57,029 nt of DNA. Source: a virus. The first letter of the stretch is position 1, and every line of letters starts with the position of its first letter. Below are positions 1-57,029 of the stretch, piece by piece. The notes under the pieces were generated by a model. That model was not told the DNA's origin. It was given only the letters and a program-made list of their open reading frames with translations, and made no database searches. The DNA lies in IMG/VR virus record IMGVR_UViG_3300018017_000001. One strand, written 5' to 3'. The position numbers and the translations under genes are program-made.

Positions 1-123
1 GTTCTCGCATTCGATTCTGGCCCGATACTTCACAATCACCTTTCGTTCTCCTTCACCTTTCAATTGAGTTAGCATCTGTTCACTCCTTCTCCGGCGCTGG
101 GGACGCCCGCCAATTCCCCTGGA
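1..123. repeat. Direct terminal repeat, left copy (identical to 56907..57029)
   Basis: Read directly: the 123 nt gttctcgcattcgattctgg...caattcccctgga occur at both ends. 1..75 duplicates the 5' end of the minus-strand gene 56484..56981. Confidence 0.95.
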
Positions 124-310
124 ACGGTCCCGATCCTGTCCATTGTTCCGACCGTGCCTTGAGGAAGCACAAAATACTGAATGCGGTGTGGTAGCGTTCG
201 CAGGCCCTGTCCAGGTCGTGCCGCGTGCAGTCTTTCAAGGGATCGCACAGCAGATCACGAAGTTGGCCGGTTGCAGTAGTTAGTTCTTGCAGTGCTTCTT
301 CGATAGTCAT
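80..310 (-). CDS. Hypothetical early protein with C-terminal ASPAPEKE tail
   Basis: 76-aa ORF. Its ATG lies 2 nt after the stop of the upstream gene and is preceded by AAGGAGAAG. The last codons overlap the 15-nt junction motif and the SD of the next gene. Confidence 0.6.
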   Translation of the reverse strand: MTIEEALQELTTATGQLRDLLCDPLKDCTRHDLDRACERYHTAFSILCFLKARSEQWTGSGPFQGNWRASPAPEKE

Positions 311-312
311 GG

Positions 313-843
313 TTACTTCTCCTTTTCTTGAATTGGCGCTGGGGACGCCGAGCCTAATTCGGCATGCTTTTCCTGCTCCTTCAGCAGCGTATCGGTCATA
401 GCCTTCGCAATAGCCATCCGGCCTGAGAACACAACGCGCTTTTTGCCGGGGAAGTTACGCAAGGTAATGAGATTGAAGAGTGTTCCCTCAAAATCAGAAC
501 GGGATACATCCAAAACCTTCATGTCCTTGCGGTGCGGCGCAAGCTCGCGGGCTGCTCTGTTCGCCTGTGTGCATCTGGAACGCAGAATGTTCAATGCCGC
601 ACTTTGCGTATAGAACTTCCCCTCGGGCGATTTCCAAAGGCCACCTCCAACTGTCTGAGTTGGCATGTCTGCTGGAGCCGGGACTGCCTCTTCGCGCTCA
701 CTTCGCTCTGCATATTCTCTCGCTTTGGATTCGGCGTCGGGACCGGAGAACACGGCTTGATAGATATCTCCTGTTGCGCCGTCGATAGTTTCAACATGCC
801 AGTCATTCGGAAACTGCTGGTCGGCAAATACACTGGTCTGCAT
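313..843 (-). CDS. Hypothetical early protein (internal AVPAP, C-terminal ASPAPIQEKEK)
   Basis: ORF track gives 313..921. I prefer the ATG at 843 (MQTSVFADQ) because AAGGAGG lies 6 nt upstream. The start is uncertain. Confidence 0.5.
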   Translation of the reverse strand: MQTSVFADQQFPNDWHVETIDGATGDIYQAVFSGPDAESKAREYAERSEREEAVPAPADMPTQTVGGGLWKSPEGKFYTQSAALNILRSRCTQANRAARELAPHRKDMKVLDVSRSDFEGTLFNLITLRNFPGKKRVVFSGRMAIAKAMTDTLLKEQEKHAELGSASPAPIQEKEK

Positions 844-997
844 TGCTTTCCTCCTTAAAGAAAGTCTCCACGAGATCAACCAATTGCTTAAATTGATCCC
901 TAGTTGGCGTTCCCTCGACATGATGCTTGTCCTTTTCGATTGCGAAGATCATGTCGCACACGTAGTTCTCCGCGATACCTCTTCGTTCGCTGGTCAT
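803..997 (-). CDS. Hypothetical small early protein
   Basis: 64-aa ORF. GGAGAA SD precedes the ATG, which overlaps the upstream stop as ATGA. It overlaps the next gene by 41 nt if 843 is that gene's start. Confidence 0.4.
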   Translation of the reverse strand: MTSERRGIAENYVCDMIFAIEKDKHHVEGTPTRDQFKQLVDLVETFFKEESNADQCICRPAVSE

Positions 998-1563
998 TTA
1001 TTATTTCTCCTTCGGGGACGCCAAGCCGCGCTCCCGTGCTGGCATATTTTTCTCCGCCCGCACCCGCCCTCATCGAATTCTTTCAGCAGCCCAACTCTAA
1101 TGCCTTCGATCTCTTCGTAAAAGGTAAGCACTTTCAGTTCGGCGGTTTCCGCCCGCACTTTCCAATAAGAGATGGATTCCTGCTCGTCAAGCGTGCCTGC
1201 TGGAGCCGGGACTGCCGCCCCTTTGGACGGGCGAAATCTGTCCGCCGCGAAAGCATTGGCGTCTGAGGATGGCCGATAACAATAGTGTTCCCGAGAAGGC
1301 TTCTTGCAGCCTTCACACTCCTCAACTTGCTGCCGCTTACTGTCGATCATGGCCTGCAATGCCCGTTCGTCCATGATCTGTTTCCGCAACTTCTCGCAGT
1401 TTGGGCATTCGAGCGGAGCCGGGACTGCCGCCGGAGCGTGCGCCCAATCCTTCAGCGCTCGTTCCGCCTCGCAAGCCCAACATGGAGCCTCCGGGCATAC
1501 CTCATGCGTATGCTCGATCATAGTTAAGGCAGCACGGACAAGACGTTCTAATTCATTCGGCAT
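994..1563 (-). CDS. Hypothetical Cys-rich early protein with two internal AVPAP motifs
   Basis: 189-aa ORF with a GAGGAGG SD. Several CxxC pairs (CPEAPCWAC, CPNCE, CEGC). AVPAP separates three segments. Confidence 0.6.
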   Translation of the reverse strand: MPNELERLVRAALTMIEHTHEVCPEAPCWACEAERALKDWAHAPAAVPAPLECPNCEKLRKQIMDERALQAMIDSKRQQVEECEGCKKPSREHYCYRPSSDANAFAADRFRPSKGAAVPAPAGTLDEQESISYWKVRAETAELKVLTFYEEIEGIRVGLLKEFDEGGCGRRKICQHGSAAWRPRRRNNK

Positions 1564-1566
1564 GTC

Positions 1567-1704
1567 CTACCTCCTCGTCCACGGAACGATTGCCAGAAAC
1601 ATCGTGAGTTCAAAGAAGATCATGCAGCACGCGAAGCCGATGATCTTGAGCAATCGGATAATCTCCGCGTTAACTTCGTCTTGTCTCATTGGAGTGTTCG
1701 GCAT
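1567..1704 (-). CDS. Small membrane protein (45 aa)
   Basis: Start taken at MPNTPMRQ inside copy 1 of the 52-bp repeat (AAAGGAGCAAGTAGACATG). Hydrophobic segment IIGFACCMIFFELTMFLAIV. Confidence 0.45.
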   Translation of the reverse strand: MPNTPMRQDEVNAEIIRLLKIIGFACCMIFFELTMFLAIVPWTRR

Positions 1705-1751
1705 GTCTACTTGCTCCTTTCTTTGATCCATACTTGCTCGGTTAAAGTGAC
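1700..1751. repeat. 52-bp perfect direct repeat, copy 1
   Basis: ggcatgtctacttgctcctttctttgatccatacttgctcggttaaagtgac, identical to 1951..2002. Confidence 0.95.
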
Positions 1752-1955
1752 GGTTGTTTTCGCTCCGCAAACGCGGCAGTTCGAGATGAAGGGTTCTTCT
1801 CCCGAGAGCCAGCGAATGATAATAACTCCACGTCCGCAACGTCCACATTTCGTTGGCCGCGAGTTCGGAAGGAGTTGGACTTCATAGGCAGGATTGCCGC
1901 TAATCTGCGAAGTCGCCCGTTCAATCCTGATAACGACTCGGTGCAATCGGGGCAT
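1707..1955 (-). CDS. Small zinc-ribbon-like protein (82 aa)
   Basis: Start at MPRLHRVV inside copy 2 of the 52-bp repeat, which supplies the same SD and ATG. CGRCG...CRVCG motif. Confidence 0.5.
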   Translation of the reverse strand: MPRLHRVVIRIERATSQISGNPAYEVQLLPNSRPTKCGRCGRGVIIIRWLSGEEPFISNCRVCGAKTTVTLTEQVWIKERSK

Positions 1956-2002
1956 GTCTACTTGCTCCTTTCTTTGATCCATACTTGCTCGGTTAAAGTG
2001 AC
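1951..2002. repeat. 52-bp perfect direct repeat, copy 2
   Basis: Identical to 1700..1751. On the minus strand it supplies AAAGGAGCAAGTAGACATG to a different downstream gene. Confidence 0.95.
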
Positions 2003-2187
2003 CCACCATCGGTAGTAGCGAGCCAGTCTCCGTGCTCAATTTGGCGAAGCATCTCGATTTGTTCTGAGATCATTGCAGGGTTCACGCCACCGTGATGCTC
2101 GCTCCATCCATGGGAGGAGAAATCGTAGGACCAATCAATCGCTCCTAACGACTCGCCCTCATACTCTGTAACTTGTCGAGATTTCAC
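1993..2187 (-). CDS. Hypothetical small early protein
   Basis: 64-aa ORF with a GTG start preceded by AAAGGAG. Its stop lies inside copy 2 of the 52-bp repeat. Confidence 0.4.
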   Translation of the reverse strand: MKSRQVTEYEGESLGAIDWSYDFSSHGWSEHHGGVNPAMISEQIEMLRQIEHGDWLATTDGGSL

Positions 2188-2279
2188 GTCAATACACTCC
2201 TTTCGTGGCTCATGGCTTGCTCACTGGCTTGCTCTGACTGCTCACCTGGGGAATCGCAGTAGCCATCTAGCGCTCCTCA

Positions 2280-3053
2280 CTACTTCACTGCAACAAACTT
2301 TCCCTTCTTCAGCTCGTAAAATGTATCGGCCTTGATCTTCTTCCCGTCTACTTTGGCCGTTTTTACCGAGAGGACTTTGGGCGAGTCTTTCTCGTATTCC
2401 GCGAGGACAAGCCAGTTTCCGAGAGCCGCTTTCGCTTTTGCTTGTCTGCCAATCGCAGCCGCGATACTCTCTGCCCCCGACGTGGCAGCGTGCGAGGAGT
2501 TCCCCGACGTGGCAGCGTGCGAGGAGTACCCCGACGTGGCAGCGGGCGAGTAGTACCCCGACGTGGCAGCGGGCGAGTAGTACCCCGACGTGGCAGCGGG
2601 CGAGTAGTACCCCGACGTGGCAGCGGGCGAGGAGTACCCCGACGTGGCAGCGGGCGAGTAGTACCCCGACGTGGCAGCGGGCGAGGAGTTCCCCGACGTG
2701 GCAGCGTGCGAGGAGTACCCCGACGTGGGTTTCTCGGTCTTGGAGAGCAAGAACTTAACGCCAAGCTCAATCAGTGATTTCAGTTTGATCTCCGCGATGA
2801 TCTTCAGTTTCTTGGCGACTCGCTTCGAATCCTGCTCGGTCTGCGCCGAAACATCCTCGGCCTCTACTTCGGCATAGCGTCCCATTGCTGGCTGGTAGTA
2901 GCGCAGCACATCTATCGGATTCTCGCAAAAGTGAAATCCCGACCTACACAGATCGGCGGAAGATTCTGAATACTCTTTGCCAACCTCGTACTGAAAGACT
3001 TTGCCTTCAGGCGTGCATTGGAACTTTTCGTTGAAACCTTTGTAGCCTTTCAT
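2280..3053 (-). CDS. Repeat protein: GFHFC-type N-terminal domain, 9-aa tandem repeats (AATSGYYSP), Lys-rich C-terminus
   Basis: 257-aa ORF with the SD/start cassette GAGGAGCGCTAGATG. N-terminus MKGYKGF..CRSGFHFCENPIDVLRYY resembles the GIHF-type domain of the neighbouring gene. About 9.4 in-frame 27-bp repeats. Confidence 0.7.
   Translation of the reverse strand: MKGYKGFNEKFQCTPEGKVFQYEVGKEYSESSADLCRSGFHFCENPIDVLRYYQPAMGRYAEVEAEDVSAQTEQDSKRVAKKLKIIAEIKLKSLIELGVKFLLSKTEKPTSGYSSHAATSGNSSPAATSGYYSPAATSGYSSPAATSGYYSPAATSGYYSPAATSGYYSPAATSGYSSHAATSGNSSHAATSGAESIAAAIGRQAKAKAALGNWLVLAEYEKDSPKVLSVKTAKVDGKKIKADTFYELKKGKFVAVK
2475..2728. repeat. 27-bp tandem repeat, about 9.4 copies, in frame inside CDS 2280..3053
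   Basis: Units ccccgacgtggcagcg(t/g)gcgag(g/t)agt(t/a)(c) counted directly with period 27. Confidence 0.9.
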
Positions 3054-3068
3054 CTAGCGCTCCTCCGC

Positions 3069-3629
3069 CTAGTGTGCCGCGGCTTCTTCTCGGCTTAGGT
3101 AGAAATGAATCCCTCCGCCGCATTCCTGCCAGCGATCTTCATTCCACTTGTCGCAGCGAACGATCTTGCCTAGGCGATACTCAGTCTTTTTGTCATAAAG
3201 GCTTAGGCCGACTTCTGCTCCAATGACTTCCAGCACTTTCACATATTCGGCGCGGCACTTCCGTCCTGTGGCGCAACTTCGTCGGGCATTTTTGCCGATC
3301 ATCAACTTCACGATCACACCGTCGTGGCATTTCTTCCAGCCGACGAACTGCCCAACTTGCGGAACGATAGAAGTTCGCAGTAGCACGAGCACTGCGTCTT
3401 TTACGTCTTTGAGGTTCGCCCCGCCGAGGTTCGCCCCGCTGAGGTTCGCCCCGCCGAGGTTCGCCCCGCCGAGGTTCGCCCCGCTGAGGTTCGCCCCGCC
3501 GAGGTCCGCCCCGCTGAGGTTCGCCCCGCTGAGGTACGCCCCGCTGAGGTCCGCCCTTTTACCGCCTTCTTTGCCGCCCAGCCAAGCGGCGTGCAATTCT
3601 AGAACTTGCTTGATTTCTTCTTGTGTCAT
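3069..3629 (-). CDS. Pentapeptide-repeat protein with C-terminal GGGIHFY-type domain
   Basis: 186 aa. About 10 consecutive A(N/D)LSG/ANLGG pentapeptides. C-terminal Cys-containing domain ends [14 protein letters not shown]. Start cassette GAGGAGCGCTAGATATG. Confidence 0.85.
3411..3556. repeat. 15-bp tandem repeat, about 9.7 copies, encoding the pentapeptide repeats
   Basis: gaggt(t/c/a)cgccccgc(c/t) units counted directly. Confidence 0.9.
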
Positions 3630-3658
3630 ATCTAGCGCTCCTCCGTATCCCCTGTCAC

Positions 3659-4243
3659 TTAACTTTTTTCAGGGCTTGTCACGGTGACAATCTCGCTTTT
3701 GCTCGGCGCCTTCGACTCGTTCCTCGGGTGGATCTCCCTGCCGCCGAGCCAGTAATGAATCTGACCGGGGCATCCGGAGCGGACGGTGGCGGGCGGAGCG
3801 ACCTCGAACTGCGAGTCCAAGGGGTAGTGGTCCCCCTTAACCGCGATCTCGTCCCCCTGCCGAATCTCCACCCAGCACTCGGAGTCTAAAGTTACGAAGA
3901 GCACGGGTGTAACTATCGAGGGAGCGGGGTTAGGTACTGGATCGGCCGGAATCGTTGCTGCCACAGGCTTGACTTCAGGCTTCGGCTTCTCGAACGAAGC
4001 AGGATTGATGAACCAGAGCAGCGCGAGCGAAAGAAACGCTCCGAGCAATCCGCCGCAGAGCACGGTGAGCAGATACAACGGTCGATGCGGAGTTGGCAGC
4101 GCGAGAATCTGATCCTCCACCGTGTTCACGGACGATGCGAGGCGCTTGTCCTCGGCTTCAGTCGTGTTGGCCAGCTTGAAAACTGAGTCGCGCAACTCAT
4201 CTACTTCCTTTGCGAGTTCAAAGATGTTCCTGACTGGCTTCAT
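3659..4243 (-). CDS. Membrane-anchored protein: N-terminal coiled segment, one TM, Pro-rich linker, RodZ-C-like beta domain
   Basis: 194 aa. TM is [24 protein letters not shown]. The C-terminus ..[18 protein letters not shown].. resembles the RodZ C-terminal (DUF4115) pattern, but weakly. The palindrome plus GGAGGA lies directly upstream. Confidence 0.55.
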
Positions 4244-4253
4244 GAGTTCCTCC

Positions 4254-4267
4254 CTGCAAATTTGCAG
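4254..4267. promoter_or_regulatory. Perfect palindrome CTGCAAATTTGCAG
   Basis: Lies between stop 4268 and start 4243 of two minus-strand genes. On the minus strand it is directly followed by GGAGGAACTC and then the ATG. Confidence 0.6.
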
Positions 4268-4468
4268 CTACGCTCCAGCTTCGATTCCGAGCCGCCTATT
4301 CTGCTCATCCACGGCCTTGCGGCAAGACGCGCAGAAGCGGTCTCCGATCTCAGCTTTGTTCGAGCACTGGCCTTCGTAATTCCAGGTACTCACGAATCCG
4401 TCGCAGCGCGGAGCGTGCTTGCGCAGGACTCTTTCCACTGCTTCTCCGAGTTGGGTGTCGTTCAGCAT
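4268..4468 (-). CDS. Small Cys-containing hypothetical protein
   Basis: 66-aa ORF. AAGGAGAACACC precedes the ATG. Its stop TAG abuts the palindrome at 4254..4267. Confidence 0.5.
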   Translation of the reverse strand: MLNDTQLGEAVERVLRKHAPRCDGFVSTWNYEGQCSNKAEIGDRFCASCRKAVDEQNRRLGIEAGA

Positions 4469-4478
4469 GGTGTTCTCC

Positions 4479-4973
4479 TTAGAAATCCGCTTCGATCTCC
4501 TGCATGTTGTCGAGGAACCAGAAGTCAGCGGGCTCAGAGAACTTCATGGCCCCCTCAGCATCTATTAGAACCTGCTGAATCCTGAGTTGCCATAGTTTCC
4601 GCCCTTTGCGCTTGCAGGACTTCCAGCAATGAAGCTCGACACGGTTCTGCGCTGTCAAAAGAATGGGGAGGGCCTTTGCCGCGAGAATCTTGTCTCTATG
4701 CTCTGCCGCGTGCGCGAAGTCCGTCACCTGCACAAATAGGCATCCAACCTGATCCGAATGGCAACAGCAGAGGTCCGCGATCCCGAAGCAGTCGAATTTA
4801 TTCCTGAATCTCTCGCCGGCCGGATTCTCCTTGAACTTTGGCACGTCGAGAGAGCGCTCCACGAGAGCCACGATAAAACCTTGGCGTTCTAGGAACTTGC
4901 GCGAGCGCCGGGTTAGTAAGACAGGCTTCTTGCGCTTCGGCTTGTCGTCGGAGAAGAGAGGGGGCTGCTTCAT
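4479..4973 (-). CDS. Hypothetical protein, possible Hjc/PD-(D/E)xK-like nuclease fold with non-canonical motif
   Basis: 164 aa. FLERQGFIV..VERS...FGIADL....LFVQVT resembles a resolvase-type layout, but QVT replaces ExK. The start overlaps the upstream stop (ATGA). Confidence 0.35.
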   Translation of the reverse strand: MKQPPLFSDDKPKRKKPVLLTRRSRKFLERQGFIVALVERSLDVPKFKENPAGERFRNKFDCFGIADLCCCHSDQVGCLFVQVTDFAHAAEHRDKILAAKALPILLTAQNRVELHCWKSCKRKGRKLWQLRIQQVLIDAEGAMKFSEPADFWFLDNMQEIEADF

Positions 4974-5674
4974 TTGGCCTTCCCGTTCATCTTGATTTTG
5001 CCGTCTTTCATCTTTCGAAAGAATCGATAAATTTCTCCCCGCGACGCCATAGATGAACTGTAGTTCTCAAACGCCCCCTCTGAGTTCAATTTTTCCCACA
5101 TCTGGAGCGGAGTATAACCTTCGGCATACAATGTGATCGCTCGGTCTGTGAATGGACGAGGCCGCGGAGGCTTTGCCGGTTTCGGTTGGGCTGTTCCTGT
5201 CGCTGGGTTTTGAGTCGCAGCCAAAGCATAAGTCTCTTCTCTGCGTGATGCGTCTAAGGCAGAATCAAACTCCCGAATTTGCTCATAAGCGTTAGCACTC
5301 CAGCCCCATTTTGACAGCATCGTACGAAGGCTGATCGATACAGTCGGCACCTCAATCGGAGATGGGATAACCAAGTAGACAGGAGTATCAAAGCCTAATG
5401 CCTGTAATACCGGGCTGACGTCGGCTCGCAAAATATAGAAATCGACATGCGAACCATCCACTTTATTGTGTCGGTGGATATTGAACTGCCAAGAATGCTG
5501 GCCGTTGTGCCTGCGCGAGAATAAGGAATGCTTAACTTCCAGGCGCGTGCCATTCGGCGTATAGAGGTCAAAAGGGCTGTAATAACTAGCAATTGCCACT
5601 TTAATCCCGTGGCTGCTGAGCCAATGCCTAGCGGCTTGTTGGGCCGCGAACCACTCAGTTTGGTCGGCCTTCAT
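4970..5674 (-). CDS. PD-(D/E)xK nuclease-like protein, first gene of the leftward block
   Basis: 234 aa. SPFDLYTPNGTRLEVKHS is a D..ExK signature. Pro/Lys-rich linker and a basic C-terminal domain. No SD before the ATG, so it may be leaderless. Confidence 0.55.
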   Translation of the reverse strand: MKADQTEWFAAQQAARHWLSSHGIKVAIASYYSPFDLYTPNGTRLEVKHSLFSRRHNGQHSWQFNIHRHNKVDGSHVDFYILRADVSPVLQALGFDTPVYLVIPSPIEVPTVSISLRTMLSKWGWSANAYEQIREFDSALDASRREETYALAATQNPATGTAQPKPAKPPRPRPFTDRAITLYAEGYTPLQMWEKLNSEGAFENYSSSMASRGEIYRFFRKMKDGKIKMNGKAK

Positions 5675-5680
5675 GGGTAC

Positions 5681-5708
5681 ATATTACACGAGCGGTACAA
5701 AAAAGCAA
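5681..5708 (-). promoter_or_regulatory. Candidate leftward sigma70-like promoter (TTGCTT-N16-TAATAT), possibly giving a leaderless mRNA
   Basis: On the minus strand the -10 ends 6 nt before the ATG at 5674. A second candidate is TTGCTA (5734..5739) N17 TTTAAT (5711..5716). Confidence 0.3.
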
Positions 5709-5726
5709 GCATTAAATAAAAAGTTC

Positions 5727-5754
5727 TTGCATTTAGCAAAAATGTGTGTATTCT
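5727..5754 (+). promoter_or_regulatory. Candidate rightward sigma70-like promoter (TTGCAT-N16-TATTCT)
   Basis: Lies in the 115-bp AT-rich divergent intergenic region 5675..5789. The -35 overlaps the 13-bp palindrome TTGCATTTAGCAA (5727..5739), which resembles the 14-bp palindrome family. Confidence 0.4.
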
Positions 5755-5789
5755 GTACTTGCAAGCAAATTTAATTCCGAGGTCTTGAA

Positions 5790-6365
5790 ATGCCAATCGT
5801 TCACATTGCTTCTCGAAGAGAAGATGTTCCGCTCGATGCCGTAAACGTGCGCGATGCAAGCGAGCAGTGGAAGAATCACTCAGCATCTCCGGAGACGTTT
5901 TCCTTATGGCTCTACGATACGCACGTTGGTTTATGTGTGCGTGAGTACGAGCGAAACGGTTATGATGATTCCGATTTCTTCATGGTTGTTTACAATCCTA
6001 TAGGCGACAAGTTTGAGCACCATGAGTTCGCTAGCACGCGCGGTTGGTCCTATCCTTGCTTCGCTTCTCACGTTGACGCTATGCCTGAAATTCTAGCGAA
6101 GTATGAGGCATACCTAATCGAGCAGAAGCGGCTTGCAGAGGAACAGCGCCAGCGCATTCTCGCTGCTACTCCCGCTAAAGGGAAAGTCCTTCGTGTAGTG
6201 CGTGGTCGCAAGGTTCCCGTAGGTACTGTCGGCGTTTGTGTGTGGTTAGGCTCCTCGGCTTACGGCAAGCGAGTAGGTATTAAAGACGATCAAGGCAAAA
6301 TCCACTGGACTGCCTATGACAACGTCGAAGTTTCGGCAGTTCCTCAGACCTCGGAATCTGCCTAG
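5790..6365 (+). CDS. Hypothetical protein, first gene of the rightward block
   Basis: 191-aa ORF with protein-like composition. No family recognised. Confidence 0.6.
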   Translation: MPIVHIASRREDVPLDAVNVRDASEQWKNHSASPETFSLWLYDTHVGLCVREYERNGYDDSDFFMVVYNPIGDKFEHHEFASTRGWSYPCFASHVDAMPEILAKYEAYLIEQKRLAEEQRQRILAATPAKGKVLRVVRGRKVPVGTVGVCVWLGSSAYGKRVGIKDDQGKIHWTAYDNVEVSAVPQTSESA

Positions 6366-6423
6366 ACTGCCGACGCTGGGCCACTCTTCGGAGCGGCTTG
6401 GCGTGAGCAGCCAGGGAGGTTTT

Positions 6424-6723
6424 ATGGATTTCAGGCAAGCACGCGATCTCGACAACTACATCACCGGCCACTACGGAGCAGATCAAGACTTGGGCGATGA
6501 CCCCCTGATCGAAGATGAAGGCTACGGGATTCTAGAATCTGCGGCTGCATATTTGCAGCGCGACGATTATCCCGACTGGGACGTGCAGGAACCCGTTGGC
6601 CTAATTCGTAGCCTGCAATACGACATCGAGAACGATTACCGTTGTCAGCAATGCGGACAAGTGCTCAAGAAAAAGAATCAGAAGTGGTGTTCTCCGTTGT
6701 GCGCGAAGGCAGCGGAACTATAA
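6424..6723 (+). CDS. Acidic hypothetical protein with C-terminal CxxC..C..C
   Basis: Start moved to MDFRQARD because GGGAGG lies 4 nt upstream. 99 aa. Confidence 0.55.
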   Translation: MDFRQARDLDNYITGHYGADQDLGDDPLIEDEGYGILESAAAYLQRDDYPDWDVQEPVGLIRSLQYDIENDYRCQQCGQVLKKKNQKWCSPLCAKAAEL

Positions 6724-6733
6724 AGGAGCAGTG

Positions 6734-6952
6734 ATGCACAAATCAGACATCAAGCTCGGCAGTCACTACACCGCGAAAGTCTCAGGTCACATCGCCATCG
6801 TGCAAGTTCAATCAGAATCTCCGTACGGCGGCTGGAACGCGGTGAACATCCACACGAAGCGAGACGTGCGGATTCGCTCAGCGGCTCGGTTGCGTCACGA
6901 AGTCGCGCGGAACGCGGAAGGCAAGTGGGAAACGGCGAAGGAGCAATCATGA
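6734..6952 (+). CDS. Hypothetical small protein
   Basis: AAAGGAG lies 5 nt before ATG 6734. 72 aa. Confidence 0.55.
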   Translation: MHKSDIKLGSHYTAKVSGHIAIVQVQSESPYGGWNAVNIHTKRDVRIRSAARLRHEVARNAEGKWETAKEQS

Positions 6953-7959
6953 GCGAAGTCACTGAAGCACTAAAATCGATCACGCCTCGCAAGAGGCAAC
7001 AGATTCACACAAGTTTTATGGATGTTCTCTGGCGCTGCGAACTGCAGGCCATGTATCGCTACCTCCTCGGTATCCGACGGCCGCCGTCCGCATACCTGCA
7101 CATCGGAACCGGGGTTCACAAGTCCGTCGAGTTGGACCTCCAGAACAAGATCGTGACGGGCGAATTGCTCAAGCGTTCCGACGCCATCGAGATCGCCGGC
7201 GCGACGTTTGAGAGCAAGGCGGCTTCAGACCCCATCGAGCTTGAGCCAGACGAAAAGAAGGAGGGCAAGAGCGTCTCGCAGGTGCTCGGGGAATCGAAGG
7301 ACAAGACCGTCGCCCTTGCCGGCTTGCACTACGATAAAGCAGCGCCGATTCTGAAGCCGAAACTAGTTGAGCATCCATTCGCTATCGACATGGATGACTG
7401 GCTTCGCAAGCGGGCAAAAGAGTTGCACGAGGCAGGAGAAAAGGAAACAGATCGGGACGCGGCGAAGATTCTCCACAACGAAGCTGCCGCGATGAACTCG
7501 GCGGCCCGCAAGGGCACGGACCTTGTCGGCAAGCGGGATGTAGTTGAAGATGCCGGAGATGGAGACGAGATCATCCGCGACACGAAAACCTCCGGCAAGT
7601 CTCCGAACAAGGAAGCCGCTGAGAACTCAGACCAGTTGAGCACTTACAGCCTGGCTTCTCTCGTGTTCAACAAAAGACTGCCGAAGGCCGTAGCCCTCGA
7701 CTATCTCGTGCAGACTCCTGCGAAGCACGGCCTGAAATACGTGCCCCTAACGAGCCAGCGCACGATGGACGACATCAATGTTCTGTTGTTCCGCTTCGCG
7801 CGCTCAATTCATGCCTGGGCTGTTGCGTGCAAGACAGGTAGTTTCCTGCCGGCGAGATCAACCGACTGGTGGTGTTCCGAAAAGTTCTGCGGTTTCTGGC
7901 ACCAATGTCCGGCGGCGAAACGGCCGAAGCTCGTACAAATCGGGAAGGTTCCAGAATAG
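6949..7959 (+). CDS. PD-(D/E)xK (RecB/Cas4-like) exonuclease
   Basis: Start MSEVTEALK with GAAGGAG SD and an ATGA overlap. Motifs GKRDVVED...IIRDTKTSGK. N-terminal Cys plus C-terminal CSEKFCGFWHQC resemble Cas4-type Fe-S ligands. Lies close upstream of a RecT-like gene (two small ORFs between). Confidence 0.65.
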   Translation: MSEVTEALKSITPRKRQQIHTSFMDVLWRCELQAMYRYLLGIRRPPSAYLHIGTGVHKSVELDLQNKIVTGELLKRSDAIEIAGATFESKAASDPIELEPDEKKEGKSVSQVLGESKDKTVALAGLHYDKAAPILKPKLVEHPFAIDMDDWLRKRAKELHEAGEKETDRDAAKILHNEAAAMNSAARKGTDLVGKRDVVEDAGDGDEIIRDTKTSGKSPNKEAAENSDQLSTYSLASLVFNKRLPKAVALDYLVQTPAKHGLKYVPLTSQRTMDDINVLLFRFARSIHAWAVACKTGSFLPARSTDWWCSEKFCGFWHQCPAAKRPKLVQIGKVPE

Positions 7960-8002
7960 TAGCTTTACAGCCGTTATGCGTATCTGCAATAATGAGACTG
8001 CT

Positions 8003-8194
8003 ATGAACTTAACCAATGATGACGTACTCAGATTGTTGCGTAGGGAAAAAGGTAAGCAGACTCAGAAAGATTTCGCCGCTCGCCTCGGTATTAGCCAGCA
8101 ACACCTGTGCGACATTCTTCGCAAACGCCGATCCCCTGGTCCGACGATCTTGAAGTATTTGAAATTGGAAACAGTGTATGCGAGGCAGCGATGA
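8003..8194 (+). CDS. XRE-type helix-turn-helix DNA-binding protein
   Basis: 63 aa. KQTQKDFAARLGISQQHLCDILRKRR is a classic HTH. No clear SD; an alternative ATG is at 7976. Confidence 0.6.
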   Translation: MNLTNDDVLRLLRREKGKQTQKDFAARLGISQQHLCDILRKRRSPGPTILKYLKLETVYARQR

Positions 8195-8574
8195 AAACGT
8201 GCTTAACCTGCGGAGTAGACATGCCAGGTCGCCGTTGGAATGCTAAATATTGCTCGCGACGCTGTTGGCCTACTTCTAGGCCGAGATATGTACCTCAGCG
8301 GGGTAAGGGATTGAGTTCCAGGCTAAATAAAACTGCGACGAATCGGCTTTGGCGTAAAGCCAATCCAGAGAAGTATCGGGCGCACAATGCGGTTGCCTAT
8401 GCACTTTGGACTGGAAAATTAGACCGTTCTCAATATTGCCAGTTATGCCTCGGGACAGGGCGTATTGAATCTCATCATCCCGACTACAACCGACTGTTAG
8501 ATGTAGTGTGGCTGTGTCATTGGTGCCATTCTGCGATTGAAGGCAGATCAGTAAAATATCGCGTTACTGCTTGA
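8191..8574 (+). CDS. HNH endonuclease
   Basis: 127 aa. The ATG overlaps the upstream stop. Motifs CLTCG, CQLC...ESHHPDYNRLLDVVWLCHWCHSAIE. Confidence 0.7.
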   Translation: MKTCLTCGVDMPGRRWNAKYCSRRCWPTSRPRYVPQRGKGLSSRLNKTATNRLWRKANPEKYRAHNAVAYALWTGKLDRSQYCQLCLGTGRIESHHPDYNRLLDVVWLCHWCHSAIEGRSVKYRVTA

Positions 8575-8630
8575 ATCGCATACAAAACTCTCGTGGGAGT
8601 AAAGCCACGTAAAAAACAAAGGAGAACGAA

Positions 8631-9860
8631 ATGGAAACCAAGCAAGAGTCCACCGCTTTAACCCTTCCCTCGCCAGCCCAAACCCAAGAGAAAGCCGAGA
8701 TCGTCAGGAGCAGCGCCAAGGCCACGAGGCTCGCCGCGTTTACGCCTGGGAACCTCACGGAGGCCATCGCGCTGTCGAAGATGATGGCGAACTCGGAACT
8801 GGTCCCGAAAGACTACCGCGGCAAGCCAGCGAACATCCTCGTGGCGATTCAGTTCGGCTCCGAGATCGGGCTGGCCCCGATGCAGAGCTTGCAGTCGATC
8901 TCGGTCATCAACGGCAGGCCGTCGATCTGGGGCGATGCTGCTCTCGCTCTCGTGCAGGGCCATGCCGACTTCGAGGACATCTCGGAGACGACTGAAGGAA
9001 CCGTCGCGAAGTGTATTGTCAAGCGGCGCGGGCGTTCTCCGGTCGTTAGAACGTTCAGCGACGAAGATGCAATCAAGGCAGGACTGATCGCCAAAGGTGG
9101 CGTGTGGGTTCAGTACCGAGCCAGGATGCGCCAACTTCGCGCGAGAGGCTTTGCTTTGCGAGATTCTTTCGCCGACGTGTTGAAAGGCATCTCGATTGCC
9201 GAGGAGTCCATCGACACACCAGTGGACACTTCGCAGGCCAAGGTCCAGAGGGACTCGATGACTTCGGACTTGTCCATGCTCACGCCATCTCAGGAACAGA
9301 ATCGCGGTCATGAGGACACGGGCTTGGGACCGAAGAACGGTGCTCCGAAAAAAGACGAGCAGAACCAGGAGCGCAAGCCGGAGCCGTTCATCTGCTCCGA
9401 ATGCCGGAAGGTGATCAATCCCGGCGGGACCGGTCACGGATCGGACTGCAAGTTTGCAGTCAAGGCGGAGCAGGACAAGAAGACGGCCCAGTTCCAGAAG
9501 GCGCTCTACAAGATCAAATCCGTTGCAGCTAAGGTAGACAAGAAGAAAGCGGATTACCTAGAGATGGTGGTTGATCTTGTCACGAACGAGGGCGATAAGT
9601 CTGGCCAACTCTACTGTTGGCGCAAGCCGCTGCATGAATACCTGCTCGGCGGGACGATACCGGAAGGCGGGCGGGCGCTGGTCGGGGAAGTTTCGACCGA
9701 CAAGACGGACTCGAACAAGAAGTTCATTCGGCTAGAGCATATCGTCGAGCTAGATGGCGTGCCGTTCGTGAACGATGCTCCTGCCGCTCAGGCTCAGATG
9801 CCGACGGCGGAGGATGAGGAAGCCGAGATCGCTGACGGCTTGTTTGGACAGGAGTCGTGA
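8631..9860 (+). CDS. recT: RecT-family single-strand annealing protein with long C-terminal extension
   Basis: 409 aa with an AAGGAGAA SD. ..LVPKDYRGKPANILVAIQFGSEIGLAPMQSLQSISVINGRPSIWGDA.. matches the RecT core pattern as I recall it. About 200 extra C-terminal residues include CSECRK...C. Confidence 0.65.
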   Translation: METKQESTALTLPSPAQTQEKAEIVRSSAKATRLAAFTPGNLTEAIALSKMMANSELVPKDYRGKPANILVAIQFGSEIGLAPMQSLQSISVINGRPSIWGDAALALVQGHADFEDISETTEGTVAKCIVKRRGRSPVVRTFSDEDAIKAGLIAKGGVWVQYRARMRQLRARGFALRDSFADVLKGISIAEESIDTPVDTSQAKVQRDSMTSDLSMLTPSQEQNRGHEDTGLGPKNGAPKKDEQNQERKPEPFICSECRKVINPGGTGHGSDCKFAVKAEQDKKTAQFQKALYKIKSVAAKVDKKKADYLEMVVDLVTNEGDKSGQLYCWRKPLHEYLLGGTIPEGGRALVGEVSTDKTDSNKKFIRLEHIVELDGVPFVNDAPAAQAQMPTAEDEEAEIADGLFGQES

Positions 9861-9932
9861 TATGACATTAGAAGAAATCCAACACGGTTTCCTTGCGACT
9901 GCAGGAGCGACGATCAAGCGACAGTTAGGATT

Positions 9933-9954
9933 GCCGGATCGGTTGTGATCCGGC
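9933..9954 (+). other. Perfect 8-bp stem hairpin (GCCGGATC-GGTTGT-GATCCGGC) in the RecT-downstream gap
   Basis: Read directly. There is no T-tract, so terminator function is doubtful. A possible 28-codon ORF (9863..9949) overlaps it. Confidence 0.25.
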
Positions 9955-10040
9955 AGAGCGGGAGAACGTTTCTGTACACTCTTCATCCGGCGAGTTGGTA
10001 AATTGAGGAGCCTGTCCTCCAATCAGGCAGAAAGGTAAAT

Positions 10041-10331
10041 ATGGACGTAAAAGCAGACCAGCATTTACACGCGAGGATCACTGAAATCAACCAGCGACTT
10101 CGCAAGCTCGATACACGATTGGGACGGGTCACAACGAACATTTGCGGCGGCCCGGTTCCTGAAACTCAGGGCGAGACTCCAAAGCCGATTGACGAGCACT
10201 TGCACGACAAACTCGACAGCACGCATCGACTTTTGGCGTCGCTCGAAGATGAGATGACAAGGATGGAAAATTCGGTCGGGTCAAATCAAGCGGCTCCGAC
10301 TTCGCAAGCAGGCTATGCGGTCGGACGGTAA
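10041..10331 (+). CDS. Hypothetical coiled-coil protein
   Basis: 96-aa ORF with AAAGG upstream. Confidence 0.5.
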   Translation: MDVKADQHLHARITEINQRLRKLDTRLGRVTTNICGGPVPETQGETPKPIDEHLHDKLDSTHRLLASLEDEMTRMENSVGSNQAAPTSQAGYAVGR

Positions 10332-10396
10332 GAACATTCTACGGTCCCTGCTGCCCGCGAGTGGGGACCAACTGCATCCGGTTCATTGGTAGGGAT

Positions 10397-10759
10397 ATGA
10401 ATCATTACGCGATTATAGGTCGTTCGGTTCCTTGTCCTACCTGTAAGGCCGCAGTGGGACAAATGTGTTGCTTCTCTAGACTAGAACGCCAAAGAGAACG
10501 CGCTCCATATGGGTATGCAATCTTCCACGCAAAACGCCTACGACTAGCGTATTCATCTCTTGAGTACCAGGCCAAAGTTAGGGCAATCGTGCAGAAACGA
10601 AGCGGACAGATGAGGCCGCCGAAAAAGCAGAAGAAAGAAGTCGGTCAAGGCAACAACCAACGAAGCGGAGTGCGTGTTAAATGCGCTCAAGGGAAACATA
10701 TGGAATGTCTCGCCAGTAAATGCTCGTGTGAGTGCCACACCGTAAAGGAGCCAAAATGA
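10397..10759 (+). CDS. Zinc-finger-like basic protein
   Basis: Start at MNHYAIIG. CPTCKAAVGQMC near the N-terminus and a C-terminal Cys/His cluster (CLASKCSCECH). Confidence 0.5.
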   Translation: MNHYAIIGRSVPCPTCKAAVGQMCCFSRLERQRERAPYGYAIFHAKRLRLAYSSLEYQAKVRAIVQKRSGQMRPPKKQKKEVGQGNNQRSGVRVKCAQGKHMECLASKCSCECHTVKEPK

Positions 10760-10935
10760 CTCTAAGACTCTCAACCCGTCTAGTCGACGGCCAGATCGTG
10801 CTAGATTCGCGTTTAGAGGCGTTGAAACGGCTTACCCTAGGGAAAGCACAGCCAAGGGCTAAACAACGCTCTAGGGGCAAGGAAACGCTGGCAAACCGCA
10901 TCCTGGCGGCGGTGCTGCGCAAGAATCAGGCTTAG
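10756..10935 (+). CDS. Hypothetical small basic protein
   Basis: AAAGGAG SD. The ATG overlaps the upstream stop (ATGA). 59 aa. Confidence 0.45.
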   Translation: MTLRLSTRLVDGQIVLDSRLEALKRLTLGKAQPRAKQRSRGKETLANRILAAVLRKNQA

Positions 10936-10955
10936 AGGGCAGAAAACAGGCGTAA

Positions 10956-10969
10956 CTGAAAATTTGCAG
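10956..10969. promoter_or_regulatory. Palindrome family member CTGAAAATTTGCAG (1 mismatch)
   Basis: Intergenic. It is followed by ACGGAGGCTGAA and then ATG 10982. Confidence 0.5.
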
Positions 10970-10981
10970 ACGGAGGCTGAA

Positions 10982-11218
10982 ATGACAGAAACAATCCGCG
11001 AACTCGGAGAACGTCTCGTCAAGCAAGGCAAGTTGAAGCAGGACGACCTCGACAAGTACGTCGAGCAACCGGAACCGGAAGAAACTCCAGCACCAGCACC
11101 CTTGCTTCCTCCGCCCGAAACGCGAGAAGCTCGGCAAGTTCGGCAGATGAAAAGTCTTGCTGCGTTCGAAGCTCTGCGCTGGTGCAGGAAGTTTTACCCG
11201 TGGAGATGCTTGGCGTGA
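10982..11218 (+). CDS. Hypothetical small protein
   Basis: GGAGG lies 6 nt before ATG 10982. 78 aa. Confidence 0.55.
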   Translation: MTETIRELGERLVKQGKLKQDDLDKYVEQPEPEETPAPAPLLPPPETREARQVRQMKSLAAFEALRWCRKFYPWRCLA

Positions 11219-11379
11219 AGAAAATCAACATCTGTTTGTTTCTGATCCATGCACATGATTACCTGTGCAGTCTAGGCGGTCCGAACTGGCAGAATCAACT
11301 AGAAGCCGCACAACTGTGCTGGAAAGCAGCGATTGTAGCTCATGCCGAGGGACTGAGTTTGTTCGCATGGGATGAGTAG

Positions 11380-11393
11380 CTGCAAATTTGCAG
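11380..11393. promoter_or_regulatory. Perfect palindrome CTGCAAATTTGCAG
   Basis: Read directly. It lies 25 nt upstream of the -35 of the candidate promoter at 11419..11448. Confidence 0.6.
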
Positions 11394-11418
11394 TAACAAG
11401 ATTTTCACAACTTGGGGC

Positions 11419-11448
11419 TTTACACGGAGCTTTTCTTTTGCTTATACT
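11419..11448 (+). promoter_or_regulatory. Candidate sigma70-like promoter TTTACA-N18-TATACT
   Basis: Read directly in the atypical region 11219..11966. The predicted start is near 11455, just before a TTCCC-GTGA-GGGAA hairpin (11454..11467). Confidence 0.45.
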
Positions 11449-11966
11449 TATCTTTCCCGTGAGGGAATGTGGAGCGGGCGGTCCCGTTGGTAGGGCAACC
11501 TTCGCCGGTACCGCCAACACCGCCCATCCTAATCCTTCCCAGGTATCGGCGAATGCAAGACTCCCAAAACAATTCGGTTTGTATTGCTTGCGCCGGGAAA
11601 CCTATGTCTGCTCTCCTATCAAGTTCGGGGGCGATGAGCCAGTCGCCACGTGCCTTTCCGGAAGGTTCACTCGCAGCGCCTTCGCTCCCGATTCATGCTC
11701 TAGGACGGTTGCTTCGCGGCACAGCTTGCATCCGAGAAAAAACGGGCCGCTGTCTTACGTTAACTCCGCCAAGGTCGGAGAAGAGAAGCAAGGCTGTCGA
11801 AATCCAGGCAACGGGCGGGTGGTCGATCCCGCAAACACGCATACGCCCTGGTCTTTCACGGACAAGATTCACATACTAAGACGTACCTACTTCTCAAGAA
11901 CGATCCGAGCAGACCTGAATGAGCTTCTAAGTCCGTAAGGGAATGCGTGTTTTCCAGGAGAGAGTA

Positions 11967-12371
11967 ATGGGTGATGATCTTAGACTTACGCCTCCAGATG
12001 GAAACGGTAGCCGCTTCGCGGACTTCCGAGACTTGGTAGAACGAGCCTACCGATGGCGCTGGAAGCGGCCTTGCCCGTGGTCTGGAGCAGAAGCCAATCA
12101 ACTTTCACGCTTGCTGAAATGCAGCCCGACTTTAGATGTTCGTGAGTTCGCACGTTGGCTCAAGAACTATTTTGTTTCGGAAGACTACCCGCCCGGAGAA
12201 CGACCCTCTAGATTTCTGCCCCGTATTTATAACTACTCAGTCGATGCAGTAGATCGTTTTTCGCGTCCAGCGCATAACGGGAACGGAAAGAGACCTCCGG
12301 ACATGGTGAATGCTCTCGACATCAAGAAAAAGCAACTCGCAGAAGCGCGATCGCGCGGGGAGATTGACTGA
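11967..12371 (+). CDS. Hypothetical protein upstream of DnaB (possible helicase loader or replication initiator)
   Basis: Start at MGDDLRL with GGAGAG SD. The stop overlaps the dnaB ATG (TGATG). Function is inferred from position only. Confidence 0.5.
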   Translation: MGDDLRLTPPDGNGSRFADFRDLVERAYRWRWKRPCPWSGAEANQLSRLLKCSPTLDVREFARWLKNYFVSEDYPPGERPSRFLPRIYNYSVDAVDRFSRPAHNGNGKRPPDMVNALDIKKKQLAEARSRGEID

Positions 12372-13648
12372 TGAGTTACGAACTCTCCGCCGAGATGACA
12401 CTGGTCGGCGCCCTGTTGACCACAGATGTTTCTCTCGAAGCCGTCGATCAAGCCGCTTTGCTCGTTTCTCCTGACGAGTTTCAGGACTCCCGCGCCGCGA
12501 ACCTTTACCGCGCCATCCTTGCGCTGAGGACGAAAAACCTGTTGCCGGATGCTCCCGGATGCATCGCGGAGCTAGAAAACCTGAAGATCAAGACCGAAGA
12601 TGCCTCTCTGCTTTTCTCGCAAGCATTGGATTCCGTTCCACTTCCGGGACAAGTTCAAAGATACGCGAAGGTGATTCGGGAGAAGATCGAGGCGAAACGG
12701 ATCTCGCGGACCATTCAGGTGGCTGGCGCCCGTCTTGCTGAAGGCGAATCCATCTCTTGGCTGAAGTCCGAGTTGATGGCCGAACTCGGGCAGATTGAAG
12801 CCGAGCAGAAAACCTCGGAAGATTCTGTTGTGGCTGACGCTCACGCGAAAGTCGTCGGAGCGATTCGGGACCGAATCAACGGAGACACGTCGAGCAGTGG
12901 ATTGCGTCTCGGTCTGCCTGCGCTTGACCAACTAACCACTGGCATCAATCGCGAGGAGTTGTGGGTTGTCGGCGGAATGCCTGGGCGCGGCAAAACTGCG
13001 CTGGCCCTGCAATCGGCGATGAACCTAGCGGGAGACGGATTCCCTGTTTATTTCATCTCTCTCGAAATGAGCCGCTACGCCGTGATGCGGCGCTTGCTGA
13101 AGATGAAGTTCGGCACGGCGGCCGTCGAGTATCCCAACTCAAAGCAACTCTCCGCCCTGTTCGAGTACGAGAAGGAACTGCGTCAGCTTCCGTTTTACCT
13201 GAACGATTCATCGTCGCTGGAGATCGAGGAACTGATCTCTAGGGCTAGGATGCGCATCGCTCGTTCGGGAATCCGTCTGGTCATCGTGGACTACATCCAA
13301 CTGATCCGCTTCGAGGGGAAAGATCGCCGGGAGCGAGTGAGTGAGTGTACGGACAGACTCCGCAGGCTGGCGAAGGACACGGGAGTTCCCGTGATGGCTC
13401 TGTCCCAACTCCGGCGATCTCAGAACGTGAACGACCGTCCGACGATGATCGACCTGAAGGAGTCCGGGGACATCGAGGCTCACGCTCACGTGATCTTGCT
13501 GCTGTACATGCCGGTCGGACAAGACGGAGCGTTCACGGGGGAAGATGAGTTGATCGTAGGCAAGCAACGGGAAGGACCAACCGGGAAGGTGCCAATAGCT
13601 TTTCTCGGGACGAAGTGCCAGTTTTACGAGAGGGAGACGCACGTATGA
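12371..13648 (+). CDS. dnaB: DnaB-family replicative helicase
   Basis: 425 aa. Walker A GGMPGRGKTALAL, then FISLEMS, VIVDYIQLI, ALSQLRR and DLKESGDIEAHA. The order matches the DnaB C-terminal RecA-like domain. Confidence 0.85.
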   Translation: MSYELSAEMTLVGALLTTDVSLEAVDQAALLVSPDEFQDSRAANLYRAILALRTKNLLPDAPGCIAELENLKIKTEDASLLFSQALDSVPLPGQVQRYAKVIREKIEAKRISRTIQVAGARLAEGESISWLKSELMAELGQIEAEQKTSEDSVVADAHAKVVGAIRDRINGDTSSSGLRLGLPALDQLTTGINREELWVVGGMPGRGKTALALQSAMNLAGDGFPVYFISLEMSRYAVMRRLLKMKFGTAAVEYPNSKQLSALFEYEKELRQLPFYLNDSSSLEIEELISRARMRIARSGIRLVIVDYIQLIRFEGKDRRERVSECTDRLRRLAKDTGVPVMALSQLRRSQNVNDRPTMIDLKESGDIEAHAHVILLLYMPVGQDGAFTGEDELIVGKQREGPTGKVPIAFLGTKCQFYERETHV

Positions 13649-13845
13649 TCTATCCATCCATGGACCATTTAAGTTTAGAGCAACGGCGCATGTACTGCGA
13701 CAAGGCTATGCGGAGATGTAAAACGGAACTAGCGGCCAAAGTCTTGAGCAATGAATTTCAGCGCGTTCATGACATCTACAGAAACGGACAGTTGAGGCGG
13801 AAGGCCACGCGCGACGTGAGGATCGAATGTCTGGAGAAAGAATGA
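13645..13845 (+). CDS. Hypothetical small protein
   Basis: ATGA overlap with the dnaB stop. GGGAGA upstream. 66 aa. Confidence 0.45.
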   Translation: MIYPSMDHLSLEQRRMYCDKAMRRCKTELAAKVLSNEFQRVHDIYRNGQLRRKATRDVRIECLEKE

Positions 13846-14003
13846 CTGAACTTCAGAAGATGAAAGAGCAGATGCTCTACTCCGAGTTCATCCAGCAGAA
13901 GTCGCAAGCGAACTGCATGGACGGCTTCGATCCTCTCTGGTTGCCGGAGTTTCTGTTCCCGTTCCAGTCGGTGCTCGTCGATTGGTCCGTTCGCAACGGA
14001 TGA
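13842..14003 (+). CDS. Short ORF resembling the N-terminus of a helicase or methylase-associated protein (possible gene remnant)
   Basis: 53 aa, with an ATGA overlap to the upstream gene. ..FDPLWLPEFLFPFQSVLVDWSVRNG then stop. A different frame continues open (..ELARLRAAYGLEMSGDRFGVSVGELDWLAELHRLLYEVGND) up to gene 14120. Confidence 0.3.
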   Translation: MTELQKMKEQMLYSEFIQQKSQANCMDGFDPLWLPEFLFPFQSVLVDWSVRNG

Positions 14004-14119
14004 ACTCGCAAGGTTGCGGGCGGCATATGGGCTTGAGATGTCTGGCGATCGCTTCGGGGTCTCTGTTGGTGAACTGGATTGGCTCGCGGAACTTCACAGA
14101 CTTTTATACGAGGTAGGCA

Positions 14120-14812
14120 ATGACTAAGAAAAAGAAACCAGAAATCATCCCGCCGAAGAAAACTCAGTCCCGCAAAGAGCGTGCTCTGTACTGCACTCAA
14201 TACCTGCAAGAGGTAGAAGCCCGGTCAAATTGGGTCGCTCTCGCTCGCGTGTTGATAGAATGCGACCAAGATGAGTTGTGGCGCGAAACAAACTGCGACT
14301 GCTGGGATGAGTGGGTTCACAAGTTTGCCCCAACGTCGTACAGGAAATGCATGGGAGCGAAGCGCAGGTTCCTGAAGCTATATCACGACATTCCCATTAA
14401 GGCTCTCGTAGATGCGAAGCCGGAAACCGCCGAATATATTTCTCGCTGCGTGCCGCCGGCTGCTCTTAAAAGTCCTGTGATTCTCGAAGCGCTTCCGTTG
14501 CCACCGCGCAAAGCGATCAAACTGCTGAAGGCAGCGATGCCTGAGCAGCATCTCGAATCAATCGAAAAGACGATTCTTAATCAGGCCGAGAGCCAGCACG
14601 ACGCGTTCAACGACGCACTCGAAGCCTATCGGTTCATGAAGAACGACGAGGGCGCGTCGAAGGAGAATTTCGTCGAGTTCCTGATCTCGGAGTGGATGGA
14701 CAGCGTGGCGGAGAACAACCGCACGATCCGGGAGAACTGGGAAGCGCACAAGGAAGAACGGGAGCCAACGAGTTTTGTAACTGCAAATTTGCAGGCGGAA
14801 GCGAGGGAGTGA
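14120..14812 (+). CDS. Hypothetical protein
   Basis: 230-aa ORF. The palindrome is in frame near its 3' end (..VTANLQAEARE). Confidence 0.6.
   Translation: MTKKKKPEIIPPKKTQSRKERALYCTQYLQEVEARSNWVALARVLIECDQDELWRETNCDCWDEWVHKFAPTSYRKCMGAKRRFLKLYHDIPIKALVDAKPETAEYISRCVPPAALKSPVILEALPLPPRKAIKLLKAAMPEQHLESIEKTILNQAESQHDAFNDALEAYRFMKNDEGASKENFVEFLISEWMDSVAENNRTIRENWEAHKEEREPTSFVTANLQAEARE
14781..14794. promoter_or_regulatory. Perfect palindrome CTGCAAATTTGCAG
   Basis: It lies 17 nt upstream of ATG 14812, followed by GCGGAAGCGAGGGAG (the SD). Confidence 0.6.
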
Positions 14813-15726
14813 TGGAAACTGATCTGTTCGGGCACACTGCGGTTGATAAACTCCCCGGCGGGGCGATGTGCCAGAGGTTTATTGAGCCACCGTTCACGGC
14901 TCTCGATACAAAGTCGGGGCGCTGGCAAGAGAGAAAAAGGGATTGGATTGCATTGGGAATTGAGAGCGAAATTGGTCGCGCTGAAAATTTGCTCAGCATA
15001 AGCGATACCTGTGAGGAGTTCATGTCGGGCGCTAAGCAATCGAGCATTTTTGACCAAACTTTATGTGAACTTGTCTACTCATGGTTCATGCCCGAAAAGT
15101 CTTTGCTCGGCATCCTCGACCCCTTTGCAGGTGGCAGCGTGCGTGGCATAGTAGCCTCACGTCTTGGCTACGACTACACAGGCATAGACCTTCGCCAAGA
15201 GCAGATTGATGCAAATCTGAAACAGGCCCGCGAGATTCCCGGCAAGCGTCAGCCTCGGTGGATTTGCGGCGATTCCTGCAAAATTGATGAGATGGTGGGC
15301 GATGAGTACGATCTGCTTTTCACCTGCCCGCCCTATTGGAATCTTGAACGCTATTCTGACGACCCGCGCGATCTGAGCACGCTCGACAACTGGAATGAGT
15401 TCCTTGTCAAGTACCAACGCATTATGCTCCTTGCAGCCCGCAGGCTGAAAAGCCAACGCTTCGCCGTGGTAGTGGTGGGCAATATCCGCGATGATGAAGG
15501 TTTCATTCGGGACATGGGCGGGCCAACCGCATCAGCTCTGCTCGGGGCAGGCTTTCGGTTGTATAACGAGTTTGTGCTGCTCACGCCAATCGGATCGCTT
15601 CCGCTGCGCGTAAATGGTCAATTTGCACGAGGGCGCAAGGCAGGCTCGGCGCACCAGTATGTGATGTGCTTCTTTCGTGGCAATCCTGATTCAATTCGGT
15701 GCGATTTCACGGAGTTTCAGCCATGA
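14812..15726 (+). CDS. DNA amino-methyltransferase (N6A/N4C type)
   Basis: Start at METDLFG (TGATG overlap, GAGGGAG SD). Motif I ILDPFAGGSVRG. Motif IV LFTCPPYWNLERY. Confidence 0.7.
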   Translation: METDLFGHTAVDKLPGGAMCQRFIEPPFTALDTKSGRWQERKRDWIALGIESEIGRAENLLSISDTCEEFMSGAKQSSIFDQTLCELVYSWFMPEKSLLGILDPFAGGSVRGIVASRLGYDYTGIDLRQEQIDANLKQAREIPGKRQPRWICGDSCKIDEMVGDEYDLLFTCPPYWNLERYSDDPRDLSTLDNWNEFLVKYQRIMLLAARRLKSQRFAVVVVGNIRDDEGFIRDMGGPTASALLGAGFRLYNEFVLLTPIGSLPLRVNGQFARGRKAGSAHQYVMCFFRGNPDSIRCDFTEFQP

Positions 15727-16358
15727 GAACAATTATCTGCGCCAACTCACTGGAATGGCTGCCTGCTCATCGGAATCAGGGTGCGATCATCACAAGCCTT
15801 CCCGATGCGGCAGAACTGAAGCTGAACTTGCAAGATTACAAAGCATGGATTCAGCGGGCGGCCCGCGAATGTCTATTATCCGCCAGCGAGAATTGTCCTG
15901 TTATATTTTTGCAATCTGATCGGAAATGCAGCGGCAAGTGGCTGAGTAAGGTGGTGCTTATTTGCAATCTTGCCGAAGAGATGGGCTGGTTTCTTGTGTG
16001 GCATAAAATCGAATTGCGACGTGGAGTTGGGAAGTGCGATCTGTTTCGTCCCGCTTATCGTCACCTGCTCTGCTTCGGATCGGGAACGGTAACAAGCGGA
16101 ACATCCACACCAGACGTAATTGACGTAAGCCACGCATTCTATGAAATGGGCTGCGGCATCGCCGCTGCCGAAGTGGCTGTCAAGTTTTGCCTGCAATATA
16201 CGAACAAGATTATCGACCCATTTTGCGGCAGAGGCACAATTCCATTTGTTGCGGAGAATCAAGGTGCCGAGGTAATCGGCATTGATATTGACGAAGAATG
16301 TGCCGAAGCATCGAGCACAGCCTCGCCAATCGAACGAGAGTTTAGTTTCAATGATTGA
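15723..16358 (+). CDS. Second methyltransferase-like protein with non-canonical motif IV
   Basis: Start at MRTIICANS (ATGA overlap). N-terminal AIITSLPD stands where beta-class enzymes have (D/S)PPY. C-terminal SAM motif IIDPFCGRGTIPFVAENQGAEVIGIDID. Confidence 0.55.
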   Translation: MRTIICANSLEWLPAHRNQGAIITSLPDAAELKLNLQDYKAWIQRAARECLLSASENCPVIFLQSDRKCSGKWLSKVVLICNLAEEMGWFLVWHKIELRRGVGKCDLFRPAYRHLLCFGSGTVTSGTSTPDVIDVSHAFYEMGCGIAAAEVAVKFCLQYTNKIIDPFCGRGTIPFVAENQGAEVIGIDIDEECAEASSTASPIEREFSFND

Positions 16359-16656
16359 AGTTACCAAAGACGGGCGCACCAAGAGAACCGGCAAGGATTA
16401 CACCGAGTTCCGTCTCGCGCTTTACAAGTTGCAGTCGGCTCGGTGCTTTCAGTGCGGGCGGTGGACGTTCTTGCTGCATCCGATTGAGTGGGATGATTCC
16501 TTCCATGTGGATCATGCGGATGGCCGGGGCATTGGTGGTTCAAAGCGAGATGACACTTTCCGGGCTTGTCACGGACTATGCGGCAAGTGCCATCGAATCA
16601 AACATCACCAGCAGATGCCCGAGACTTCAAAAAAGGACTTGGAGAAGAAACCATGA
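16351..16656 (+). CDS. HNH endonuclease
   Basis: Start at MIEVTKDG. CFQCG...HVDHADGRG...CHGLCGKCHRIKH. Confidence 0.65.
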   Translation: MIEVTKDGRTKRTGKDYTEFRLALYKLQSARCFQCGRWTFLLHPIEWDDSFHVDHADGRGIGGSKRDDTFRACHGLCGKCHRIKHHQQMPETSKKDLEKKP

Positions 16657-16808
16657 GCAACGAATGGCGCAACACGCGGCAGTGCGGGATGTACGTGAGC
16701 TGGAAGGCTTGCGCGCTCTCGATGTTCTGGGCGCTCGTATGGCTTGCAGTCGGCGGCGGATTCTGGGCATTTGTGATCTGGGCTGGAACGCGGCACTGGA
16801 GGCACTGA
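16653..16808 (+). CDS. Small membrane protein
   Basis: GGAGAAGAAACC precedes the ATG (ATGA overlap). 51 aa with two hydrophobic stretches. Confidence 0.45.
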   Translation: MSNEWRNTRQCGMYVSWKACALSMFWALVWLAVGGGFWAFVIWAGTRHWRH

Positions 16809-16987
16809 TGGTATTCGTTTGCGGAATCACCTGGAACCGTCGAGGCTGCGGAGAGACGTTCGACTCGCTGGCGAAACTGCTGGCGCACATTTGGGAAAAG
16901 CACACGGGGCGAGAACGTAAGGTCCCGAATCATAACTGTGCTCTCGTTGAGAATCTTGTCGTGCAGGCGCACCAGCGCGGACTCTGA
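16808..16987 (+). CDS. Small C2H2-like zinc-finger protein
   Basis: TGATG overlap. MVFVCGITWNRRGCGETFDSLAKLLAHIWEKH (C..C...H....H). This is the last 59 codons of the longer track ORF 16355..16987. Confidence 0.4.
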   Translation: MVFVCGITWNRRGCGETFDSLAKLLAHIWEKHTGRERKVPNHNCALVENLVVQAHQRGL

Positions 16988-17032
16988 AAGGCTTGTCCCG
17001 CAAGCTGTTTCAAAATCTGCTTTACATTTCAC

Positions 17033-17073
17033 AGCAGGTTAGCTTATAAGTATCTCGAAGCGCTTAACCTGCT
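17033..17073. terminator. 9-bp inverted repeat AGCAGGTTA / TAACCTGCT with about 23-nt loop after the early-middle operon
   Basis: Read directly, 46 nt after stop 16987. There is no clear T-tract. Confidence 0.25.
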
Positions 17074-17108
17074 CGTCCTCTCTGAGGATCGAACCTCGAC
17101 GCGACAAC

Positions 17109-17486
17109 ATGCCGCGAGCCGCTCTCTTTTCTCGGAACCAATCTCCTGAAGACAAACCAGCCCACTATCTCTCCCGCAAGTTCATTCCCTTCCTGCTCGC
17201 TCTCAAGATAGACGGCGTCGCTGCTGCCGTAGCGCTCGGCCCGAACAAACTCCAACTGAACACAGACGAGCCCTGGATTCAAACGAAGCGCAGATTCTTG
17301 TTCTCGCAAGCTTGCATAGCGATTAAGGTCGTTCCGAAGCCGGAACTCTGCAGCCCGAACGAATCTCTCGATCTCGCATATCCGGAACCGCTTCGCGTGA
17401 CGGTGCACAATCCCCATCCCGGGTTCCTAGCTGCTTGCCAGAAGGCTCGGGCTGCAAATTTGCAGGCGAAGGGCATGAATGGATGA
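17109..17486 (+). CDS. Uncertain ORF (125 aa); competes with antisense ORF 17064..17417
   Basis: No SD. It ends ..ARAANLQAKGMNG with the palindrome in the same frame (ANLQA) as in genes 14120 and 28104. The two candidates have similar GC3, so I cannot decide between them. Confidence 0.3.
   Translation: MPRAALFSRNQSPEDKPAHYLSRKFIPFLLALKIDGVAAAVALGPNKLQLNTDEPWIQTKRRFLFSQACIAIKVVPKPELCSPNESLDLAYPEPLRVTVHNPHPGFLAACQKARAANLQAKGMNG
17452..17465. promoter_or_regulatory. Perfect palindrome CTGCAAATTTGCAG
   Basis: It is followed by GCGAAGGGCATGA and then ATG 17479. Confidence 0.6.
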
Positions 17487-17877
17487 GCGCAGGCATCATC
17501 ACCACCACCACCATCACCATCTCGCAAGCATCAAAATCGCATTCTGGAGGCATCACCATATGGCAGAAGGACCAATCACTCTACAAGTAGGACAGAAAAC
17601 CGTCGCCAGCGTGGACGGATACGATCAGAACGGGCAACCGTTCCTCGGGCCGATTCCGGCCCCGTCGTGGAGCCTAGACCAACCAACTCTCGATTCGATC
17701 TCGGCCGACGCAGCGGCTCCTGCCGACGAAGACGTGACTTCGCTGGCTGCCGGCGTTGCGAACCTGACGGCAACAGTTCAAGGCCCGACCGGTCCACTGA
17801 CGGACACGGAGACGATCACGAATGTGCAGCCGCAGGTATTGACCTCGGTGAAAATAAACTTCTCAACTCCTCAATGA
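17479..17877 (+). CDS. Ig-like (Big_2-type) domain protein with N-terminal His9 tract
   Basis: 132 aa: MDERRHHHHHHHHHLASIKIAFWRHHHM then AEGPITLQVGQKTVASVDGYDQNG...VTSLAAGVANLTATV (Big_2-like). An alternative start is ATG 17559 (GGAGG SD). Confidence 0.55.
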   Translation: MDERRHHHHHHHHHLASIKIAFWRHHHMAEGPITLQVGQKTVASVDGYDQNGQPFLGPIPAPSWSLDQPTLDSISADAAAPADEDVTSLAAGVANLTATVQGPTGPLTDTETITNVQPQVLTSVKINFSTPQ

Positions 17878-18386
17878 ACGCGGACGAACAACTGAGGCGG
17901 GCGACAATCGTGACGCTGTGCCTGGCGTTATGTGTGTTGCTCGTCTTGCTGTTCACTCTGGCCCAGGCAGCGAGGTGCCAGGTAATTGAGAATCCGCAAC
18001 CGCGCTGCCAGACGGTCTCGATGGATGAGCAAGGAAAGTTGATTTACCAAGACATTCCTTGCAGTCAGGTTCCAAACTGGCGCGTGTTGAAGCTGGTACA
18101 GAGCCGCGTCACGTTCTGGACCATGCGGCCGAATCGAACAAACCGGCAGACGTTTACCAGCCCGTGGTTCTACGGAACTGAGGCCATCGCCTGGGGAACT
18201 GGCATCGCGACATATGAGCGTAGAGTTACGCTGTGGTCGAAAGCTGATGCCTTCATTCCGCTGGCCGCCATGACCGGCTTGCACTATGCGAGCGACCGTT
18301 GGATTGCGAGGTTCATCGGCGTCGCTGGCGCAGCGTCGGTGATCGGTATCAACACCGCAGGAATCGTGTCGAGGCATCCGCGATGA
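17874..18386 (+). CDS. Membrane or secreted hypothetical protein
   Basis: ATGA overlap. N-terminal hydrophobic anchor IVTLCLALCVLLVLLFTLAQA. 170 aa. Confidence 0.5.
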   Translation: MNADEQLRRATIVTLCLALCVLLVLLFTLAQAARCQVIENPQPRCQTVSMDEQGKLIYQDIPCSQVPNWRVLKLVQSRVTFWTMRPNRTNRQTFTSPWFYGTEAIAWGTGIATYERRVTLWSKADAFIPLAAMTGLHYASDRWIARFIGVAGAASVIGINTAGIVSRHPR

Positions 18387-18811
18387 GAGGCAAACCGCGA
18401 GACGGAAGCAAGGGCGGACGTCCGCGCAAGGGAAAGAACAAGATTGACCCTACGGTTGTTCCTGAAGAGCGACAAGTCTTCGAACTGGCGAAGCTGAGCA
18501 TGTCAGGAGAAGAAATAGCTTCGATTCTGGGACTTACACGTGATCGTCTCTACAAAGACGCTAACTTAAATACAGCTTTAAACAAAGGCCACCAGGAATG
18601 CAACGCCAGTCTGCGCAGAAAGCAGTACCAGGTCGCCATGCGCGGCAACGTTACGATGCTCATTTGGCTCGACAAGCAACGCCTCGGCGGCAAAGATAAG
18701 AGCGAGTTCGCCGGCCCGGACGGTGGACCGATTCCTTTGACTCTCGCCGCGAAGAAAGACGCGCTCGAAAGCATTCTTGAGCGCGTAGCTTCAAAGGCTC
18801 CTGCGCAATGA
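18383..18811 (+). CDS. terS: Terminase small subunit
   Basis: 142 aa. GGRPRKG..., HTH EIASILGLTRDRLY, then RGNVTMLIWLDKQRLGGKDK. This is the usual TerS pattern as I recall it. It lies immediately upstream of the TerL ATPase ORF. Confidence 0.7.
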   Translation: MRGKPRDGSKGGRPRKGKNKIDPTVVPEERQVFELAKLSMSGEEIASILGLTRDRLYKDANLNTALNKGHQECNASLRRKQYQVAMRGNVTMLIWLDKQRLGGKDKSEFAGPDGGPIPLTLAAKKDALESILERVASKAPAQ

Positions 18812-19536
18812 GTTGCAGCGTAATCCCAGTCGATCGTATCCGCCAACTGGTTCCGTACATGAGCCAGCGGGAGATCGATGCGGTCTCGCATCTCGTCGAA
18901 GGAATCAAACTCGAAGAGGAGCAAGAGTTACTCTGGAACAAGATGAGCGAGCGCGTGGCTTCTTGGGACGCCGGGCCGCTGCTCTGGCTTACGCACTACA
19001 CGAAGACCGAGGACACGCACTGGCTGACGAAGAACACGGCGTTCTTGGCGCCCTTCCCCAAGAAAGAATACCTCCGCGTCGTGCTCGACTACTTGATCAA
19101 CTCCCGCTCGATCTTCATTCCGAAGTCGCGAGAGATGATGATGTCGTGGCTCGTCTGCTCGTACATCGCGTGGATGTGCCAGTGGTATCCCGTCTTCTGG
19201 GTGGCGCAGACGGGAAAAGAGGACAAGGTCGCGGAGCTGATCGAATACGCCCGCACGCTCTATCGGAACCAGCCTGATTGGATGAAGGCTCGGAACCCGC
19301 TTGTGGTCGACAGCGTCTTAGAGATCGCGTGGAAGAACGGCGGCCGGTTCCTAGGCATTCCGAAGGGCGCAGATCAGATCAGGGTCTATCACTGCTACGG
19401 ATACTTCCAGGACGAGAGCGGCTTCCTGCCCGAAGCGCAGACTTCCTACGATGCTGTAAGGCCCGTCGCTAAGCAGATGGTGTGCGTCTCGACGGATGAG
19501 ATGGGGTGGTTCCACAGCGAGTGCAAACTGGATTAA
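18808..19536 (+). CDS. terL: Terminase large subunit, ATPase half only
   Basis: 242 aa. Walker-A-like IFIPKSREMMMSW, Walker-B-like YGYFQDESGF, coupling-like VCVSTDE. It stops 12 codons after that motif. Confidence 0.65.
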   Translation: MSCSVIPVDRIRQLVPYMSQREIDAVSHLVEGIKLEEEQELLWNKMSERVASWDAGPLLWLTHYTKTEDTHWLTKNTAFLAPFPKKEYLRVVLDYLINSRSIFIPKSREMMMSWLVCSYIAWMCQWYPVFWVAQTGKEDKVAELIEYARTLYRNQPDWMKARNPLVVDSVLEIAWKNGGRFLGIPKGADQIRVYHCYGYFQDESGFLPEAQTSYDAVRPVAKQMVCVSTDEMGWFHSECKLD

Positions 19537-19553
19537 ATGGAGGACTGTACGAT

Positions 19554-20171
19554 ATGAAGACGCTAAAAAGATTCCTTCCGACGATCTTGGGACTGCTCGT
19601 CATCGCTTCAGTAGCGACCTATTCAGTCATGGCCCAATGGGGTACACAAGGCGCCTACTACTCGATGGGCAGCGGCGGCTGGCAACTGAACTGCCCGCCT
19701 TCGTCCTGCTCGATCACGGGTACCGTTGCTAATTTCCCTGGATTGAGCGCGAAGAGCCAGTTAACGGCCAACAGCGCAGGGTCGAGCACGGCTGGCCTGA
19801 TCAACACAGGCATCTCATTCCCCATCGCCGCGAACGAAGTAGGCACGCTGAACTGCACGATCTATTTCACGAATGACAACGGTGGAGGTCTGACGCTGGC
19901 CGTGAACGGGCCAGGTACTCCGACCGAGGTGACGATCAGCGCGGAGATCGAATCCGCTGCCACGACGGGGAACTTGTACGTCAGTCAGGGAACTTCGTGG
20001 GCAACGGCCGTAGGAGCAGCGACGAGCAGCGTGACCGGCGCCCAGTACGCGCAGTTTTCCGGGGGAATCGAGAACGGAACCACTGCCGGGACTCTGGCTG
20101 TGCAATTCTCCGACGTGAACACGACTGGCACGACAACGGTTCTGCGGGACTCTTGGTGCAGCTTCCCATGA
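19554..20171 (+). CDS. Secreted beta-rich protein homologous to fibre C-terminal tip domains
   Basis: GGAGG SD. Signal peptide MKTLKRFLPTILGLLVIASVATYSVMA. The C-terminus ..GTLAVQFSDVNTTGTTTVLRDSWCSFP aligns by eye with ..GTVVSLQVIDPTVGDLLTIYRGAYCTVGPF of gene 50314. Confidence 0.6.
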   Translation: MKTLKRFLPTILGLLVIASVATYSVMAQWGTQGAYYSMGSGGWQLNCPPSSCSITGTVANFPGLSAKSQLTANSAGSSTAGLINTGISFPIAANEVGTLNCTIYFTNDNGGGLTLAVNGPGTPTEVTISAEIESAATTGNLYVSQGTSWATAVGAATSSVTGAQYAQFSGGIENGTTAGTLAVQFSDVNTTGTTTVLRDSWCSFP

Positions 20172-20683
20172 TCGACCGCTGCTTGTTCACTCCGAACGGT
20201 GACGATCCGCCTTGCGCGGTCCCGCTGACTGATTTATGTACGGTTCCGACTCCCGAAATGGCGTATCTCCTAGCCGACCTAGTCATCGGAGGACGAGCAG
20301 GCAGCCAGCTTGATCTGTTGGAGATTGGCACGGGAAGCGGATACGAAGCCGCGATCTTAGCGGAACAGTGCCGCAGCCTGGTGTCGATCGAAGTGAACAT
20401 GCTTCCTGAGACTGCAGCCAAGTTGTCGGAGAACGTGGCACTGATTCACGCGAACGGCTATGAGTTCGACACGCAGGGAGAGTTCGACGGCGTGCTGGTG
20501 ACCTTCGGCTCTCGCTCGATCTCACCCGTGTGGGCGAAGCAGGTGAAAGACGGCGGGCGGTTGGTGGTTCCACTGGTCAACGGGGAAGTCTCGCAGATCA
20601 GAGTTTACGAGCGTCGAGGTGACGTGCTGCATCTGCTGGAGATCGTAGGTTACGCAGAGTTCACGGAAGGAGTTCTAGCATGA
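20168..20683 (+). CDS. Protein-L-isoaspartate O-methyltransferase (PCMT)-like SAM methyltransferase
   Basis: ATGA overlap. LLEIGTGSGYEAAILA, SIEVN, DGVLVTFG, GGRLVVPL match the PCMT motif order as I recall it. Confidence 0.55.
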   Translation: MIDRCLFTPNGDDPPCAVPLTDLCTVPTPEMAYLLADLVIGGRAGSQLDLLEIGTGSGYEAAILAEQCRSLVSIEVNMLPETAAKLSENVALIHANGYEFDTQGEFDGVLVTFGSRSISPVWAKQVKDGGRLVVPLVNGEVSQIRVYERRGDVLHLLEIVGYAEFTEGVLA

Positions 20684-20946
20684 GCGAGAAAGTATCAGAA
20701 ACAATAACCCGCCGTCTTCATATGGCGCCTCGCCCCCAAATCGCGGTAGTTTTACACCTAGAAGGTCGCCAGTTGACCGTCGACTGCGATATTAACGATT
20801 CAATCTTCGAGATGCTTTCGGAGGAGAATGTCGCTAAGTGCAAAAATCAAATTATGGAGGGCATCTCGGTCGCGATAGATAATGCAATCAACAGTAAAGA
20901 TCGCAAGCAAATGTGTCGCCGTGTCGCTACAGTACTTCACTCATGA
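20680..20946 (+). CDS. Hypothetical protein
   Basis: 88-aa ORF with an ATGA overlap. Confidence 0.5.
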   Translation: MSEKVSETITRRLHMAPRPQIAVVLHLEGRQLTVDCDINDSIFEMLSEENVAKCKNQIMEGISVAIDNAINSKDRKQMCRRVATVLHS

Positions 20947-21605
20947 GCTTCGCTGATCCATCGCAGCATCATCATAAGCTGGCTGGCATGAAACGGGCAT
21001 TGGCGTCGAAAGACACTCCGGCGCATCTGAAACCGCATCTCGAAAGGCAAGTCGCACGTCTGGAGGGAACGATGAGAAACGTAAAGGGAGCACGGGTTGG
21101 GCAGCGCGGCAGCACGGGAATGGGAGGCTTGCCTCCGGCGAAAGCGATCGTCCGGGCCGTCGACCAGAACGACCGCCTGAACACGGCGAATCCGTACGAC
21201 GAGGAGTCGTTCACGGACAACAGCAATAACCAGGCGATTCCTGAGCCGGGCAGGGTGAACCCGAACGCGGCTGCTCTGGCGGCAGGCTCGGCAAGCCCGA
21301 ACCAGTATGCTCCCAGCCAGCAGGCTCGCGGGATGCAGCGAACGGAACGTGGGCCGGGAATCCATCCGAACGAGACGGCAGTGCGCAAGCTGCCCAGCGC
21401 TCCGGGGCTGAACCGGACCCTTGGAGCCGTGAGGCGCCCCGACACTTCCCGCCGCGGCCCCGGCTTGCTTCCTCGCGGGCCGAACGTGGCGCGTGCGGGC
21501 CAGCGTGGCGAAGGCATCAAGGCCGGCCTAAGTCCGAGCAAGACGGACCGCTGGCAGAGGAAAGGCAGCGCAAACCCAGCGTTCTACGGTGACTGGGGGC
21601 TGTGA
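20943..21605 (+). CDS. Basic low-complexity protein ending ..ANPAFYGDWGL
   Basis: Start at MSFADPSQ (ATGA overlap). 220 aa, rich in G, P, R, N and A. Confidence 0.5.
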   Translation: MSFADPSQHHHKLAGMKRALASKDTPAHLKPHLERQVARLEGTMRNVKGARVGQRGSTGMGGLPPAKAIVRAVDQNDRLNTANPYDEESFTDNSNNQAIPEPGRVNPNAAALAAGSASPNQYAPSQQARGMQRTERGPGIHPNETAVRKLPSAPGLNRTLGAVRRPDTSRRGPGLLPRGPNVARAGQRGEGIKAGLSPSKTDRWQRKGSANPAFYGDWGL

Positions 21606-21618
21606 TGTGTCGCGGCGC

Positions 21619-21795
21619 ATGTGCTCGGAGTGCGGCAAGCGTCCTGCTCAGGTCGGTGACGGTAACTGGCGCAGGAAGATGCCGGGCAAGGTGGCGAAGC
21701 AGCACGATCTGTGCCGGCAGTGTTGGCAGAGCGGTAACGATCAACAGCAAGGAGCGGAGGTGAAACATGGCGGAACTGACAGCGGGAGGTCATAA
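21619..21795 (+). CDS. Small zinc-ribbon protein
   Basis: MCSECGK...CRQCW. The start is uncertain (GTG alternatives upstream). It converges on the HNH gene with a 6-nt overlap. Confidence 0.35.
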   Translation: MCSECGKRPAQVGDGNWRRKMPGKVAKQHDLCRQCWQSGNDQQQGAEVKHGGTDSGRS

Positions 21796-22197
21796 GCTGG
21801 CTTTAGACTTACGCCAGAGCGCTGCTCTACTTATACCGGTGAACAATCCCTTATTCCACGCTGGACGAGGGTGAGCGTGCCGATGACAAAGAACGCAAAG
21901 AGTCTGCAGATTGGAAGGATCGTTATTCTTTCGATTCTTGTCTTTGTGGTGAACGTGCAATTTAGTCGTAGCTCCGCATTGTTCGCAGGCGGATTTTTTG
22001 TGCTTTCGGCAACTCGCTTCTCCTCCGTTCCAGTTAGGGTTATCCTGACCATACCGATGCAGTCCCGGCCTACCGACGTATGCAATAGCTTTCCATTCAG
22101 ACGAACACTTCCTAGAACAAAATACATCCCGGCCTCCAGCCAGTATCGAAGGGAAGGTTTTGAATTCCCGCTTACACCATTTGCAAGTAGTAGTCAT
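21790..22197 (-). CDS. HNH endonuclease, antisense to the surrounding operon
   Basis: CEQCGATTKLHVHHKDKNRKNNDPSNLQTLCVLCHRHAH. ATG at 22197 (MTTTCKWCK). It is the only clear minus-strand gene within the rightward (plus-strand) block 5790..55568. Confidence 0.75.
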   Translation of the reverse strand: MTTTCKWCKREFKTFPSILAGGRDVFCSRKCSSEWKAIAYVGRPGLHRYGQDNPNWNGGEASCRKHKKSACEQCGATTKLHVHHKDKNRKNNDPSNLQTLCVLCHRHAHPRPAWNKGLFTGISRAALWRKSKASL

Positions 22198-22207
22198 AAC
22201 GAGCAAT

Positions 22208-22236
22208 ACTGTATCACAAATGGGGAACTATGGCAA
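22208..22236 (-). promoter_or_regulatory. Candidate promoter for the antisense HNH gene (TTGCCA-N17-TACAGT)
   Basis: Read on the minus strand. The -35 overlaps the ATG of gene 22230. Confidence 0.35.
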
Positions 22237-22448
22237 AGCTAACAACAGAAGCAAGAAACAGACTCCCGGCGAAGGATTTTGCTGGCGCAGATCGGTCTTA
22301 TCCAATTCCCAACGCTTCGCATGCTAGAAATGCTCTGGCGCGCGTGAGTCAGCACGGAACACCTGCGGAGAAGTCACGCGTTCGCTCTGCCGTCCACAAG
22401 AAGTTCCCTGGAATAGGGAAGAACAAAGCCTTCTACGGCGGGGAGTAA
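22230..22448 (+). CDS. Small conserved phage protein ending ..KNKAFYGGE
   Basis: 72 aa. ..LPAKDFAGADRSYPIPNASHARNALARVSQHG.. resembles a widespread small DUF family. I am not sure of its name. Confidence 0.55.
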   Translation: MAKLTTEARNRLPAKDFAGADRSYPIPNASHARNALARVSQHGTPAEKSRVRSAVHKKFPGIGKNKAFYGGE

Positions 22449-22451
22449 GTT

Positions 22452-22628
22452 ATGCCTTGGAACCAAGTCATGTCGAAGTGGAAATCAGGCAGCCTGAAAT
22501 CTGGAGGTTCCGGTAAGCCGGTGAAGTCTCAGAAGCAGGCTGTGGCGATCATGCTCTCAGAAAAGCGCGCCGCTGGTTCCAAGCCGGAATACAGAGCATC
22601 GAAAAACAAAGCATTCTACGGAGGATGA
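22452..22628 (+). CDS. Small protein ending ..KNKAFYGG
   Basis: 58-aa ORF below the track cutoff, translated by hand. ..GSGKPVKSQKQAVAIMLSEKRAAG.. resembles another small DUF family. GGGGAG SD. Confidence 0.5.
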   Translation: MPWNQVMSKWKSGSLKSGGSGKPVKSQKQAVAIMLSEKRAAGSKPEYRASKNKAFYGG

Positions 22629-22630
22629 AC

Positions 22631-22828
22631 ATGGCGAAGTTGTCTGAGATCAAAGCGAAAGTCGAAGCGCTGCACGAAACGGATTACCAGGGTGCAGAGT
22701 TCACGATTCAGGGCAAGCATGTGAAGTCTGTGCTGCTCGACATCGTGAGTTACCTCGAATCCATCGACGGGACAGTTTCTCGGCGCGTGCCGCTCAGCGA
22801 AGTTTCCGAAGTATTCAACGATGTCTAG
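22631..22828 (+). CDS. Hypothetical small protein
   Basis: GGAGGA lies 5 nt before ATG 22631. 65 aa. Confidence 0.5.
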   Translation: MAKLSEIKAKVEALHETDYQGAEFTIQGKHVKSVLLDIVSYLESIDGTVSRRVPLSEVSEVFNDV

Positions 22829-23873
22829 TCTTGCTTTTCCGCATCCCGGCATCCGCGTTCACACGAACGACCACGGCATCACCGTTCTTCGTCTGCACTA
22901 CTCCGCTGACGAGGAGAAGGGCGGCGGGGAGAAGATTTACGTTCCCGAGATCAAGCGCTCGCTTTCGCCCTGGGCCTATGCACAATACAAGCAGATGACG
23001 GACCCGACTCTGTACTTGAAAGAGTACGAGATCGAGGCCGAAGCCGCGCTCGGTGCGCTGATCTACCAACTGGACGAGGAGGCCACGCTTGAAGACTCCT
23101 TCCCGATTCCGAGGACTTGGACGCGCAGGATGGCGCTCGATCCGCATCCTGGCATTCCTGACGCGTTTCTTTGGGTTGCAACCGATCCATGGGGTGACCG
23201 ATGGGCTTATCGAGAACTATGGCCATCGCGTGTCTGCTTTATTTGTGACCCGGAAACCAAGCAAGTGAGAGGCAAAGCAGGGCCGTGTCCGCCCGATGAT
23301 CCGCTGATCCCGATCAAACATTACGTCGAGACGATGAAGTGGCTCGAATCTTCCAGCAACCCGGAGAATCAGGACGAGAACAAGACGCCGTTCGACGAGC
23401 ACATCTTTGCCCGCGTCATCGACTACTCGGCCCGTGCGTTCGGCAAGGGAACGACGGACGATCCTGAACAGCCAAACTTCCAGCAACGCTACGAGCAGTA
23501 TATGCAACTGGAGAAGCTGTCTTGTCCGAGCTTCGACGACGCGAAGAAGGATCACGACGTGGGCTACGAGCGAGTGAACGCGGGACTGAAACCGCGCATG
23601 GTCCGCGATACGAACGGGGAGCCGAAGAAGCGCTCGCAGATTCACATCTTCCGCGACAAATGCCCTGAGTTGATCTATCAGTTGAAGAACGTGCGCAAGA
23701 AGATTCTGACGCCGACGCAGATGATGTCGCAAGACCCGAGCGGGCAGCAGGTTGCCGTGCGTTGTCATCAGGTCGACAACCTGCGCTACGTCGAGATGGC
23801 GAATCCCATCTACATCAACCCGCATCCGCAGCGCTCGCACTTCGAGCCGCTGCAGGAAGGGTTCAGCTACTAG
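22821..23873 (+). CDS. terL: Terminase large subunit, C-terminal (lid plus nuclease) half only
   Basis: 350 aa. ITVLRLHYSADEEKG, YLKEYEIEAEAA, nuclease Asp motifs MALDPHPGIPDAFLWVATDPWGD, ARVIDYSARAF, HQVDNLRYVE. No Walker A or B seen. Confidence 0.65.
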   Translation: MSSLAFPHPGIRVHTNDHGITVLRLHYSADEEKGGGEKIYVPEIKRSLSPWAYAQYKQMTDPTLYLKEYEIEAEAALGALIYQLDEEATLEDSFPIPRTWTRRMALDPHPGIPDAFLWVATDPWGDRWAYRELWPSRVCFICDPETKQVRGKAGPCPPDDPLIPIKHYVETMKWLESSSNPENQDENKTPFDEHIFARVIDYSARAFGKGTTDDPEQPNFQQRYEQYMQLEKLSCPSFDDAKKDHDVGYERVNAGLKPRMVRDTNGEPKKRSQIHIFRDKCPELIYQLKNVRKKILTPTQMMSQDPSGQQVAVRCHQVDNLRYVEMANPIYINPHPQRSHFEPLQEGFSY

Positions 23874-23874
23874 C

Positions 23875-26103
23875 ATGGCCACGACGAATCCAGCGATCGG
23901 TCCCGTTTCGGACATCATCATGCGCCGGGACGAGTGCAAGAAGTGGATGAACCTGAACTACTGGGCCGAGTGGGTCGACACTTGGCGCGCGATCAAGTGC
24001 AGAACGCGTCCGATCTACGAGCGGGACTCGGCGGGGAAAGAAACGAACGTCGAGGACAAGTCTCGCACGAACGTCGAGAGCGGGCTGGCGAACCTGATCT
24101 ACCGCAAGAACGTGGCGCGACTTTCCGCGCAGCCTTACACGCTGCGCGTGAGCGGAGGCCAAGATCCGAGTGTTGGCGCCAGACTGAGTGCGTTGCTCTC
24201 GAAGCAGTACGAAAACTCGCAGGAGCAGCCCGAAGATCAGCGGGTCAGGATGGCCGCGGAAGCGCTCGGCATCGGCATCTCGAAAATCTACTGGGACTTC
24301 ATCTCGCGCACGATGGTGTTCAGGAAGGCGATCCTGAAAGAAGGCAAAGTCGTCTACCGCGACCGAGCCTCGATGATGCGCGCCCGGAAAGCTCCCGACG
24401 CCGAGATTCAGCAGGCCGTCGAAGAGCACAGCGCGAACATGACGGACGAGGAAGTGCAGGAGTTCATGGGCAAGAGCGGGACGGAGTTGACGGTCCCCGA
24501 AGAGATCAAGAAGTACGAAGGCCCGCGCGTGATGTGCTGCTTCCCCGGAGACGTGTTCTGGGAGCCGTTCGCCAAGACCCTGTTTCAATCTTCGTTCGCG
24601 ATTCACAGCTACCGCGAGTCCGACCTCTGGCTGAAGAAGATGCTCGGGCTAAAGTACAAAGACCCGGAGACGGGCGAAGATACGCCGGCGTTCGATCCCG
24701 AAGCGGTTGCGAATCTGATGCGTCTTGATCCTGAGCCGGTCGTCGTCAAGGGCGAGTTCCAGGAGTTGAAAGATTTGTTCCGTACCGCCGTCGGGAAGCA
24801 GGATCAGGTGATGTATCAGTTCCCGCGGAACCTACGCGTGCGGAAGCTGTACGACATCCTCGAAGAGCACAAGCAGGACGATGACGGACGGATGTGGATC
24901 ACCTGGGTGAACGAGAACTACCGCGATAAGGTGCTGGGGAAGATGCCGTACCCGGTAAACTTCTACGGGCACACGTCGTTCACCGACGAAGTTCCGCTGC
25001 CTGACCTGATCGACGCGATCGGGGATTCCACTCCCCGCCTGCTGCGCTACATGTTCTCGATGTTCAACCTGCAGATGGCGCAGAACTTCGACTACATCAC
25101 GAACCTGATCCGCGTAACGTTCCTCGCAAAGACTGGAGTCGAGTTCGACACCGACCGCCTGTTGAGCGGGTTCTTCAACGTGCTCAGAACGTCGGACTTG
25201 AACGGCTGCAAGTTCGTGGAGCGTCCGCCTCTGCCGCCCGGAGCGATGGAGCGCGGTGCGCTGCTGATGCAGTTGATCGGGATGTTCGAGCCGTCGTTGA
25301 ACCTGACGACGGAAGGAACGGAAGCGAACCCGCAGGCCGGTAAAACGGCGACAACTGCGGTTCTGGCAGCGAAGGCTGCGGACGTGCTGCTGGCGATGAA
25401 GATGGACGGTCGGAACCTGTATCTTCGTCAGCTTGGCATGAAGAAAATCTGGATGAATCAGCAGATGGCTGACCTCGACCAGCCGTGGAGCGTGGAGTCC
25501 AAGTATTTCACTTCTCCGCTGCAATCGCTGCTGAAGACTCAGGACAAAGCCCAGCAGGTTCCCTGGATCATGACGGATCAGACGGGGAAGATCAGCAGCG
25601 TGAAGCTCGATCCGAACGAGATACAGCAGGACTTCGACGTAGAGCCGGACGCGGGTTCGTACATGGCGGTGAACGACGACCTGAAGCGTCAGGCGGCCGC
25701 GCAGCTCGGTCAGATCGCGATGCAGGCGCCGGGGATTCTCGATCCTCAGAAAGTGATGATGAACTTGCTGAAGACGATTCCGAACCTCGACGGCGAGCCG
25801 GAGTCGTACTTCCTGCCACCTCCTGATCCTTCGGCTCCGCCTCAGCCGCAGAAGTACAACGTGACGGCTTCGATCTCGATCCCGCTCGACAAGATGGAGC
25901 CCGAGATTCAGCAGTACATGCTGACGAAGTACCTCGGCGCTCCCGAGATGCCTGGGCTGGAAGATCAAAGCCAGTTGAACCTCGTGGGTAGGGTTAGCGA
26001 AGCGGCTAATCATGCGGACAACCTGCTTTCGCCTTCAGCGGCATCACAGCCGCAGAACGGGAACAAGACGCCCGTAGGAATAGCGGAGAGCACGGCCGGA
26101 TGA
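23875..26103 (+). CDS. Portal protein (by position and size)
   Basis: Start at MATTNPAIG. 742 aa, immediately after TerL-C and followed by scaffold-like and capsid genes. No motif-level proof. Confidence 0.55.
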   Translation: MATTNPAIGPVSDIIMRRDECKKWMNLNYWAEWVDTWRAIKCRTRPIYERDSAGKETNVEDKSRTNVESGLANLIYRKNVARLSAQPYTLRVSGGQDPSVGARLSALLSKQYENSQEQPEDQRVRMAAEALGIGISKIYWDFISRTMVFRKAILKEGKVVYRDRASMMRARKAPDAEIQQAVEEHSANMTDEEVQEFMGKSGTELTVPEEIKKYEGPRVMCCFPGDVFWEPFAKTLFQSSFAIHSYRESDLWLKKMLGLKYKDPETGEDTPAFDPEAVANLMRLDPEPVVVKGEFQELKDLFRTAVGKQDQVMYQFPRNLRVRKLYDILEEHKQDDDGRMWITWVNENYRDKVLGKMPYPVNFYGHTSFTDEVPLPDLIDAIGDSTPRLLRYMFSMFNLQMAQNFDYITNLIRVTFLAKTGVEFDTDRLLSGFFNVLRTSDLNGCKFVERPPLPPGAMERGALLMQLIGMFEPSLNLTTEGTEANPQAGKTATTAVLAAKAADVLLAMKMDGRNLYLRQLGMKKIWMNQQMADLDQPWSVESKYFTSPLQSLLKTQDKAQQVPWIMTDQTGKISSVKLDPNEIQQDFDVEPDAGSYMAVNDDLKRQAAAQLGQIAMQAPGILDPQKVMMNLLKTIPNLDGEPESYFLPPPDPSAPPQPQKYNVTASISIPLDKMEPEIQQYMLTKYLGAPEMPGLEDQSQLNLVGRVSEAANHADNLLSPSAASQPQNGNKTPVGIAESTAG

Positions 26104-26330
26104 CGGACAACCAGAGGCTCGTGCTGTCGAACTGGCTCGCTCGGGATAACGACCTGAGGGAATCGGTCGAGGAATTCTTGAACGCGAAGGCAGCGTACTG
26201 CGAGAAGCAGACGGCCGACTACATGCGCACGGTCCCGCGCAGCCTGGAAATCGCTTCGGACTACGCCTCGAAGGCGGAAGTGTACCGCGAGTTCTGGAAA
26301 GAGTTGGAAAGATGGGCAGCAACAAATTGA
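26100..26330 (+). CDS. Hypothetical small protein
   Basis: 76 aa with an ATGA overlap. Confidence 0.5.
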   Translation: MTDNQRLVLSNWLARDNDLRESVEEFLNAKAAYCEKQTADYMRTVPRSLEIASDYASKAEVYREFWKELERWAATN

Positions 26331-26343
26331 AGGAGGCTTCTCG

Positions 26344-26664
26344 ATGATCAAAAAGGGTGAATTGGAACACATCAGGGTCGAGCCGACGGAGAACGGCGGC
26401 GCGGTCACGCACGTTCACAAAAAGATGTCGAGCGGACGGGGGAAAAACGCAGGACCGTGGCTGCAGGACGACCGCATCGAACATTATTCGCACAAGACCC
26501 ACGAGGAAGCGGGGCGCCACGTCACCGCCGTCCTGAAGGCTAACTACGGAGCCTCGAAGAACAGCGAGCAGGGGGCGAAATTGGAGTCTCCTGGCCCGAA
26601 GGCGGGTAAGAAGGAGAACGCCGAGCAGGGCGAAAGCGCTGAGTACGGCGCAGCCGAGCAGTAA
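26344..26664 (+). CDS. Hypothetical basic/His-rich protein
   Basis: 106 aa with GGAGG upstream. Confidence 0.5.
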   Translation: MIKKGELEHIRVEPTENGGAVTHVHKKMSSGRGKNAGPWLQDDRIEHYSHKTHEEAGRHVTAVLKANYGASKNSEQGAKLESPGPKAGKKENAEQGESAEYGAAEQ

Positions 26665-26709
26665 ACCAGAGTTTCTGCCGGAACCACACCGGCCGATTGA
26701 GGAGCCTTT

Positions 26710-28074
26710 ATGATCACGGAATCACAAGCCGCGCCGAGCGGAACCACACCGTCTGACGGCGCAGCGCAGAGCGGAACCACACCCTCTGTCCCGCAAGAAT
26801 TCTCATCGTTTCTCGGCGTTGAACCCGAGACCTTGCCTTCTCTCCAGCCCGAACAGAAACCGGAACCCACGGGCGCGGAAGCCGAACCACAGGCGGAAGC
26901 AGGAGCCGAGGCTGAGGTCGAAGAACAACCCGCAGAAGCGGAAGCCGGAGCACAGGCGGAAGAGCTACCTGCGTTGGAGGAAACGGACGACGACTGGCTG
27001 CTGACCACAGAACAGAAGAAGGAGTTTCCCGACGATCAGTTGGCGGAGTACGCGAGGCGCCGAGGCTACAACTGGGAGCAGATTCAAGGCGACAAGAGCC
27101 TGAAGCGGCTGCTCCAAGACAAGCTCAACAGCGACATCCTGATCGCGCAACAGCGGCAGGCCGAGGCGGACGAGGGCTTCTTCGGAACGGGAGAAGAACA
27201 GCAACTTCCGGAAGAAGAAGCCGCAGCGGAAGCCGAGCCTGCTCCACAAGTCGATCCCCGGCAGGAGTATTACGCGGGAGTCGACAGACTCGTTCAGCAG
27301 TACGACCAGAGTACGTTGAAGGAAATGGGCAACGGATTGCTGAACGCTATGGGCGTGAAAACGGACGACAAGTTCATCGGAGACTTGACGCGAAGGCTCG
27401 AAGACCCGAATCTTCCTCCGCAAACGCGGGCGGAGATTCAGCAGCACGTGGCCTTGGCGCGAAGCTCGGAGAAGATCGGTCAGACGCTGGCGCGCTATGG
27501 AACTGATCTGACGTTGACGCTGCTTCGCTCGCCCGAGATCATTCAGCAGGCGATCGAAACGGTCGCTCCCGGAATGCTCGGAGCGTTTCAGGAAGCTCAG
27601 TCGATGCGGACCTGCGCGCAAGCGTGGGCGCAAGTCCGGGGAAGGCAAGACCAGCAGGGAAGGCAGGTGTACGAGAACCTTCCAGCCTACGGGACGCCCG
27701 AGTTCAGGGCGCTGGTCTACAAGGCGGAGCGGCAGCTTGGGCTCGGGAAAGACGAACTCGGGTCGATGACTTTCCGCGACGCCTACGGGAACCCTCTCCC
27801 TGCGGATCAGAACGCTTTGCGCGGATACGCCTTGGTCGCGCGGGTGGCGAGCGGACAGAAAGTGACTCCGCGAGCGGTGACGCAGGCCGTGCAGGCAGGG
27901 CGCCGTCAGGAACAAACGCAGCAGCAGAGGCGCGCCGCGGGGCGCGCGTTGGGGGCCGGTGCAACGAGCCGCCAGTTCGAACAGCCCGCTCAGGAAGACG
28001 CGGTGGGATCGGCATTGCGACAAGCGATCCTGGACCAGAACGAGTCAGGCCGCATCTTGCCGAAGGGGATGTGA
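26710..28074 (+). CDS. Scaffolding-like protein
   Basis: 454 aa. Very acidic E/A/P/Q-rich N-terminus and helical Q/R/E-rich body. It lies directly upstream of the major capsid gene. Confidence 0.45.
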   Translation: MITESQAAPSGTTPSDGAAQSGTTPSVPQEFSSFLGVEPETLPSLQPEQKPEPTGAEAEPQAEAGAEAEVEEQPAEAEAGAQAEELPALEETDDDWLLTTEQKKEFPDDQLAEYARRRGYNWEQIQGDKSLKRLLQDKLNSDILIAQQRQAEADEGFFGTGEEQQLPEEEAAAEAEPAPQVDPRQEYYAGVDRLVQQYDQSTLKEMGNGLLNAMGVKTDDKFIGDLTRRLEDPNLPPQTRAEIQQHVALARSSEKIGQTLARYGTDLTLTLLRSPEIIQQAIETVAPGMLGAFQEAQSMRTCAQAWAQVRGRQDQQGRQVYENLPAYGTPEFRALVYKAERQLGLGKDELGSMTFRDAYGNPLPADQNALRGYALVARVASGQKVTPRAVTQAVQAGRRQEQTQQQRRAAGRALGAGATSRQFEQPAQEDAVGSALRQAILDQNESGRILPKGM

Positions 28075-28103
28075 AGGACTGAAGGCGGCGGAGGGCACAA
28101 ACC

Positions 28104-29354
28104 TTGGCTGAACAAAACATAAGAACATTCGCCGACTACGCGACCGAAGGTTCTTCGGTCCGCGACGTGAGCGTCGACATGCTCCTGCTGGAGCCTGACC
28201 GAACGCCGCTCTACGTCTTGACGAACAACATGAAGCGGAAGAAGTCCGTCTACAACCCGACGATTGAATGGCCCGAGGATCAGGATTTGCCAATGCTCGG
28301 GACCGTATCGAACGGCACGACGAACCTCTCTTCCGCCGCGACGAACATCCCGGTGCAGGACGTGACGATCTTCGGAGTGAACGACGTGGTGCAGATTCCC
28401 ACCTTCGGCTTGACGACGGTAGGGACCGGCATCGAGGAACTCGCTCTGATCACCACGGTCACGATCGGCGGTGGAACGCCTTCGACGGTTTCGTACCAGT
28501 TGGGCGCGGTCGCCGGAACGATCACCGTCACGCGCGGCTTCGCCGGCACGACTCCAGGATCCGTGGGAGCAACGCAAGCGATCCGCATCGTGGCCACGGC
28601 GGCGCAGGAAGGATCGGCCATCCAGACGCCTCGCTCTCCGTACCTCAACCTGAAGACGAGCTACGCGCAGACGTTTGAAACGCCGATCCAGATCACGCTG
28701 CAAGCGGCCTCGACCCGTCAGTACTACGACAGGAACGAGCGGGCAAGACTGCAAATGCTCGCCATGCGCCGCGCGAAGCTGGAACTGGAGGATGCCGGAA
28801 TCTTCGGCGTTGCCTCTTCGAGCGTCAGCGGCACGTCGACGAGGCTGACCTCGATGGGCATCCGCTCGATCATCTCGCCGTTCGTCACCGACATGGGCAC
28901 GACGGCGACCTATCTCTCGTTCCTGACCGCGAACGAGTTCACGTTCCGTTACGGCTCGCCGCAGAAGCTGCTGATCGCGTCTCCGCTGTTCAAGACCGCT
29001 CTTGACTACTGGGCCGCGAACAAGCAGTTGGTGAAACCGGACATCGACCTCTTCGGCGTCTCGCTGAAGAAGTTCATCACGTCGAACGGCACGTGGCTCC
29101 TGGCGAACAACTTCAACTTCGGAGATTTCGGCGCGTCGACGAACTACTCGTTCGAGGCTCTGGGCATCGATCTTCCGTCGATCGAGTTCTGCCCGCTGTC
29201 CGAGAACGGGTTCAACAACGACACGCACCTGATCACGAACTACAACACGACGAACCCGAAGATCATCTACGATCTCGTGCTGACGATCGCGGGTTGGCGT
29301 TGTAGGCACCCTGCGAGACACGCCCGTTTTACAAATTTGCAGGCGTTCTCGTAA
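28104..29354 (+). CDS. Major capsid protein (HK97 fold, DUF5309/SU10-like)
   Basis: TTG start with GGAGG 9 nt upstream. The N-terminus ..DVSVDMLLLEPDRTPLYVLTNNMKRKKSVYNPTIEWPEDQDL matches the characteristic start of this capsid family as I recall it. 416 aa. Confidence 0.75.
   Translation: MAEQNIRTFADYATEGSSVRDVSVDMLLLEPDRTPLYVLTNNMKRKKSVYNPTIEWPEDQDLPMLGTVSNGTTNLSSAATNIPVQDVTIFGVNDVVQIPTFGLTTVGTGIEELALITTVTIGGGTPSTVSYQLGAVAGTITVTRGFAGTTPGSVGATQAIRIVATAAQEGSAIQTPRSPYLNLKTSYAQTFETPIQITLQAASTRQYYDRNERARLQMLAMRRAKLELEDAGIFGVASSSVSGTSTRLTSMGIRSIISPFVTDMGTTATYLSFLTANEFTFRYGSPQKLLIASPLFKTALDYWAANKQLVKPDIDLFGVSLKKFITSNGTWLLANNFNFGDFGASTNYSFEALGIDLPSIEFCPLSENGFNNDTHLITNYNTTNPKIIYDLVLTIAGWRCRHPARHARFTNLQAFS
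29330..29342. promoter_or_regulatory. Palindrome family member TACAAATTTGCAG (half-site variant)
   Basis: Lies at the 3' end of the capsid gene, in frame as ..TNLQA. Confidence 0.45.
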
Positions 29355-29363
29355 AACCTGAGA

Positions 29364-29405
29364 CCGTGGGCGCTTTTCGGGGGGAAGGGTGCCCACGGAG
29401 TTTTC
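29364..29405 (+). terminator. Hairpin after the capsid gene (CCGTGGGC ... GCCCACGG) followed by AGTTTT
   Basis: 8-bp perfect stem with a 19-nt loop and a short T-run. It lies 10 nt after the capsid stop. Confidence 0.4.
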
Positions 29406-29416
29406 AAGGAGAGAAC

Positions 29417-29935
29417 ATGCACACGGCACCGGAAGAGTACAAAGCGAAATGTGAAGTATGCAAGGAAGCCGTCGCGTACGACGAGTCGAAGGACTGGGCG
29501 AAATGCACGCGCCTTCCAGGCCATCACCGCGTCGAGGAGAAAACCTATTACCATCTCGGCGGATCTCACCTGGCGAACCTGATCGACCGACGCGGATGGT
29601 CTCCGATGGTCATCCTGCGCGCCGGAACGGACATCGTCATCAACCGGGGGACGGGCGAGAAGGCGATCTCTCCGACGCTGAAGGTCATCTTCATGATGCA
29701 GAAGGTGACGACGAGCGATCCGGAGATTCAACTGCTTCTGGAGATGAAGGGCGACCGCGACATCGTCTGGGGGAAAGAAGGCGAGGAGCAGTGGATGAAA
29801 ACCTACTTCACGCCCGACCAGCAGGCCGCGAGGAAGCGCGCGGAACTCGAAGCGCTCGACCGCAAGATCACGGAGCAGAACGCTCTGCTGGCCGAAACGC
29901 AACAGAGGACGCAGAAGCAGGCGGCGAGGACGTAG
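29417..29935 (+). CDS. Hypothetical protein (Cys/His N-terminus, coiled-coil C-terminus)
   Basis: AAGGAGAG SD. 172 aa. Confidence 0.55.
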   Translation: MHTAPEEYKAKCEVCKEAVAYDESKDWAKCTRLPGHHRVEEKTYYHLGGSHLANLIDRRGWSPMVILRAGTDIVINRGTGEKAISPTLKVIFMMQKVTTSDPEIQLLLEMKGDRDIVWGKEGEEQWMKTYFTPDQQAARKRAELEALDRKITEQNALLAETQQRTQKQAART

Positions 29936-30346
29936 ATGATCTGCCGGGGATGCGGCGCGGAAGCTCGGCGCACGGTGACTGTGCTCGACGCCCGCGCCGA
30001 CGTGCTGAAGGAATCCTGCGAGCATTGCGACCCGCAGCACGAGCGTTTCCGCGATCCTTCCGACCGGCGTCTTTGGGACAGCTACGAGGTCGAGCCTGAC
30101 CGCTACTATCCCAAAGACTCGAACGGAGTCGCCCGGGCGAAGGACGAACTCGTGCAGGACACGCTCGACGGGCTGAACAACAACGGGAAGTCCGACGACG
30201 AGTGGATGATCGCGAAACGCAAGAACCGCAGGACCGAACCGCTCTCGCCCGAGGAGATCAGGGCGACAGAAAACTTCGTGCGCGAGCATTTGATCCCGCA
30301 GATCGAGCGGGCGAAACTGAACGAGCAGTACCAGCACCAGGAATGA
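29936..30346 (+). CDS. Hypothetical protein with CxxC...CxxC
   Basis: 136 aa. The ATG directly follows the upstream stop. Confidence 0.5.
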   Translation: MICRGCGAEARRTVTVLDARADVLKESCEHCDPQHERFRDPSDRRLWDSYEVEPDRYYPKDSNGVARAKDELVQDTLDGLNNNGKSDDEWMIAKRKNRRTEPLSPEEIRATENFVREHLIPQIERAKLNEQYQHQE

Positions 30347-32055
30347 CTCAGAAGTCCGACCATTTCGCCGACCTCGTCAGCGCTGAGTTGAAGCGCGTCA
30401 AGGACTTGAACCCTCTCGACGTGCTTCATCACCAGAAGAAACTGGAGAAGATGTTCAACACTGCCGAAGGCCAAGAGGCTTTCCGCAGGGTCACCGGCTT
30501 GCGCGATGCGACGTTCGTAAACCACGATCTTTCGCCGCAGCAGAAACTTCCCATCGTTGCTCTGCTGATGCCTTCCTACAAGCGTCCGGCTCCGCAATGC
30601 TGGGCTGCTCTGCAGCAGATGATCGCGGCCAGTCAAGGGCATTGCCAGTTGTACATGGAGCCTACGATTCAGCAGTCCATCGTTCACTGGACAAGGAACT
30701 ATGCCGTCAGCAGTCTGATCAAGACAGGGAAGCCGTGGGATTACATTCTGTTCATGGACGACGACATGGTTCCACAACCCGACACGCTGATCAAGTTGCT
30801 GGCCCACAAGAAAGACGTGGTGGCGGCCGCCTGTACTGTTCGCGTCGACCCTCCGGTACCGAATTTCCGCGTCTATGATCCGGACGAGCAGGTTTTCTTC
30901 ACTTGCATGGAATGGGACCGGGAAGGTTTGGTTGGCGGGAAAGAGTTTGGCGGCGGCACTGGCGTGATCCTGCTTTCGCGGGAAGCGATGACCCGCGTTG
31001 GCGAGTATTACATCAACTGCAAGTACGAGCAGAAGTATTACGGCTTTTCAGGTGAAGCTCTCGACAAACTCCAGACCCGCAGGCAGGGTGAAGCGCGGAA
31101 GACGAACGACTTCTGGTGGTTCGAGTTCCTGAAGCAACCACAAGGCCGAGGAGAGTTCGGAGAGGATATTTCCTTCTGCTTCAAATGCATCGAGCTGGGC
31201 ATTCCGGTGTTCGTCGACACGACGGTCACACCCGGCCACGTCGGTGACTACGCATACTCTCTCGCGGACTTCTATGACTACCGCGACGTTCTGCTGGAGC
31301 GGGACAAGCGCAGCGCGGAAGGCACTCATCAGGCAGCGATGCGGGAAGCAAAATACACGGCGAAGATCAGCATCCTGTTCCCCACGCGCAACCGTCTCGG
31401 AAACGTCGCCCGCCTGCTTGAATCCCTGAAGGCAACGTCTTTCCGCCTGCCGGAAGTCGTGCTGTACATAGACGAGGATGACAACTCCTATCAGGCGCTG
31501 TACGCCGACAGTCCGGAGAACGTGAAGTTCGTTCGCGGTCCAAGGAAGACGCTCTCTGAATGCTGGAATGATTGCGTGAAGGTGGCGTCGGGCGAGATTC
31601 TGATGGCTGGAGGAGATGACCTGATCTTCAGGACGAACGGGTGGGACGAGATCGTCGCGAAGTGCTTCGAGAACCACGCTGATAAGCTGATTCTCGTTCA
31701 TGGCAACGATGGCTATTGGAAAGAGAAGTTCGGCACGCATCCATTCCTTCACCGCCAGTGGGTGGAAGCGGTGGGCTATTTCTTCCCGCCGTATTTCTCT
31801 TCCGACTTCAACGACACATGGCTGAACGAGGTCGCGAACGAGCTTGGGCGTCGAGTCTACCTGCCGTTCCTCACGGAACACATGCACCCGCTATGGGGCA
31901 AAGCCGATTGGGACGAGACGCACAAAGAACGCCTTGCTCGGCACGACCGGGACAAAGTCGAGGAGCTGTACAAGTCTCTCGCCCCGCGCCGTGCCGAGGA
32001 CGTTCAGAAATTACGGCAGGCGATTGAGGCGAAGAGAATCGCACTGGTTGGATAA
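30343..32055 (+). CDS. Two-domain GT-A (family-2-like) glycosyltransferase
   Basis: Start at MTQKSDHF (ATGA overlap). Domain 1: VALLMPSYKR..ILFMDDDM..GEDISFCFKC. Domain 2: ISILFPTRNR..VLYIDEDDN..GGDDLIF. 570 aa. Confidence 0.65.
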   Translation: MTQKSDHFADLVSAELKRVKDLNPLDVLHHQKKLEKMFNTAEGQEAFRRVTGLRDATFVNHDLSPQQKLPIVALLMPSYKRPAPQCWAALQQMIAASQGHCQLYMEPTIQQSIVHWTRNYAVSSLIKTGKPWDYILFMDDDMVPQPDTLIKLLAHKKDVVAAACTVRVDPPVPNFRVYDPDEQVFFTCMEWDREGLVGGKEFGGGTGVILLSREAMTRVGEYYINCKYEQKYYGFSGEALDKLQTRRQGEARKTNDFWWFEFLKQPQGRGEFGEDISFCFKCIELGIPVFVDTTVTPGHVGDYAYSLADFYDYRDVLLERDKRSAEGTHQAAMREAKYTAKISILFPTRNRLGNVARLLESLKATSFRLPEVVLYIDEDDNSYQALYADSPENVKFVRGPRKTLSECWNDCVKVASGEILMAGGDDLIFRTNGWDEIVAKCFENHADKLILVHGNDGYWKEKFGTHPFLHRQWVEAVGYFFPPYFSSDFNDTWLNEVANELGRRVYLPFLTEHMHPLWGKADWDETHKERLARHDRDKVEELYKSLAPRRAEDVQKLRQAIEAKRIALVG

Positions 32056-32592
32056 ATGTCAGTCCTAGAACAACGGCTCCCTTGGAATTTCATCCCCGCC
32101 GATGGCATCGGGTATGTGAATAGCGAAGACTTCCTGACTTGGCCGGACGGTGTCGTGCTGCACTTTATCCGAACATTTGAGACGCATAGATATCAGAGTT
32201 GGCGAAACTTCAATAATCTCTGGCGCTCAACTCTGGGGCTAGACAGCACACATGGTAAGCGCGTGAAAGACTTCGGATGTGGATTCGGGATCGAAGCTCT
32301 GCAATTTGCCAAGAGCGGGAACGAAGTCCTCTTGTCCGATATTTTCCCTTCTAACGTGCAGGCGGCAGAACGAGTGCTTAGGCTCTCTGGTTACACACCT
32401 GCCCCTGATGGTCCGGTGGATGTGTTCTATTCCAATGGGGTACTTCATCACTCGCCGCAGATGCGAGAACTTCTAGAGAAAGAAGTCGCCAACTTAAATC
32501 CAGGAGGAGAAGTCAGATTGTTGCTCTATTCTGACCGGGCATGGATTCTTACGACAGCAACCAGAGTTCCGCCTATCGAGGACGATGTCTAA
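32056..32592 (+). CDS. Class I SAM-dependent methyltransferase, terminated by an in-frame TAA
   Basis: VKDFGCGFGIEALQFA, LLSDI, FYSNGVLHH, LNPGGEVRLL. The same frame continues after TAA 32590..32592 (see next feature). Confidence 0.6.
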   Translation: MSVLEQRLPWNFIPADGIGYVNSEDFLTWPDGVVLHFIRTFETHRYQSWRNFNNLWRSTLGLDSTHGKRVKDFGCGFGIEALQFAKSGNEVLLSDIFPSNVQAAERVLRLSGYTPAPDGPVDVFYSNGVLHHSPQMRELLEKEVANLNPGGEVRLLLYSDRAWILTTATRVPPIEDDV

Positions 32593-32766
32593 ACACATCC
32601 TGCCTTCAGGCAATTCGTCGCGCAGATGGATGATGTCGGAGAGTACGCGGACTGGTACAGCCGCGAGAAACTGGAATACCGAGTTAAAGATTTACTGACA
32701 GTGAAAGAGTTCAATTACATCACGCTGGACGGACGCTATGCCACGGCTATTCTGGAGCCTGTCTAG
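32593..32766 (+). other. In-frame continuation of the methyltransferase ORF after the TAA
   Basis: It translates to THPAFRQFVAQMDDVGEYADWYSREKLEYRVKDLLTVKEFNYITLDGRYATAILEPV. Its TAG overlaps the GTG start of the next gene by 1 nt (TAGTG), which is the coupling pattern typical of this genome. Confidence 0.5.
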
Positions 32767-34130
32767 TGGCTAAGGTCTGCCTGCTCGACTCCCCCAGCTG
32801 GCTGCTTTTCAACCCGCTCAGCTTCCTCCACCTCGGGGCGCTCTATTTGGCCGGTTCGTTGCGCGAAGCAGGCCACGACGTTCGCGTGCTCGACTGCCAC
32901 CAGATCACGAGCTGGAACCGAGAGAAGAAAGAACTCATCATCCACCACGAGATGCTGGAGCCGTGCGACGTTCTCGGCGTCTCCGCGACGACGGCAAACG
33001 TGCATTGGGGAAAGCAGTTGGCGAAGGCGTGGCCCGCGAAAGTGAAAGTTCTCGGCGGATCTCACGCGTCCTACATCGTCAACGGACCACATCAGCAGTT
33101 CAAGCGGGCAAGCTACTTCGACGGATTCGACTTCCTGATGGTGAACGAGTCGGAGCATTCCTTCGCGGAGTTCTGCGGCCGCTGGGACCGAGGCGACGTT
33201 TCCGGGACTCCGAACCTGTGCTGGTTCAACGCGCTCGGGATGCTTCAGCAAAACCCTTGCTCGCCGCTTCCTGACGTGAATGCTCTGCCCGGTCCTGCGT
33301 TCGATCTGTGGCCGACGCCATTCTATCGCGGAAGGTTCACGACGAAGGATTACGACGGGCAAGGCGGACAGGGGATGACGGCGCAGTTGTTCTCGGCCCG
33401 CGGGTGTCCTTACGGATGCAGGTTCTGCGCCGACGCGCGGACGAAGATCAGGGAAGAAAGTTTCGAGCAGATCGAGAAGCAGGCAAAACAACTGGCATCT
33501 CTCGGAGTTTCTTGCCTTCGCATCTACGACGACGTGTTCACGATCAAAGCGGACCGCTGCCGCAGGATCGCCGACATCCTAGCGGACTACGGCATCTGGT
33601 TCCGGGGCAACACTCGCGTGAACTTGACTGACCGCAGCTTGTTCGAATATCTCGCCAGCAAGGGATGCGTCGAGATGGGGTTCGGCGTCGAGCATGGTTC
33701 GGCCCGGATGCTGAAGGCGATGGACAAGGGCACGACGCCGGAGAAGAACACGGAAGGCGTCAAGATGTGCCAGGACGCGGGCATGATCGCGAAGGCTTAT
33801 CTCATGGCTGGATTTCCGGGTGAGACGCTGGAGTCGCTCGACGAACTGGAGGCATGGATGCTTAATGCGCGTCCGGACGCGGTTAGTTGGAACTTGTTCC
33901 AGCCGTATCCAGGATCGGACGTTTGGATTCATCCTGAGCGCTATGGAGTGACTCTGCCGCCGAACGCTTTCGAGAAGTTCTGGCAGACCGGAGACGAAGT
34001 GACGGAAGAGTCTGTCTATCTTGATCTGCCGACGATAGGAAAAGCGGATTTAGTGCGGCGCTTCGGAGAGATCGCTCGCGTGATCGACACGGAAATTCAG
34101 CACAGAGATCGTTCGATGGTGATGGCGTGA
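32766..34130 (+). CDS. B12-binding-domain radical SAM enzyme
   Basis: 454 aa with a GTG start. N-terminal Rossmann-like B12-type domain. SARGCPYGCRFCAD is the CxxxCxxC cluster motif. Confidence 0.75.
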   Translation: MAKVCLLDSPSWLLFNPLSFLHLGALYLAGSLREAGHDVRVLDCHQITSWNREKKELIIHHEMLEPCDVLGVSATTANVHWGKQLAKAWPAKVKVLGGSHASYIVNGPHQQFKRASYFDGFDFLMVNESEHSFAEFCGRWDRGDVSGTPNLCWFNALGMLQQNPCSPLPDVNALPGPAFDLWPTPFYRGRFTTKDYDGQGGQGMTAQLFSARGCPYGCRFCADARTKIREESFEQIEKQAKQLASLGVSCLRIYDDVFTIKADRCRRIADILADYGIWFRGNTRVNLTDRSLFEYLASKGCVEMGFGVEHGSARMLKAMDKGTTPEKNTEGVKMCQDAGMIAKAYLMAGFPGETLESLDELEAWMLNARPDAVSWNLFQPYPGSDVWIHPERYGVTLPPNAFEKFWQTGDEVTEESVYLDLPTIGKADLVRRFGEIARVIDTEIQHRDRSMVMA

Positions 34131-34140
34131 AGGAGGGCGA

Positions 34141-35415
34141 ATGCGCGTAGGTTTCGTGGGATGTGGAAAGTTGGGACTTATGGTCGCTCTTGCCACGGAG
34201 AGCAAAGGCCACGAAGTCAAGGGTTACGACATCGATCCGAAGATCGCGGGGTACCTCAAGAACCGTGAGATTCCGTTCGAGGAAGAACATTCGTCGGAGC
34301 TTCTGGCGAAGACGCAGATGGAGATGGTTCCGCTGAACGTGCTTTGCCGCTGGGCTGACCTTCTGTTCCTCGCCCCGCAAACTCCGCACCAGCCGAAGTT
34401 CGAGGGCGCCACGCCGCTACCCGAAGACCGCGCCGATTTCGACTACAAATACCTCGTCGATTGCGTCAAGGCCGTCGACCTGGCTCTGAACGGAACGACG
34501 GCGAAGACGTGCGCCATCATCAGCACCGTGCTTCCGGGGACGCTGGAGCGGGAAGTCCTGCCGTTGCTGAAGTCGCGGTTCCGGCTCGTCTACACGCCGC
34601 AGTTCATCGCGATGGGAACGGTGTATCACGATTTCCTCAATCCCGACCTCGTGCTCGTCGGAGTTCACGATGCTTACGCATTGGAAGTCATCACGAAGTT
34701 TTACGAGTCGATGGGCGTGACGAACAAGCTGTTCGTCACCGACCTGAAGACGGCGGAAGGCATCAAGGTTCTCTACAACACGTTCATCACGACGAAGACC
34801 GTGCTGGCGAACCTCTACGGCGAGATGGCGGAGCGGCTCGGCATGAACGTCGAGCACATCTACAAGGCATTGACTTCGGCGACGGGACGGCTGATCTCAC
34901 CGCTGTACCTGAAGGCGGGCATGGGTGACGGTGGAGGTTGTCATCCTCGCGACAATATCGCGCTCTCATGGGTCGCCCGCCAGCATAATCTTTCGTTTGA
35001 CTTCTTCACTGCTCTGATGACGGCACGGGAGAAACACTGTGAGTGGCTCGCCGATCTGATCTCGGCGGAAGTCGAAGATCAACTCGACCGCGAAGGCCGT
35101 CATCTCCCGGTCGTGATCCTCGGGCGCGCGTTCAAGCCGGAGACGAACATCGAGACCGGAAGCCCAGCTCTGCTGCTCTCGTCGATCCTGAAGCGCCGCG
35201 GCATCGCGCACGGATGCTTCGATAATTACATCCCTCGGCATCCGGGAATCTACTTCATCGGAACGCAGCACGAGCGCTACAAGCACATAAATTTCCCTCC
35301 CGGTTCCGTCGTGATCGATCCGTTTCGTTACATCGAGCCGCAGGTCGGAGTCATTCTCAGAAGCATAGGATCGGCTCGGGAAACCGTTCGGGAAGAGGCG
35401 GTGGTGAATGGCTAG
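34141..35415 (+). CDS. Nucleotide-sugar (UDP-glucose/GDP-mannose type) dehydrogenase
   Basis: 424 aa. MRVGFVGCGKLGLMVA Rossmann motif. The catalytic-Cys motif GGGCHPRDN corresponds to GGxCFPKD of the family. Confidence 0.7.
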   Translation: MRVGFVGCGKLGLMVALATESKGHEVKGYDIDPKIAGYLKNREIPFEEEHSSELLAKTQMEMVPLNVLCRWADLLFLAPQTPHQPKFEGATPLPEDRADFDYKYLVDCVKAVDLALNGTTAKTCAIISTVLPGTLEREVLPLLKSRFRLVYTPQFIAMGTVYHDFLNPDLVLVGVHDAYALEVITKFYESMGVTNKLFVTDLKTAEGIKVLYNTFITTKTVLANLYGEMAERLGMNVEHIYKALTSATGRLISPLYLKAGMGDGGGCHPRDNIALSWVARQHNLSFDFFTALMTAREKHCEWLADLISAEVEDQLDREGRHLPVVILGRAFKPETNIETGSPALLLSSILKRRGIAHGCFDNYIPRHPGIYFIGTQHERYKHINFPPGSVVIDPFRYIEPQVGVILRSIGSARETVREEAVVNG

Positions 35416-36217
35416 CGGCCAAGGTTTCGGCGGATTCTCGAAGCAGCAGATGATCCAGGTCGCGAACCTGCGCACGGAACAGCGCGCGAAGACTCTCGAT
35501 CAGGACAGCGAGTTCTACACCGCGCTGCAAGAGCTTTGCCTAGAACGGAGATGGTGGTGGCGTCGCAGGATCGGAACGTTCCAGATGACTGCCGGAACGT
35601 CGAAGTACAACTTGAGCAGCATTCAGGACCAGGCCGGGCAGGCCCTCACGGACGTGCAGCAGATCGCGAAGAACGGCTTCAAGATTTATTATCCCGGAAA
35701 CGTCGTCTCGGGAGCATCGCAGATTCCCTCGCCGTGGAACAACGTGCCGTACGCGAAGCCGGAGCCGGTCTTCGATCCCGACGTTCAGGACGAGATCCTC
35801 GCGCTGCAAAATCAATACCCTCCGGCAACGCCAGTGAGGTTCTTCCTGATTCCCGGCGAGACGATGCTGCTGATCGTCGATCCGATCCCGGACCAGAGCT
35901 ATCCCTGCTCGCTCGCTTATTGGGCCGTCCCGAACTACACTTCGGATGATTCCGACGAGACCGTGCCGCTGCTACCGAACTGGATGCAGCCTGCGCTGAT
36001 CAAGAAGCTGGAGATGCACTTCTGGGCGTTCAAGGTCAACCAGGGCGACACGTCGAAATATGAGATTGCTGAGGCGGAATACGAGAAACTGATCGAGAAG
36101 GCTTCCTTGTACACGCAGTTCGCCGACGGCTTCGTCGAGGAGTTCAAGAACAAGGACTGGAACGACTCCATCCGCAGCACAGGCGGCGGAGGGTTCGGCG
36201 GCGGAGGGTATCTGTAA
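35408..36217 (+). CDS. Virion structural protein (adaptor or tail-tubular-A-like by position)
   Basis: 269 aa with an 8-nt overlap to the upstream gene. Ends in GGGGFGGGGYL. Function is inferred from gene order only. Confidence 0.35.
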   Translation: MASGQGFGGFSKQQMIQVANLRTEQRAKTLDQDSEFYTALQELCLERRWWWRRRIGTFQMTAGTSKYNLSSIQDQAGQALTDVQQIAKNGFKIYYPGNVVSGASQIPSPWNNVPYAKPEPVFDPDVQDEILALQNQYPPATPVRFFLIPGETMLLIVDPIPDQSYPCSLAYWAVPNYTSDDSDETVPLLPNWMQPALIKKLEMHFWAFKVNQGDTSKYEIAEAEYEKLIEKASLYTQFADGFVEEFKNKDWNDSIRSTGGGGFGGGGYL

Positions 36218-39200
36218 ATGCCGTTGAAGCCTGTAGACAGTTACGTCAGCGGAGGCGTGGATTCGCGCTCGAACCCGATCAACATGCCTCCGGATTCGTA
36301 CCTGCTGCTCGAAAACTTCTGGCCGCAGCAGGACGGAAGCCTCCGGTTGCGCGACGGCTACGTTCTGTTCGCCGAAGGAGTTCCGGACGTTTCCGTATAC
36401 TCGATCCAGCCGTTCACCGGCCCCGGTCCTGCGTACGCTCCGCTCGTCATGTTCTGGCAGAACATGGTGCCCTACGTCGTTGATCCCTCGACGGGAGAAA
36501 TGACGAGCCCATCAGTTCTAGGAACTCCGATCCAGTCTTCCGCAAGGTTCTGCTATTTCTATACCGACGGACATCTGCACGCCTTCAACGGAACGGACGC
36601 GAAGTGGTACGACGGCTACGTCTGGCGGGACATCGGACTTCCCCAGCCGGACCTTGACTCCGCGGCGAACATTACAATCGTCGAGTCGGTGAACGAGTTC
36701 AGCGCGACGCAGGCTGCAGCGGTGACGTTGACGCTCGCTGGGGGAGGGTCGTTCCCGGCAGACGCGATAGGTCGGTACTTCTATGCAGCTTTCTACGACA
36801 AGAACGCGCATGAGATAGGACCGGCGACGATAGCGCTCGGGCCGAACGACGGATTCGTGCAGTTCGCGCTGAACAACGAACTCCAGATCGCCGGGTTGCC
36901 CTCGACCGCCTCGACGAATCCTTCATGGGTGAAGCTGCCCGCATTGACGCCGGACGGAGGAGACATAGCGAACTTTGTCGTCACATCTACGAAGGTGATC
37001 ACCGCAGGAACGCTCGGGTCTGCTGGAACTGTGACGCTGACGGAATCTTCCGCTTCCACCAGCGGCGGGGTGTTCTCCAGTCCTTCGTTCAACGTCGCGC
37101 TTTCCGCCGCAAATCTCAATTCTGGTCCAGCCACGGCTACGGTGAGCGGAGCGGAGCAAACAATTCCCGGGTCTGGCGCCGTCTATCAGAACACGACGGT
37201 CACGGTCACCGGGGTTGAGCGGTCGATGGAAGTTCCGATCACCGGCGGAAGTTACAAGCTGGTGTATGACGGCGGAACGCTGACGATCAAAATCACCAGC
37301 AACCAGGGTTACAACAAATCGTTCCAAACTGGCTACGCAGCGCCGTCGACAGACGCAACGATAGCCACTGCGCTCGCTTCCGTGATCAACGCGCCCGGTC
37401 TCGGCGGAGGCGGGAACGTACTGAAGGCCACGGCCTCGGGTTCGACGGTTCTGATCACCTTGGGGGCTGGAGCGGGAGAGGCCACATACACGATCTCCGT
37501 CTCCATGATTTCGACCTCTCCGTACTTCGCCGGAGTTTCTTCTTTCAATCTGTCTTTCAACAACCTGAACTTCGGCGACTTGACGGTGTACGACACCGGG
37601 ACCGTGACGGTGAAGGTGGCGGGAGTCGCCGCGGTCGCCGATTACGGAGCCGGAGACACGCCTTCGACGGTCGCAGTGAAGCTCGCGGCGGCGATCAATT
37701 CCCTGCCCAACCCCGTGGCCACCGCGTCATCCTCCGGGGCGGTCGTGACGATCAGTTCCGCGACTACAGGCGTCTACACGATCTTAACCGCAGCGGCCCA
37801 TGGATTCTCCGTCGGCGACGTCATCGGATTGTCGAACACTGGTAACGCTGCGTACGAAGGGCAGATTTTCACGATCGTGGCGGTGACGACGAACACGTTC
37901 ACGATCTTCGTTCCAAACGCTCTGAACGCGATACAGCAAGGCACAGCCCAGAAACTTCTGGCCATAGCCGACAGCGCGACGAGCGGAACGATCGCGGCTC
38001 CGAACTTCTTCACTCCTTACGAAGTGAATCTTCCGAGAGGAATCGCGGCGTCGAGCGTGGGAGGTCCGCAGCCCGGATACCAGTTCTATCTCTCGCTCTA
38101 CATGATGAACGCGGGAGGGCACGTCGGGAACCGCGTGGCGATCGGCCCGAGGATCGCGCCCGCGGTCAGAACGAACGTCAGAATCCTCGGGGCGATTCCC
38201 GTCACGGAGAACGAACAATATCTTCTCGTCGGAAGGACGGGAGATGGAGCGGAAGTCCCTTACGCTTTGATCGACGACAACGGGAACTGGATCACGGAAG
38301 TCGGGACGTTCGGGGACTGGCTGATCACGTCCGCGCAGATCGACGGGAATTCCGAGTTGCCTTACCGGAACTTTCCTCCTCCGGGGACGCTGGATTACAA
38401 CCAGCAACTCGCGAACCTGGCAGGAGGCGCCGCGCAGAATCCTCCTCTGCCTAGCACGTTCTCGATTGCTTGGGTCGAGAGCGATCACTGCTGCGGGGTG
38501 ATAGCCGGAGGGCCGACGATCTACCGCAGCGGATCAGCACTTGATATGAGAGAAGGGCAGTTCGTCGGTCTACCTGAACAGAGTTGGGATCCAGCCGACA
38601 TCGAGACTTTTCCGACGGGCGAGCCGATCACTTGCGGGCAAGGTTACCAGCAGGAATCGTGGGTCTACACGGCGGAAGACTGCGCGGTGCTCGTCGAGTT
38701 GGCCGGCGAACTGAGCTGGGAAGGTCCGTGGAACATCGGGGCGTGCGGGCAGTACGCTTGGACGCGAGGCTGGAAGAACCTTCCGTTCTGGATCAGCCAG
38801 GAGAAGCAGCTCGTCACCGTCTCGCTCGGAGGGACGACTCAGGTCGGCGGCACGTACACGGCGGATCAGGCAGGGCCAGTGGCGATTTCCGACGAGTACG
38901 AAGCCGCACTCCTCTCGCAGATCGGTGACGCTTACTTGTCGCAGGTCGAACTCGCTTACATTCGCATCCCCCAGAAGCGGGTCGAAGTGTTGCGGATCAG
39001 CTGCCTCGACGCGAACGGGAATCCGTTCACCGTCATCCACGACTTCAACCTGAGGGGCGGAGACGCTCCTTACGGGAAAGCCTATCAGGAGATTTTCCTC
39101 GGCCCGCTTTCGGCTGTTTACACGCAGCAGTTCGTCAGGGACGGGAACAACAAGGGACAAATCTTCTGCGGCGGATACGATGGAAACATTTATGAACTGT

Positions 39201-39598
39201 ATAGCGGCGGAAACGACGATGGAACGGAGTTCCTCGCGCAGAGCCTGAAGCTCGTTTACCTCGGCCCGGAACGTTACGGTGCGAACTGGCTTGAGTGGTG
39301 GGGCGACGGCACGGTTCAGTTCTACGTCGCGAAGAAACTCGACACGCCGTTCGGAACCGGACAGATGGTTCCGCTGTGCAGCGAAGAACCGATGCTCGTT
39401 CAAGGCGAGGCGGACGACAATCACTGGCAAGTTCCGATTCCCGAGCCCGAGATGGTTCACTGCTACTTGTTGACGCAGTTGGAGTCCCATTCCGCGGATG
39501 GGAACACGAACTTGAACGTTCCGCCCCACATGCCCCTCGAAACCTATGGGAGAATCTGGCTGGCGAGCCCGCTGATCGGGGATCAGAGAGAGAAATGA
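36218..39598 (+). CDS. Large virion structural protein (tail-tubular-B/nozzle-like by position and size)
   Basis: 1126 aa. Central S/T/A/G-rich beta region. No catalytic motifs recognised. Confidence 0.4.
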   Translation: MPLKPVDSYVSGGVDSRSNPINMPPDSYLLLENFWPQQDGSLRLRDGYVLFAEGVPDVSVYSIQPFTGPGPAYAPLVMFWQNMVPYVVDPSTGEMTSPSVLGTPIQSSARFCYFYTDGHLHAFNGTDAKWYDGYVWRDIGLPQPDLDSAANITIVESVNEFSATQAAAVTLTLAGGGSFPADAIGRYFYAAFYDKNAHEIGPATIALGPNDGFVQFALNNELQIAGLPSTASTNPSWVKLPALTPDGGDIANFVVTSTKVITAGTLGSAGTVTLTESSASTSGGVFSSPSFNVALSAANLNSGPATATVSGAEQTIPGSGAVYQNTTVTVTGVERSMEVPITGGSYKLVYDGGTLTIKITSNQGYNKSFQTGYAAPSTDATIATALASVINAPGLGGGGNVLKATASGSTVLITLGAGAGEATYTISVSMISTSPYFAGVSSFNLSFNNLNFGDLTVYDTGTVTVKVAGVAAVADYGAGDTPSTVAVKLAAAINSLPNPVATASSSGAVVTISSATTGVYTILTAAAHGFSVGDVIGLSNTGNAAYEGQIFTIVAVTTNTFTIFVPNALNAIQQGTAQKLLAIADSATSGTIAAPNFFTPYEVNLPRGIAASSVGGPQPGYQFYLSLYMMNAGGHVGNRVAIGPRIAPAVRTNVRILGAIPVTENEQYLLVGRTGDGAEVPYALIDDNGNWITEVGTFGDWLITSAQIDGNSELPYRNFPPPGTLDYNQQLANLAGGAAQNPPLPSTFSIAWVESDHCCGVIAGGPTIYRSGSALDMREGQFVGLPEQSWDPADIETFPTGEPITCGQGYQQESWVYTAEDCAVLVELAGELSWEGPWNIGACGQYAWTRGWKNLPFWISQEKQLVTVSLGGTTQVGGTYTADQAGPVAISDEYEAALLSQIGDAYLSQVELAYIRIPQKRVEVLRISCLDANGNPFTVIHDFNLRGGDAPYGKAYQEIFLGPLSAVYTQQFVRDGNNKGQIFCGGYDGNIYELYSGGNDDGTEFLAQSLKLVYLGPERYGANWLEWWGDGTVQFYVAKKLDTPFGTGQMVPLCSEEPMLVQGEADDNHWQVPIPEPEMVHCYLLTQLESHSADGNTNLNVPPHMPLETYGRIWLASPLIGDQREK

Positions 39599-40089
39599 AG
39601 TCGATGCTGAGGACGTTGTCGATCGGCAACCCGACGGAACACTTGATCGACAAGATCAGGGTGGCGAGCCATTTCAGGACGCGCGGAACGCCTTCGCTCC
39701 CGCAATCTCCGCGCGACGTTTTCGTGCAGAGCGCGGCCGGAGGCGTTCTCGTCACCTGGAAGCTCCCGGCGTTGCACGAGAACATCGCCGGCTGGCGCGT
39801 CTACGTCAACACGGAATCGAACCTCGCGCTGCAGATCAGGGACAAGGGAACCCGGCAGGCTTTCGTCCCCCTCGGATCGTCGACCACGGTCCCGGTCGTC
39901 AACGTGATGATTTCTTCCTTCACCACTCTTGGCCGGGAAAGCGCGAAGGTCGTCCAGCAAGGTTCCCCGGCGCCTTCTTCGGCGACGACGATCGTTCCAT
40001 CGGTTCCGCCGGGATACGACGTTGAGTCGGCGGGCGGAGCAAACCGGAATCTGATCGAGTTCAACGGGAGTTCTCAATACCTGAGATGA
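39595..40089 (+). CDS. FN3-like domain virion protein
   Basis: Start at MKSMLRTL (ATGA overlap). PRDVFVQSAAGGVLVTWKLPALHENIAGWRVYVN resembles a fibronectin-III strand pattern. Confidence 0.45.
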   Translation: MKSMLRTLSIGNPTEHLIDKIRVASHFRTRGTPSLPQSPRDVFVQSAAGGVLVTWKLPALHENIAGWRVYVNTESNLALQIRDKGTRQAFVPLGSSTTVPVVNVMISSFTTLGRESAKVVQQGSPAPSSATTIVPSVPPGYDVESAGGANRNLIEFNGSSQYLR

Positions 40090-40520
40090 TCAGAACCTTC
40101 GCGCTCGATTTCGACCGTTCGAACGGATACGCGATGCCCACGGCGAACTGCCGCGAGCTTCACAAGCTGGCCGTCGAGTTCGGGGAGAAGGAACTCGCGG
40201 TCGTTCCGAACTTCTCCGAGTACGCAAAGGTCTGGGTCGCGGCCTGCGTCGAGAACGACGTGATGAAGGAAGTCAGAGGGGCGCTCGGCTTCACGCTCAG
40301 GCCGGATTTCACTCTCGCCAGGTTCTTAGGGCGCGCGGAAGTCGCCGCTCTGTACGCGAGGGCGAACAGCTACCTCGCGGACAATGGTGCGCGCGGGCGT
40401 GAAGCCCTCGTCTACGTCAGTTCCACGGAAGGACCGGAGCAACGCTGTCCGGAATACTTAGAAACATTGAAAGCTCTCAGAGCGAAACCAGCCGACAGAT
40501 GGCTGATCGAGGTGAAATAG
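40086..40520 (+). CDS. Hypothetical protein
   Basis: 144 aa with an ATGA overlap. Confidence 0.5.
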   Translation: MIRTFALDFDRSNGYAMPTANCRELHKLAVEFGEKELAVVPNFSEYAKVWVAACVENDVMKEVRGALGFTLRPDFTLARFLGRAEVAALYARANSYLADNGARGREALVYVSSTEGPEQRCPEYLETLKALRAKPADRWLIEVK

Positions 40521-40521
40521 C

Positions 40522-40755
40522 ATGGCATTCACAACGGTGAACAACATCTACCGCGTGCATTTCCGGATCGCGCGGAAGGTCGGGAACGTGTGGAAGGAAG
40601 ATCCAGTGCAGGGCGATCACTCGGTCGTCGCTACTGACGCTCCGACTGCCGTAGGCATCGTGCAAGGATACATGGGGCACGACGGAGTGACGGTCAACGT
40701 CATGTGTCACGGCGGCGTCCGACAAATCGAATCGAACGTCATCATCGCGGTTTAA
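40522..40755 (+). CDS. Hypothetical small protein
   Basis: 77 aa. The ATG lies 2 nt after the upstream stop. Confidence 0.5.
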   Translation: MAFTTVNNIYRVHFRIARKVGNVWKEDPVQGDHSVVATDAPTAVGIVQGYMGHDGVTVNVMCHGGVRQIESNVIIAV

Positions 40756-40768
40756 CGGGGAGGCAATT

Positions 40769-41117
40769 ATGGGGGGCGGACAAATGGCATCCAGTCGGCG
40801 ATCTTCGAGTACACAGGGTTGCAGCGATGCTCTGGCTCGGCTTCACGGTTACAGATGTGCGTATAGTCTGTCACCATTGCGACAATCGGAAATGCTTCAA
40901 CCCCGACCATTTGTTTATCGGAACGCAGAAGGACAACCAAGTTGATTCAGTCAGAAAGAAACGTCACTACAACGTTCGAAAAACGCATTGCAAGCGCGGG
41001 CATGCTTACAGTCCCGAGAACACCTACATTACTAAACGGGGTGGGCGTAGTTGCCGAACATGTCACAGGGCAGAAGTATTGACTGCGTACTATCGGCGGC
41101 TAAAGTCAGGAGGGTAA
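40769..41117 (+). pseudogene. HNH endonuclease cassette, out of frame with its SD/ATG at a G6 run
   Basis: GGGGAGG-N5-ATG at 40769. The HNH frame (..DKWHPVGDLRVHRVAAM..VCHHCDNRKCFNPDHLFIGTQKDN..CKRGH..CRTCH) is the track ORF 40704..41117. Deleting one G from 40771..40776 would join the ATG to it. Confidence 0.55.
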
Positions 41118-41208
41118 GACAATAGGGGGAGGACCATCGCAGGTTCAGAAAGCCGGAGCAGCGCAGAACCTTTCCAACACTCAACAGGAAGGAGCGCTGG
41201 CGAATGCG

Positions 41209-41667
41209 ATGGCTCCGCAGTATCAGGCCAACGCAGCGTCGGCGGCGAAGTTCTACGGCAACGAAGCGAACCAAGGGTTGCCCTTCTTCGGCTCGGCCAT
41301 GGATTATCTCTCCGGGAACACTCCTCAGGCTTTCGCAAGTGCGAAGGGGAATTTCCTTCGAAGCGCAAGCTCGATGGGGGCGCTCCCGTCAGGCTTCAAA
41401 GCTGCGGGGATGAACGATATTCAAGGTCAGCAGGCGGGAACGTTCGATCAGAACATCTTCCAGACTTTGATGGCGCAGCAACAAGCGAAGCAGCAAGGCG
41501 CTGCAGGACTTGCGGGCGTGGCGCAGATTCAAAATCCTGCGGCGTTCTACGGCGGGTCAACCTCTGCGGGACAGAGCGTCATGCAACCCCTGCAGCCTGC
41601 TTACAATCCGTGGATGGGAGTTCTTGGCGGCGGGGCGCAAGGAGCGGCTTCAGCTATACCGTTCTGA
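41209..41667 (+). CDS. Q/A/G-rich virion-internal-type protein, 5' end possibly displaced by the HNH cassette
   Basis: 152 aa from ATG 41209. The frame is open from 41104 and reads IGGGPSQVQKAGAAQNLSN.. upstream of the ATG. Confidence 0.5.
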   Translation: MAPQYQANAASAAKFYGNEANQGLPFFGSAMDYLSGNTPQAFASAKGNFLRSASSMGALPSGFKAAGMNDIQGQQAGTFDQNIFQTLMAQQQAKQQGAAGLAGVAQIQNPAAFYGGSTSAGQSVMQPLQPAYNPWMGVLGGGAQGAASAIPF

Positions 41668-41677
41668 GGAGTCATCT

Positions 41678-41914
41678 ATGGGCGGAAGCCTCGGCGGAAT
41701 TTTCAGCGGACAACCGGCAGGGCCGAACGATCAACCTTCGGCCTTGCAGAAACTCGTGCAAGGGACGGCCAAAAGTGCGGGCACGTCGTTCGGCAGAGGA
41801 ATGCAGCAACAGCCTCAGCAGATGGGCGGAGGGCCAATCCAGCCGCCCACGGCAACTCCCGTTGACCCGAGTTTCTTCGCTCCGATGGTGTTTCCGCCCG
41901 GAGGGGCACGCTAG
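41678..41914 (+). CDS. Small Gly/Pro/Gln-rich protein (MGG N-terminus)
   Basis: GAGGAG SD. MGGSLGGIFSG... 78 aa. Confidence 0.5.
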   Translation: MGGSLGGIFSGQPAGPNDQPSALQKLVQGTAKSAGTSFGRGMQQQPQQMGGGPIQPPTATPVDPSFFAPMVFPPGGAR

Positions 41915-42018
41915 GATGCCATTTGCCGCGCATAGGAAGCCCTAGGAACGCTGAAAAGGCTAGGGATGAGTAAAAACTACTAGAAAAGGCCCGAAGGCTA
42001 AGGAAATGAGGTGTTGAC

Positions 42019-43593
42019 ATGGGCGGACTGACTAGACCGGGACTTTACACTCCTCCGGGGATCGACCCTCAGACGGGGCAGCCGATCGCTCCGGAACTGC
42101 AATACTACAAGTCACCCGGAGCGCGGGCGCTCGACTTCGCCAAGCAGCAGTCGGCTCAGGTGCAGCCCACCACTTCATCTGTCGAAGGCTCGATCGACGG
42201 AACTCCAGCGACCGGGTCAATACTTCCGCCTGCTCCGAACGTTCCGCAGTTCATCCATCCATCTTTCCGCCAGGCTGCGACCGATCCGACTACCGGCATG
42301 ATGGGTCAGATAAACCCGGCAGAGACGAAACTCGGGAAACTCGTTCACATCCTAGCGGGAGCGGCCCAGGGAGCGCTGGCTGGTTGGGGAACGGGGAATC
42401 CAGGAGCGGGCGCAGAGATGGCTCGGCAAGTTCCGTTTCAGCAAGCGCAACAGCGCGGGCAGATTCAGTTGCAGCAGGCCGAGATGCAGCCGATTCAGAC
42501 GCCATACGGAACTCTTCCTGCCGCGTTAGCTCCTAAACTGCTGTCGCCCTATTTGCAGTACGCAGGGAAAACCGAGTCGGCTAAAACGGCTGCCGGGGCC
42601 GGCGTCGCAAAGGCTGAGATCGGAGCGGGCGCGAAAGTTCAAGCAGAACAGATCGGGAAACGATTCATCGTCGTGCCGGGCGTAGGTGTTTACGACACCG
42701 CTCTTACGAACGAGAAACAAGCTCCTGCGTTGCTTCCGGGAACTTCGCAGTCGATCACGATCACTCCAGAGTTGGCGAAGGAATACCAGTTGCCGGATGA
42801 GTTCGTCGGCAAGCCGATGAAACTGACGGAGCTTGCGGGCATTCAACGTTCCAGCGTGTTCCAAAACGTTCCGCAGATGACGGCGCAAGGTCCGATCGTA
42901 GTCAACCGGAGAACAAGTCAAGCAACGCCTGTTGTTGGTCCCGGTGGAACGACATATTCGCCACCTGCTTTGGCTTCTCCGTATCAAGTCGCAGACTTGG
43001 CAAATCCGGGTCAGACGAAGACTGTTAGTGGAGGCCAAGCTATCACTCAGGGTGCGCCTGGTCCTCAATCGGCCTCCGTCACGGTTCCGAGAAGGGCAGC
43101 CGAGGCAGAAGTTCCAACAAAGATCGGTGACTTGAAACTTGCTTTCACCACGATGGCGCAACATGCCGAACTGCTGCGCACTGCCGCTAGGGCGCTGCAT
43201 AATGGCGATGTGCAAACACTGGCCCGGTTGCAGAACGCTTTCAGGAATGAGTTTGGAACACCCGGCCCCATCACGGCTGCAGCGATCGCCGATGCTTACA
43301 AAGGGGAAGTTAGCAACGTCATCAACAAGGGGCATATCACCGACACTGGGAACGAAAAGATCGCTCATACTCTCGACCCAACAAAACAGAATTATGCGAC
43401 CATTGACAGCGTTCTCGGCGCCTATCAAGCACTCGCACAGTCGAAAATGAACATGCTCAGCAAGCAAGAGCAGGATGCGATCAGAAAATCGCAGCCGGGG
43501 CAGGCGAACGTTCAACAACAAGGAGATTTCTTCTCTCAGTTTGGCGGACAGGCAAGACAACCTGGAACACAAGTAGCAGCGCCTCCAAAATAA
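42019..43593 (+). CDS. Internal virion or ejection-type protein (MGG N-terminus)
   Basis: 524 aa, Q/A/P/G-rich. Lies between the tail-body and fibre genes. Function is inferred from position only. Confidence 0.4.
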   Translation: MGGLTRPGLYTPPGIDPQTGQPIAPELQYYKSPGARALDFAKQQSAQVQPTTSSVEGSIDGTPATGSILPPAPNVPQFIHPSFRQAATDPTTGMMGQINPAETKLGKLVHILAGAAQGALAGWGTGNPGAGAEMARQVPFQQAQQRGQIQLQQAEMQPIQTPYGTLPAALAPKLLSPYLQYAGKTESAKTAAGAGVAKAEIGAGAKVQAEQIGKRFIVVPGVGVYDTALTNEKQAPALLPGTSQSITITPELAKEYQLPDEFVGKPMKLTELAGIQRSSVFQNVPQMTAQGPIVVNRRTSQATPVVGPGGTTYSPPALASPYQVADLANPGQTKTVSGGQAITQGAPGPQSASVTVPRRAAEAEVPTKIGDLKLAFTTMAQHAELLRTAARALHNGDVQTLARLQNAFRNEFGTPGPITAAAIADAYKGEVSNVINKGHITDTGNEKIAHTLDPTKQNYATIDSVLGAYQALAQSKMNMLSKQEQDAIRKSQPGQANVQQQGDFFSQFGGQARQPGTQVAAPPK

Positions 43594-43594
43594 A

Positions 43595-45448
43595 ATGGCG
43601 GACCCACAACAGAATCAGCCAACAACTACGGTTCCGATCTTTGATCCCAGCGGTAACCTTGGTGATATTCCGCAGGAACAGCTTGCGGCAGCGGTAAAGG
43701 CTGGAGCGAAACCCGGAGTGCACATCACCGCGCCAGATGGATCTCCGGGAGTGATTCCGGCTGATCGAACTGCAGATGCAGTAAAGCAGGGAGCAAAACT
43801 TCTACCCATCGAGGAGCAGCCCATTCAGCATCCGGGAGTGTGGGGAGGAATCTACTCCACTTTGAAAGGGTTGGGGCTTTCTCTTCCTCAACTCATCGCG
43901 CCATCTATTCTTTCGTCAACTCCTGTCGGAACAAAAGGCGGCGGCGTAACAATTCCCGGCATGGAAAGTGCGCAGCAGAACCTCAAAGGTTTGGGAGCGC
44001 AGCAACAATATGCGCAGAATATGCCGCTGCCCGGCGGCGATGTCCCGGTGCTTCCTGGAGGAGTAAGCCCTCGACAGTTGTATCGCGGAGTAGCTCCCCT
44101 CGTGCCGGGATCGGCTCAGATGGAACAGTCGGCCCGCGAAGGCGATGTCGGTGGTGTGTACGGAACCGCTGGCACGGTGGCCGCCCTGACTGCCGCTCCA
44201 CTAGGAATCAAAGAAGCATATCCAGCCGTCTCGGAAGCTGTTTCTCCAGTCGTTAAACCGGCGATGAGTCTTGCTAGGCGCGCTTATGGCATCGCAGATC
44301 CGACAGTTATGACTGCGGTGGAATCCGTGACGAGGGCATTGAAGCCACGCAATGCACTTACTACTTGGAAAGATAACGCAGCTTCTGCCCTCCCAGATGT
44401 GAAGCGTGCGGCAAATGCTCTTGGTATTGATCCTATGGAGCAGGGTAAATTTGCAAATGCGCAAGCCGGGACCCTGCAGGCGAAGAAAGATGTTTGGCAA
44501 GAACTCAAGCAGAACTATCTGGACCCCAACGCGGATATTACCGTTGATACCGGCCCCGTCGCGCGCACAATTCGCAGCGTAATTGACGACAGGACCGTAG
44601 AACAGAATCCCGCATTGGCAGAGCGCATCAACCAAGTCGCTGACACCTATGAGAATCGTCAACTTTCCGTTGCTCAGCTAGAGGATCGATTGCAAGCGAT
44701 AAATAATCAGACGAGAGCTATTCAAGCTCGCTATCCGAACGACAGGATGGCGGCGATGCAAGATCCAGAAAATGCCTACGTCTTCGCCGAGAAGCAATCT
44801 CTGAACAATCTTCTGACCAGTACTCTCGATGAAGCAGCAGGGCCAGGCGCGACAGCATTAAAGCAGCGCTATGGAGCATTAAAACAGTTCAGCGACGTGC
44901 TCGACCGAAGGAAGAACGTTTGGGAGCGGCAGAATCCAGAGAGTCTAGCCGAGCAGGGTGGCAACATCTATGGCGTAGGGCAAATGGCCCGTGGGGCTGG
45001 TAGGATTTTGTTCTCGCATGACATCGGCGGACTTGCTGATATCGGTGCCGGCTACATGGCGCGCAAAGCTGCGCAAGCTGGCAAGATGATGAACAGTTCC
45101 GAGTTCCTGTTGCAGCAGGCATTTGACAAGACGTCCCCTCGTCCAGCGATGGTTCCGCGCGTCTCTCCGCAGTACATTCCTCCCGGTCAACCGCCAGCGT
45201 TGCCTTCTGGACCGAACCAAGCGCTTCCTCCGGGAGTGTACCAGCAGCCGAGCGGGTTCGAGACTCCACAAGCGAATCAACTTCCTCCGTTCGCCATCCG
45301 TGGCCTGTTGCCTCGCGGAGTCTACGAGCAACCCGGAACTTCCATCAACCAGCCGGCACTTCCGCCTTACCGCGGGATTCCGCTGCCGGAAACTTTCAAG
45401 CGCGGGCCTGTTAGCAGATACACGCGAGCGGAAGGAGAAGTGCGATGA
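43595..45448 (+). CDS. Internal virion or ejection-type protein
   Basis: 617 aa. The ATG lies 2 nt after the upstream stop. Pro-rich C-terminus. Confidence 0.4.
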   Translation: MADPQQNQPTTTVPIFDPSGNLGDIPQEQLAAAVKAGAKPGVHITAPDGSPGVIPADRTADAVKQGAKLLPIEEQPIQHPGVWGGIYSTLKGLGLSLPQLIAPSILSSTPVGTKGGGVTIPGMESAQQNLKGLGAQQQYAQNMPLPGGDVPVLPGGVSPRQLYRGVAPLVPGSAQMEQSAREGDVGGVYGTAGTVAALTAAPLGIKEAYPAVSEAVSPVVKPAMSLARRAYGIADPTVMTAVESVTRALKPRNALTTWKDNAASALPDVKRAANALGIDPMEQGKFANAQAGTLQAKKDVWQELKQNYLDPNADITVDTGPVARTIRSVIDDRTVEQNPALAERINQVADTYENRQLSVAQLEDRLQAINNQTRAIQARYPNDRMAAMQDPENAYVFAEKQSLNNLLTSTLDEAAGPGATALKQRYGALKQFSDVLDRRKNVWERQNPESLAEQGGNIYGVGQMARGAGRILFSHDIGGLADIGAGYMARKAAQAGKMMNSSEFLLQQAFDKTSPRPAMVPRVSPQYIPPGQPPALPSGPNQALPPGVYQQPSGFETPQANQLPPFAIRGLLPRGVYEQPGTSINQPALPPYRGIPLPETFKRGPVSRYTRAEGEVR

Positions 45449-45672
45449 AACTGTTGTTGAAGTATCTCTTGTTTTCTTTGATCTTCACTCCGATTCTCGC
45501 CGCTCCGTTCAGTGGTGGAGTATCGCTTTTCTTTTACGTCTATGTGTTCATGCCGTCGTGCTATCCGATGGCGTTGCTTGTTTTCCTTCCCGGTCTGTTG
45601 CTTTGGATCATTCATCAGTTCTTGAAATGGTCGGTACTGAAGCCAACGATTGCACGGTTGAGGGCACGATAA
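45445..45672 (+). CDS. Small multi-pass membrane protein
   Basis: 75 aa, almost entirely hydrophobic (3 TM-like stretches). ATGA overlap. Confidence 0.5.
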   Translation: MKLLLKYLLFSLIFTPILAAPFSGGVSLFFYVYVFMPSCYPMALLVFLPGLLLWIIHQFLKWSVLKPTIARLRAR

Positions 45673-45902
45673 TGGGTGGAACTCTTGGCGCGAAAACATT
45701 CCCCTGGCCATCGGCGATCGGTGGCTCTCCGCTGGCGCAGCCGTTGAACCAAGCGCAGCCAGTGACGATGAACACGCAGCAGACGCAGCCAGGAAGCGTC
45801 GCTCCCGGTCAATTCCAGTCGGTTCAGCCTGCCGCACCGCCGCTTTCTCCCTTGAGCGCTCCCATCGCTCGCATGAACCCTTTCATGTACGGAGCACAAT
45901 GA
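45672..45902 (+). CDS. Small Pro/Gln-rich protein (MGG N-terminus)
   Basis: TAATG overlap. MGGTLGAKTFPWP... 76 aa. Confidence 0.45.
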   Translation: MGGTLGAKTFPWPSAIGGSPLAQPLNQAQPVTMNTQQTQPGSVAPGQFQSVQPAAPPLSPLSAPIARMNPFMYGAQ

Positions 45903-48900
45903 TGATCAAAAAACTTCTGCTGCTCTTCTGCATATTTGCAGGCCACGCTTTCGCCCAGACCGTCCCCGTTTCTGCGAACCTGACGAACGGTTCGGGGGCG
46001 ATCGTTCCGGGAGCTTATTTGCACTTCGCGCTTTGGAACTGCGGTGTCAATGTCCCGTCAGTTTCCGGAACTGGCTCCATCGTGCAATCTGCCTTCGATA
46101 TGAAGCAGCCCTCGGGCGGAGGAACGATCACCGGAGTCATACTGGCGAACGATCAGATTCTCTGCGGAGGCATAGCCTCGACGCGCTGGCTCGTCACGCC
46201 GATGTCTCCGCAAGGCCAGCCGATCACGAATGCGCAGCGCTACAACATCTGCTCCGCTTCGGCTCTTCGCCAGTCATGCTCTCAACCTACTGGAGCCGGG
46301 GGAACGTTCGATCCCTCGACGGCCCAGTCAGATACTGCCATAGCTCCTTCTCCGGGATGGTCGATGATTTTCGGCAATCCTTCTGCCTCGCAAACCATTA
46401 CGCAGCCTGCCGGAACGTCGATGAACTTCTACGGGAGTTTCTTCCTGAACGGGAATCCTCTTAGCGGAGGCGGTGGTGGTGGTTCGATGACCTGGCCTTC
46501 GTCTACGGGAGTCGTAGTCTACAGCGGACCTTTTGCTTGGGGGAGTTCTCTCTCCTACGGCACAGGTGCGAATGCGCTTCTGCAACTCAACTCCAGCGGC
46601 GCCATCCCTGCGGTCAGCGGAGCTAACATCACAGGCTTGAACGTCGCGCAAGTCACCGGTGCGGCTCCTCTTTCCAGCCCGTCTTTCACCGGCAACGGAT
46701 CGATCACTGGGTCTTTCAGTACAGGGCTAGGGTTCATCGGTAATCTCTCCGGGAACGCGTCTACGGCCTCGAACCTAGCCGGCGCCGCTTATCTTCCAGG
46801 TGGAGTGGCGGGAGTGACGCAAGCTACTGCGGACAACTCCACTTTGCTGGCGACAGACCAGTGGGTCAAAAATCAGGCATATGCTACGCTGGCCAGCCCG
46901 ACGTTCACTGTGTCAGTCGTGCTACCCTCTGCCACGACCGGAGTGACGCAAACTGCCGGCGACACTTCAACGGAAATCGCGACGGATCAGTTCGTCTCCA
47001 ACTCTTTCGCGCCGCTGGCTTCTCCCACGCTCACCGGAGTTCCAACGGCTCCCACGGCTACGGGAGGGACGAACACGACTCAAATAGCGACGACGGCCTT
47101 CGTTCAGAATTCCGTGAGCGCTGGCGGGGACATGGTCTACCCTCCGACCGGAATCCCGTCATCTTCGGGATCGGCTTGGGGGTCGAGCTACGGAGTCGGA
47201 ACGTCAGCGAACAATCTCGTCCAGTTGAACTCATCCGCTCAACTTCCTGCCGTCTCGGGCGTGAACTTGACGGGCTTGACTGCCTCTCAGGTCGGATTGT
47301 CGAACGTCACGAATAACGCGCAGACGCAAGCTGCGGTCGTGCCGAACACGGCTCCTGCCGCTGGCCAGGACTTGGTTGGTAATGCCGGTGGTACTGCTTA
47401 CGCTCCCGTGACGATGAGCGGAGACTGCACGCGCGCGTCTACAGGGGCGATCACCTGCACGAAGAGTAACACCGTCCCGTTCGGAACCGGAGCCTTCGCG
47501 ACCATAGCGAACTATGCCCCGTTGACCAGTCCTACGTTCGTTACGAGCGTGACTTTACCCGGCACGCTCCCCGGTACGATTACTGTTACTAACGCAACAG
47601 GCTCTCAAGCTTCGGAGACTTCTCGGATCTATCTAGATCAAATGCCAGCAACTGATGTTACGTTGGATCAGATGTTCAACGACGCGAACGCCCGCGCCAT
47701 CACGGGACCATATGATACGATTGACGCCAGTGCGATCAACGCCAACAAGTGTCCGTCTAACTACTCCAGTCTACCTAACATCTGCAACATTGCCAGTCAG
47801 GCTTATCACGGGCAGCTCCCTCCTCCAACGATTCCAACTGGAGGATTAGGCTCCGGCTCGACTTACACATATACAGCGAACAATGGGCCGTATGCTGCAG
47901 GCACTACGGGAGGTGTTTATCTTGTCTCCTACACTGCAAGCGGCCCTTATATAATTGGAACAGGCGCGTCACAAGAAACCAGTGCTTCAAGTGAAGCTAT
48001 TGTACAGATTCCGGCTGGAACCGCCTGTGGGACTGGCTGTTCTATCAACATTACTGGTCCTCCGTATCCTGGTTATGCGAATTCCTACAATCCATACCTT
48101 CCTCCAGTAGCTAAGGAGATTGCTGTCACTAGCTTTACAGTATCTGGGCAGGTGATCACATTCACTGCTTCGGGTGGATTGAATGGACTTACTAGCAGCA
48201 ATTACGTGGCACTAGGGGGTTTTGCCGCCTCGCCGAATGGAGCGCTGAATACCCTCGGAATGGAGATGCTGGCCTTCAGCGTGTCAGGAAATACATTCAA
48301 GATCGTCGTCCCGTCCAGCGTCAATACAGGCACGCTGTCATCAGGCACTGGTTATGCGATCCAGAGCTGGCAGGAGAAGGAGTGTGTACCAGCTGAGCGC
48401 ACGACCATCGTCAGCGGCGTTCCCAGCCCAGTAAGCATCACTGCGGATTGCGGGGGTAGTGCGCTCCCTCTAGGTAACAATACTTCTAGCGTCCATGTCA
48501 TCCCGCCCAAGACGGGATTGTGGGTTGTAACAGACACCAACGGAGTTAGGGATTGCGGTATTAAGTCTTTTGATCAGTCATCTTGGTTTGGCCCCAGTTC
48601 GGGTCTTGGTCAGGGCTTCAAAATTACGACAATGGGTAGTACACTGGTTGAGGCTCCGTGGTGCATTGATCCTAATACGAAACAAGGAAACGCATACTTT
48701 AATATTGTAGGAATGTCCGCTTCAATTGGTTCCTCTACTACTATTGCGACGGCTGCTTGCATACCGCGCAATGCTTCCGATACAGGTAAGTTTACAAATG
48801 CTTCCTGCTTGGGCAGCGCAGGAGGTTCAAGCGCGACATATCCTCCAATTGCTGCTGTGTGGTATTACTCCACTACCGGAGCAGGCTCGGGCTTTGAGTT

Positions 48901-50275
48901 TAACGGATCGTTCGATGCATTGAATGGGCCGTCTGCGTTGTTTGGAGGATTGGGGCCAAATTCGACGGTCAATTTCGACATTAACAACATCACAGTTCCC
49001 GTTGCGGGGCCAGAGTTCTCCAGCGTTAATTTTATAAGCGGCTTGGGCAGCGTATCGGTCACTGGTGCTAACTACGGCGAGCCGGGTGATTTCACTGGTA
49101 CGGGTACGGTTGATACACAAAATGCTTCGTCCGGGGCTTGCGCTGGAAACTGCGTTCTCGCCCACGGGGGCACGGGAACTAACTTCAACATCTTTTGGGG
49201 AAGCACTACGTACACGTTGAATGCCTACGGCTTTTCCACGACTTATACTGTTGAGAAACCCACAATCCTTATCGGTCCTAGTTCTGGCGGTGCTCCCACT
49301 CCCTACACAGTGGCTTCAGTTCAGTCTGCAACCTTGCTCACATTGACGACGCCTCCCGGTACGCAGTCCGGTCAGAGTTGGTGGATGGGCTGCGTTGATC
49401 CCCTTCAGTTTGCGACAGGCATAGGGCCGTTGCCTTATGCTAATGCTGGTGGCTGGTTAGGCGGCGGCATAGATATCAGTAACCTTTCAATAGCTGGATG
49501 TAGCAAAGGGCCATCGGGATATACGGTTGCTCCTTCCGCCTATGGACGCTATATGTATAGCGTGCCCAACACTGGATCGGGTTTTGAAATCGGGTCGTTA
49601 CAGGTACATAACATTCCTACTGGCTGGACTAATGTCTGGAGTGATCCTAACACCAACGGTGGTGAGACGCTGGTCAACCCAAACCCAACCAAACCAATGC
49701 CGGGATTCACCCATGACCCCGTGAACCCTTTAACGATTTTCACTAGCGTGACCATCGGCGGCACACTCAGCGTCACGGGAAAGACTAACACCGCCGCGAG
49801 CACGACATCGAGCGCAGGGCTGAATTGTGCCCCTGGCTCCGCGCCGAGCAGCCCAGTCAACGGAGATATCTGGTGCACCAGCGCCGGAATCTACGTGCGG
49901 GTAAACGGTACAACGGTCGGCCCCCTAGTGGCGAATGCCAGTTCGGTTATCAATGCCAGCGAGTTGCAGGCCGTGGGAACGCCGGCAACCATCAGCGGAA
50001 CCGGGGCATGTGCTACGCAGAGCACTCAGACTGGCGGGGCCTGGGCTGGATCGTTCAAATGTACGGGAAGCACCGGGACTGGATCTGTGACCATCACGCC
50101 GGGATTCACGGCAAACAACAGCTTGGTGTGCGGGGCCACAGATGTAAGCGGGAGTTACACCACGTCGTTCGCCTTTGTTCAAACGAACACAAGTTCCACA
50201 AGTTGCCAGTTGTCTTCGGCAACCACCAGCATAACTTCTGGCGACACCATACTATTTTGGGCCACTGCGTTTTGA
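45899..50275 (+). CDS. Tail fibre protein with N-terminal signal-peptide-like segment
   Basis: 1458 aa. Repeated fibre motifs LSSPSFTGN, LASPTFT, LASPTLTGVPTAPTATGGTNTTQIATTAFVQNS, LTSPTFV. The N-terminus MMIKKLLLLFCIFAGHAFA looks like a Sec signal. Confidence 0.75.
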   Translation: MMIKKLLLLFCIFAGHAFAQTVPVSANLTNGSGAIVPGAYLHFALWNCGVNVPSVSGTGSIVQSAFDMKQPSGGGTITGVILANDQILCGGIASTRWLVTPMSPQGQPITNAQRYNICSASALRQSCSQPTGAGGTFDPSTAQSDTAIAPSPGWSMIFGNPSASQTITQPAGTSMNFYGSFFLNGNPLSGGGGGGSMTWPSSTGVVVYSGPFAWGSSLSYGTGANALLQLNSSGAIPAVSGANITGLNVAQVTGAAPLSSPSFTGNGSITGSFSTGLGFIGNLSGNASTASNLAGAAYLPGGVAGVTQATADNSTLLATDQWVKNQAYATLASPTFTVSVVLPSATTGVTQTAGDTSTEIATDQFVSNSFAPLASPTLTGVPTAPTATGGTNTTQIATTAFVQNSVSAGGDMVYPPTGIPSSSGSAWGSSYGVGTSANNLVQLNSSAQLPAVSGVNLTGLTASQVGLSNVTNNAQTQAAVVPNTAPAAGQDLVGNAGGTAYAPVTMSGDCTRASTGAITCTKSNTVPFGTGAFATIANYAPLTSPTFVTSVTLPGTLPGTITVTNATGSQASETSRIYLDQMPATDVTLDQMFNDANARAITGPYDTIDASAINANKCPSNYSSLPNICNIASQAYHGQLPPPTIPTGGLGSGSTYTYTANNGPYAAGTTGGVYLVSYTASGPYIIGTGASQETSASSEAIVQIPAGTACGTGCSINITGPPYPGYANSYNPYLPPVAKEIAVTSFTVSGQVITFTASGGLNGLTSSNYVALGGFAASPNGALNTLGMEMLAFSVSGNTFKIVVPSSVNTGTLSSGTGYAIQSWQEKECVPAERTTIVSGVPSPVSITADCGGSALPLGNNTSSVHVIPPKTGLWVVTDTNGVRDCGIKSFDQSSWFGPSSGLGQGFKITTMGSTLVEAPWCIDPNTKQGNAYFNIVGMSASIGSSTTIATAACIPRNASDTGKFTNASCLGSAGGSSATYPPIAAVWYYSTTGAGSGFEFNGSFDALNGPSALFGGLGPNSTVNFDINNITVPVAGPEFSSVNFISGLGSVSVTGANYGEPGDFTGTGTVDTQNASSGACAGNCVLAHGGTGTNFNIFWGSTTYTLNAYGFSTTYTVEKPTILIGPSSGGAPTPYTVASVQSATLLTLTTPPGTQSGQSWWMGCVDPLQFATGIGPLPYANAGGWLGGGIDISNLSIAGCSKGPSGYTVAPSAYGRYMYSVPNTGSGFEIGSLQVHNIPTGWTNVWSDPNTNGGETLVNPNPTKPMPGFTHDPVNPLTIFTSVTIGGTLSVTGKTNTAASTTSSAGLNCAPGSAPSSPVNGDIWCTSAGIYVRVNGTTVGPLVANASSVINASELQAVGTPATISGTGACATQSTQTGGAWAGSFKCTGSTGTGSVTITPGFTANNSLVCGATDVSGSYTTSFAFVQTNTSSTSCQLSSATTSITSGDTILFWATAF

Positions 50276-50313
50276 AAGCTCCGTGATTGGCTTCTAGGAA
50301 ACGGGAGAAAAGT

Positions 50314-52878
50314 ATGAAACGAACACTTTTGATTCTGTTGGTTGCTCTAGCTATGCAGGCGCTTGCTTCTGCTCAATCCGTGTCATGTCCAGGGACGGCG
50401 CAGTGCCTTTATGGAGTCACACCGACGGGCACTTGGCACTTCATGAAACTGGACTCGAACGGGAACATCGAGTTGGCTGCTTCCGCTTCGCTTTCGCTTA
50501 CTACGCCGACCGCTACGTGCCCAACTCCGGGAGCTTGCCCATATGCCGTCGGTGCCGACAGTTTGTTCCACTATTTCCAGGTTGACGCGAACGGAAACTT
50601 GCAGACGACGGGAGGAACTGCCGGTTCCGTCGCGCTGTCGAACGTGACTGCTCCGGGCGCTGCAGCCACTTTCGTTGACGCTAACTGGCCTGTCAGTTTT
50701 ACAGCTGCGACCACGACTGGATCTCAAGCCGCGTTCTCCACTGTCGAAGCTACGGCTGCGACCGGATCGGGTGATGTGGAAGATCAGATCACGACTCTGA
50801 CGACCTCGACGGCGATCCCGCTTCAGATCACTCAAGGAGCGGCCGGCCCGTCAGGTGCAAACGCGCCTGCGGTGTTCAACATTTCATCAGCCGGAACGGG
50901 AGGCGCTGCGGCAGCGACTGGCGGCGGTTTTGTGGGTGCTCCAATTACGTTGAACACAGGGGCGGGTTCTGCTGCTGGCGCAACGTCAGGCACAGGCGGA
51001 GCTGGAGGTGGTCTCAGCCTCACAATGGGGGCTGGCGGTGCAGGTTCTTCAACTACGGGTAACGGTGGGGTAGGGGGAACCTTCGCGGTTACTGAAGGCG
51101 CGGGTGGGGCTGCAGGTGGGGCGACGGCCAACGGTGGAGGAACGGGCGGCGGAGTGTCATGGACTCTTGGAGCAGGCGGAGTTGCTGCTGCAACCGGCAC
51201 AGCTGGAAACGGCGGTGCATGGGCCTTCACCACTGGAGCTGGAGGTAACAGTGGTTCGGGAGCGAGCACTGCTGGCAACGGTGGAGGTGTAACGTTCACG
51301 CTTGGTGCGCCCGGAACCGTAAGCGCGACTGGAACAGGCGGAACCGTCGGCGTGTTCTCTGTGACTGGCAACGCTCCTTCATCGACCGCTAATCCAACGG
51401 GAGAATCGGCAGGAACCAATTTCAGCGTGGCTGGAATCGCCGGGGGTGCAAGTTCGGCTGCCACAGGCACGGGAGGTGTTGGCTCGAACGTGACGATTGC
51501 TGCTGGAACAGGTGGTGCAGGTACAGGAGCTACGGCAGGCACGGGTGGTGCTGGCGGTAACATCACCCTCACAACTGGTGCTGGCGGAGCAAACAGTGGT
51601 TCCGGTACTGTTGGATTCCCCGGCTATTACCTCTTCAATGGCTCTCCGATCACGGCGGGAACTAGTACCACCAACTTACCATTGGTGCAAATTTGGCCGT
51701 CGGGAGCGGTTGCTCCTACGACGTGGGCTGCCAACGGCACGATGCTCGGCATCAACATGCCATCTGGTTTTGCCGGAGACGCTATCGAGCTACATGCTAA
51801 CGGCGGCGGCGCCATATTTAAGCTGGGCGCAGGCGGAGGATTAACCGTTCAAGGCAGCATCGGCGGTATTGCCGCCTCAACGTTCAGCATTCAATCGGGA
51901 CTTGACGGCAACGCCACTGCCGCCGCCGCCACGCTTACCGTTCGCGGCCAAGGGGTAAGTGGTGGATCGACGGGCAGCATCGCCGGTGCTGCGGTTACAA
52001 TAAACGGCGGCGACAACGCAAGCAGCGGAGCGACGGAGACAGGTGGAGCGCTCACGCTTCGCGGCGGTGACACGACGAACGCGAGCGCAGCCGTTCAGAC
52101 CACGGGGTCGGTCACTATCCGTGGAGGCAACAACTCCTCGACAGGCGCGAGCACGCTCGGCACAGTCACCATCACGGGCGGAACTCAGTCCGGCGCGGCC
52201 ACTAACGGAGCCGGGGGAGCTGTCACGATCCAATCAGGTCTAGGCACCGGTAATGCAACTGGATCAAACCTGATTTTCAAGACGGCGAACATACAAGGTA
52301 GCGGTTCAACTGCTCAGACGGAGACTACTGCTCTCACGATCGACCAAACGCAAATCTCCAGTTTTGGAGGATTGGTACAAGACACGGCGGCCCGCGTGTT
52401 TATGACCGCTGATTGGACTTGTGGAACTGGTGGAACTGTTTCCTCTTGCGTAGCAGCTACGATAGTCGGATCGACTGGCACTCCGCTCACGATCACCCTG
52501 CCCAACAGTGCGCAGTCATGGCACTGGCATTGTCACGTCGTCGTCACCGACACGACAGCCGCACCGGCAAACAACTGGGCCATGATAACAGCCACGAACG
52601 GGGCGACCAACGTCACGGCATCTTACAGCGGTTATACGGCCGCCGCCGTCCCGGCTGGTGGTGCTACCACAGACACTGCCAGCACGACAGCTTCAATCAC
52701 CATCGGTGGAACTTGGACCCAGGGCGCAACCGCAACCAAGATGCCTTATGACATAGACGCCTGGATTGAAGGGGCTTCAGCGTCCGGCACGGTAGTAAGT
52801 CTGCAGGTCATCGACCCTACGGTTGGCGACTTGCTCACGATCTATCGCGGAGCATATTGCACCGTCGGGCCATTCTAG
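50314..52878 (+). CDS. Gly-rich beta-helix-like fibre or spike protein with signal-peptide-like N-terminus
   Basis: Start at MKRTLLILLVALAMQALASA (GGGAGA SD). Long run of G-x-GG-x-(hydrophobic alternation)-GAGG repeats. The C-terminal Cys-containing tip domain is shared with gene 19554. Confidence 0.6.
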   Translation: MKRTLLILLVALAMQALASAQSVSCPGTAQCLYGVTPTGTWHFMKLDSNGNIELAASASLSLTTPTATCPTPGACPYAVGADSLFHYFQVDANGNLQTTGGTAGSVALSNVTAPGAAATFVDANWPVSFTAATTTGSQAAFSTVEATAATGSGDVEDQITTLTTSTAIPLQITQGAAGPSGANAPAVFNISSAGTGGAAAATGGGFVGAPITLNTGAGSAAGATSGTGGAGGGLSLTMGAGGAGSSTTGNGGVGGTFAVTEGAGGAAGGATANGGGTGGGVSWTLGAGGVAAATGTAGNGGAWAFTTGAGGNSGSGASTAGNGGGVTFTLGAPGTVSATGTGGTVGVFSVTGNAPSSTANPTGESAGTNFSVAGIAGGASSAATGTGGVGSNVTIAAGTGGAGTGATAGTGGAGGNITLTTGAGGANSGSGTVGFPGYYLFNGSPITAGTSTTNLPLVQIWPSGAVAPTTWAANGTMLGINMPSGFAGDAIELHANGGGAIFKLGAGGGLTVQGSIGGIAASTFSIQSGLDGNATAAAATLTVRGQGVSGGSTGSIAGAAVTINGGDNASSGATETGGALTLRGGDTTNASAAVQTTGSVTIRGGNNSSTGASTLGTVTITGGTQSGAATNGAGGAVTIQSGLGTGNATGSNLIFKTANIQGSGSTAQTETTALTIDQTQISSFGGLVQDTAARVFMTADWTCGTGGTVSSCVAATIVGSTGTPLTITLPNSAQSWHWHCHVVVTDTTAAPANNWAMITATNGATNVTASYSGYTAAAVPAGGATTDTASTTASITIGGTWTQGATATKMPYDIDAWIEGASASGTVVSLQVIDPTVGDLLTIYRGAYCTVGPF

Positions 52879-52926
52879 TTTGAGCCAGCAGGACATCACG
52901 CTGTTGTAAGAAAAGGAGAGATCACA

Positions 52927-53103
52927 ATGAACAACTTCACGAAGTGGCTTCCAATCCTTGTGACCTTGTGCGCCACGGTGGGCGCGGCGGTATTCACGCC
53001 AGCGTTCATCTCTGCGCATCCGGTTGTGTTTGCAGTTCTCAATGGGATCGCTATGTGTTTGCACGCAGCGCTACCATCGGTGTTTACGAGCAACACTAAG
53101 TAG
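52927..53103 (+). CDS. Holin-like small membrane protein (2 TM)
   Basis: 58-aa ORF translated by hand: MNNFTKWLPILVTLCATVGAAVFTPAFISAHPVVFAVLNGIAMCLHAALPSVFTSNTK. GGAGAG SD. Confidence 0.45.
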   Translation: MNNFTKWLPILVTLCATVGAAVFTPAFISAHPVVFAVLNGIAMCLHAALPSVFTSNTK

Positions 53104-53112
53104 AGGTTCGCT

Positions 53113-53388
53113 ATGAATTGGATCATCTCAGCGTGGAACGAATTCACCGACTCGCTCAACACGCGAGGCGGGACGATCGCTTTGCTGTTCGTGTCTTGCG
53201 TCGGCTTGTTCTTCGGTGTGATCCACGTCATGCACCACGGGGACAATGGGCAAGGAGCATCTGTGATCGTCTCCACTTTTTCAGGCTTTACGGGCGCTTT
53301 GCTCGTGGCACTGACGGGCAAGGACCGCCAGCAAAACGGCAACGGGAAAACTGATGCTCCGCCAACCCCTGTAAATCCCAAACCGTGA
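53113..53388 (+). CDS. Holin-like membrane protein (2 TM)
   Basis: 91 aa with two hydrophobic helices and a charged/Pro-rich tail. Confidence 0.45.
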   Translation: MNWIISAWNEFTDSLNTRGGTIALLFVSCVGLFFGVIHVMHHGDNGQGASVIVSTFSGFTGALLVALTGKDRQQNGNGKTDAPPTPVNPKP

Positions 53389-53430
53389 GGAGAGACCTTC
53401 GATGAATTTCACGTTTACGGAGGGACTCCG

Positions 53431-53676
53431 GTGAGCGAAGCCATATGGATAGCAGTATTAAGCGGATCCGGAGTTGCTCTGCTGGCGATGGCTACGTTTA
53501 TTGTAAACAGTGTCACTGGAGATATCGGTAAGCTTTCCGAGCGTACTTATAGGATCGAGCGGCAACACAAGCGAATCTTGACTGCCTTGATGGAATTGAA
53601 CGACGCAACCCATCCCGACACTCAGAACGTCACGCGCATCTTGAAACCACTCATCGAGAACGGAGACGACCGATGA
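53431..53676 (+). CDS. N-terminally anchored small protein (i-spanin-like or antiholin-like)
   Basis: GTG start with GGAGGG 6 nt upstream. One TM followed by a helical charged region. Confidence 0.35.
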   Translation: MSEAIWIAVLSGSGVALLAMATFIVNSVTGDIGKLSERTYRIERQHKRILTALMELNDATHPDTQNVTRILKPLIENGDDR

Positions 53677-54134
53677 ACTGGCTTGTGCAGCGCGGCAAGG
53701 GAGACGGCACGGCGGTGCTCGGGGAACTGTTCCTAAATGGATTGCTCGCTCGGCGCGAGTGCTTCACGCTTGAACCTGATCCGCCGATTCTCGCAGGCAC
53801 TTACGATTTGATCATCGACCAATCAGCTAGATTCGGGCGTTTGATGCCGCACGTTGTTGGAGTTCCTCCGTGTCCGCCAGATCGCGGGATACGTATTCAC
53901 TGGGGAAATTGGCGCAAAGACACGCTCGATTGCACGCTGGTAGGCGAGACCGAGAGCGCAGACTTTGTTGGGCACTCAGTCGATGAGTTCAATCTTTTGT
54001 TCGTGAAACTGCAAAAAGCACTAGAGCAGGGTCCGGTTACGATCACATACAAGGATTACGACCCAAACTTGCCGAGCGCTCCCTCTGGTGCTGGTGGTGG
54101 TAGTACACTAATTTCAAGTGGAGGAACACAATGA
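53673..54134 (+). CDS. DUF5675-like protein (IHWGN...DC motif), possible cell-wall enzyme
   Basis: 153 aa. ..CFTLEPDPPILAGTYDL...GIRIHWGNWRKDTLDCTLVGE resembles the DUF5675 pattern as I recall it. Function is unknown. Confidence 0.4.
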   Translation: MNWLVQRGKGDGTAVLGELFLNGLLARRECFTLEPDPPILAGTYDLIIDQSARFGRLMPHVVGVPPCPPDRGIRIHWGNWRKDTLDCTLVGETESADFVGHSVDEFNLLFVKLQKALEQGPVTITYKDYDPNLPSAPSGAGGGSTLISSGGTQ

Positions 54135-54658
54135 AGCAAATCAGCATTCTGGTTCTTGCTGTAGCTTTGGTTCTCGCTTGCCCGCTCTTCGCGCAGGCTC
54201 CCCCGAACGCCTTCGATCCCACCTCGTTCAGTTTCAATCTCTCCCCGATCAGCCTGCCCGGTTTGGGAACCACGTTGGCCGGAGCCGAGACGGACGCGCT
54301 CTTCAGTCTCAGCACGAACAACAACTTGGGAATGACGACTCTCGTCGGTAATTCTACGTTTCTTGGAGGGCGCTACGAGCGCGTGATTCCCCAGGTCGCC
54401 AACTATCTCCAGAACCACACAGCGTTGACGGGAGGAAACTACGAGTTCGGGATCACTTCCAGCGTCGGCGTGGTAAAGGTTCCAGCCAGGGACTATTGGG
54501 GAGGACGGGCCGGGTTCTTCCTGAAGTATGCTCCCGCAGGCAGCCAGAGCTTCAACATCGCGTTCGAGGCTCAGGCAAATTACTTGCCTGAGTACGGTGG
54601 AACAACTAGCCCGCACTGGGTGGCGAGCATCGCCGTGGGGCCGAACTTCAGGTTCTAG
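54131..54658 (+). CDS. Small outer-membrane beta-barrel-like or lipoprotein-like protein
   Basis: Signal peptide MKQISILVLAVALVLACPLFAQA (a possible weak lipobox, LAC). Alternating beta pattern. C-terminal ..IAVGPNFRF ends in Phe, as OMPs do. Confidence 0.5.
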   Translation: MKQISILVLAVALVLACPLFAQAPPNAFDPTSFSFNLSPISLPGLGTTLAGAETDALFSLSTNNNLGMTTLVGNSTFLGGRYERVIPQVANYLQNHTALTGGNYEFGITSSVGVVKVPARDYWGGRAGFFLKYAPAGSQSFNIAFEAQANYLPEYGGTTSPHWVASIAVGPNFRF

Positions 54659-54779
54659 ACAACTCTTTAGAACACTCCGTCCCGCGTCCAGGGTCGTCTA
54701 TAGGCTCTGATCCGGCTCCGGGTATAGGTAACCGCTAGGGGCCGGAGAACCTCCCTTAAAACCCGAAATAGGAGGAACA

Positions 54780-55568
54780 ATGCCAAACTTCAAACTGGGC
54801 CGCAACCCGGTCAAGTTCCACCCTAAGACGCTCCGCCTAAGCAAGTACCTCAATCCCGCGCCTCTGCCGGATCCGGTGGAGAAGGTCTATCGGGAATACA
54901 AAACCCCGGCCGCCGCGATGCAGATGTTCGGCAACGACCAATGGGGCGACTGTACCTGTGCTGGCATAGCCAACAAGTTGGTCAGCGACAGCTGCCATAC
55001 TGGAACGGTGATCATTCCGACAGAGGCTGAGGTGCTGGCCCTGTACTCAGCCGTCACCGGCTTCGATCCGAACGCTGGTCCTCCGGGAAGCAATCCGACC
55101 GATAACGGCGCGGCCATGACCGACGTCCTCGCCTACATGCAGAGCACGGGCATCACGATCGGCGGCGTTGTCTACAAGATTCTCGGCTGGGCGGAGATCG
55201 ACATCACGAACCTGGCTCATCGGCGCATTGGGTGTCAGCTGTTCAACGGGACTTACACGGGCGTGAACCTGCCGTCCGCTGCGCAGAGCCAGTTCATCGA
55301 GGGCCAGCAGTGCGATTGGGAAGTGGTTCCGAACGACACGATCGTCGGCGGCCACTGCATCTTCCGGCCGGGATATGGATCGGAGGGTGATGCTTACGTC
55401 ACTTGGGCCAACTGGTGGGTAAAGGCATCAGCGGCCTGGAGCGCAGCGTATATCGAAGAGGAGTACGTGATCATCACGCCAGAGTGGTTCTCTGCGGCTA
55501 CGCAGAAGACGCCTGGCGGATTGGATCTGGCAACGCTCGAGGCCGACCTAGCCGCGATTTCTAGCTAG
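54780..55568 (+). CDS. Papain-like (C1-like) cysteine peptidase, candidate endolysin or processing enzyme
   Basis: 262 aa with AGGAGGAACA SD. NDQWGDCTCAG (Cys nucleophile context) and VGGHC (His context). Confidence 0.45.
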   Translation: MPNFKLGRNPVKFHPKTLRLSKYLNPAPLPDPVEKVYREYKTPAAAMQMFGNDQWGDCTCAGIANKLVSDSCHTGTVIIPTEAEVLALYSAVTGFDPNAGPPGSNPTDNGAAMTDVLAYMQSTGITIGGVVYKILGWAEIDITNLAHRRIGCQLFNGTYTGVNLPSAAQSQFIEGQQCDWEVVPNDTIVGGHCIFRPGYGSEGDAYVTWANWWVKASAAWSAAYIEEEYVIITPEWFSAATQKTPGGLDLATLEADLAAISS

Positions 55569-56184
55569 GCTTCTCCGTGGCGGGCGCGGCTGGGGAAGCA
55601 AGAGCCTTCTCTGCAAATAGCACGTCAGGATGGTCAGGACTGTGCTCTCCACGAAAATAGGGTAGCAATCGTTCAAGCGCCTGCTTGAGTGATTCGACCT
55701 GAGCCTTCAATTCGTCCAGAGTTGATGAACACTCGTCGCACCCGTATTCCTGTGCTAGTATTGACCAGCGATTAGCCCTTTCGTTGGCGGCGTCCCGCTC
55801 GGCCTTGAGACGGGCATTTTCGCTCAGCAATTTGCCGAATGTCTCTGGAGGCATCGCAACTTCGTCTCTCGCTGTCATCTCTACCTTCGGCTTGCCCGCG
55901 TCGTGCCAAGGATGCAGCGGTTCCAAATCAGACCAGCCATTTCCCTCTGCTATGATTTTGAACCGCTGTTTGATTTCTACATCATGTTCGGGTGGCCACC
56001 ACGCTTTAATATATGCGCCATACGGAGCCGGACCACCTTTGCCAATCGTGCCTTCACAACTGGAAAAGGTTCGCACGCCTGAAAGAGAATTAAGCCAACG
56101 CAGAGGAGCGGCGATTTTCTCATCAGCGTCAATCCAAACTTGAACGGGAACTGTTGTATGCGGGCATCGGTCGGTGCTAGTCAT
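55561..56184 (-). CDS. Last gene of the leftward block; hypothetical, coiled-coil C-terminus ending ..ASPAAPATEKPS
   Basis: Start at MTSTDRCPH (GAAGGGAAAG SD). Track ORF 55561..56250. It converges on gene 54780 with an 8-nt overlap. Confidence 0.5.
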   Translation of the reverse strand: MTSTDRCPHTTVPVQVWIDADEKIAAPLRWLNSLSGVRTFSSCEGTIGKGGPAPYGAYIKAWWPPEHDVEIKQRFKIIAEGNGWSDLEPLHPWHDAGKPKVEMTARDEVAMPPETFGKLLSENARLKAERDAANERANRWSILAQEYGCDECSSTLDELKAQVESLKQALERLLPYFRGEHSPDHPDVLFAEKALASPAAPATEKPS

Positions 56185-56216
56185 CGCTTTCCCTTCGGCG
56201 CTCTCAACTGACGATA

Positions 56217-56480
56217 CTATCCGGCAGTATGGGGTTGATGTCTCGCCCACTCTTTGTCTTGCTCAATTAGTGACGCTCCATCACCACATTTCCGCCCGTA
56301 CCATCGTTCACGGGCTTTGACCGCCGTGTTCCAAGCAGACAAACAATCCCGTAAATATCCGGCGAGCACGAAATCGGGTGTGTCCGAACCGTTTTCCTGC
56401 GAGTAGCGGTTTATGAGCGATTCTAGTTCCTTAGCAAACTCGCCCCGACGATTCTGCGCTTCATCTTTTTCATTTGTCAT
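56217..56480 (-). CDS. Hypothetical early protein
   Basis: 87 aa. The ATG is preceded by GGAGGGAAAG, which follows the junction motif. Confidence 0.55.
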   Translation of the reverse strand: MTNEKDEAQNRRGEFAKELESLINRYSQENGSDTPDFVLAGYLRDCLSAWNTAVKARERWYGRKCGDGASLIEQDKEWARHQPHTAG

Positions 56481-56483
56481 AGG

Positions 56484-56981
56484 CTACTTTCCCTCCGGCG
56501 CTGGGGACGCCCAACTAGATAATTGCTTAGCAAGATCACTGGCTTGTTCCTGCGTAACGTAAACCGTTCCCGAATCCCCGCAGTCCATGCGGATTCCGAT
56601 TACATGAGGCTCCTCGCCGTCTTCCATGAGCCAAATGTGGTCCGTGCATTTTCCTTGCAAATGCAACTGGCCGGTGATATCGAGTTCTCGCCACTCCAAA
56701 AACATATGGTGGTTGCCTTCGCCTAATGTATGTTTCCCCGGTGCGGGACAGTGGCCTTCCGGCACCTGCGGTTTGCATTCGCCACAAGTGAACACATCGG
56801 TGTCGGACGACCAAGAGCAATCATCTCGACCATAGGCATGAGACTTCGGATTGTTCCTGTAGTTCGTGAGCAGAAACGTATAGCGATAAACGGCAGGCTC
56901 GCCACAGTTCTCGCATTCGATTCTGGCCCGATACTTCACAATCACCTTTCGTTCTCCTTCACCTTTCAATTGAGTTAGCAT
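56484..56981 (-). CDS. Cys-rich hypothetical early protein ending ..WASPAPEGK
   Basis: 165 aa with several CxxC pairs. Its start lies inside the terminal repeat (equivalent to position 75). Confidence 0.6.
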   Translation of the reverse strand: MLTQLKGEGERKVIVKYRARIECENCGEPAVYRYTFLLTNYRNNPKSHAYGRDDCSWSSDTDVFTCGECKPQVPEGHCPAPGKHTLGEGNHHMFLEWRELDITGQLHLQGKCTDHIWLMEDGEEPHVIGIRMDCGDSGTVYVTQEQASDLAKQLSSWASPAPEGK

Positions 56982-57029
56982 CTGTTCACTCCTTCTCCGG
57001 CGCTGGGGACGCCCGCCAATTCCCCTGGA
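56907..57029. repeat. Direct terminal repeat, right copy
   Basis: Identical to 1..123. This implies a circular or terminally redundant genome of 56,906 unique bp. Confidence 0.95.

Follow-up and report, generated by a model that had tools for sequence, protein, structure and literature searches.

A putative glycan-synthesis cassette in the capsid-adaptor interval of an uncultivated SU10-like podophage

Introduction

Glycosylation of capsid and tail-tube subunits by mycobacteriophage enzymes has been reported (Freeman 2023, relayed in PMC11600133 and PMC12619734). In Corndog, gp35-38 comprise an O-methyltransferase and three glycosyltransferase (GT) genes located between those for portal and protease, and the glycosylation enzymes are made in infected cells and are absent from virions (PMC4351075). 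In PBCV-1, the cytoplasmic GT-GT-methyltransferase protein A064R assembles a methylated glycan on Vp54, the major capsid protein (PMC7019647).

Here we describe a DNA stretch of 57,029 nucleotides (the window) from an uncultivated podophage in which sugar-building enzymes are encoded between the capsid and head-tail adaptor genes. We give an even chance to the view that this region is a two-layered glycan-synthesis system within the head module of an SU10-like podophage. The cassettes of the mycobacteriophages Corndog, Che8 and Myrna resemble it in that O-methyltransferase/GT genes lie inside the virion structural operon. However, no sequence relationship is detectable between the GTs, as tblastn of the window GT against 50,697 phage records yielded no mycobacteriophage match. 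In contrast to the mycobacteriophages, the window phage is podovirus-like with an SU10 capsid, portal and adaptor, its slot for sugar genes extends from capsid to adaptor, and it adds UDP-glucose dehydrogenase-type and B12-radical SAM enzymes that are missing from the cluster O cassette (PMC4351075). Mycobacteriophage glycosylation has been reported on virion proteins, whereas for the window phage it is a prediction from the genes. A064R likewise represents a virus-encoded combination of two GT domains with a methyltransferase function, but it belongs to a eukaryotic virus, where it forms rhamnose linkages; it carries the methyltransferase as a fusion with the GT domains and not as a protein of its own, and its system has no radical SAM enzyme.

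Organisation of the locus

Positions 30343-35415 of the window encode a 570-aa dual GT-A protein, a class I methyltransferase, a B12-binding radical SAM enzyme (rSAM) and a UDP-glucose-type 6-dehydrogenase. A first-pass annotation had described these four genes and their motifs at positions that we could confirm, and HMM searches of Pfam, PHROG and NCBIfam together with structural comparisons upheld every domain assignment. The genes also lie within the head-tail module as proposed there, being flanked by SU10_portal and SU10_MCP upstream and by SU10_adaptor downstream (Pfam). The features are as follows.

28104-29354, + strand: SU10-like major capsid protein (PF17236, 70.6 bits; alignment with relatives); upstream boundary of the slot
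29417-29935, + strand: o172, small conserved protein directly 3' of the capsid gene; member of the core trio
29936-30346, + strand: o136, zinc-ribbon protein coupled to the GT gene; member of the core trio
30343-31320, + strand: core GT-A domain comprising residues 1-326 of the dual GT (AlphaFold2 model, homologue conservation)
31321-32055, + strand: accessory GT2 domain, aa 327-570 (Pfam GT2; phrog_14945)
32056-32766, + strand: class I SAM methyltransferase gene with an in-frame TAA (Pfam)
32766-34130, + strand: radical SAM enzyme with a B12-binding domain (Pfam, NCBIfam)
34141-35415, + strand: nucleotide-sugar 6-dehydrogenase of the UDP-glucose/GDP-mannose dehydrogenase family (Pfam, PHROG, NCBIfam, PDB alignment)
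35408-36217, + strand: SU10-like head-tail adaptor (PF24175, 29.7 bits, cutoff 27); downstream boundary of the slot, conserved as such among relatives

Most of the sugar genes are translationally coupled. The o136 and GT genes share an ATGA overlap, the GT and methyltransferase genes meet at TAAATG, a 10-nt spacer containing AGGAGG separates the rSAM and dehydrogenase genes, and the last 8 nt of the latter also belong to the adaptor gene. No terminator-like site was found on the + strand between 28 and 36 kb. From the position of the genes, late co-expression with the virion genes would be expected. A hydrophobic stretch of 19 residues such as membrane helices typically show was detected in none of the proteins of the region, and neither a flippase nor an exporter is present; solubility is predicted for all enzymes.

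The same order of portal, scaffold, capsid, slot, adaptor and large tail/nozzle protein occurs in phage SU10 (Kuravirus), and the Pfam families are common to both phages. In SU10, the slot holds a single gene for an Ig-like domain protein (SU10_010), probably a head decoration protein, followed by a terminator, whereas the slot of the window holds o172, o136, the GT gene and the sugar cassette.

Domains of the encoded enzymes

The AlphaFold2 model of the 570-aa protein encoded at 30343-32055 (pLDDT 89.9) displayed two GT-A-like domains, the first with an N-terminal three-helix segment, joined by a linker of low confidence (aa 327-334). Glycos_transf_2 of Pfam matched aa 343-465 with 51.7 bits (cutoff 23.3), and this GT2 domain, which carries the DxD-like motif IDEDD (aa 376-380; 31468-31482), also matched phrog_14945 (E = 1.3e-41). 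The N-terminal half matched phrog_1574, and no Pfam model exceeded its gathering threshold there, the Anp1 match remaining below it. Within the DxD motif of this half, MDDDM (aa 138-142; 30754-30768), D139-D141 were conserved to at least 90% across 47 homologues and were invariant in 12 N-half sequences. About 35 further positions reached at least 90% in the same 47 homologues, a pattern that fits a retained catalytic site.

A Foldseek search with the model yielded dual GT-A enzymes (best E = 8e-13). The chondroitin polymerase K4CP, PmHS2, LARGE1, R699, LH3 and 9u7i share the tandem GT-A architecture (E = 8e-13 to 1e-7), but sequence identities were 9-14% at whole-chain TM-scores of 0.16-0.29, the relative domain orientation is not conserved, and the two domains of the window GT, unlike those of the bifunctional enzymes, occur separately in relatives. 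Several of these neighbours use UDP-glucuronic acid, which the adjoining dehydrogenase could supply. Mimivirus R699 and LH3 are collagen/protein glycosyltransferases, and the sequence entry of 9u7i is also that of procollagen galactosyltransferase 1, a protein glycosyltransferase. As the neighbours thus include both polysaccharide co-polymerases and protein glycosyltransferases, the modelled fold does not discriminate between these roles. The best two BFVD matches, a GT2 of Mimivirus LCMiAC01 (44% identity) and, in second place, M1IPF3, which may be a chlorovirus protein (33% identity over 243 columns), aligned over about 240 columns with low rmsd; their length and GT2 annotation suggest that they correspond to the GT2 domain.

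The methyltransferase ORF (32056-32592) passed four Pfam class I methyltransferase models and contains motif I, DFGCGFG, at 32269-32289. The domain assignment made earlier thus holds; the gene itself is not intact, since in this genome an in-frame TAA at 32590-32592 ends the ORF. As the frame runs on for 57 conserved codons to 32764-32766, the apparent 173-nt gap before the rSAM gene represents the severed 3' part of the methyltransferase. The interruption leaves a 178-aa product and 57 in-frame codons, from which an internal ATG would yield 46 aa, and methylation by this enzyme is therefore doubtful in this genome. Among assemblies of the same phage (99.9% identity), four carried the TAA and three a TCA (Ser) within an intact 236-aa ORF; part of the phage population can dispense with the methyltransferase. 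Its GC3 was 0.55, compared to 0.72-0.83 in the adjoining genes.

For the rSAM, Pfam scores were 76.3 bits for Radical_SAM (cutoff 29.5) and 35.4 bits for B12-binding (cutoff 32.1), with the B12-like domain at about 32832-33170 and the radical SAM core at about 33396-33851. The CxxxCxxC motif CPYGCRFC occupies aa 214-221 (33405-33428), and C214, C218 and C221 were invariant across 16 homologues. An N-terminal B12-binding-type domain and a CxxxCxxC core are also found in the cobalamin-dependent class B enzymes (PhpK, BchE, HpnJ and GenK-type C-methylases; AprD4), several members of which act on sugars or aminoglycosides. However, the best NCBIfam scores were at most 96 bits against cutoffs of 251-750, so that the enzyme falls far below every curated cutoff and matches no characterised NCBIfam subfamily. 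The best PDB match, the non-methylating diol dehydratase AprD4 (E = 2e-12), covered the core only. The domains support the first-pass assignment as a B12-binding radical SAM enzyme; a methylating activity does not follow from it.

By database comparison, the rSAM family is tight and isolated in sequence, and so far it has been found in viruses only. Among 1.84 billion cluster representatives, matches of 568, 518 and 398 bits were followed by fragments of at most 361 aa, and the next full-length match reached 199 bits at 33% identity; the best match among 185,579 species genomes (cellular) had 30% identity. Nucleotide-sugar genes were located beside the rSAM gene in all 14 distinct viral contexts examined, whereas among 80 loci of distant cellular homologues just 10 had such genes. 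The rSAM gene of larger phages lay beside sugar genes with no structural genes visibly adjoining.

The dehydrogenase matched the Pfam domain UDPG_MGDP_dh_N with 69.1 bits and the central domain with 60.4 bits, as well as phrog_9148, 'UDP-glucose dehydrogenase' (E = 8.7e-71). It contains the NAD motif GFVGCGKLG (34150-34176), and GGGCHPRDN at 34930-34956 aligned with the catalytic-Cys motif of the UDP-glucose dehydrogenase 3vtf.

Gene content of related phages

We compared the locus with relatives from a capsid-seeded IMG/VR scan, in which 31 loci with a capsid identity of at least 34% were assessable. In all 31, the gene for the N-terminal GT domain directly followed the capsid gene/zinc-ribbon genes, while in loci of the same scan with a capsid identity of 28% or less it was absent. 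The domain occurred in many relatives as a stand-alone protein of 320-360 aa; the C-terminal GT2 domain was missing in relatives or had given way to Galactosyl_T, GT1 or MTase domains. Judged by gene content, the N-terminal GT domain and the two zinc-ribbon genes o172 and o136 form the core of the clade, and the GT2 domain, methyltransferase, rSAM and dehydrogenase form an accessory part of about 4 kb that the closest relatives do not have. The first-pass annotation had treated the region as a single five-kb island; the sugar genes are present as described, but they do not constitute a uniform unit.

The slot between core GT and adaptor is, by these comparisons, a hot spot for sugar cassettes. 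It contained GT2-(MT)-rSAM-DH, rSAM with an epimerase/dehydratase, an MT-GT2 fusion, or differing combinations of O-methyltransferase, GT-B and epimerase/dehydratase, every alternative cassette comprising a transferase and sugar-tailoring enzymes. In some relatives the slot was empty; the adaptor gene lay directly 3' of the core GT gene in seven loci (L128, L129, L133, L138-L140 and L144). Relatives with 80-83% capsid identity had neither rSAM nor dehydrogenase, whereas in phages with capsids of just 35-47% identity the rSAM was 80-82% and the dehydrogenase 60-65% identical.

Proposed function and alternatives

That a modified uronic sugar is synthesised in the cytoplasm and then attached to a virion protein seems to us about as probable as all other readings together. 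As a core layer, the soluble GT-A domain would act in the cytoplasm during assembly and attach a first sugar to a surface protein of the virion. The dehydrogenase would convert a host UDP-hexose to a uronic acid, the rSAM would radically modify the nucleotide sugar or glycan, with C-methylation as leading guess, and the GT2 domain would move the modified sugar onto the primer sugar. The methyltransferase would cap the glycan, a step that is probably off here because the stop codon cuts the gene. The domain identities, the gene order, the division into core and accessory genes, the hot spot and the link of the rSAM to nucleotide-sugar genes are observed; we infer late co-expression, the virion-protein acceptor, the sugar identities and the rSAM chemistry.

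We favour virion glycosylation, also put forward in the first-pass annotation, because all 31 relatives inherit the core GT together with the capsid gene, because the slot corresponds to that of the capsid-adjacent Ig-like gene SU10_010, because every enzyme is a predicted soluble protein and because Corndog provides a precedent. The S/T-rich tail proteins suggested earlier as acceptors were not singled out. A candidate acceptor is the major capsid protein, although in the alignment with relatives it lacks a C-terminal S/T-rich tail such as has been reported in mycobacteriophages. Also speaking against virion glycosylation are the larger phages, whose rSAM gene has sugar genes but no visible structural genes beside it, the rSAM scores far below the cutoffs of characterised subfamilies, the missing sequence match between the GT and mycobacteriophage GTs, and a fold that polysaccharide co-polymerases share.

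Alternatively, the cassette might act late in infection to make or remodel a polysaccharide of the host cell surface, with the dual GT-A protein as co-polymerase of a glycosaminoglycan-like polymer from UDP-glucuronic acid supplied by the phage dehydrogenase. This would resemble chlorovirus hyaluronan synthesis and could block superinfection or keep progeny from adsorbing to debris. The top Foldseek PDB matches are indeed two-domain GT-A polymerases that use UDP-GlcA, namely K4CP (E = 8e-13), LARGE1 and PmHS2, the UDP-glucose-type dehydrogenase gene adjoins the GT gene, and PBCV-1 has a UDP-glucose dehydrogenase along with hyaluronan synthase (PMC7019647). However, TM-scores to the polymerases of just 0.25-0.29 and an rmsd >20 Å indicate that the individual domains alone match. 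Moreover, an N-half that stands alone in many relatives and a C-half exchanged for unrelated domains argue against an obligate co-polymerase. Since the locus also lacks membrane segments, an exporter and enzymes for a lipid carrier, and sugar genes are fixed in the head module over deep divergence, we consider this explanation unlikely. Decidedly unlikely, in our view, is that the core GT-A-like and zinc-ribbon proteins serve assembly or regulation without glycosylating anything and that the accessory enzymes are metabolic morons whose substrate is a host pool, e.g. nucleotide sugars or a small molecule, with no virion target. Such a role would be in line with the lack of a recognisable function for o172 and o136, with an N-half below all Pfam gathering thresholds and with the dispensable methyltransferase, but it is at odds with the conserved N-half residues, which fit a catalytic site, and with the glycan-pathway logic of pairing a transferase with sugar-tailoring enzymes in each alternative cassette.

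Glycosylation or hypermodification of phage DNA against restriction is, we think, very improbable. DNA glycosylation by phage GTs is known (reviewed in PMC12619734, which cites Pyle 2024), and Streptomyces phage SF3 carries a distant B12-radical SAM gene (25% identity) beside thymidylate kinase and NUDIX genes. Against this, no hydroxymethyl-pyrimidine synthase or related gene was seen among the window ORFs tested, and the rSAM family always adjoins nucleotide-sugar enzymes and never nucleotide-metabolism genes. The window also encodes DnaB, exonuclease/RecT and DNA methyltransferases; the recognisable DNA-modification genes are of the N6/N4-type methyltransferases and belong to the replication arm, whereas the cassette sits in the head module, away from the replication genes.

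The small proteins o172 and o136

Profile and structure searches assigned no recognisable function to o172 and o136. o172 had no match in Pfam, PHROG or PDB, and its AlphaFold2 model (pLDDT 52.5) was too poor for interpretation. Its homologues come directly after the capsid gene in relatives, with a 172-aa gene call in L098 and L120-L125; a Cys12/Cys15/Cys30/His37 site was invariant in the homologue alignment, and the C-terminus is a coiled coil. o136 has a CxxC...CxxC zinc ribbon and a conserved RRTxP motif. By tblastn, it was located directly upstream of the GT gene in 30 of 31 assessable clade members, and in L145, the sole miss, a 145-aa zinc-ribbon ORF occupies the corresponding position.

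Gene layout of the region

The first-pass annotation had described a 5-kb island of sugar-modification genes, and ORF listing together with profile searches bore out its gene calls. The sequence motifs quoted for these genes were found in place when checked in the window, and Pfam matches above cutoff were obtained for the C-terminal half of the glycosyltransferase, the radical SAM enzyme and the dehydrogenase. The genes concerned are as follows.

28104-29354, + strand: major capsid gene, SU10-type, upstream of the cassette and after an SU10-type portal gene and a scaffold-like gene
30343-32055, + strand: GT, glycosyltransferase of 570 aa; C-half with Pfam Glycos_transf_2 and phrog_14945, N-half with sub-threshold Anp1 and phrog_1574
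32056-32592, + strand: MT, class I methyltransferase (Pfam)
32766-34130, + strand: rSAM, B12-binding-type domain and radical SAM core with CPYGCRFC
34141-35415, + strand: DH, UDP-glucose/GDP-mannose dehydrogenase family, GGGCHPRD motif
35408-36217, + strand: adaptor gene, SU10-type, directly 3' of DH and followed by the genes for a 1126-aa tail protein and a tail fibre

Gene junctions abut or overlap (ATGA, TAAATG, an 8-nt overlap, and a 10-nt spacer with AGGAGG), and no terminator-like site was found on the + strand within 28-36 kb. The position between capsid and adaptor genes, the coupling and the absence of an intervening terminator agree with the earlier claim that the GT and MT genes are embedded in the virion structural operon. 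No protein of the island contains a membrane-helix-like hydrophobic stretch.

Megablast of window positions 28000-37000 against GenBank phages gave no match, and tblastn of the capsid protein against the same set gave one weak match, to a Clostridium phage (26% identity). Since no close GenBank phage was found, there was no cultured relative for synteny comparison. Close relatives are present among IMG/VR and other metagenome contigs. No host was identified; in a scan of species genomes for prophage copies or host clues, the matches listed were all distant cellular radical SAM genes with at most 30% identity.

A conserved glycosyltransferase domain next to an interchangeable slot

Relatives were collected using the capsid protein as seed, which is unbiased as to GT, and the window proteins were then mapped by tblastn. 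Loci with at least 34% capsid identity and sufficient downstream sequence were considered assessable (n = 31). In all 31, the N-half of GT (GT-N, aa 1-326) occurred directly 3' of the capsid gene; in the window the capsid gene is followed by the small genes o172 and o136 and then GT-N. An o136 homologue was detected by tblastn upstream of GT-N in 30 of the 31 loci, mostly accompanied by o172; the remaining locus, L145, has a 145-aa zinc-ribbon ORF in the o136 position. Loci with 28% capsid identity or less were devoid of GT-N, o136 and o172. The adaptor gene directly follows GT-N in seven loci. GT-N also occurs as a stand-alone protein of 320-360 aa in contigs of about 55-65 kb, and elsewhere among the relatives its fusion partner, in place of GT2, is a Galactosyl_T, GT1 or methyltransferase domain. 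Because of their retention across relatives we regard o172, o136 and GT-N as core genes and the section from the GT2 C-domain to DH (about 31321-35415) as accessory. Thus, the proposed island stands insofar as all enzyme genes lie in the head module, but only this section is accessory and GT-N belongs to the core.

The synteny comparison in relatives confirmed a cassette bounded by capsid and adaptor genes, with varying content in the slot between GT-N and the adaptor gene. Besides the type found in the window, GT2-(MT)-(GT2)-rSAM-DH, the slot may contain rSAM with an NAD-dependent epimerase/dehydratase; varying combinations of a Methyltransf_24 O-methyltransferase, a GT-B glycosyltransferase and an epimerase/dehydratase; an MT-GT2 fusion; an O-methyltransferase alone; or large proteins of 1000-1200 aa with no assigned function. 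The nearest relatives by capsid (80-83% identity) are without rSAM and DH, and phages with capsids only 35-47% identical have rSAM proteins 80-82% and DH proteins 60-65% identical. This pattern is compatible with the cassette having been gained and lost among members of the clade, although slow evolution of the enzyme contributes to it as well. In phage SU10, the gene adjoining the capsid gene codes for an Ig-like domain protein, and by analogy the slot position may be a site for capsid-surface decoration functions.

Homologues of o136 (window 29936-30346) have a zinc ribbon (CxxC...CxxC) at the N-terminus and a basic RRTxP(L/M) motif towards the C-terminus, as well as a P(S/T)D(K/R)K(I/L)W motif; in every case the gene sits immediately 5' of the core GT. 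Structure prediction for o172 from a 9-sequence alignment (pLDDT 52.5) was too poor for reading a fold, and its profile had no match in the PDB. In L134, an insertion of about 1.1 kb (12033-13111) splits the core GT N-half and may represent an intron, intein or mobile element. In the 79-kb contig L095 (13900-16200), the cassette GT-rSAM-DH-GT2 precedes fragments of periplasmic-binding-protein and RidA-like genes in place of the adaptor gene; either chimeric assembly or an integration boundary might explain this.

GT is predicted to comprise two GT-A domains

The C-half of GT (aa 327-570) matched Pfam Glycos_transf_2 over aa 343-465 (51.7 bits; cutoff 23.3) and phrog_14945, annotated 'glycosyltransferase' (E = 1.3e-41). 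Searched alone, the N-half remained below the Pfam threshold (Anp1, 23.3 bits; cutoff 28.8) and also matched phrog_1574. An AlphaFold2 model based on 47 homologues (pLDDT 89.9) contains two alpha/beta GT-A-like domains, at aa ~70-305 and ~340-515, connected by a low-confidence linker, and Foldseek matched it to many GT-A enzymes with a probability of 1.00. D139-D141 of the DxD motif in the N-half and about 35 further positions are at least 90% conserved among homologues, and IDEDD is present in the C-domain. By modelled fold and DxD motifs GT is therefore assigned to the GT-A family, and sugar transfer is predicted.

The fold neighbours identified by Foldseek are other proteins with two GT-A domains, among them the polysaccharide co-polymerases and UDP-glucuronic acid users K4CP, LARGE1 and PmHS2 as well as the collagen-glycosylating Mimivirus R699, LH3 and 9u7i, the latter having a sequence entry in common with procollagen galactosyltransferase 1. 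Since whole-chain TM-scores to these neighbours are low (0.16-0.29), the matches indicate architecture only and not specificity. The two best BFVD matches, a GT2 protein of Mimivirus LCMiAC01 (44% identity) and M1IPF3 (33%), extend over about 240 columns with low rmsd; the output does not give the aligned range, which probably corresponds to the GT2 C-domain. Phmmer of the 570-aa protein against the PDB gave no match. The N-half profile reached no more than E ~0.5 in the PDB, to procollagen galactosyltransferase 1 around the DxD motif, which is not significant.

By tblastn, the 570-aa GT matched 72 GenBank phage records (Streptomyces, Arthrobacter, Pelagibacter, Actinoplanes and Marine phages), none of which covers 80% of the protein. 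The 15 matches listed of these 72, to Pelagibacter and Streptomyces phages, comprise the C-domain only (aa 337-561).

The methyltransferase gene occurs in two alleles

The call of a class I methyltransferase gene was upheld by profile (Methyltransf_12, 37.6 bits, cutoff 30; Methyltransf_11, 36.1 bits, cutoff 21.2) and by a GxGxG-type motif (DFGCGFG, aa 72-78), but the reading frame is not intact, being interrupted by TAA at codon 179. The 173 nt between the MT stop and the rSAM start are not a spacer, because the MT frame continues through them for 57 codons. The homologue in L006 is a single uninterrupted ORF with 67% identity over 226 residues. The in-frame TAA (window 32590-32592) is present in the window, L098, L121 and L124. 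The assemblies L120, L122 and L123 of the same phage (99.9% identity) have TCA (Ser) instead and an intact MT of 236 aa. As the assemblies split into two haplotypes, we conclude that the stop codon is a genuine polymorphism rather than an artefact of assembly. MT is probably inactive in the window genome, and the two alleles look like an on/off polymorphism of a putative glycan methylation step. The GC3 of the MT gene (32056-32766) is 0.55 versus 0.72-0.83 in the flanking genes, which suggests a more recent or foreign origin of MT than of the other cassette genes.

The intact-MT haplotype also differs in the stretch from the capsid gene to o172, where a 727-bp replacement (L120:2264-2990, compared with window 29337-29406) is accompanied by synonymous changes in the last capsid codons. 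The replacement codes for a 224-aa protein that by eye is an HNH-type endonuclease (DH..N..CxxCN H motifs). Judging from these sequences, this is a presence/absence polymorphism of a putative homing endonuclease gene, linked to the MT allele in the seven assemblies seen.

A sequence-isolated radical SAM family and a UDP-glucose dehydrogenase-type enzyme

The radical SAM core of rSAM was identified by PF04055 (76.3 bits; cutoff 29.5), and C214, C218 and C221 of the CxxxCxxC motif are invariant in 16 family members. An N-terminal B12-binding-type domain (aa 23-135) scored marginally with PF02310 (35.4 bits; cutoff 32.1); phmmer of aa 1-200 against the PDB, in which a cobalamin-ligand motif was sought, gave no match. 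The protein fits none of the characterised NCBIfam subfamilies, including PhpK, ApyD, BchE, HpnJ, HpnR and AprD4: all 24 NCBIfam matches were far under the curated cutoffs, the highest being PhpK with 96 bits versus 600. Its closest relative in the PDB is the diol dehydratase AprD4, in the core only.

More than 300 homologues of rSAM were found at E <= 1e-10, and identity is 52% or higher for each of the best 120, almost all of which are metagenomic. Clustering at 50% identity, as in a library of 1.84 billion representatives, left three full-length family sequences (568, 518 and 398 bits), below which only fragments of up to 361 aa occurred before the next full-length protein (199 bits, 33% identity). 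In 185,579 species genomes, the top cellular match among the matches listed was 30% identical.

All 14 distinct viral rSAM contexts examined adjoin nucleotide-sugar enzymes. In SU10-like phages the neighbour is either DH or an epimerase/dehydratase. Phages of about 70-170 kb have an NTP-transferase, a TylC3-type C-methyltransferase, a 2OG oxygenase and several epimerase/dehydratases next to it, and in some cases a further rSAM. Distant cellular homologues have sugar-gene neighbours in only 10 of 80 loci. Because of its neighbour genes, the substrate of rSAM is very probably a nucleotide sugar or a glycan. Enzymes of the B12-dependent radical SAM class most commonly perform C-methylation, but BchE, HpnJ and AprD4 illustrate that other outcomes are possible.

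In the viral contigs L012, L096, L097 (= L007) and L010 (about 70-170 kb), the rSAM family is found inside a far larger sugar pathway with an NTP-transferase, 3-4 epimerase/dehydratases, a 2OG-Fe(II) oxygenase, a TylC3-type C-methyltransferase and other methyltransferases, and in some cases another radical SAM gene. Together these genes look like a full pathway, encoded by the phage, for making a heavily tailored deoxysugar. The family member P0211 (800 aa) harbors an intein (Pfam Intein_splicing, PT-HINT) at the first Cys of CxxxCxxC, and L011 has a gap of about 1 kb (10650-11686) where P0211 has the intein.

DH matched the N-terminal (PF03721, 69.1 bits; cutoff 27) and central (PF00984, 60.4 bits; cutoff 25.4) dehydrogenase domains, and its GGGCHPRD motif aligned with GGSCFPKD, the catalytic-Cys motif of the UDP-glucose dehydrogenase 3vtf. 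The C-terminal UDP-binding domain had no PF03720 match; the alignment to 3vtf continues into aa 324-367 of the latter. In NCBIfam, DH reached 174.1 bits with TIGR03026 (cutoff 189.8), and the top partial matches, all far below equivalog cutoffs, are the UDP-glucose 6-dehydrogenases AglM (124 bits) and TuaD (105 bits).

Proposed pathway and alternative explanations

We favor, at roughly even odds, a pathway in the cytoplasm by which a glycan is put on a virion protein. GT-N would prime the acceptor with a first sugar; DH would convert a host UDP-hexose into a uronic acid nucleotide sugar, which rSAM would modify; the GT2 domain would add the modified sugar to the primer sugar, and MT would cap the glycan where its gene is intact. 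This reading is based on the position of the genes in the head module, which stays fixed even between deeply diverged relatives, and on the correspondence of the slot to the SU10 Ig-like gene. Also in its favor are the lack of membrane or export components, the failure to find partner genes for DNA hypermodification in the ORFs tested, and the experimental precedents of Corndog and chlorovirus A064R. Counted against it are that neither the capsid alignment nor the o172 model identified an acceptor and that late expression is a timing we infer.

The cassette might instead make or remodel a host-surface polysaccharide, which we consider unlikely: the fold data are compatible with a polymerase, but an obligate co-polymerase of the K4CP/PmHS2 pair type is difficult to reconcile with an N-half that occurs alone in at least seven loci and a C-half that is replaced by other domains. 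Modification of DNA appears highly improbable, as no hydroxymethyl-pyrimidine partner was present in the approximately 50 ORFs scanned, which are all but a few small ones, and GT is located in the head module, not in a replication or early module. To a non-glycosylating or metabolic role of these genes we assign a small probability, and part of the total is left unassigned. Obligate co-polymerization, O-antigen seroconversion and DNA glycosylation were each rejected as the leading reading.

As to the acceptor in virion decoration, the nearest relatives have a small S/T/G-rich capsid insertion in common but no C-terminal extension; the insertion was rejected as an acceptor signature since it is uncorrelated with cassette type. 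The first-pass annotation had put forward the large S/T/G-rich fibre and tail proteins as plausible acceptors. The center of the 1126-aa tail/nozzle-like protein (window 36965-38017, aa ~250-600) has an S/T content of 22-36% in most 50-aa windows, and tblastn matches of this protein to all relatives break at about aa 270-510. The breaks point to a hypervariable and probably surface-exposed insert, and as the center is hypervariable in all relatives whatever their cassette, we do not accept its composition as evidence for an acceptor.

More speculatively, and with doubt outweighing confidence, these elements might be joined in a single reading. In this case, rSAM would be the founder of a virus-exclusive family whose members modify a nucleotide-activated uronic or deoxy sugar by a radical reaction not yet described, such as the C-methylation of an unactivated carbon, with the product displayed on capsids. 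Swapped cassettes and on/off alleles such as the MT stop would then give rise to 'glyco-serotypes' within one lineage, comparable to bacterial O-antigen variation.

Comparison with known systems

Experimental proof of phage-particle glycosylation is, to our knowledge, limited to a few mycobacteriophages, in which virion glycosylation alters antibody recognition. Virion glycosylation cassettes in phage structural operons are thus already known, and the locus is not a new kind of system. In phage Corndog, the structural operon includes three GT genes and one for an O-methyltransferase; the encoded enzymes are not found in virions (PMC4351075) and have since been linked to capsid and tail-tube glycans (PMC11600133, PMC12619734). 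In chloroviruses, the GT-GT-methyltransferase protein A064R builds the capsid glycan (PMC7019647). As in the Corndog/Che8 type, the window GT and MT genes sit in the virion structural operon. Sequence homology of GT to the mycobacteriophage GTs was not seen, as no mycobacteriophage was among the 72 phage records matching GT by tblastn. Unlike in K4CP and PmHS2, the GT-A domains are not an obligate pair among relatives.

What is new is the predicted core head-module glycosyltransferase that defines a whole uncultivated podophage clade, the adjoining hot spot with interchangeable sugar-tailoring cassettes, and the occurrence in the cassette of both a UDP-glucose dehydrogenase-type enzyme and a B12-type radical SAM family that is isolated in sequence and apparently restricted to viruses. 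The locus suggests that an entire environmental podophage lineage has a dedicated glycosyltransferase as a head-module core gene and a swappable tailoring slot. Should this be confirmed, glycans on the virion would count as a widespread surface trait of phages, and a diversifying one, with bearing on adsorption, stability and recognition by hosts, grazers and immune systems. With its ties to nucleotide-sugar pathways, the rSAM family offers a concrete place to look for new radical chemistry on carbohydrates, and would imply that the phages depend on host cobalamin and low-oxygen conditions.

Other genes of the window

Upstream of the portal gene, the ORFs at 20913-21605, 21871-22242 and 22821-23873 matched neither the terminase large subunit nor any other family in the libraries tried; the packaging enzyme of this phage is not recognisable by profile. 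No tRNA genes are present in the window. The stretches at 2280-3629 (- strand), 14692-16358 and 19997-20683 encode a pentapeptide-repeat protein with DUF5758, a DUF7666 protein and a PCMT-like methyltransferase, along with two adjoining N6/N4-type DNA methyltransferase genes. The window also encodes DnaB, a PD-(D/E)XK exonuclease and a RecT-like protein.
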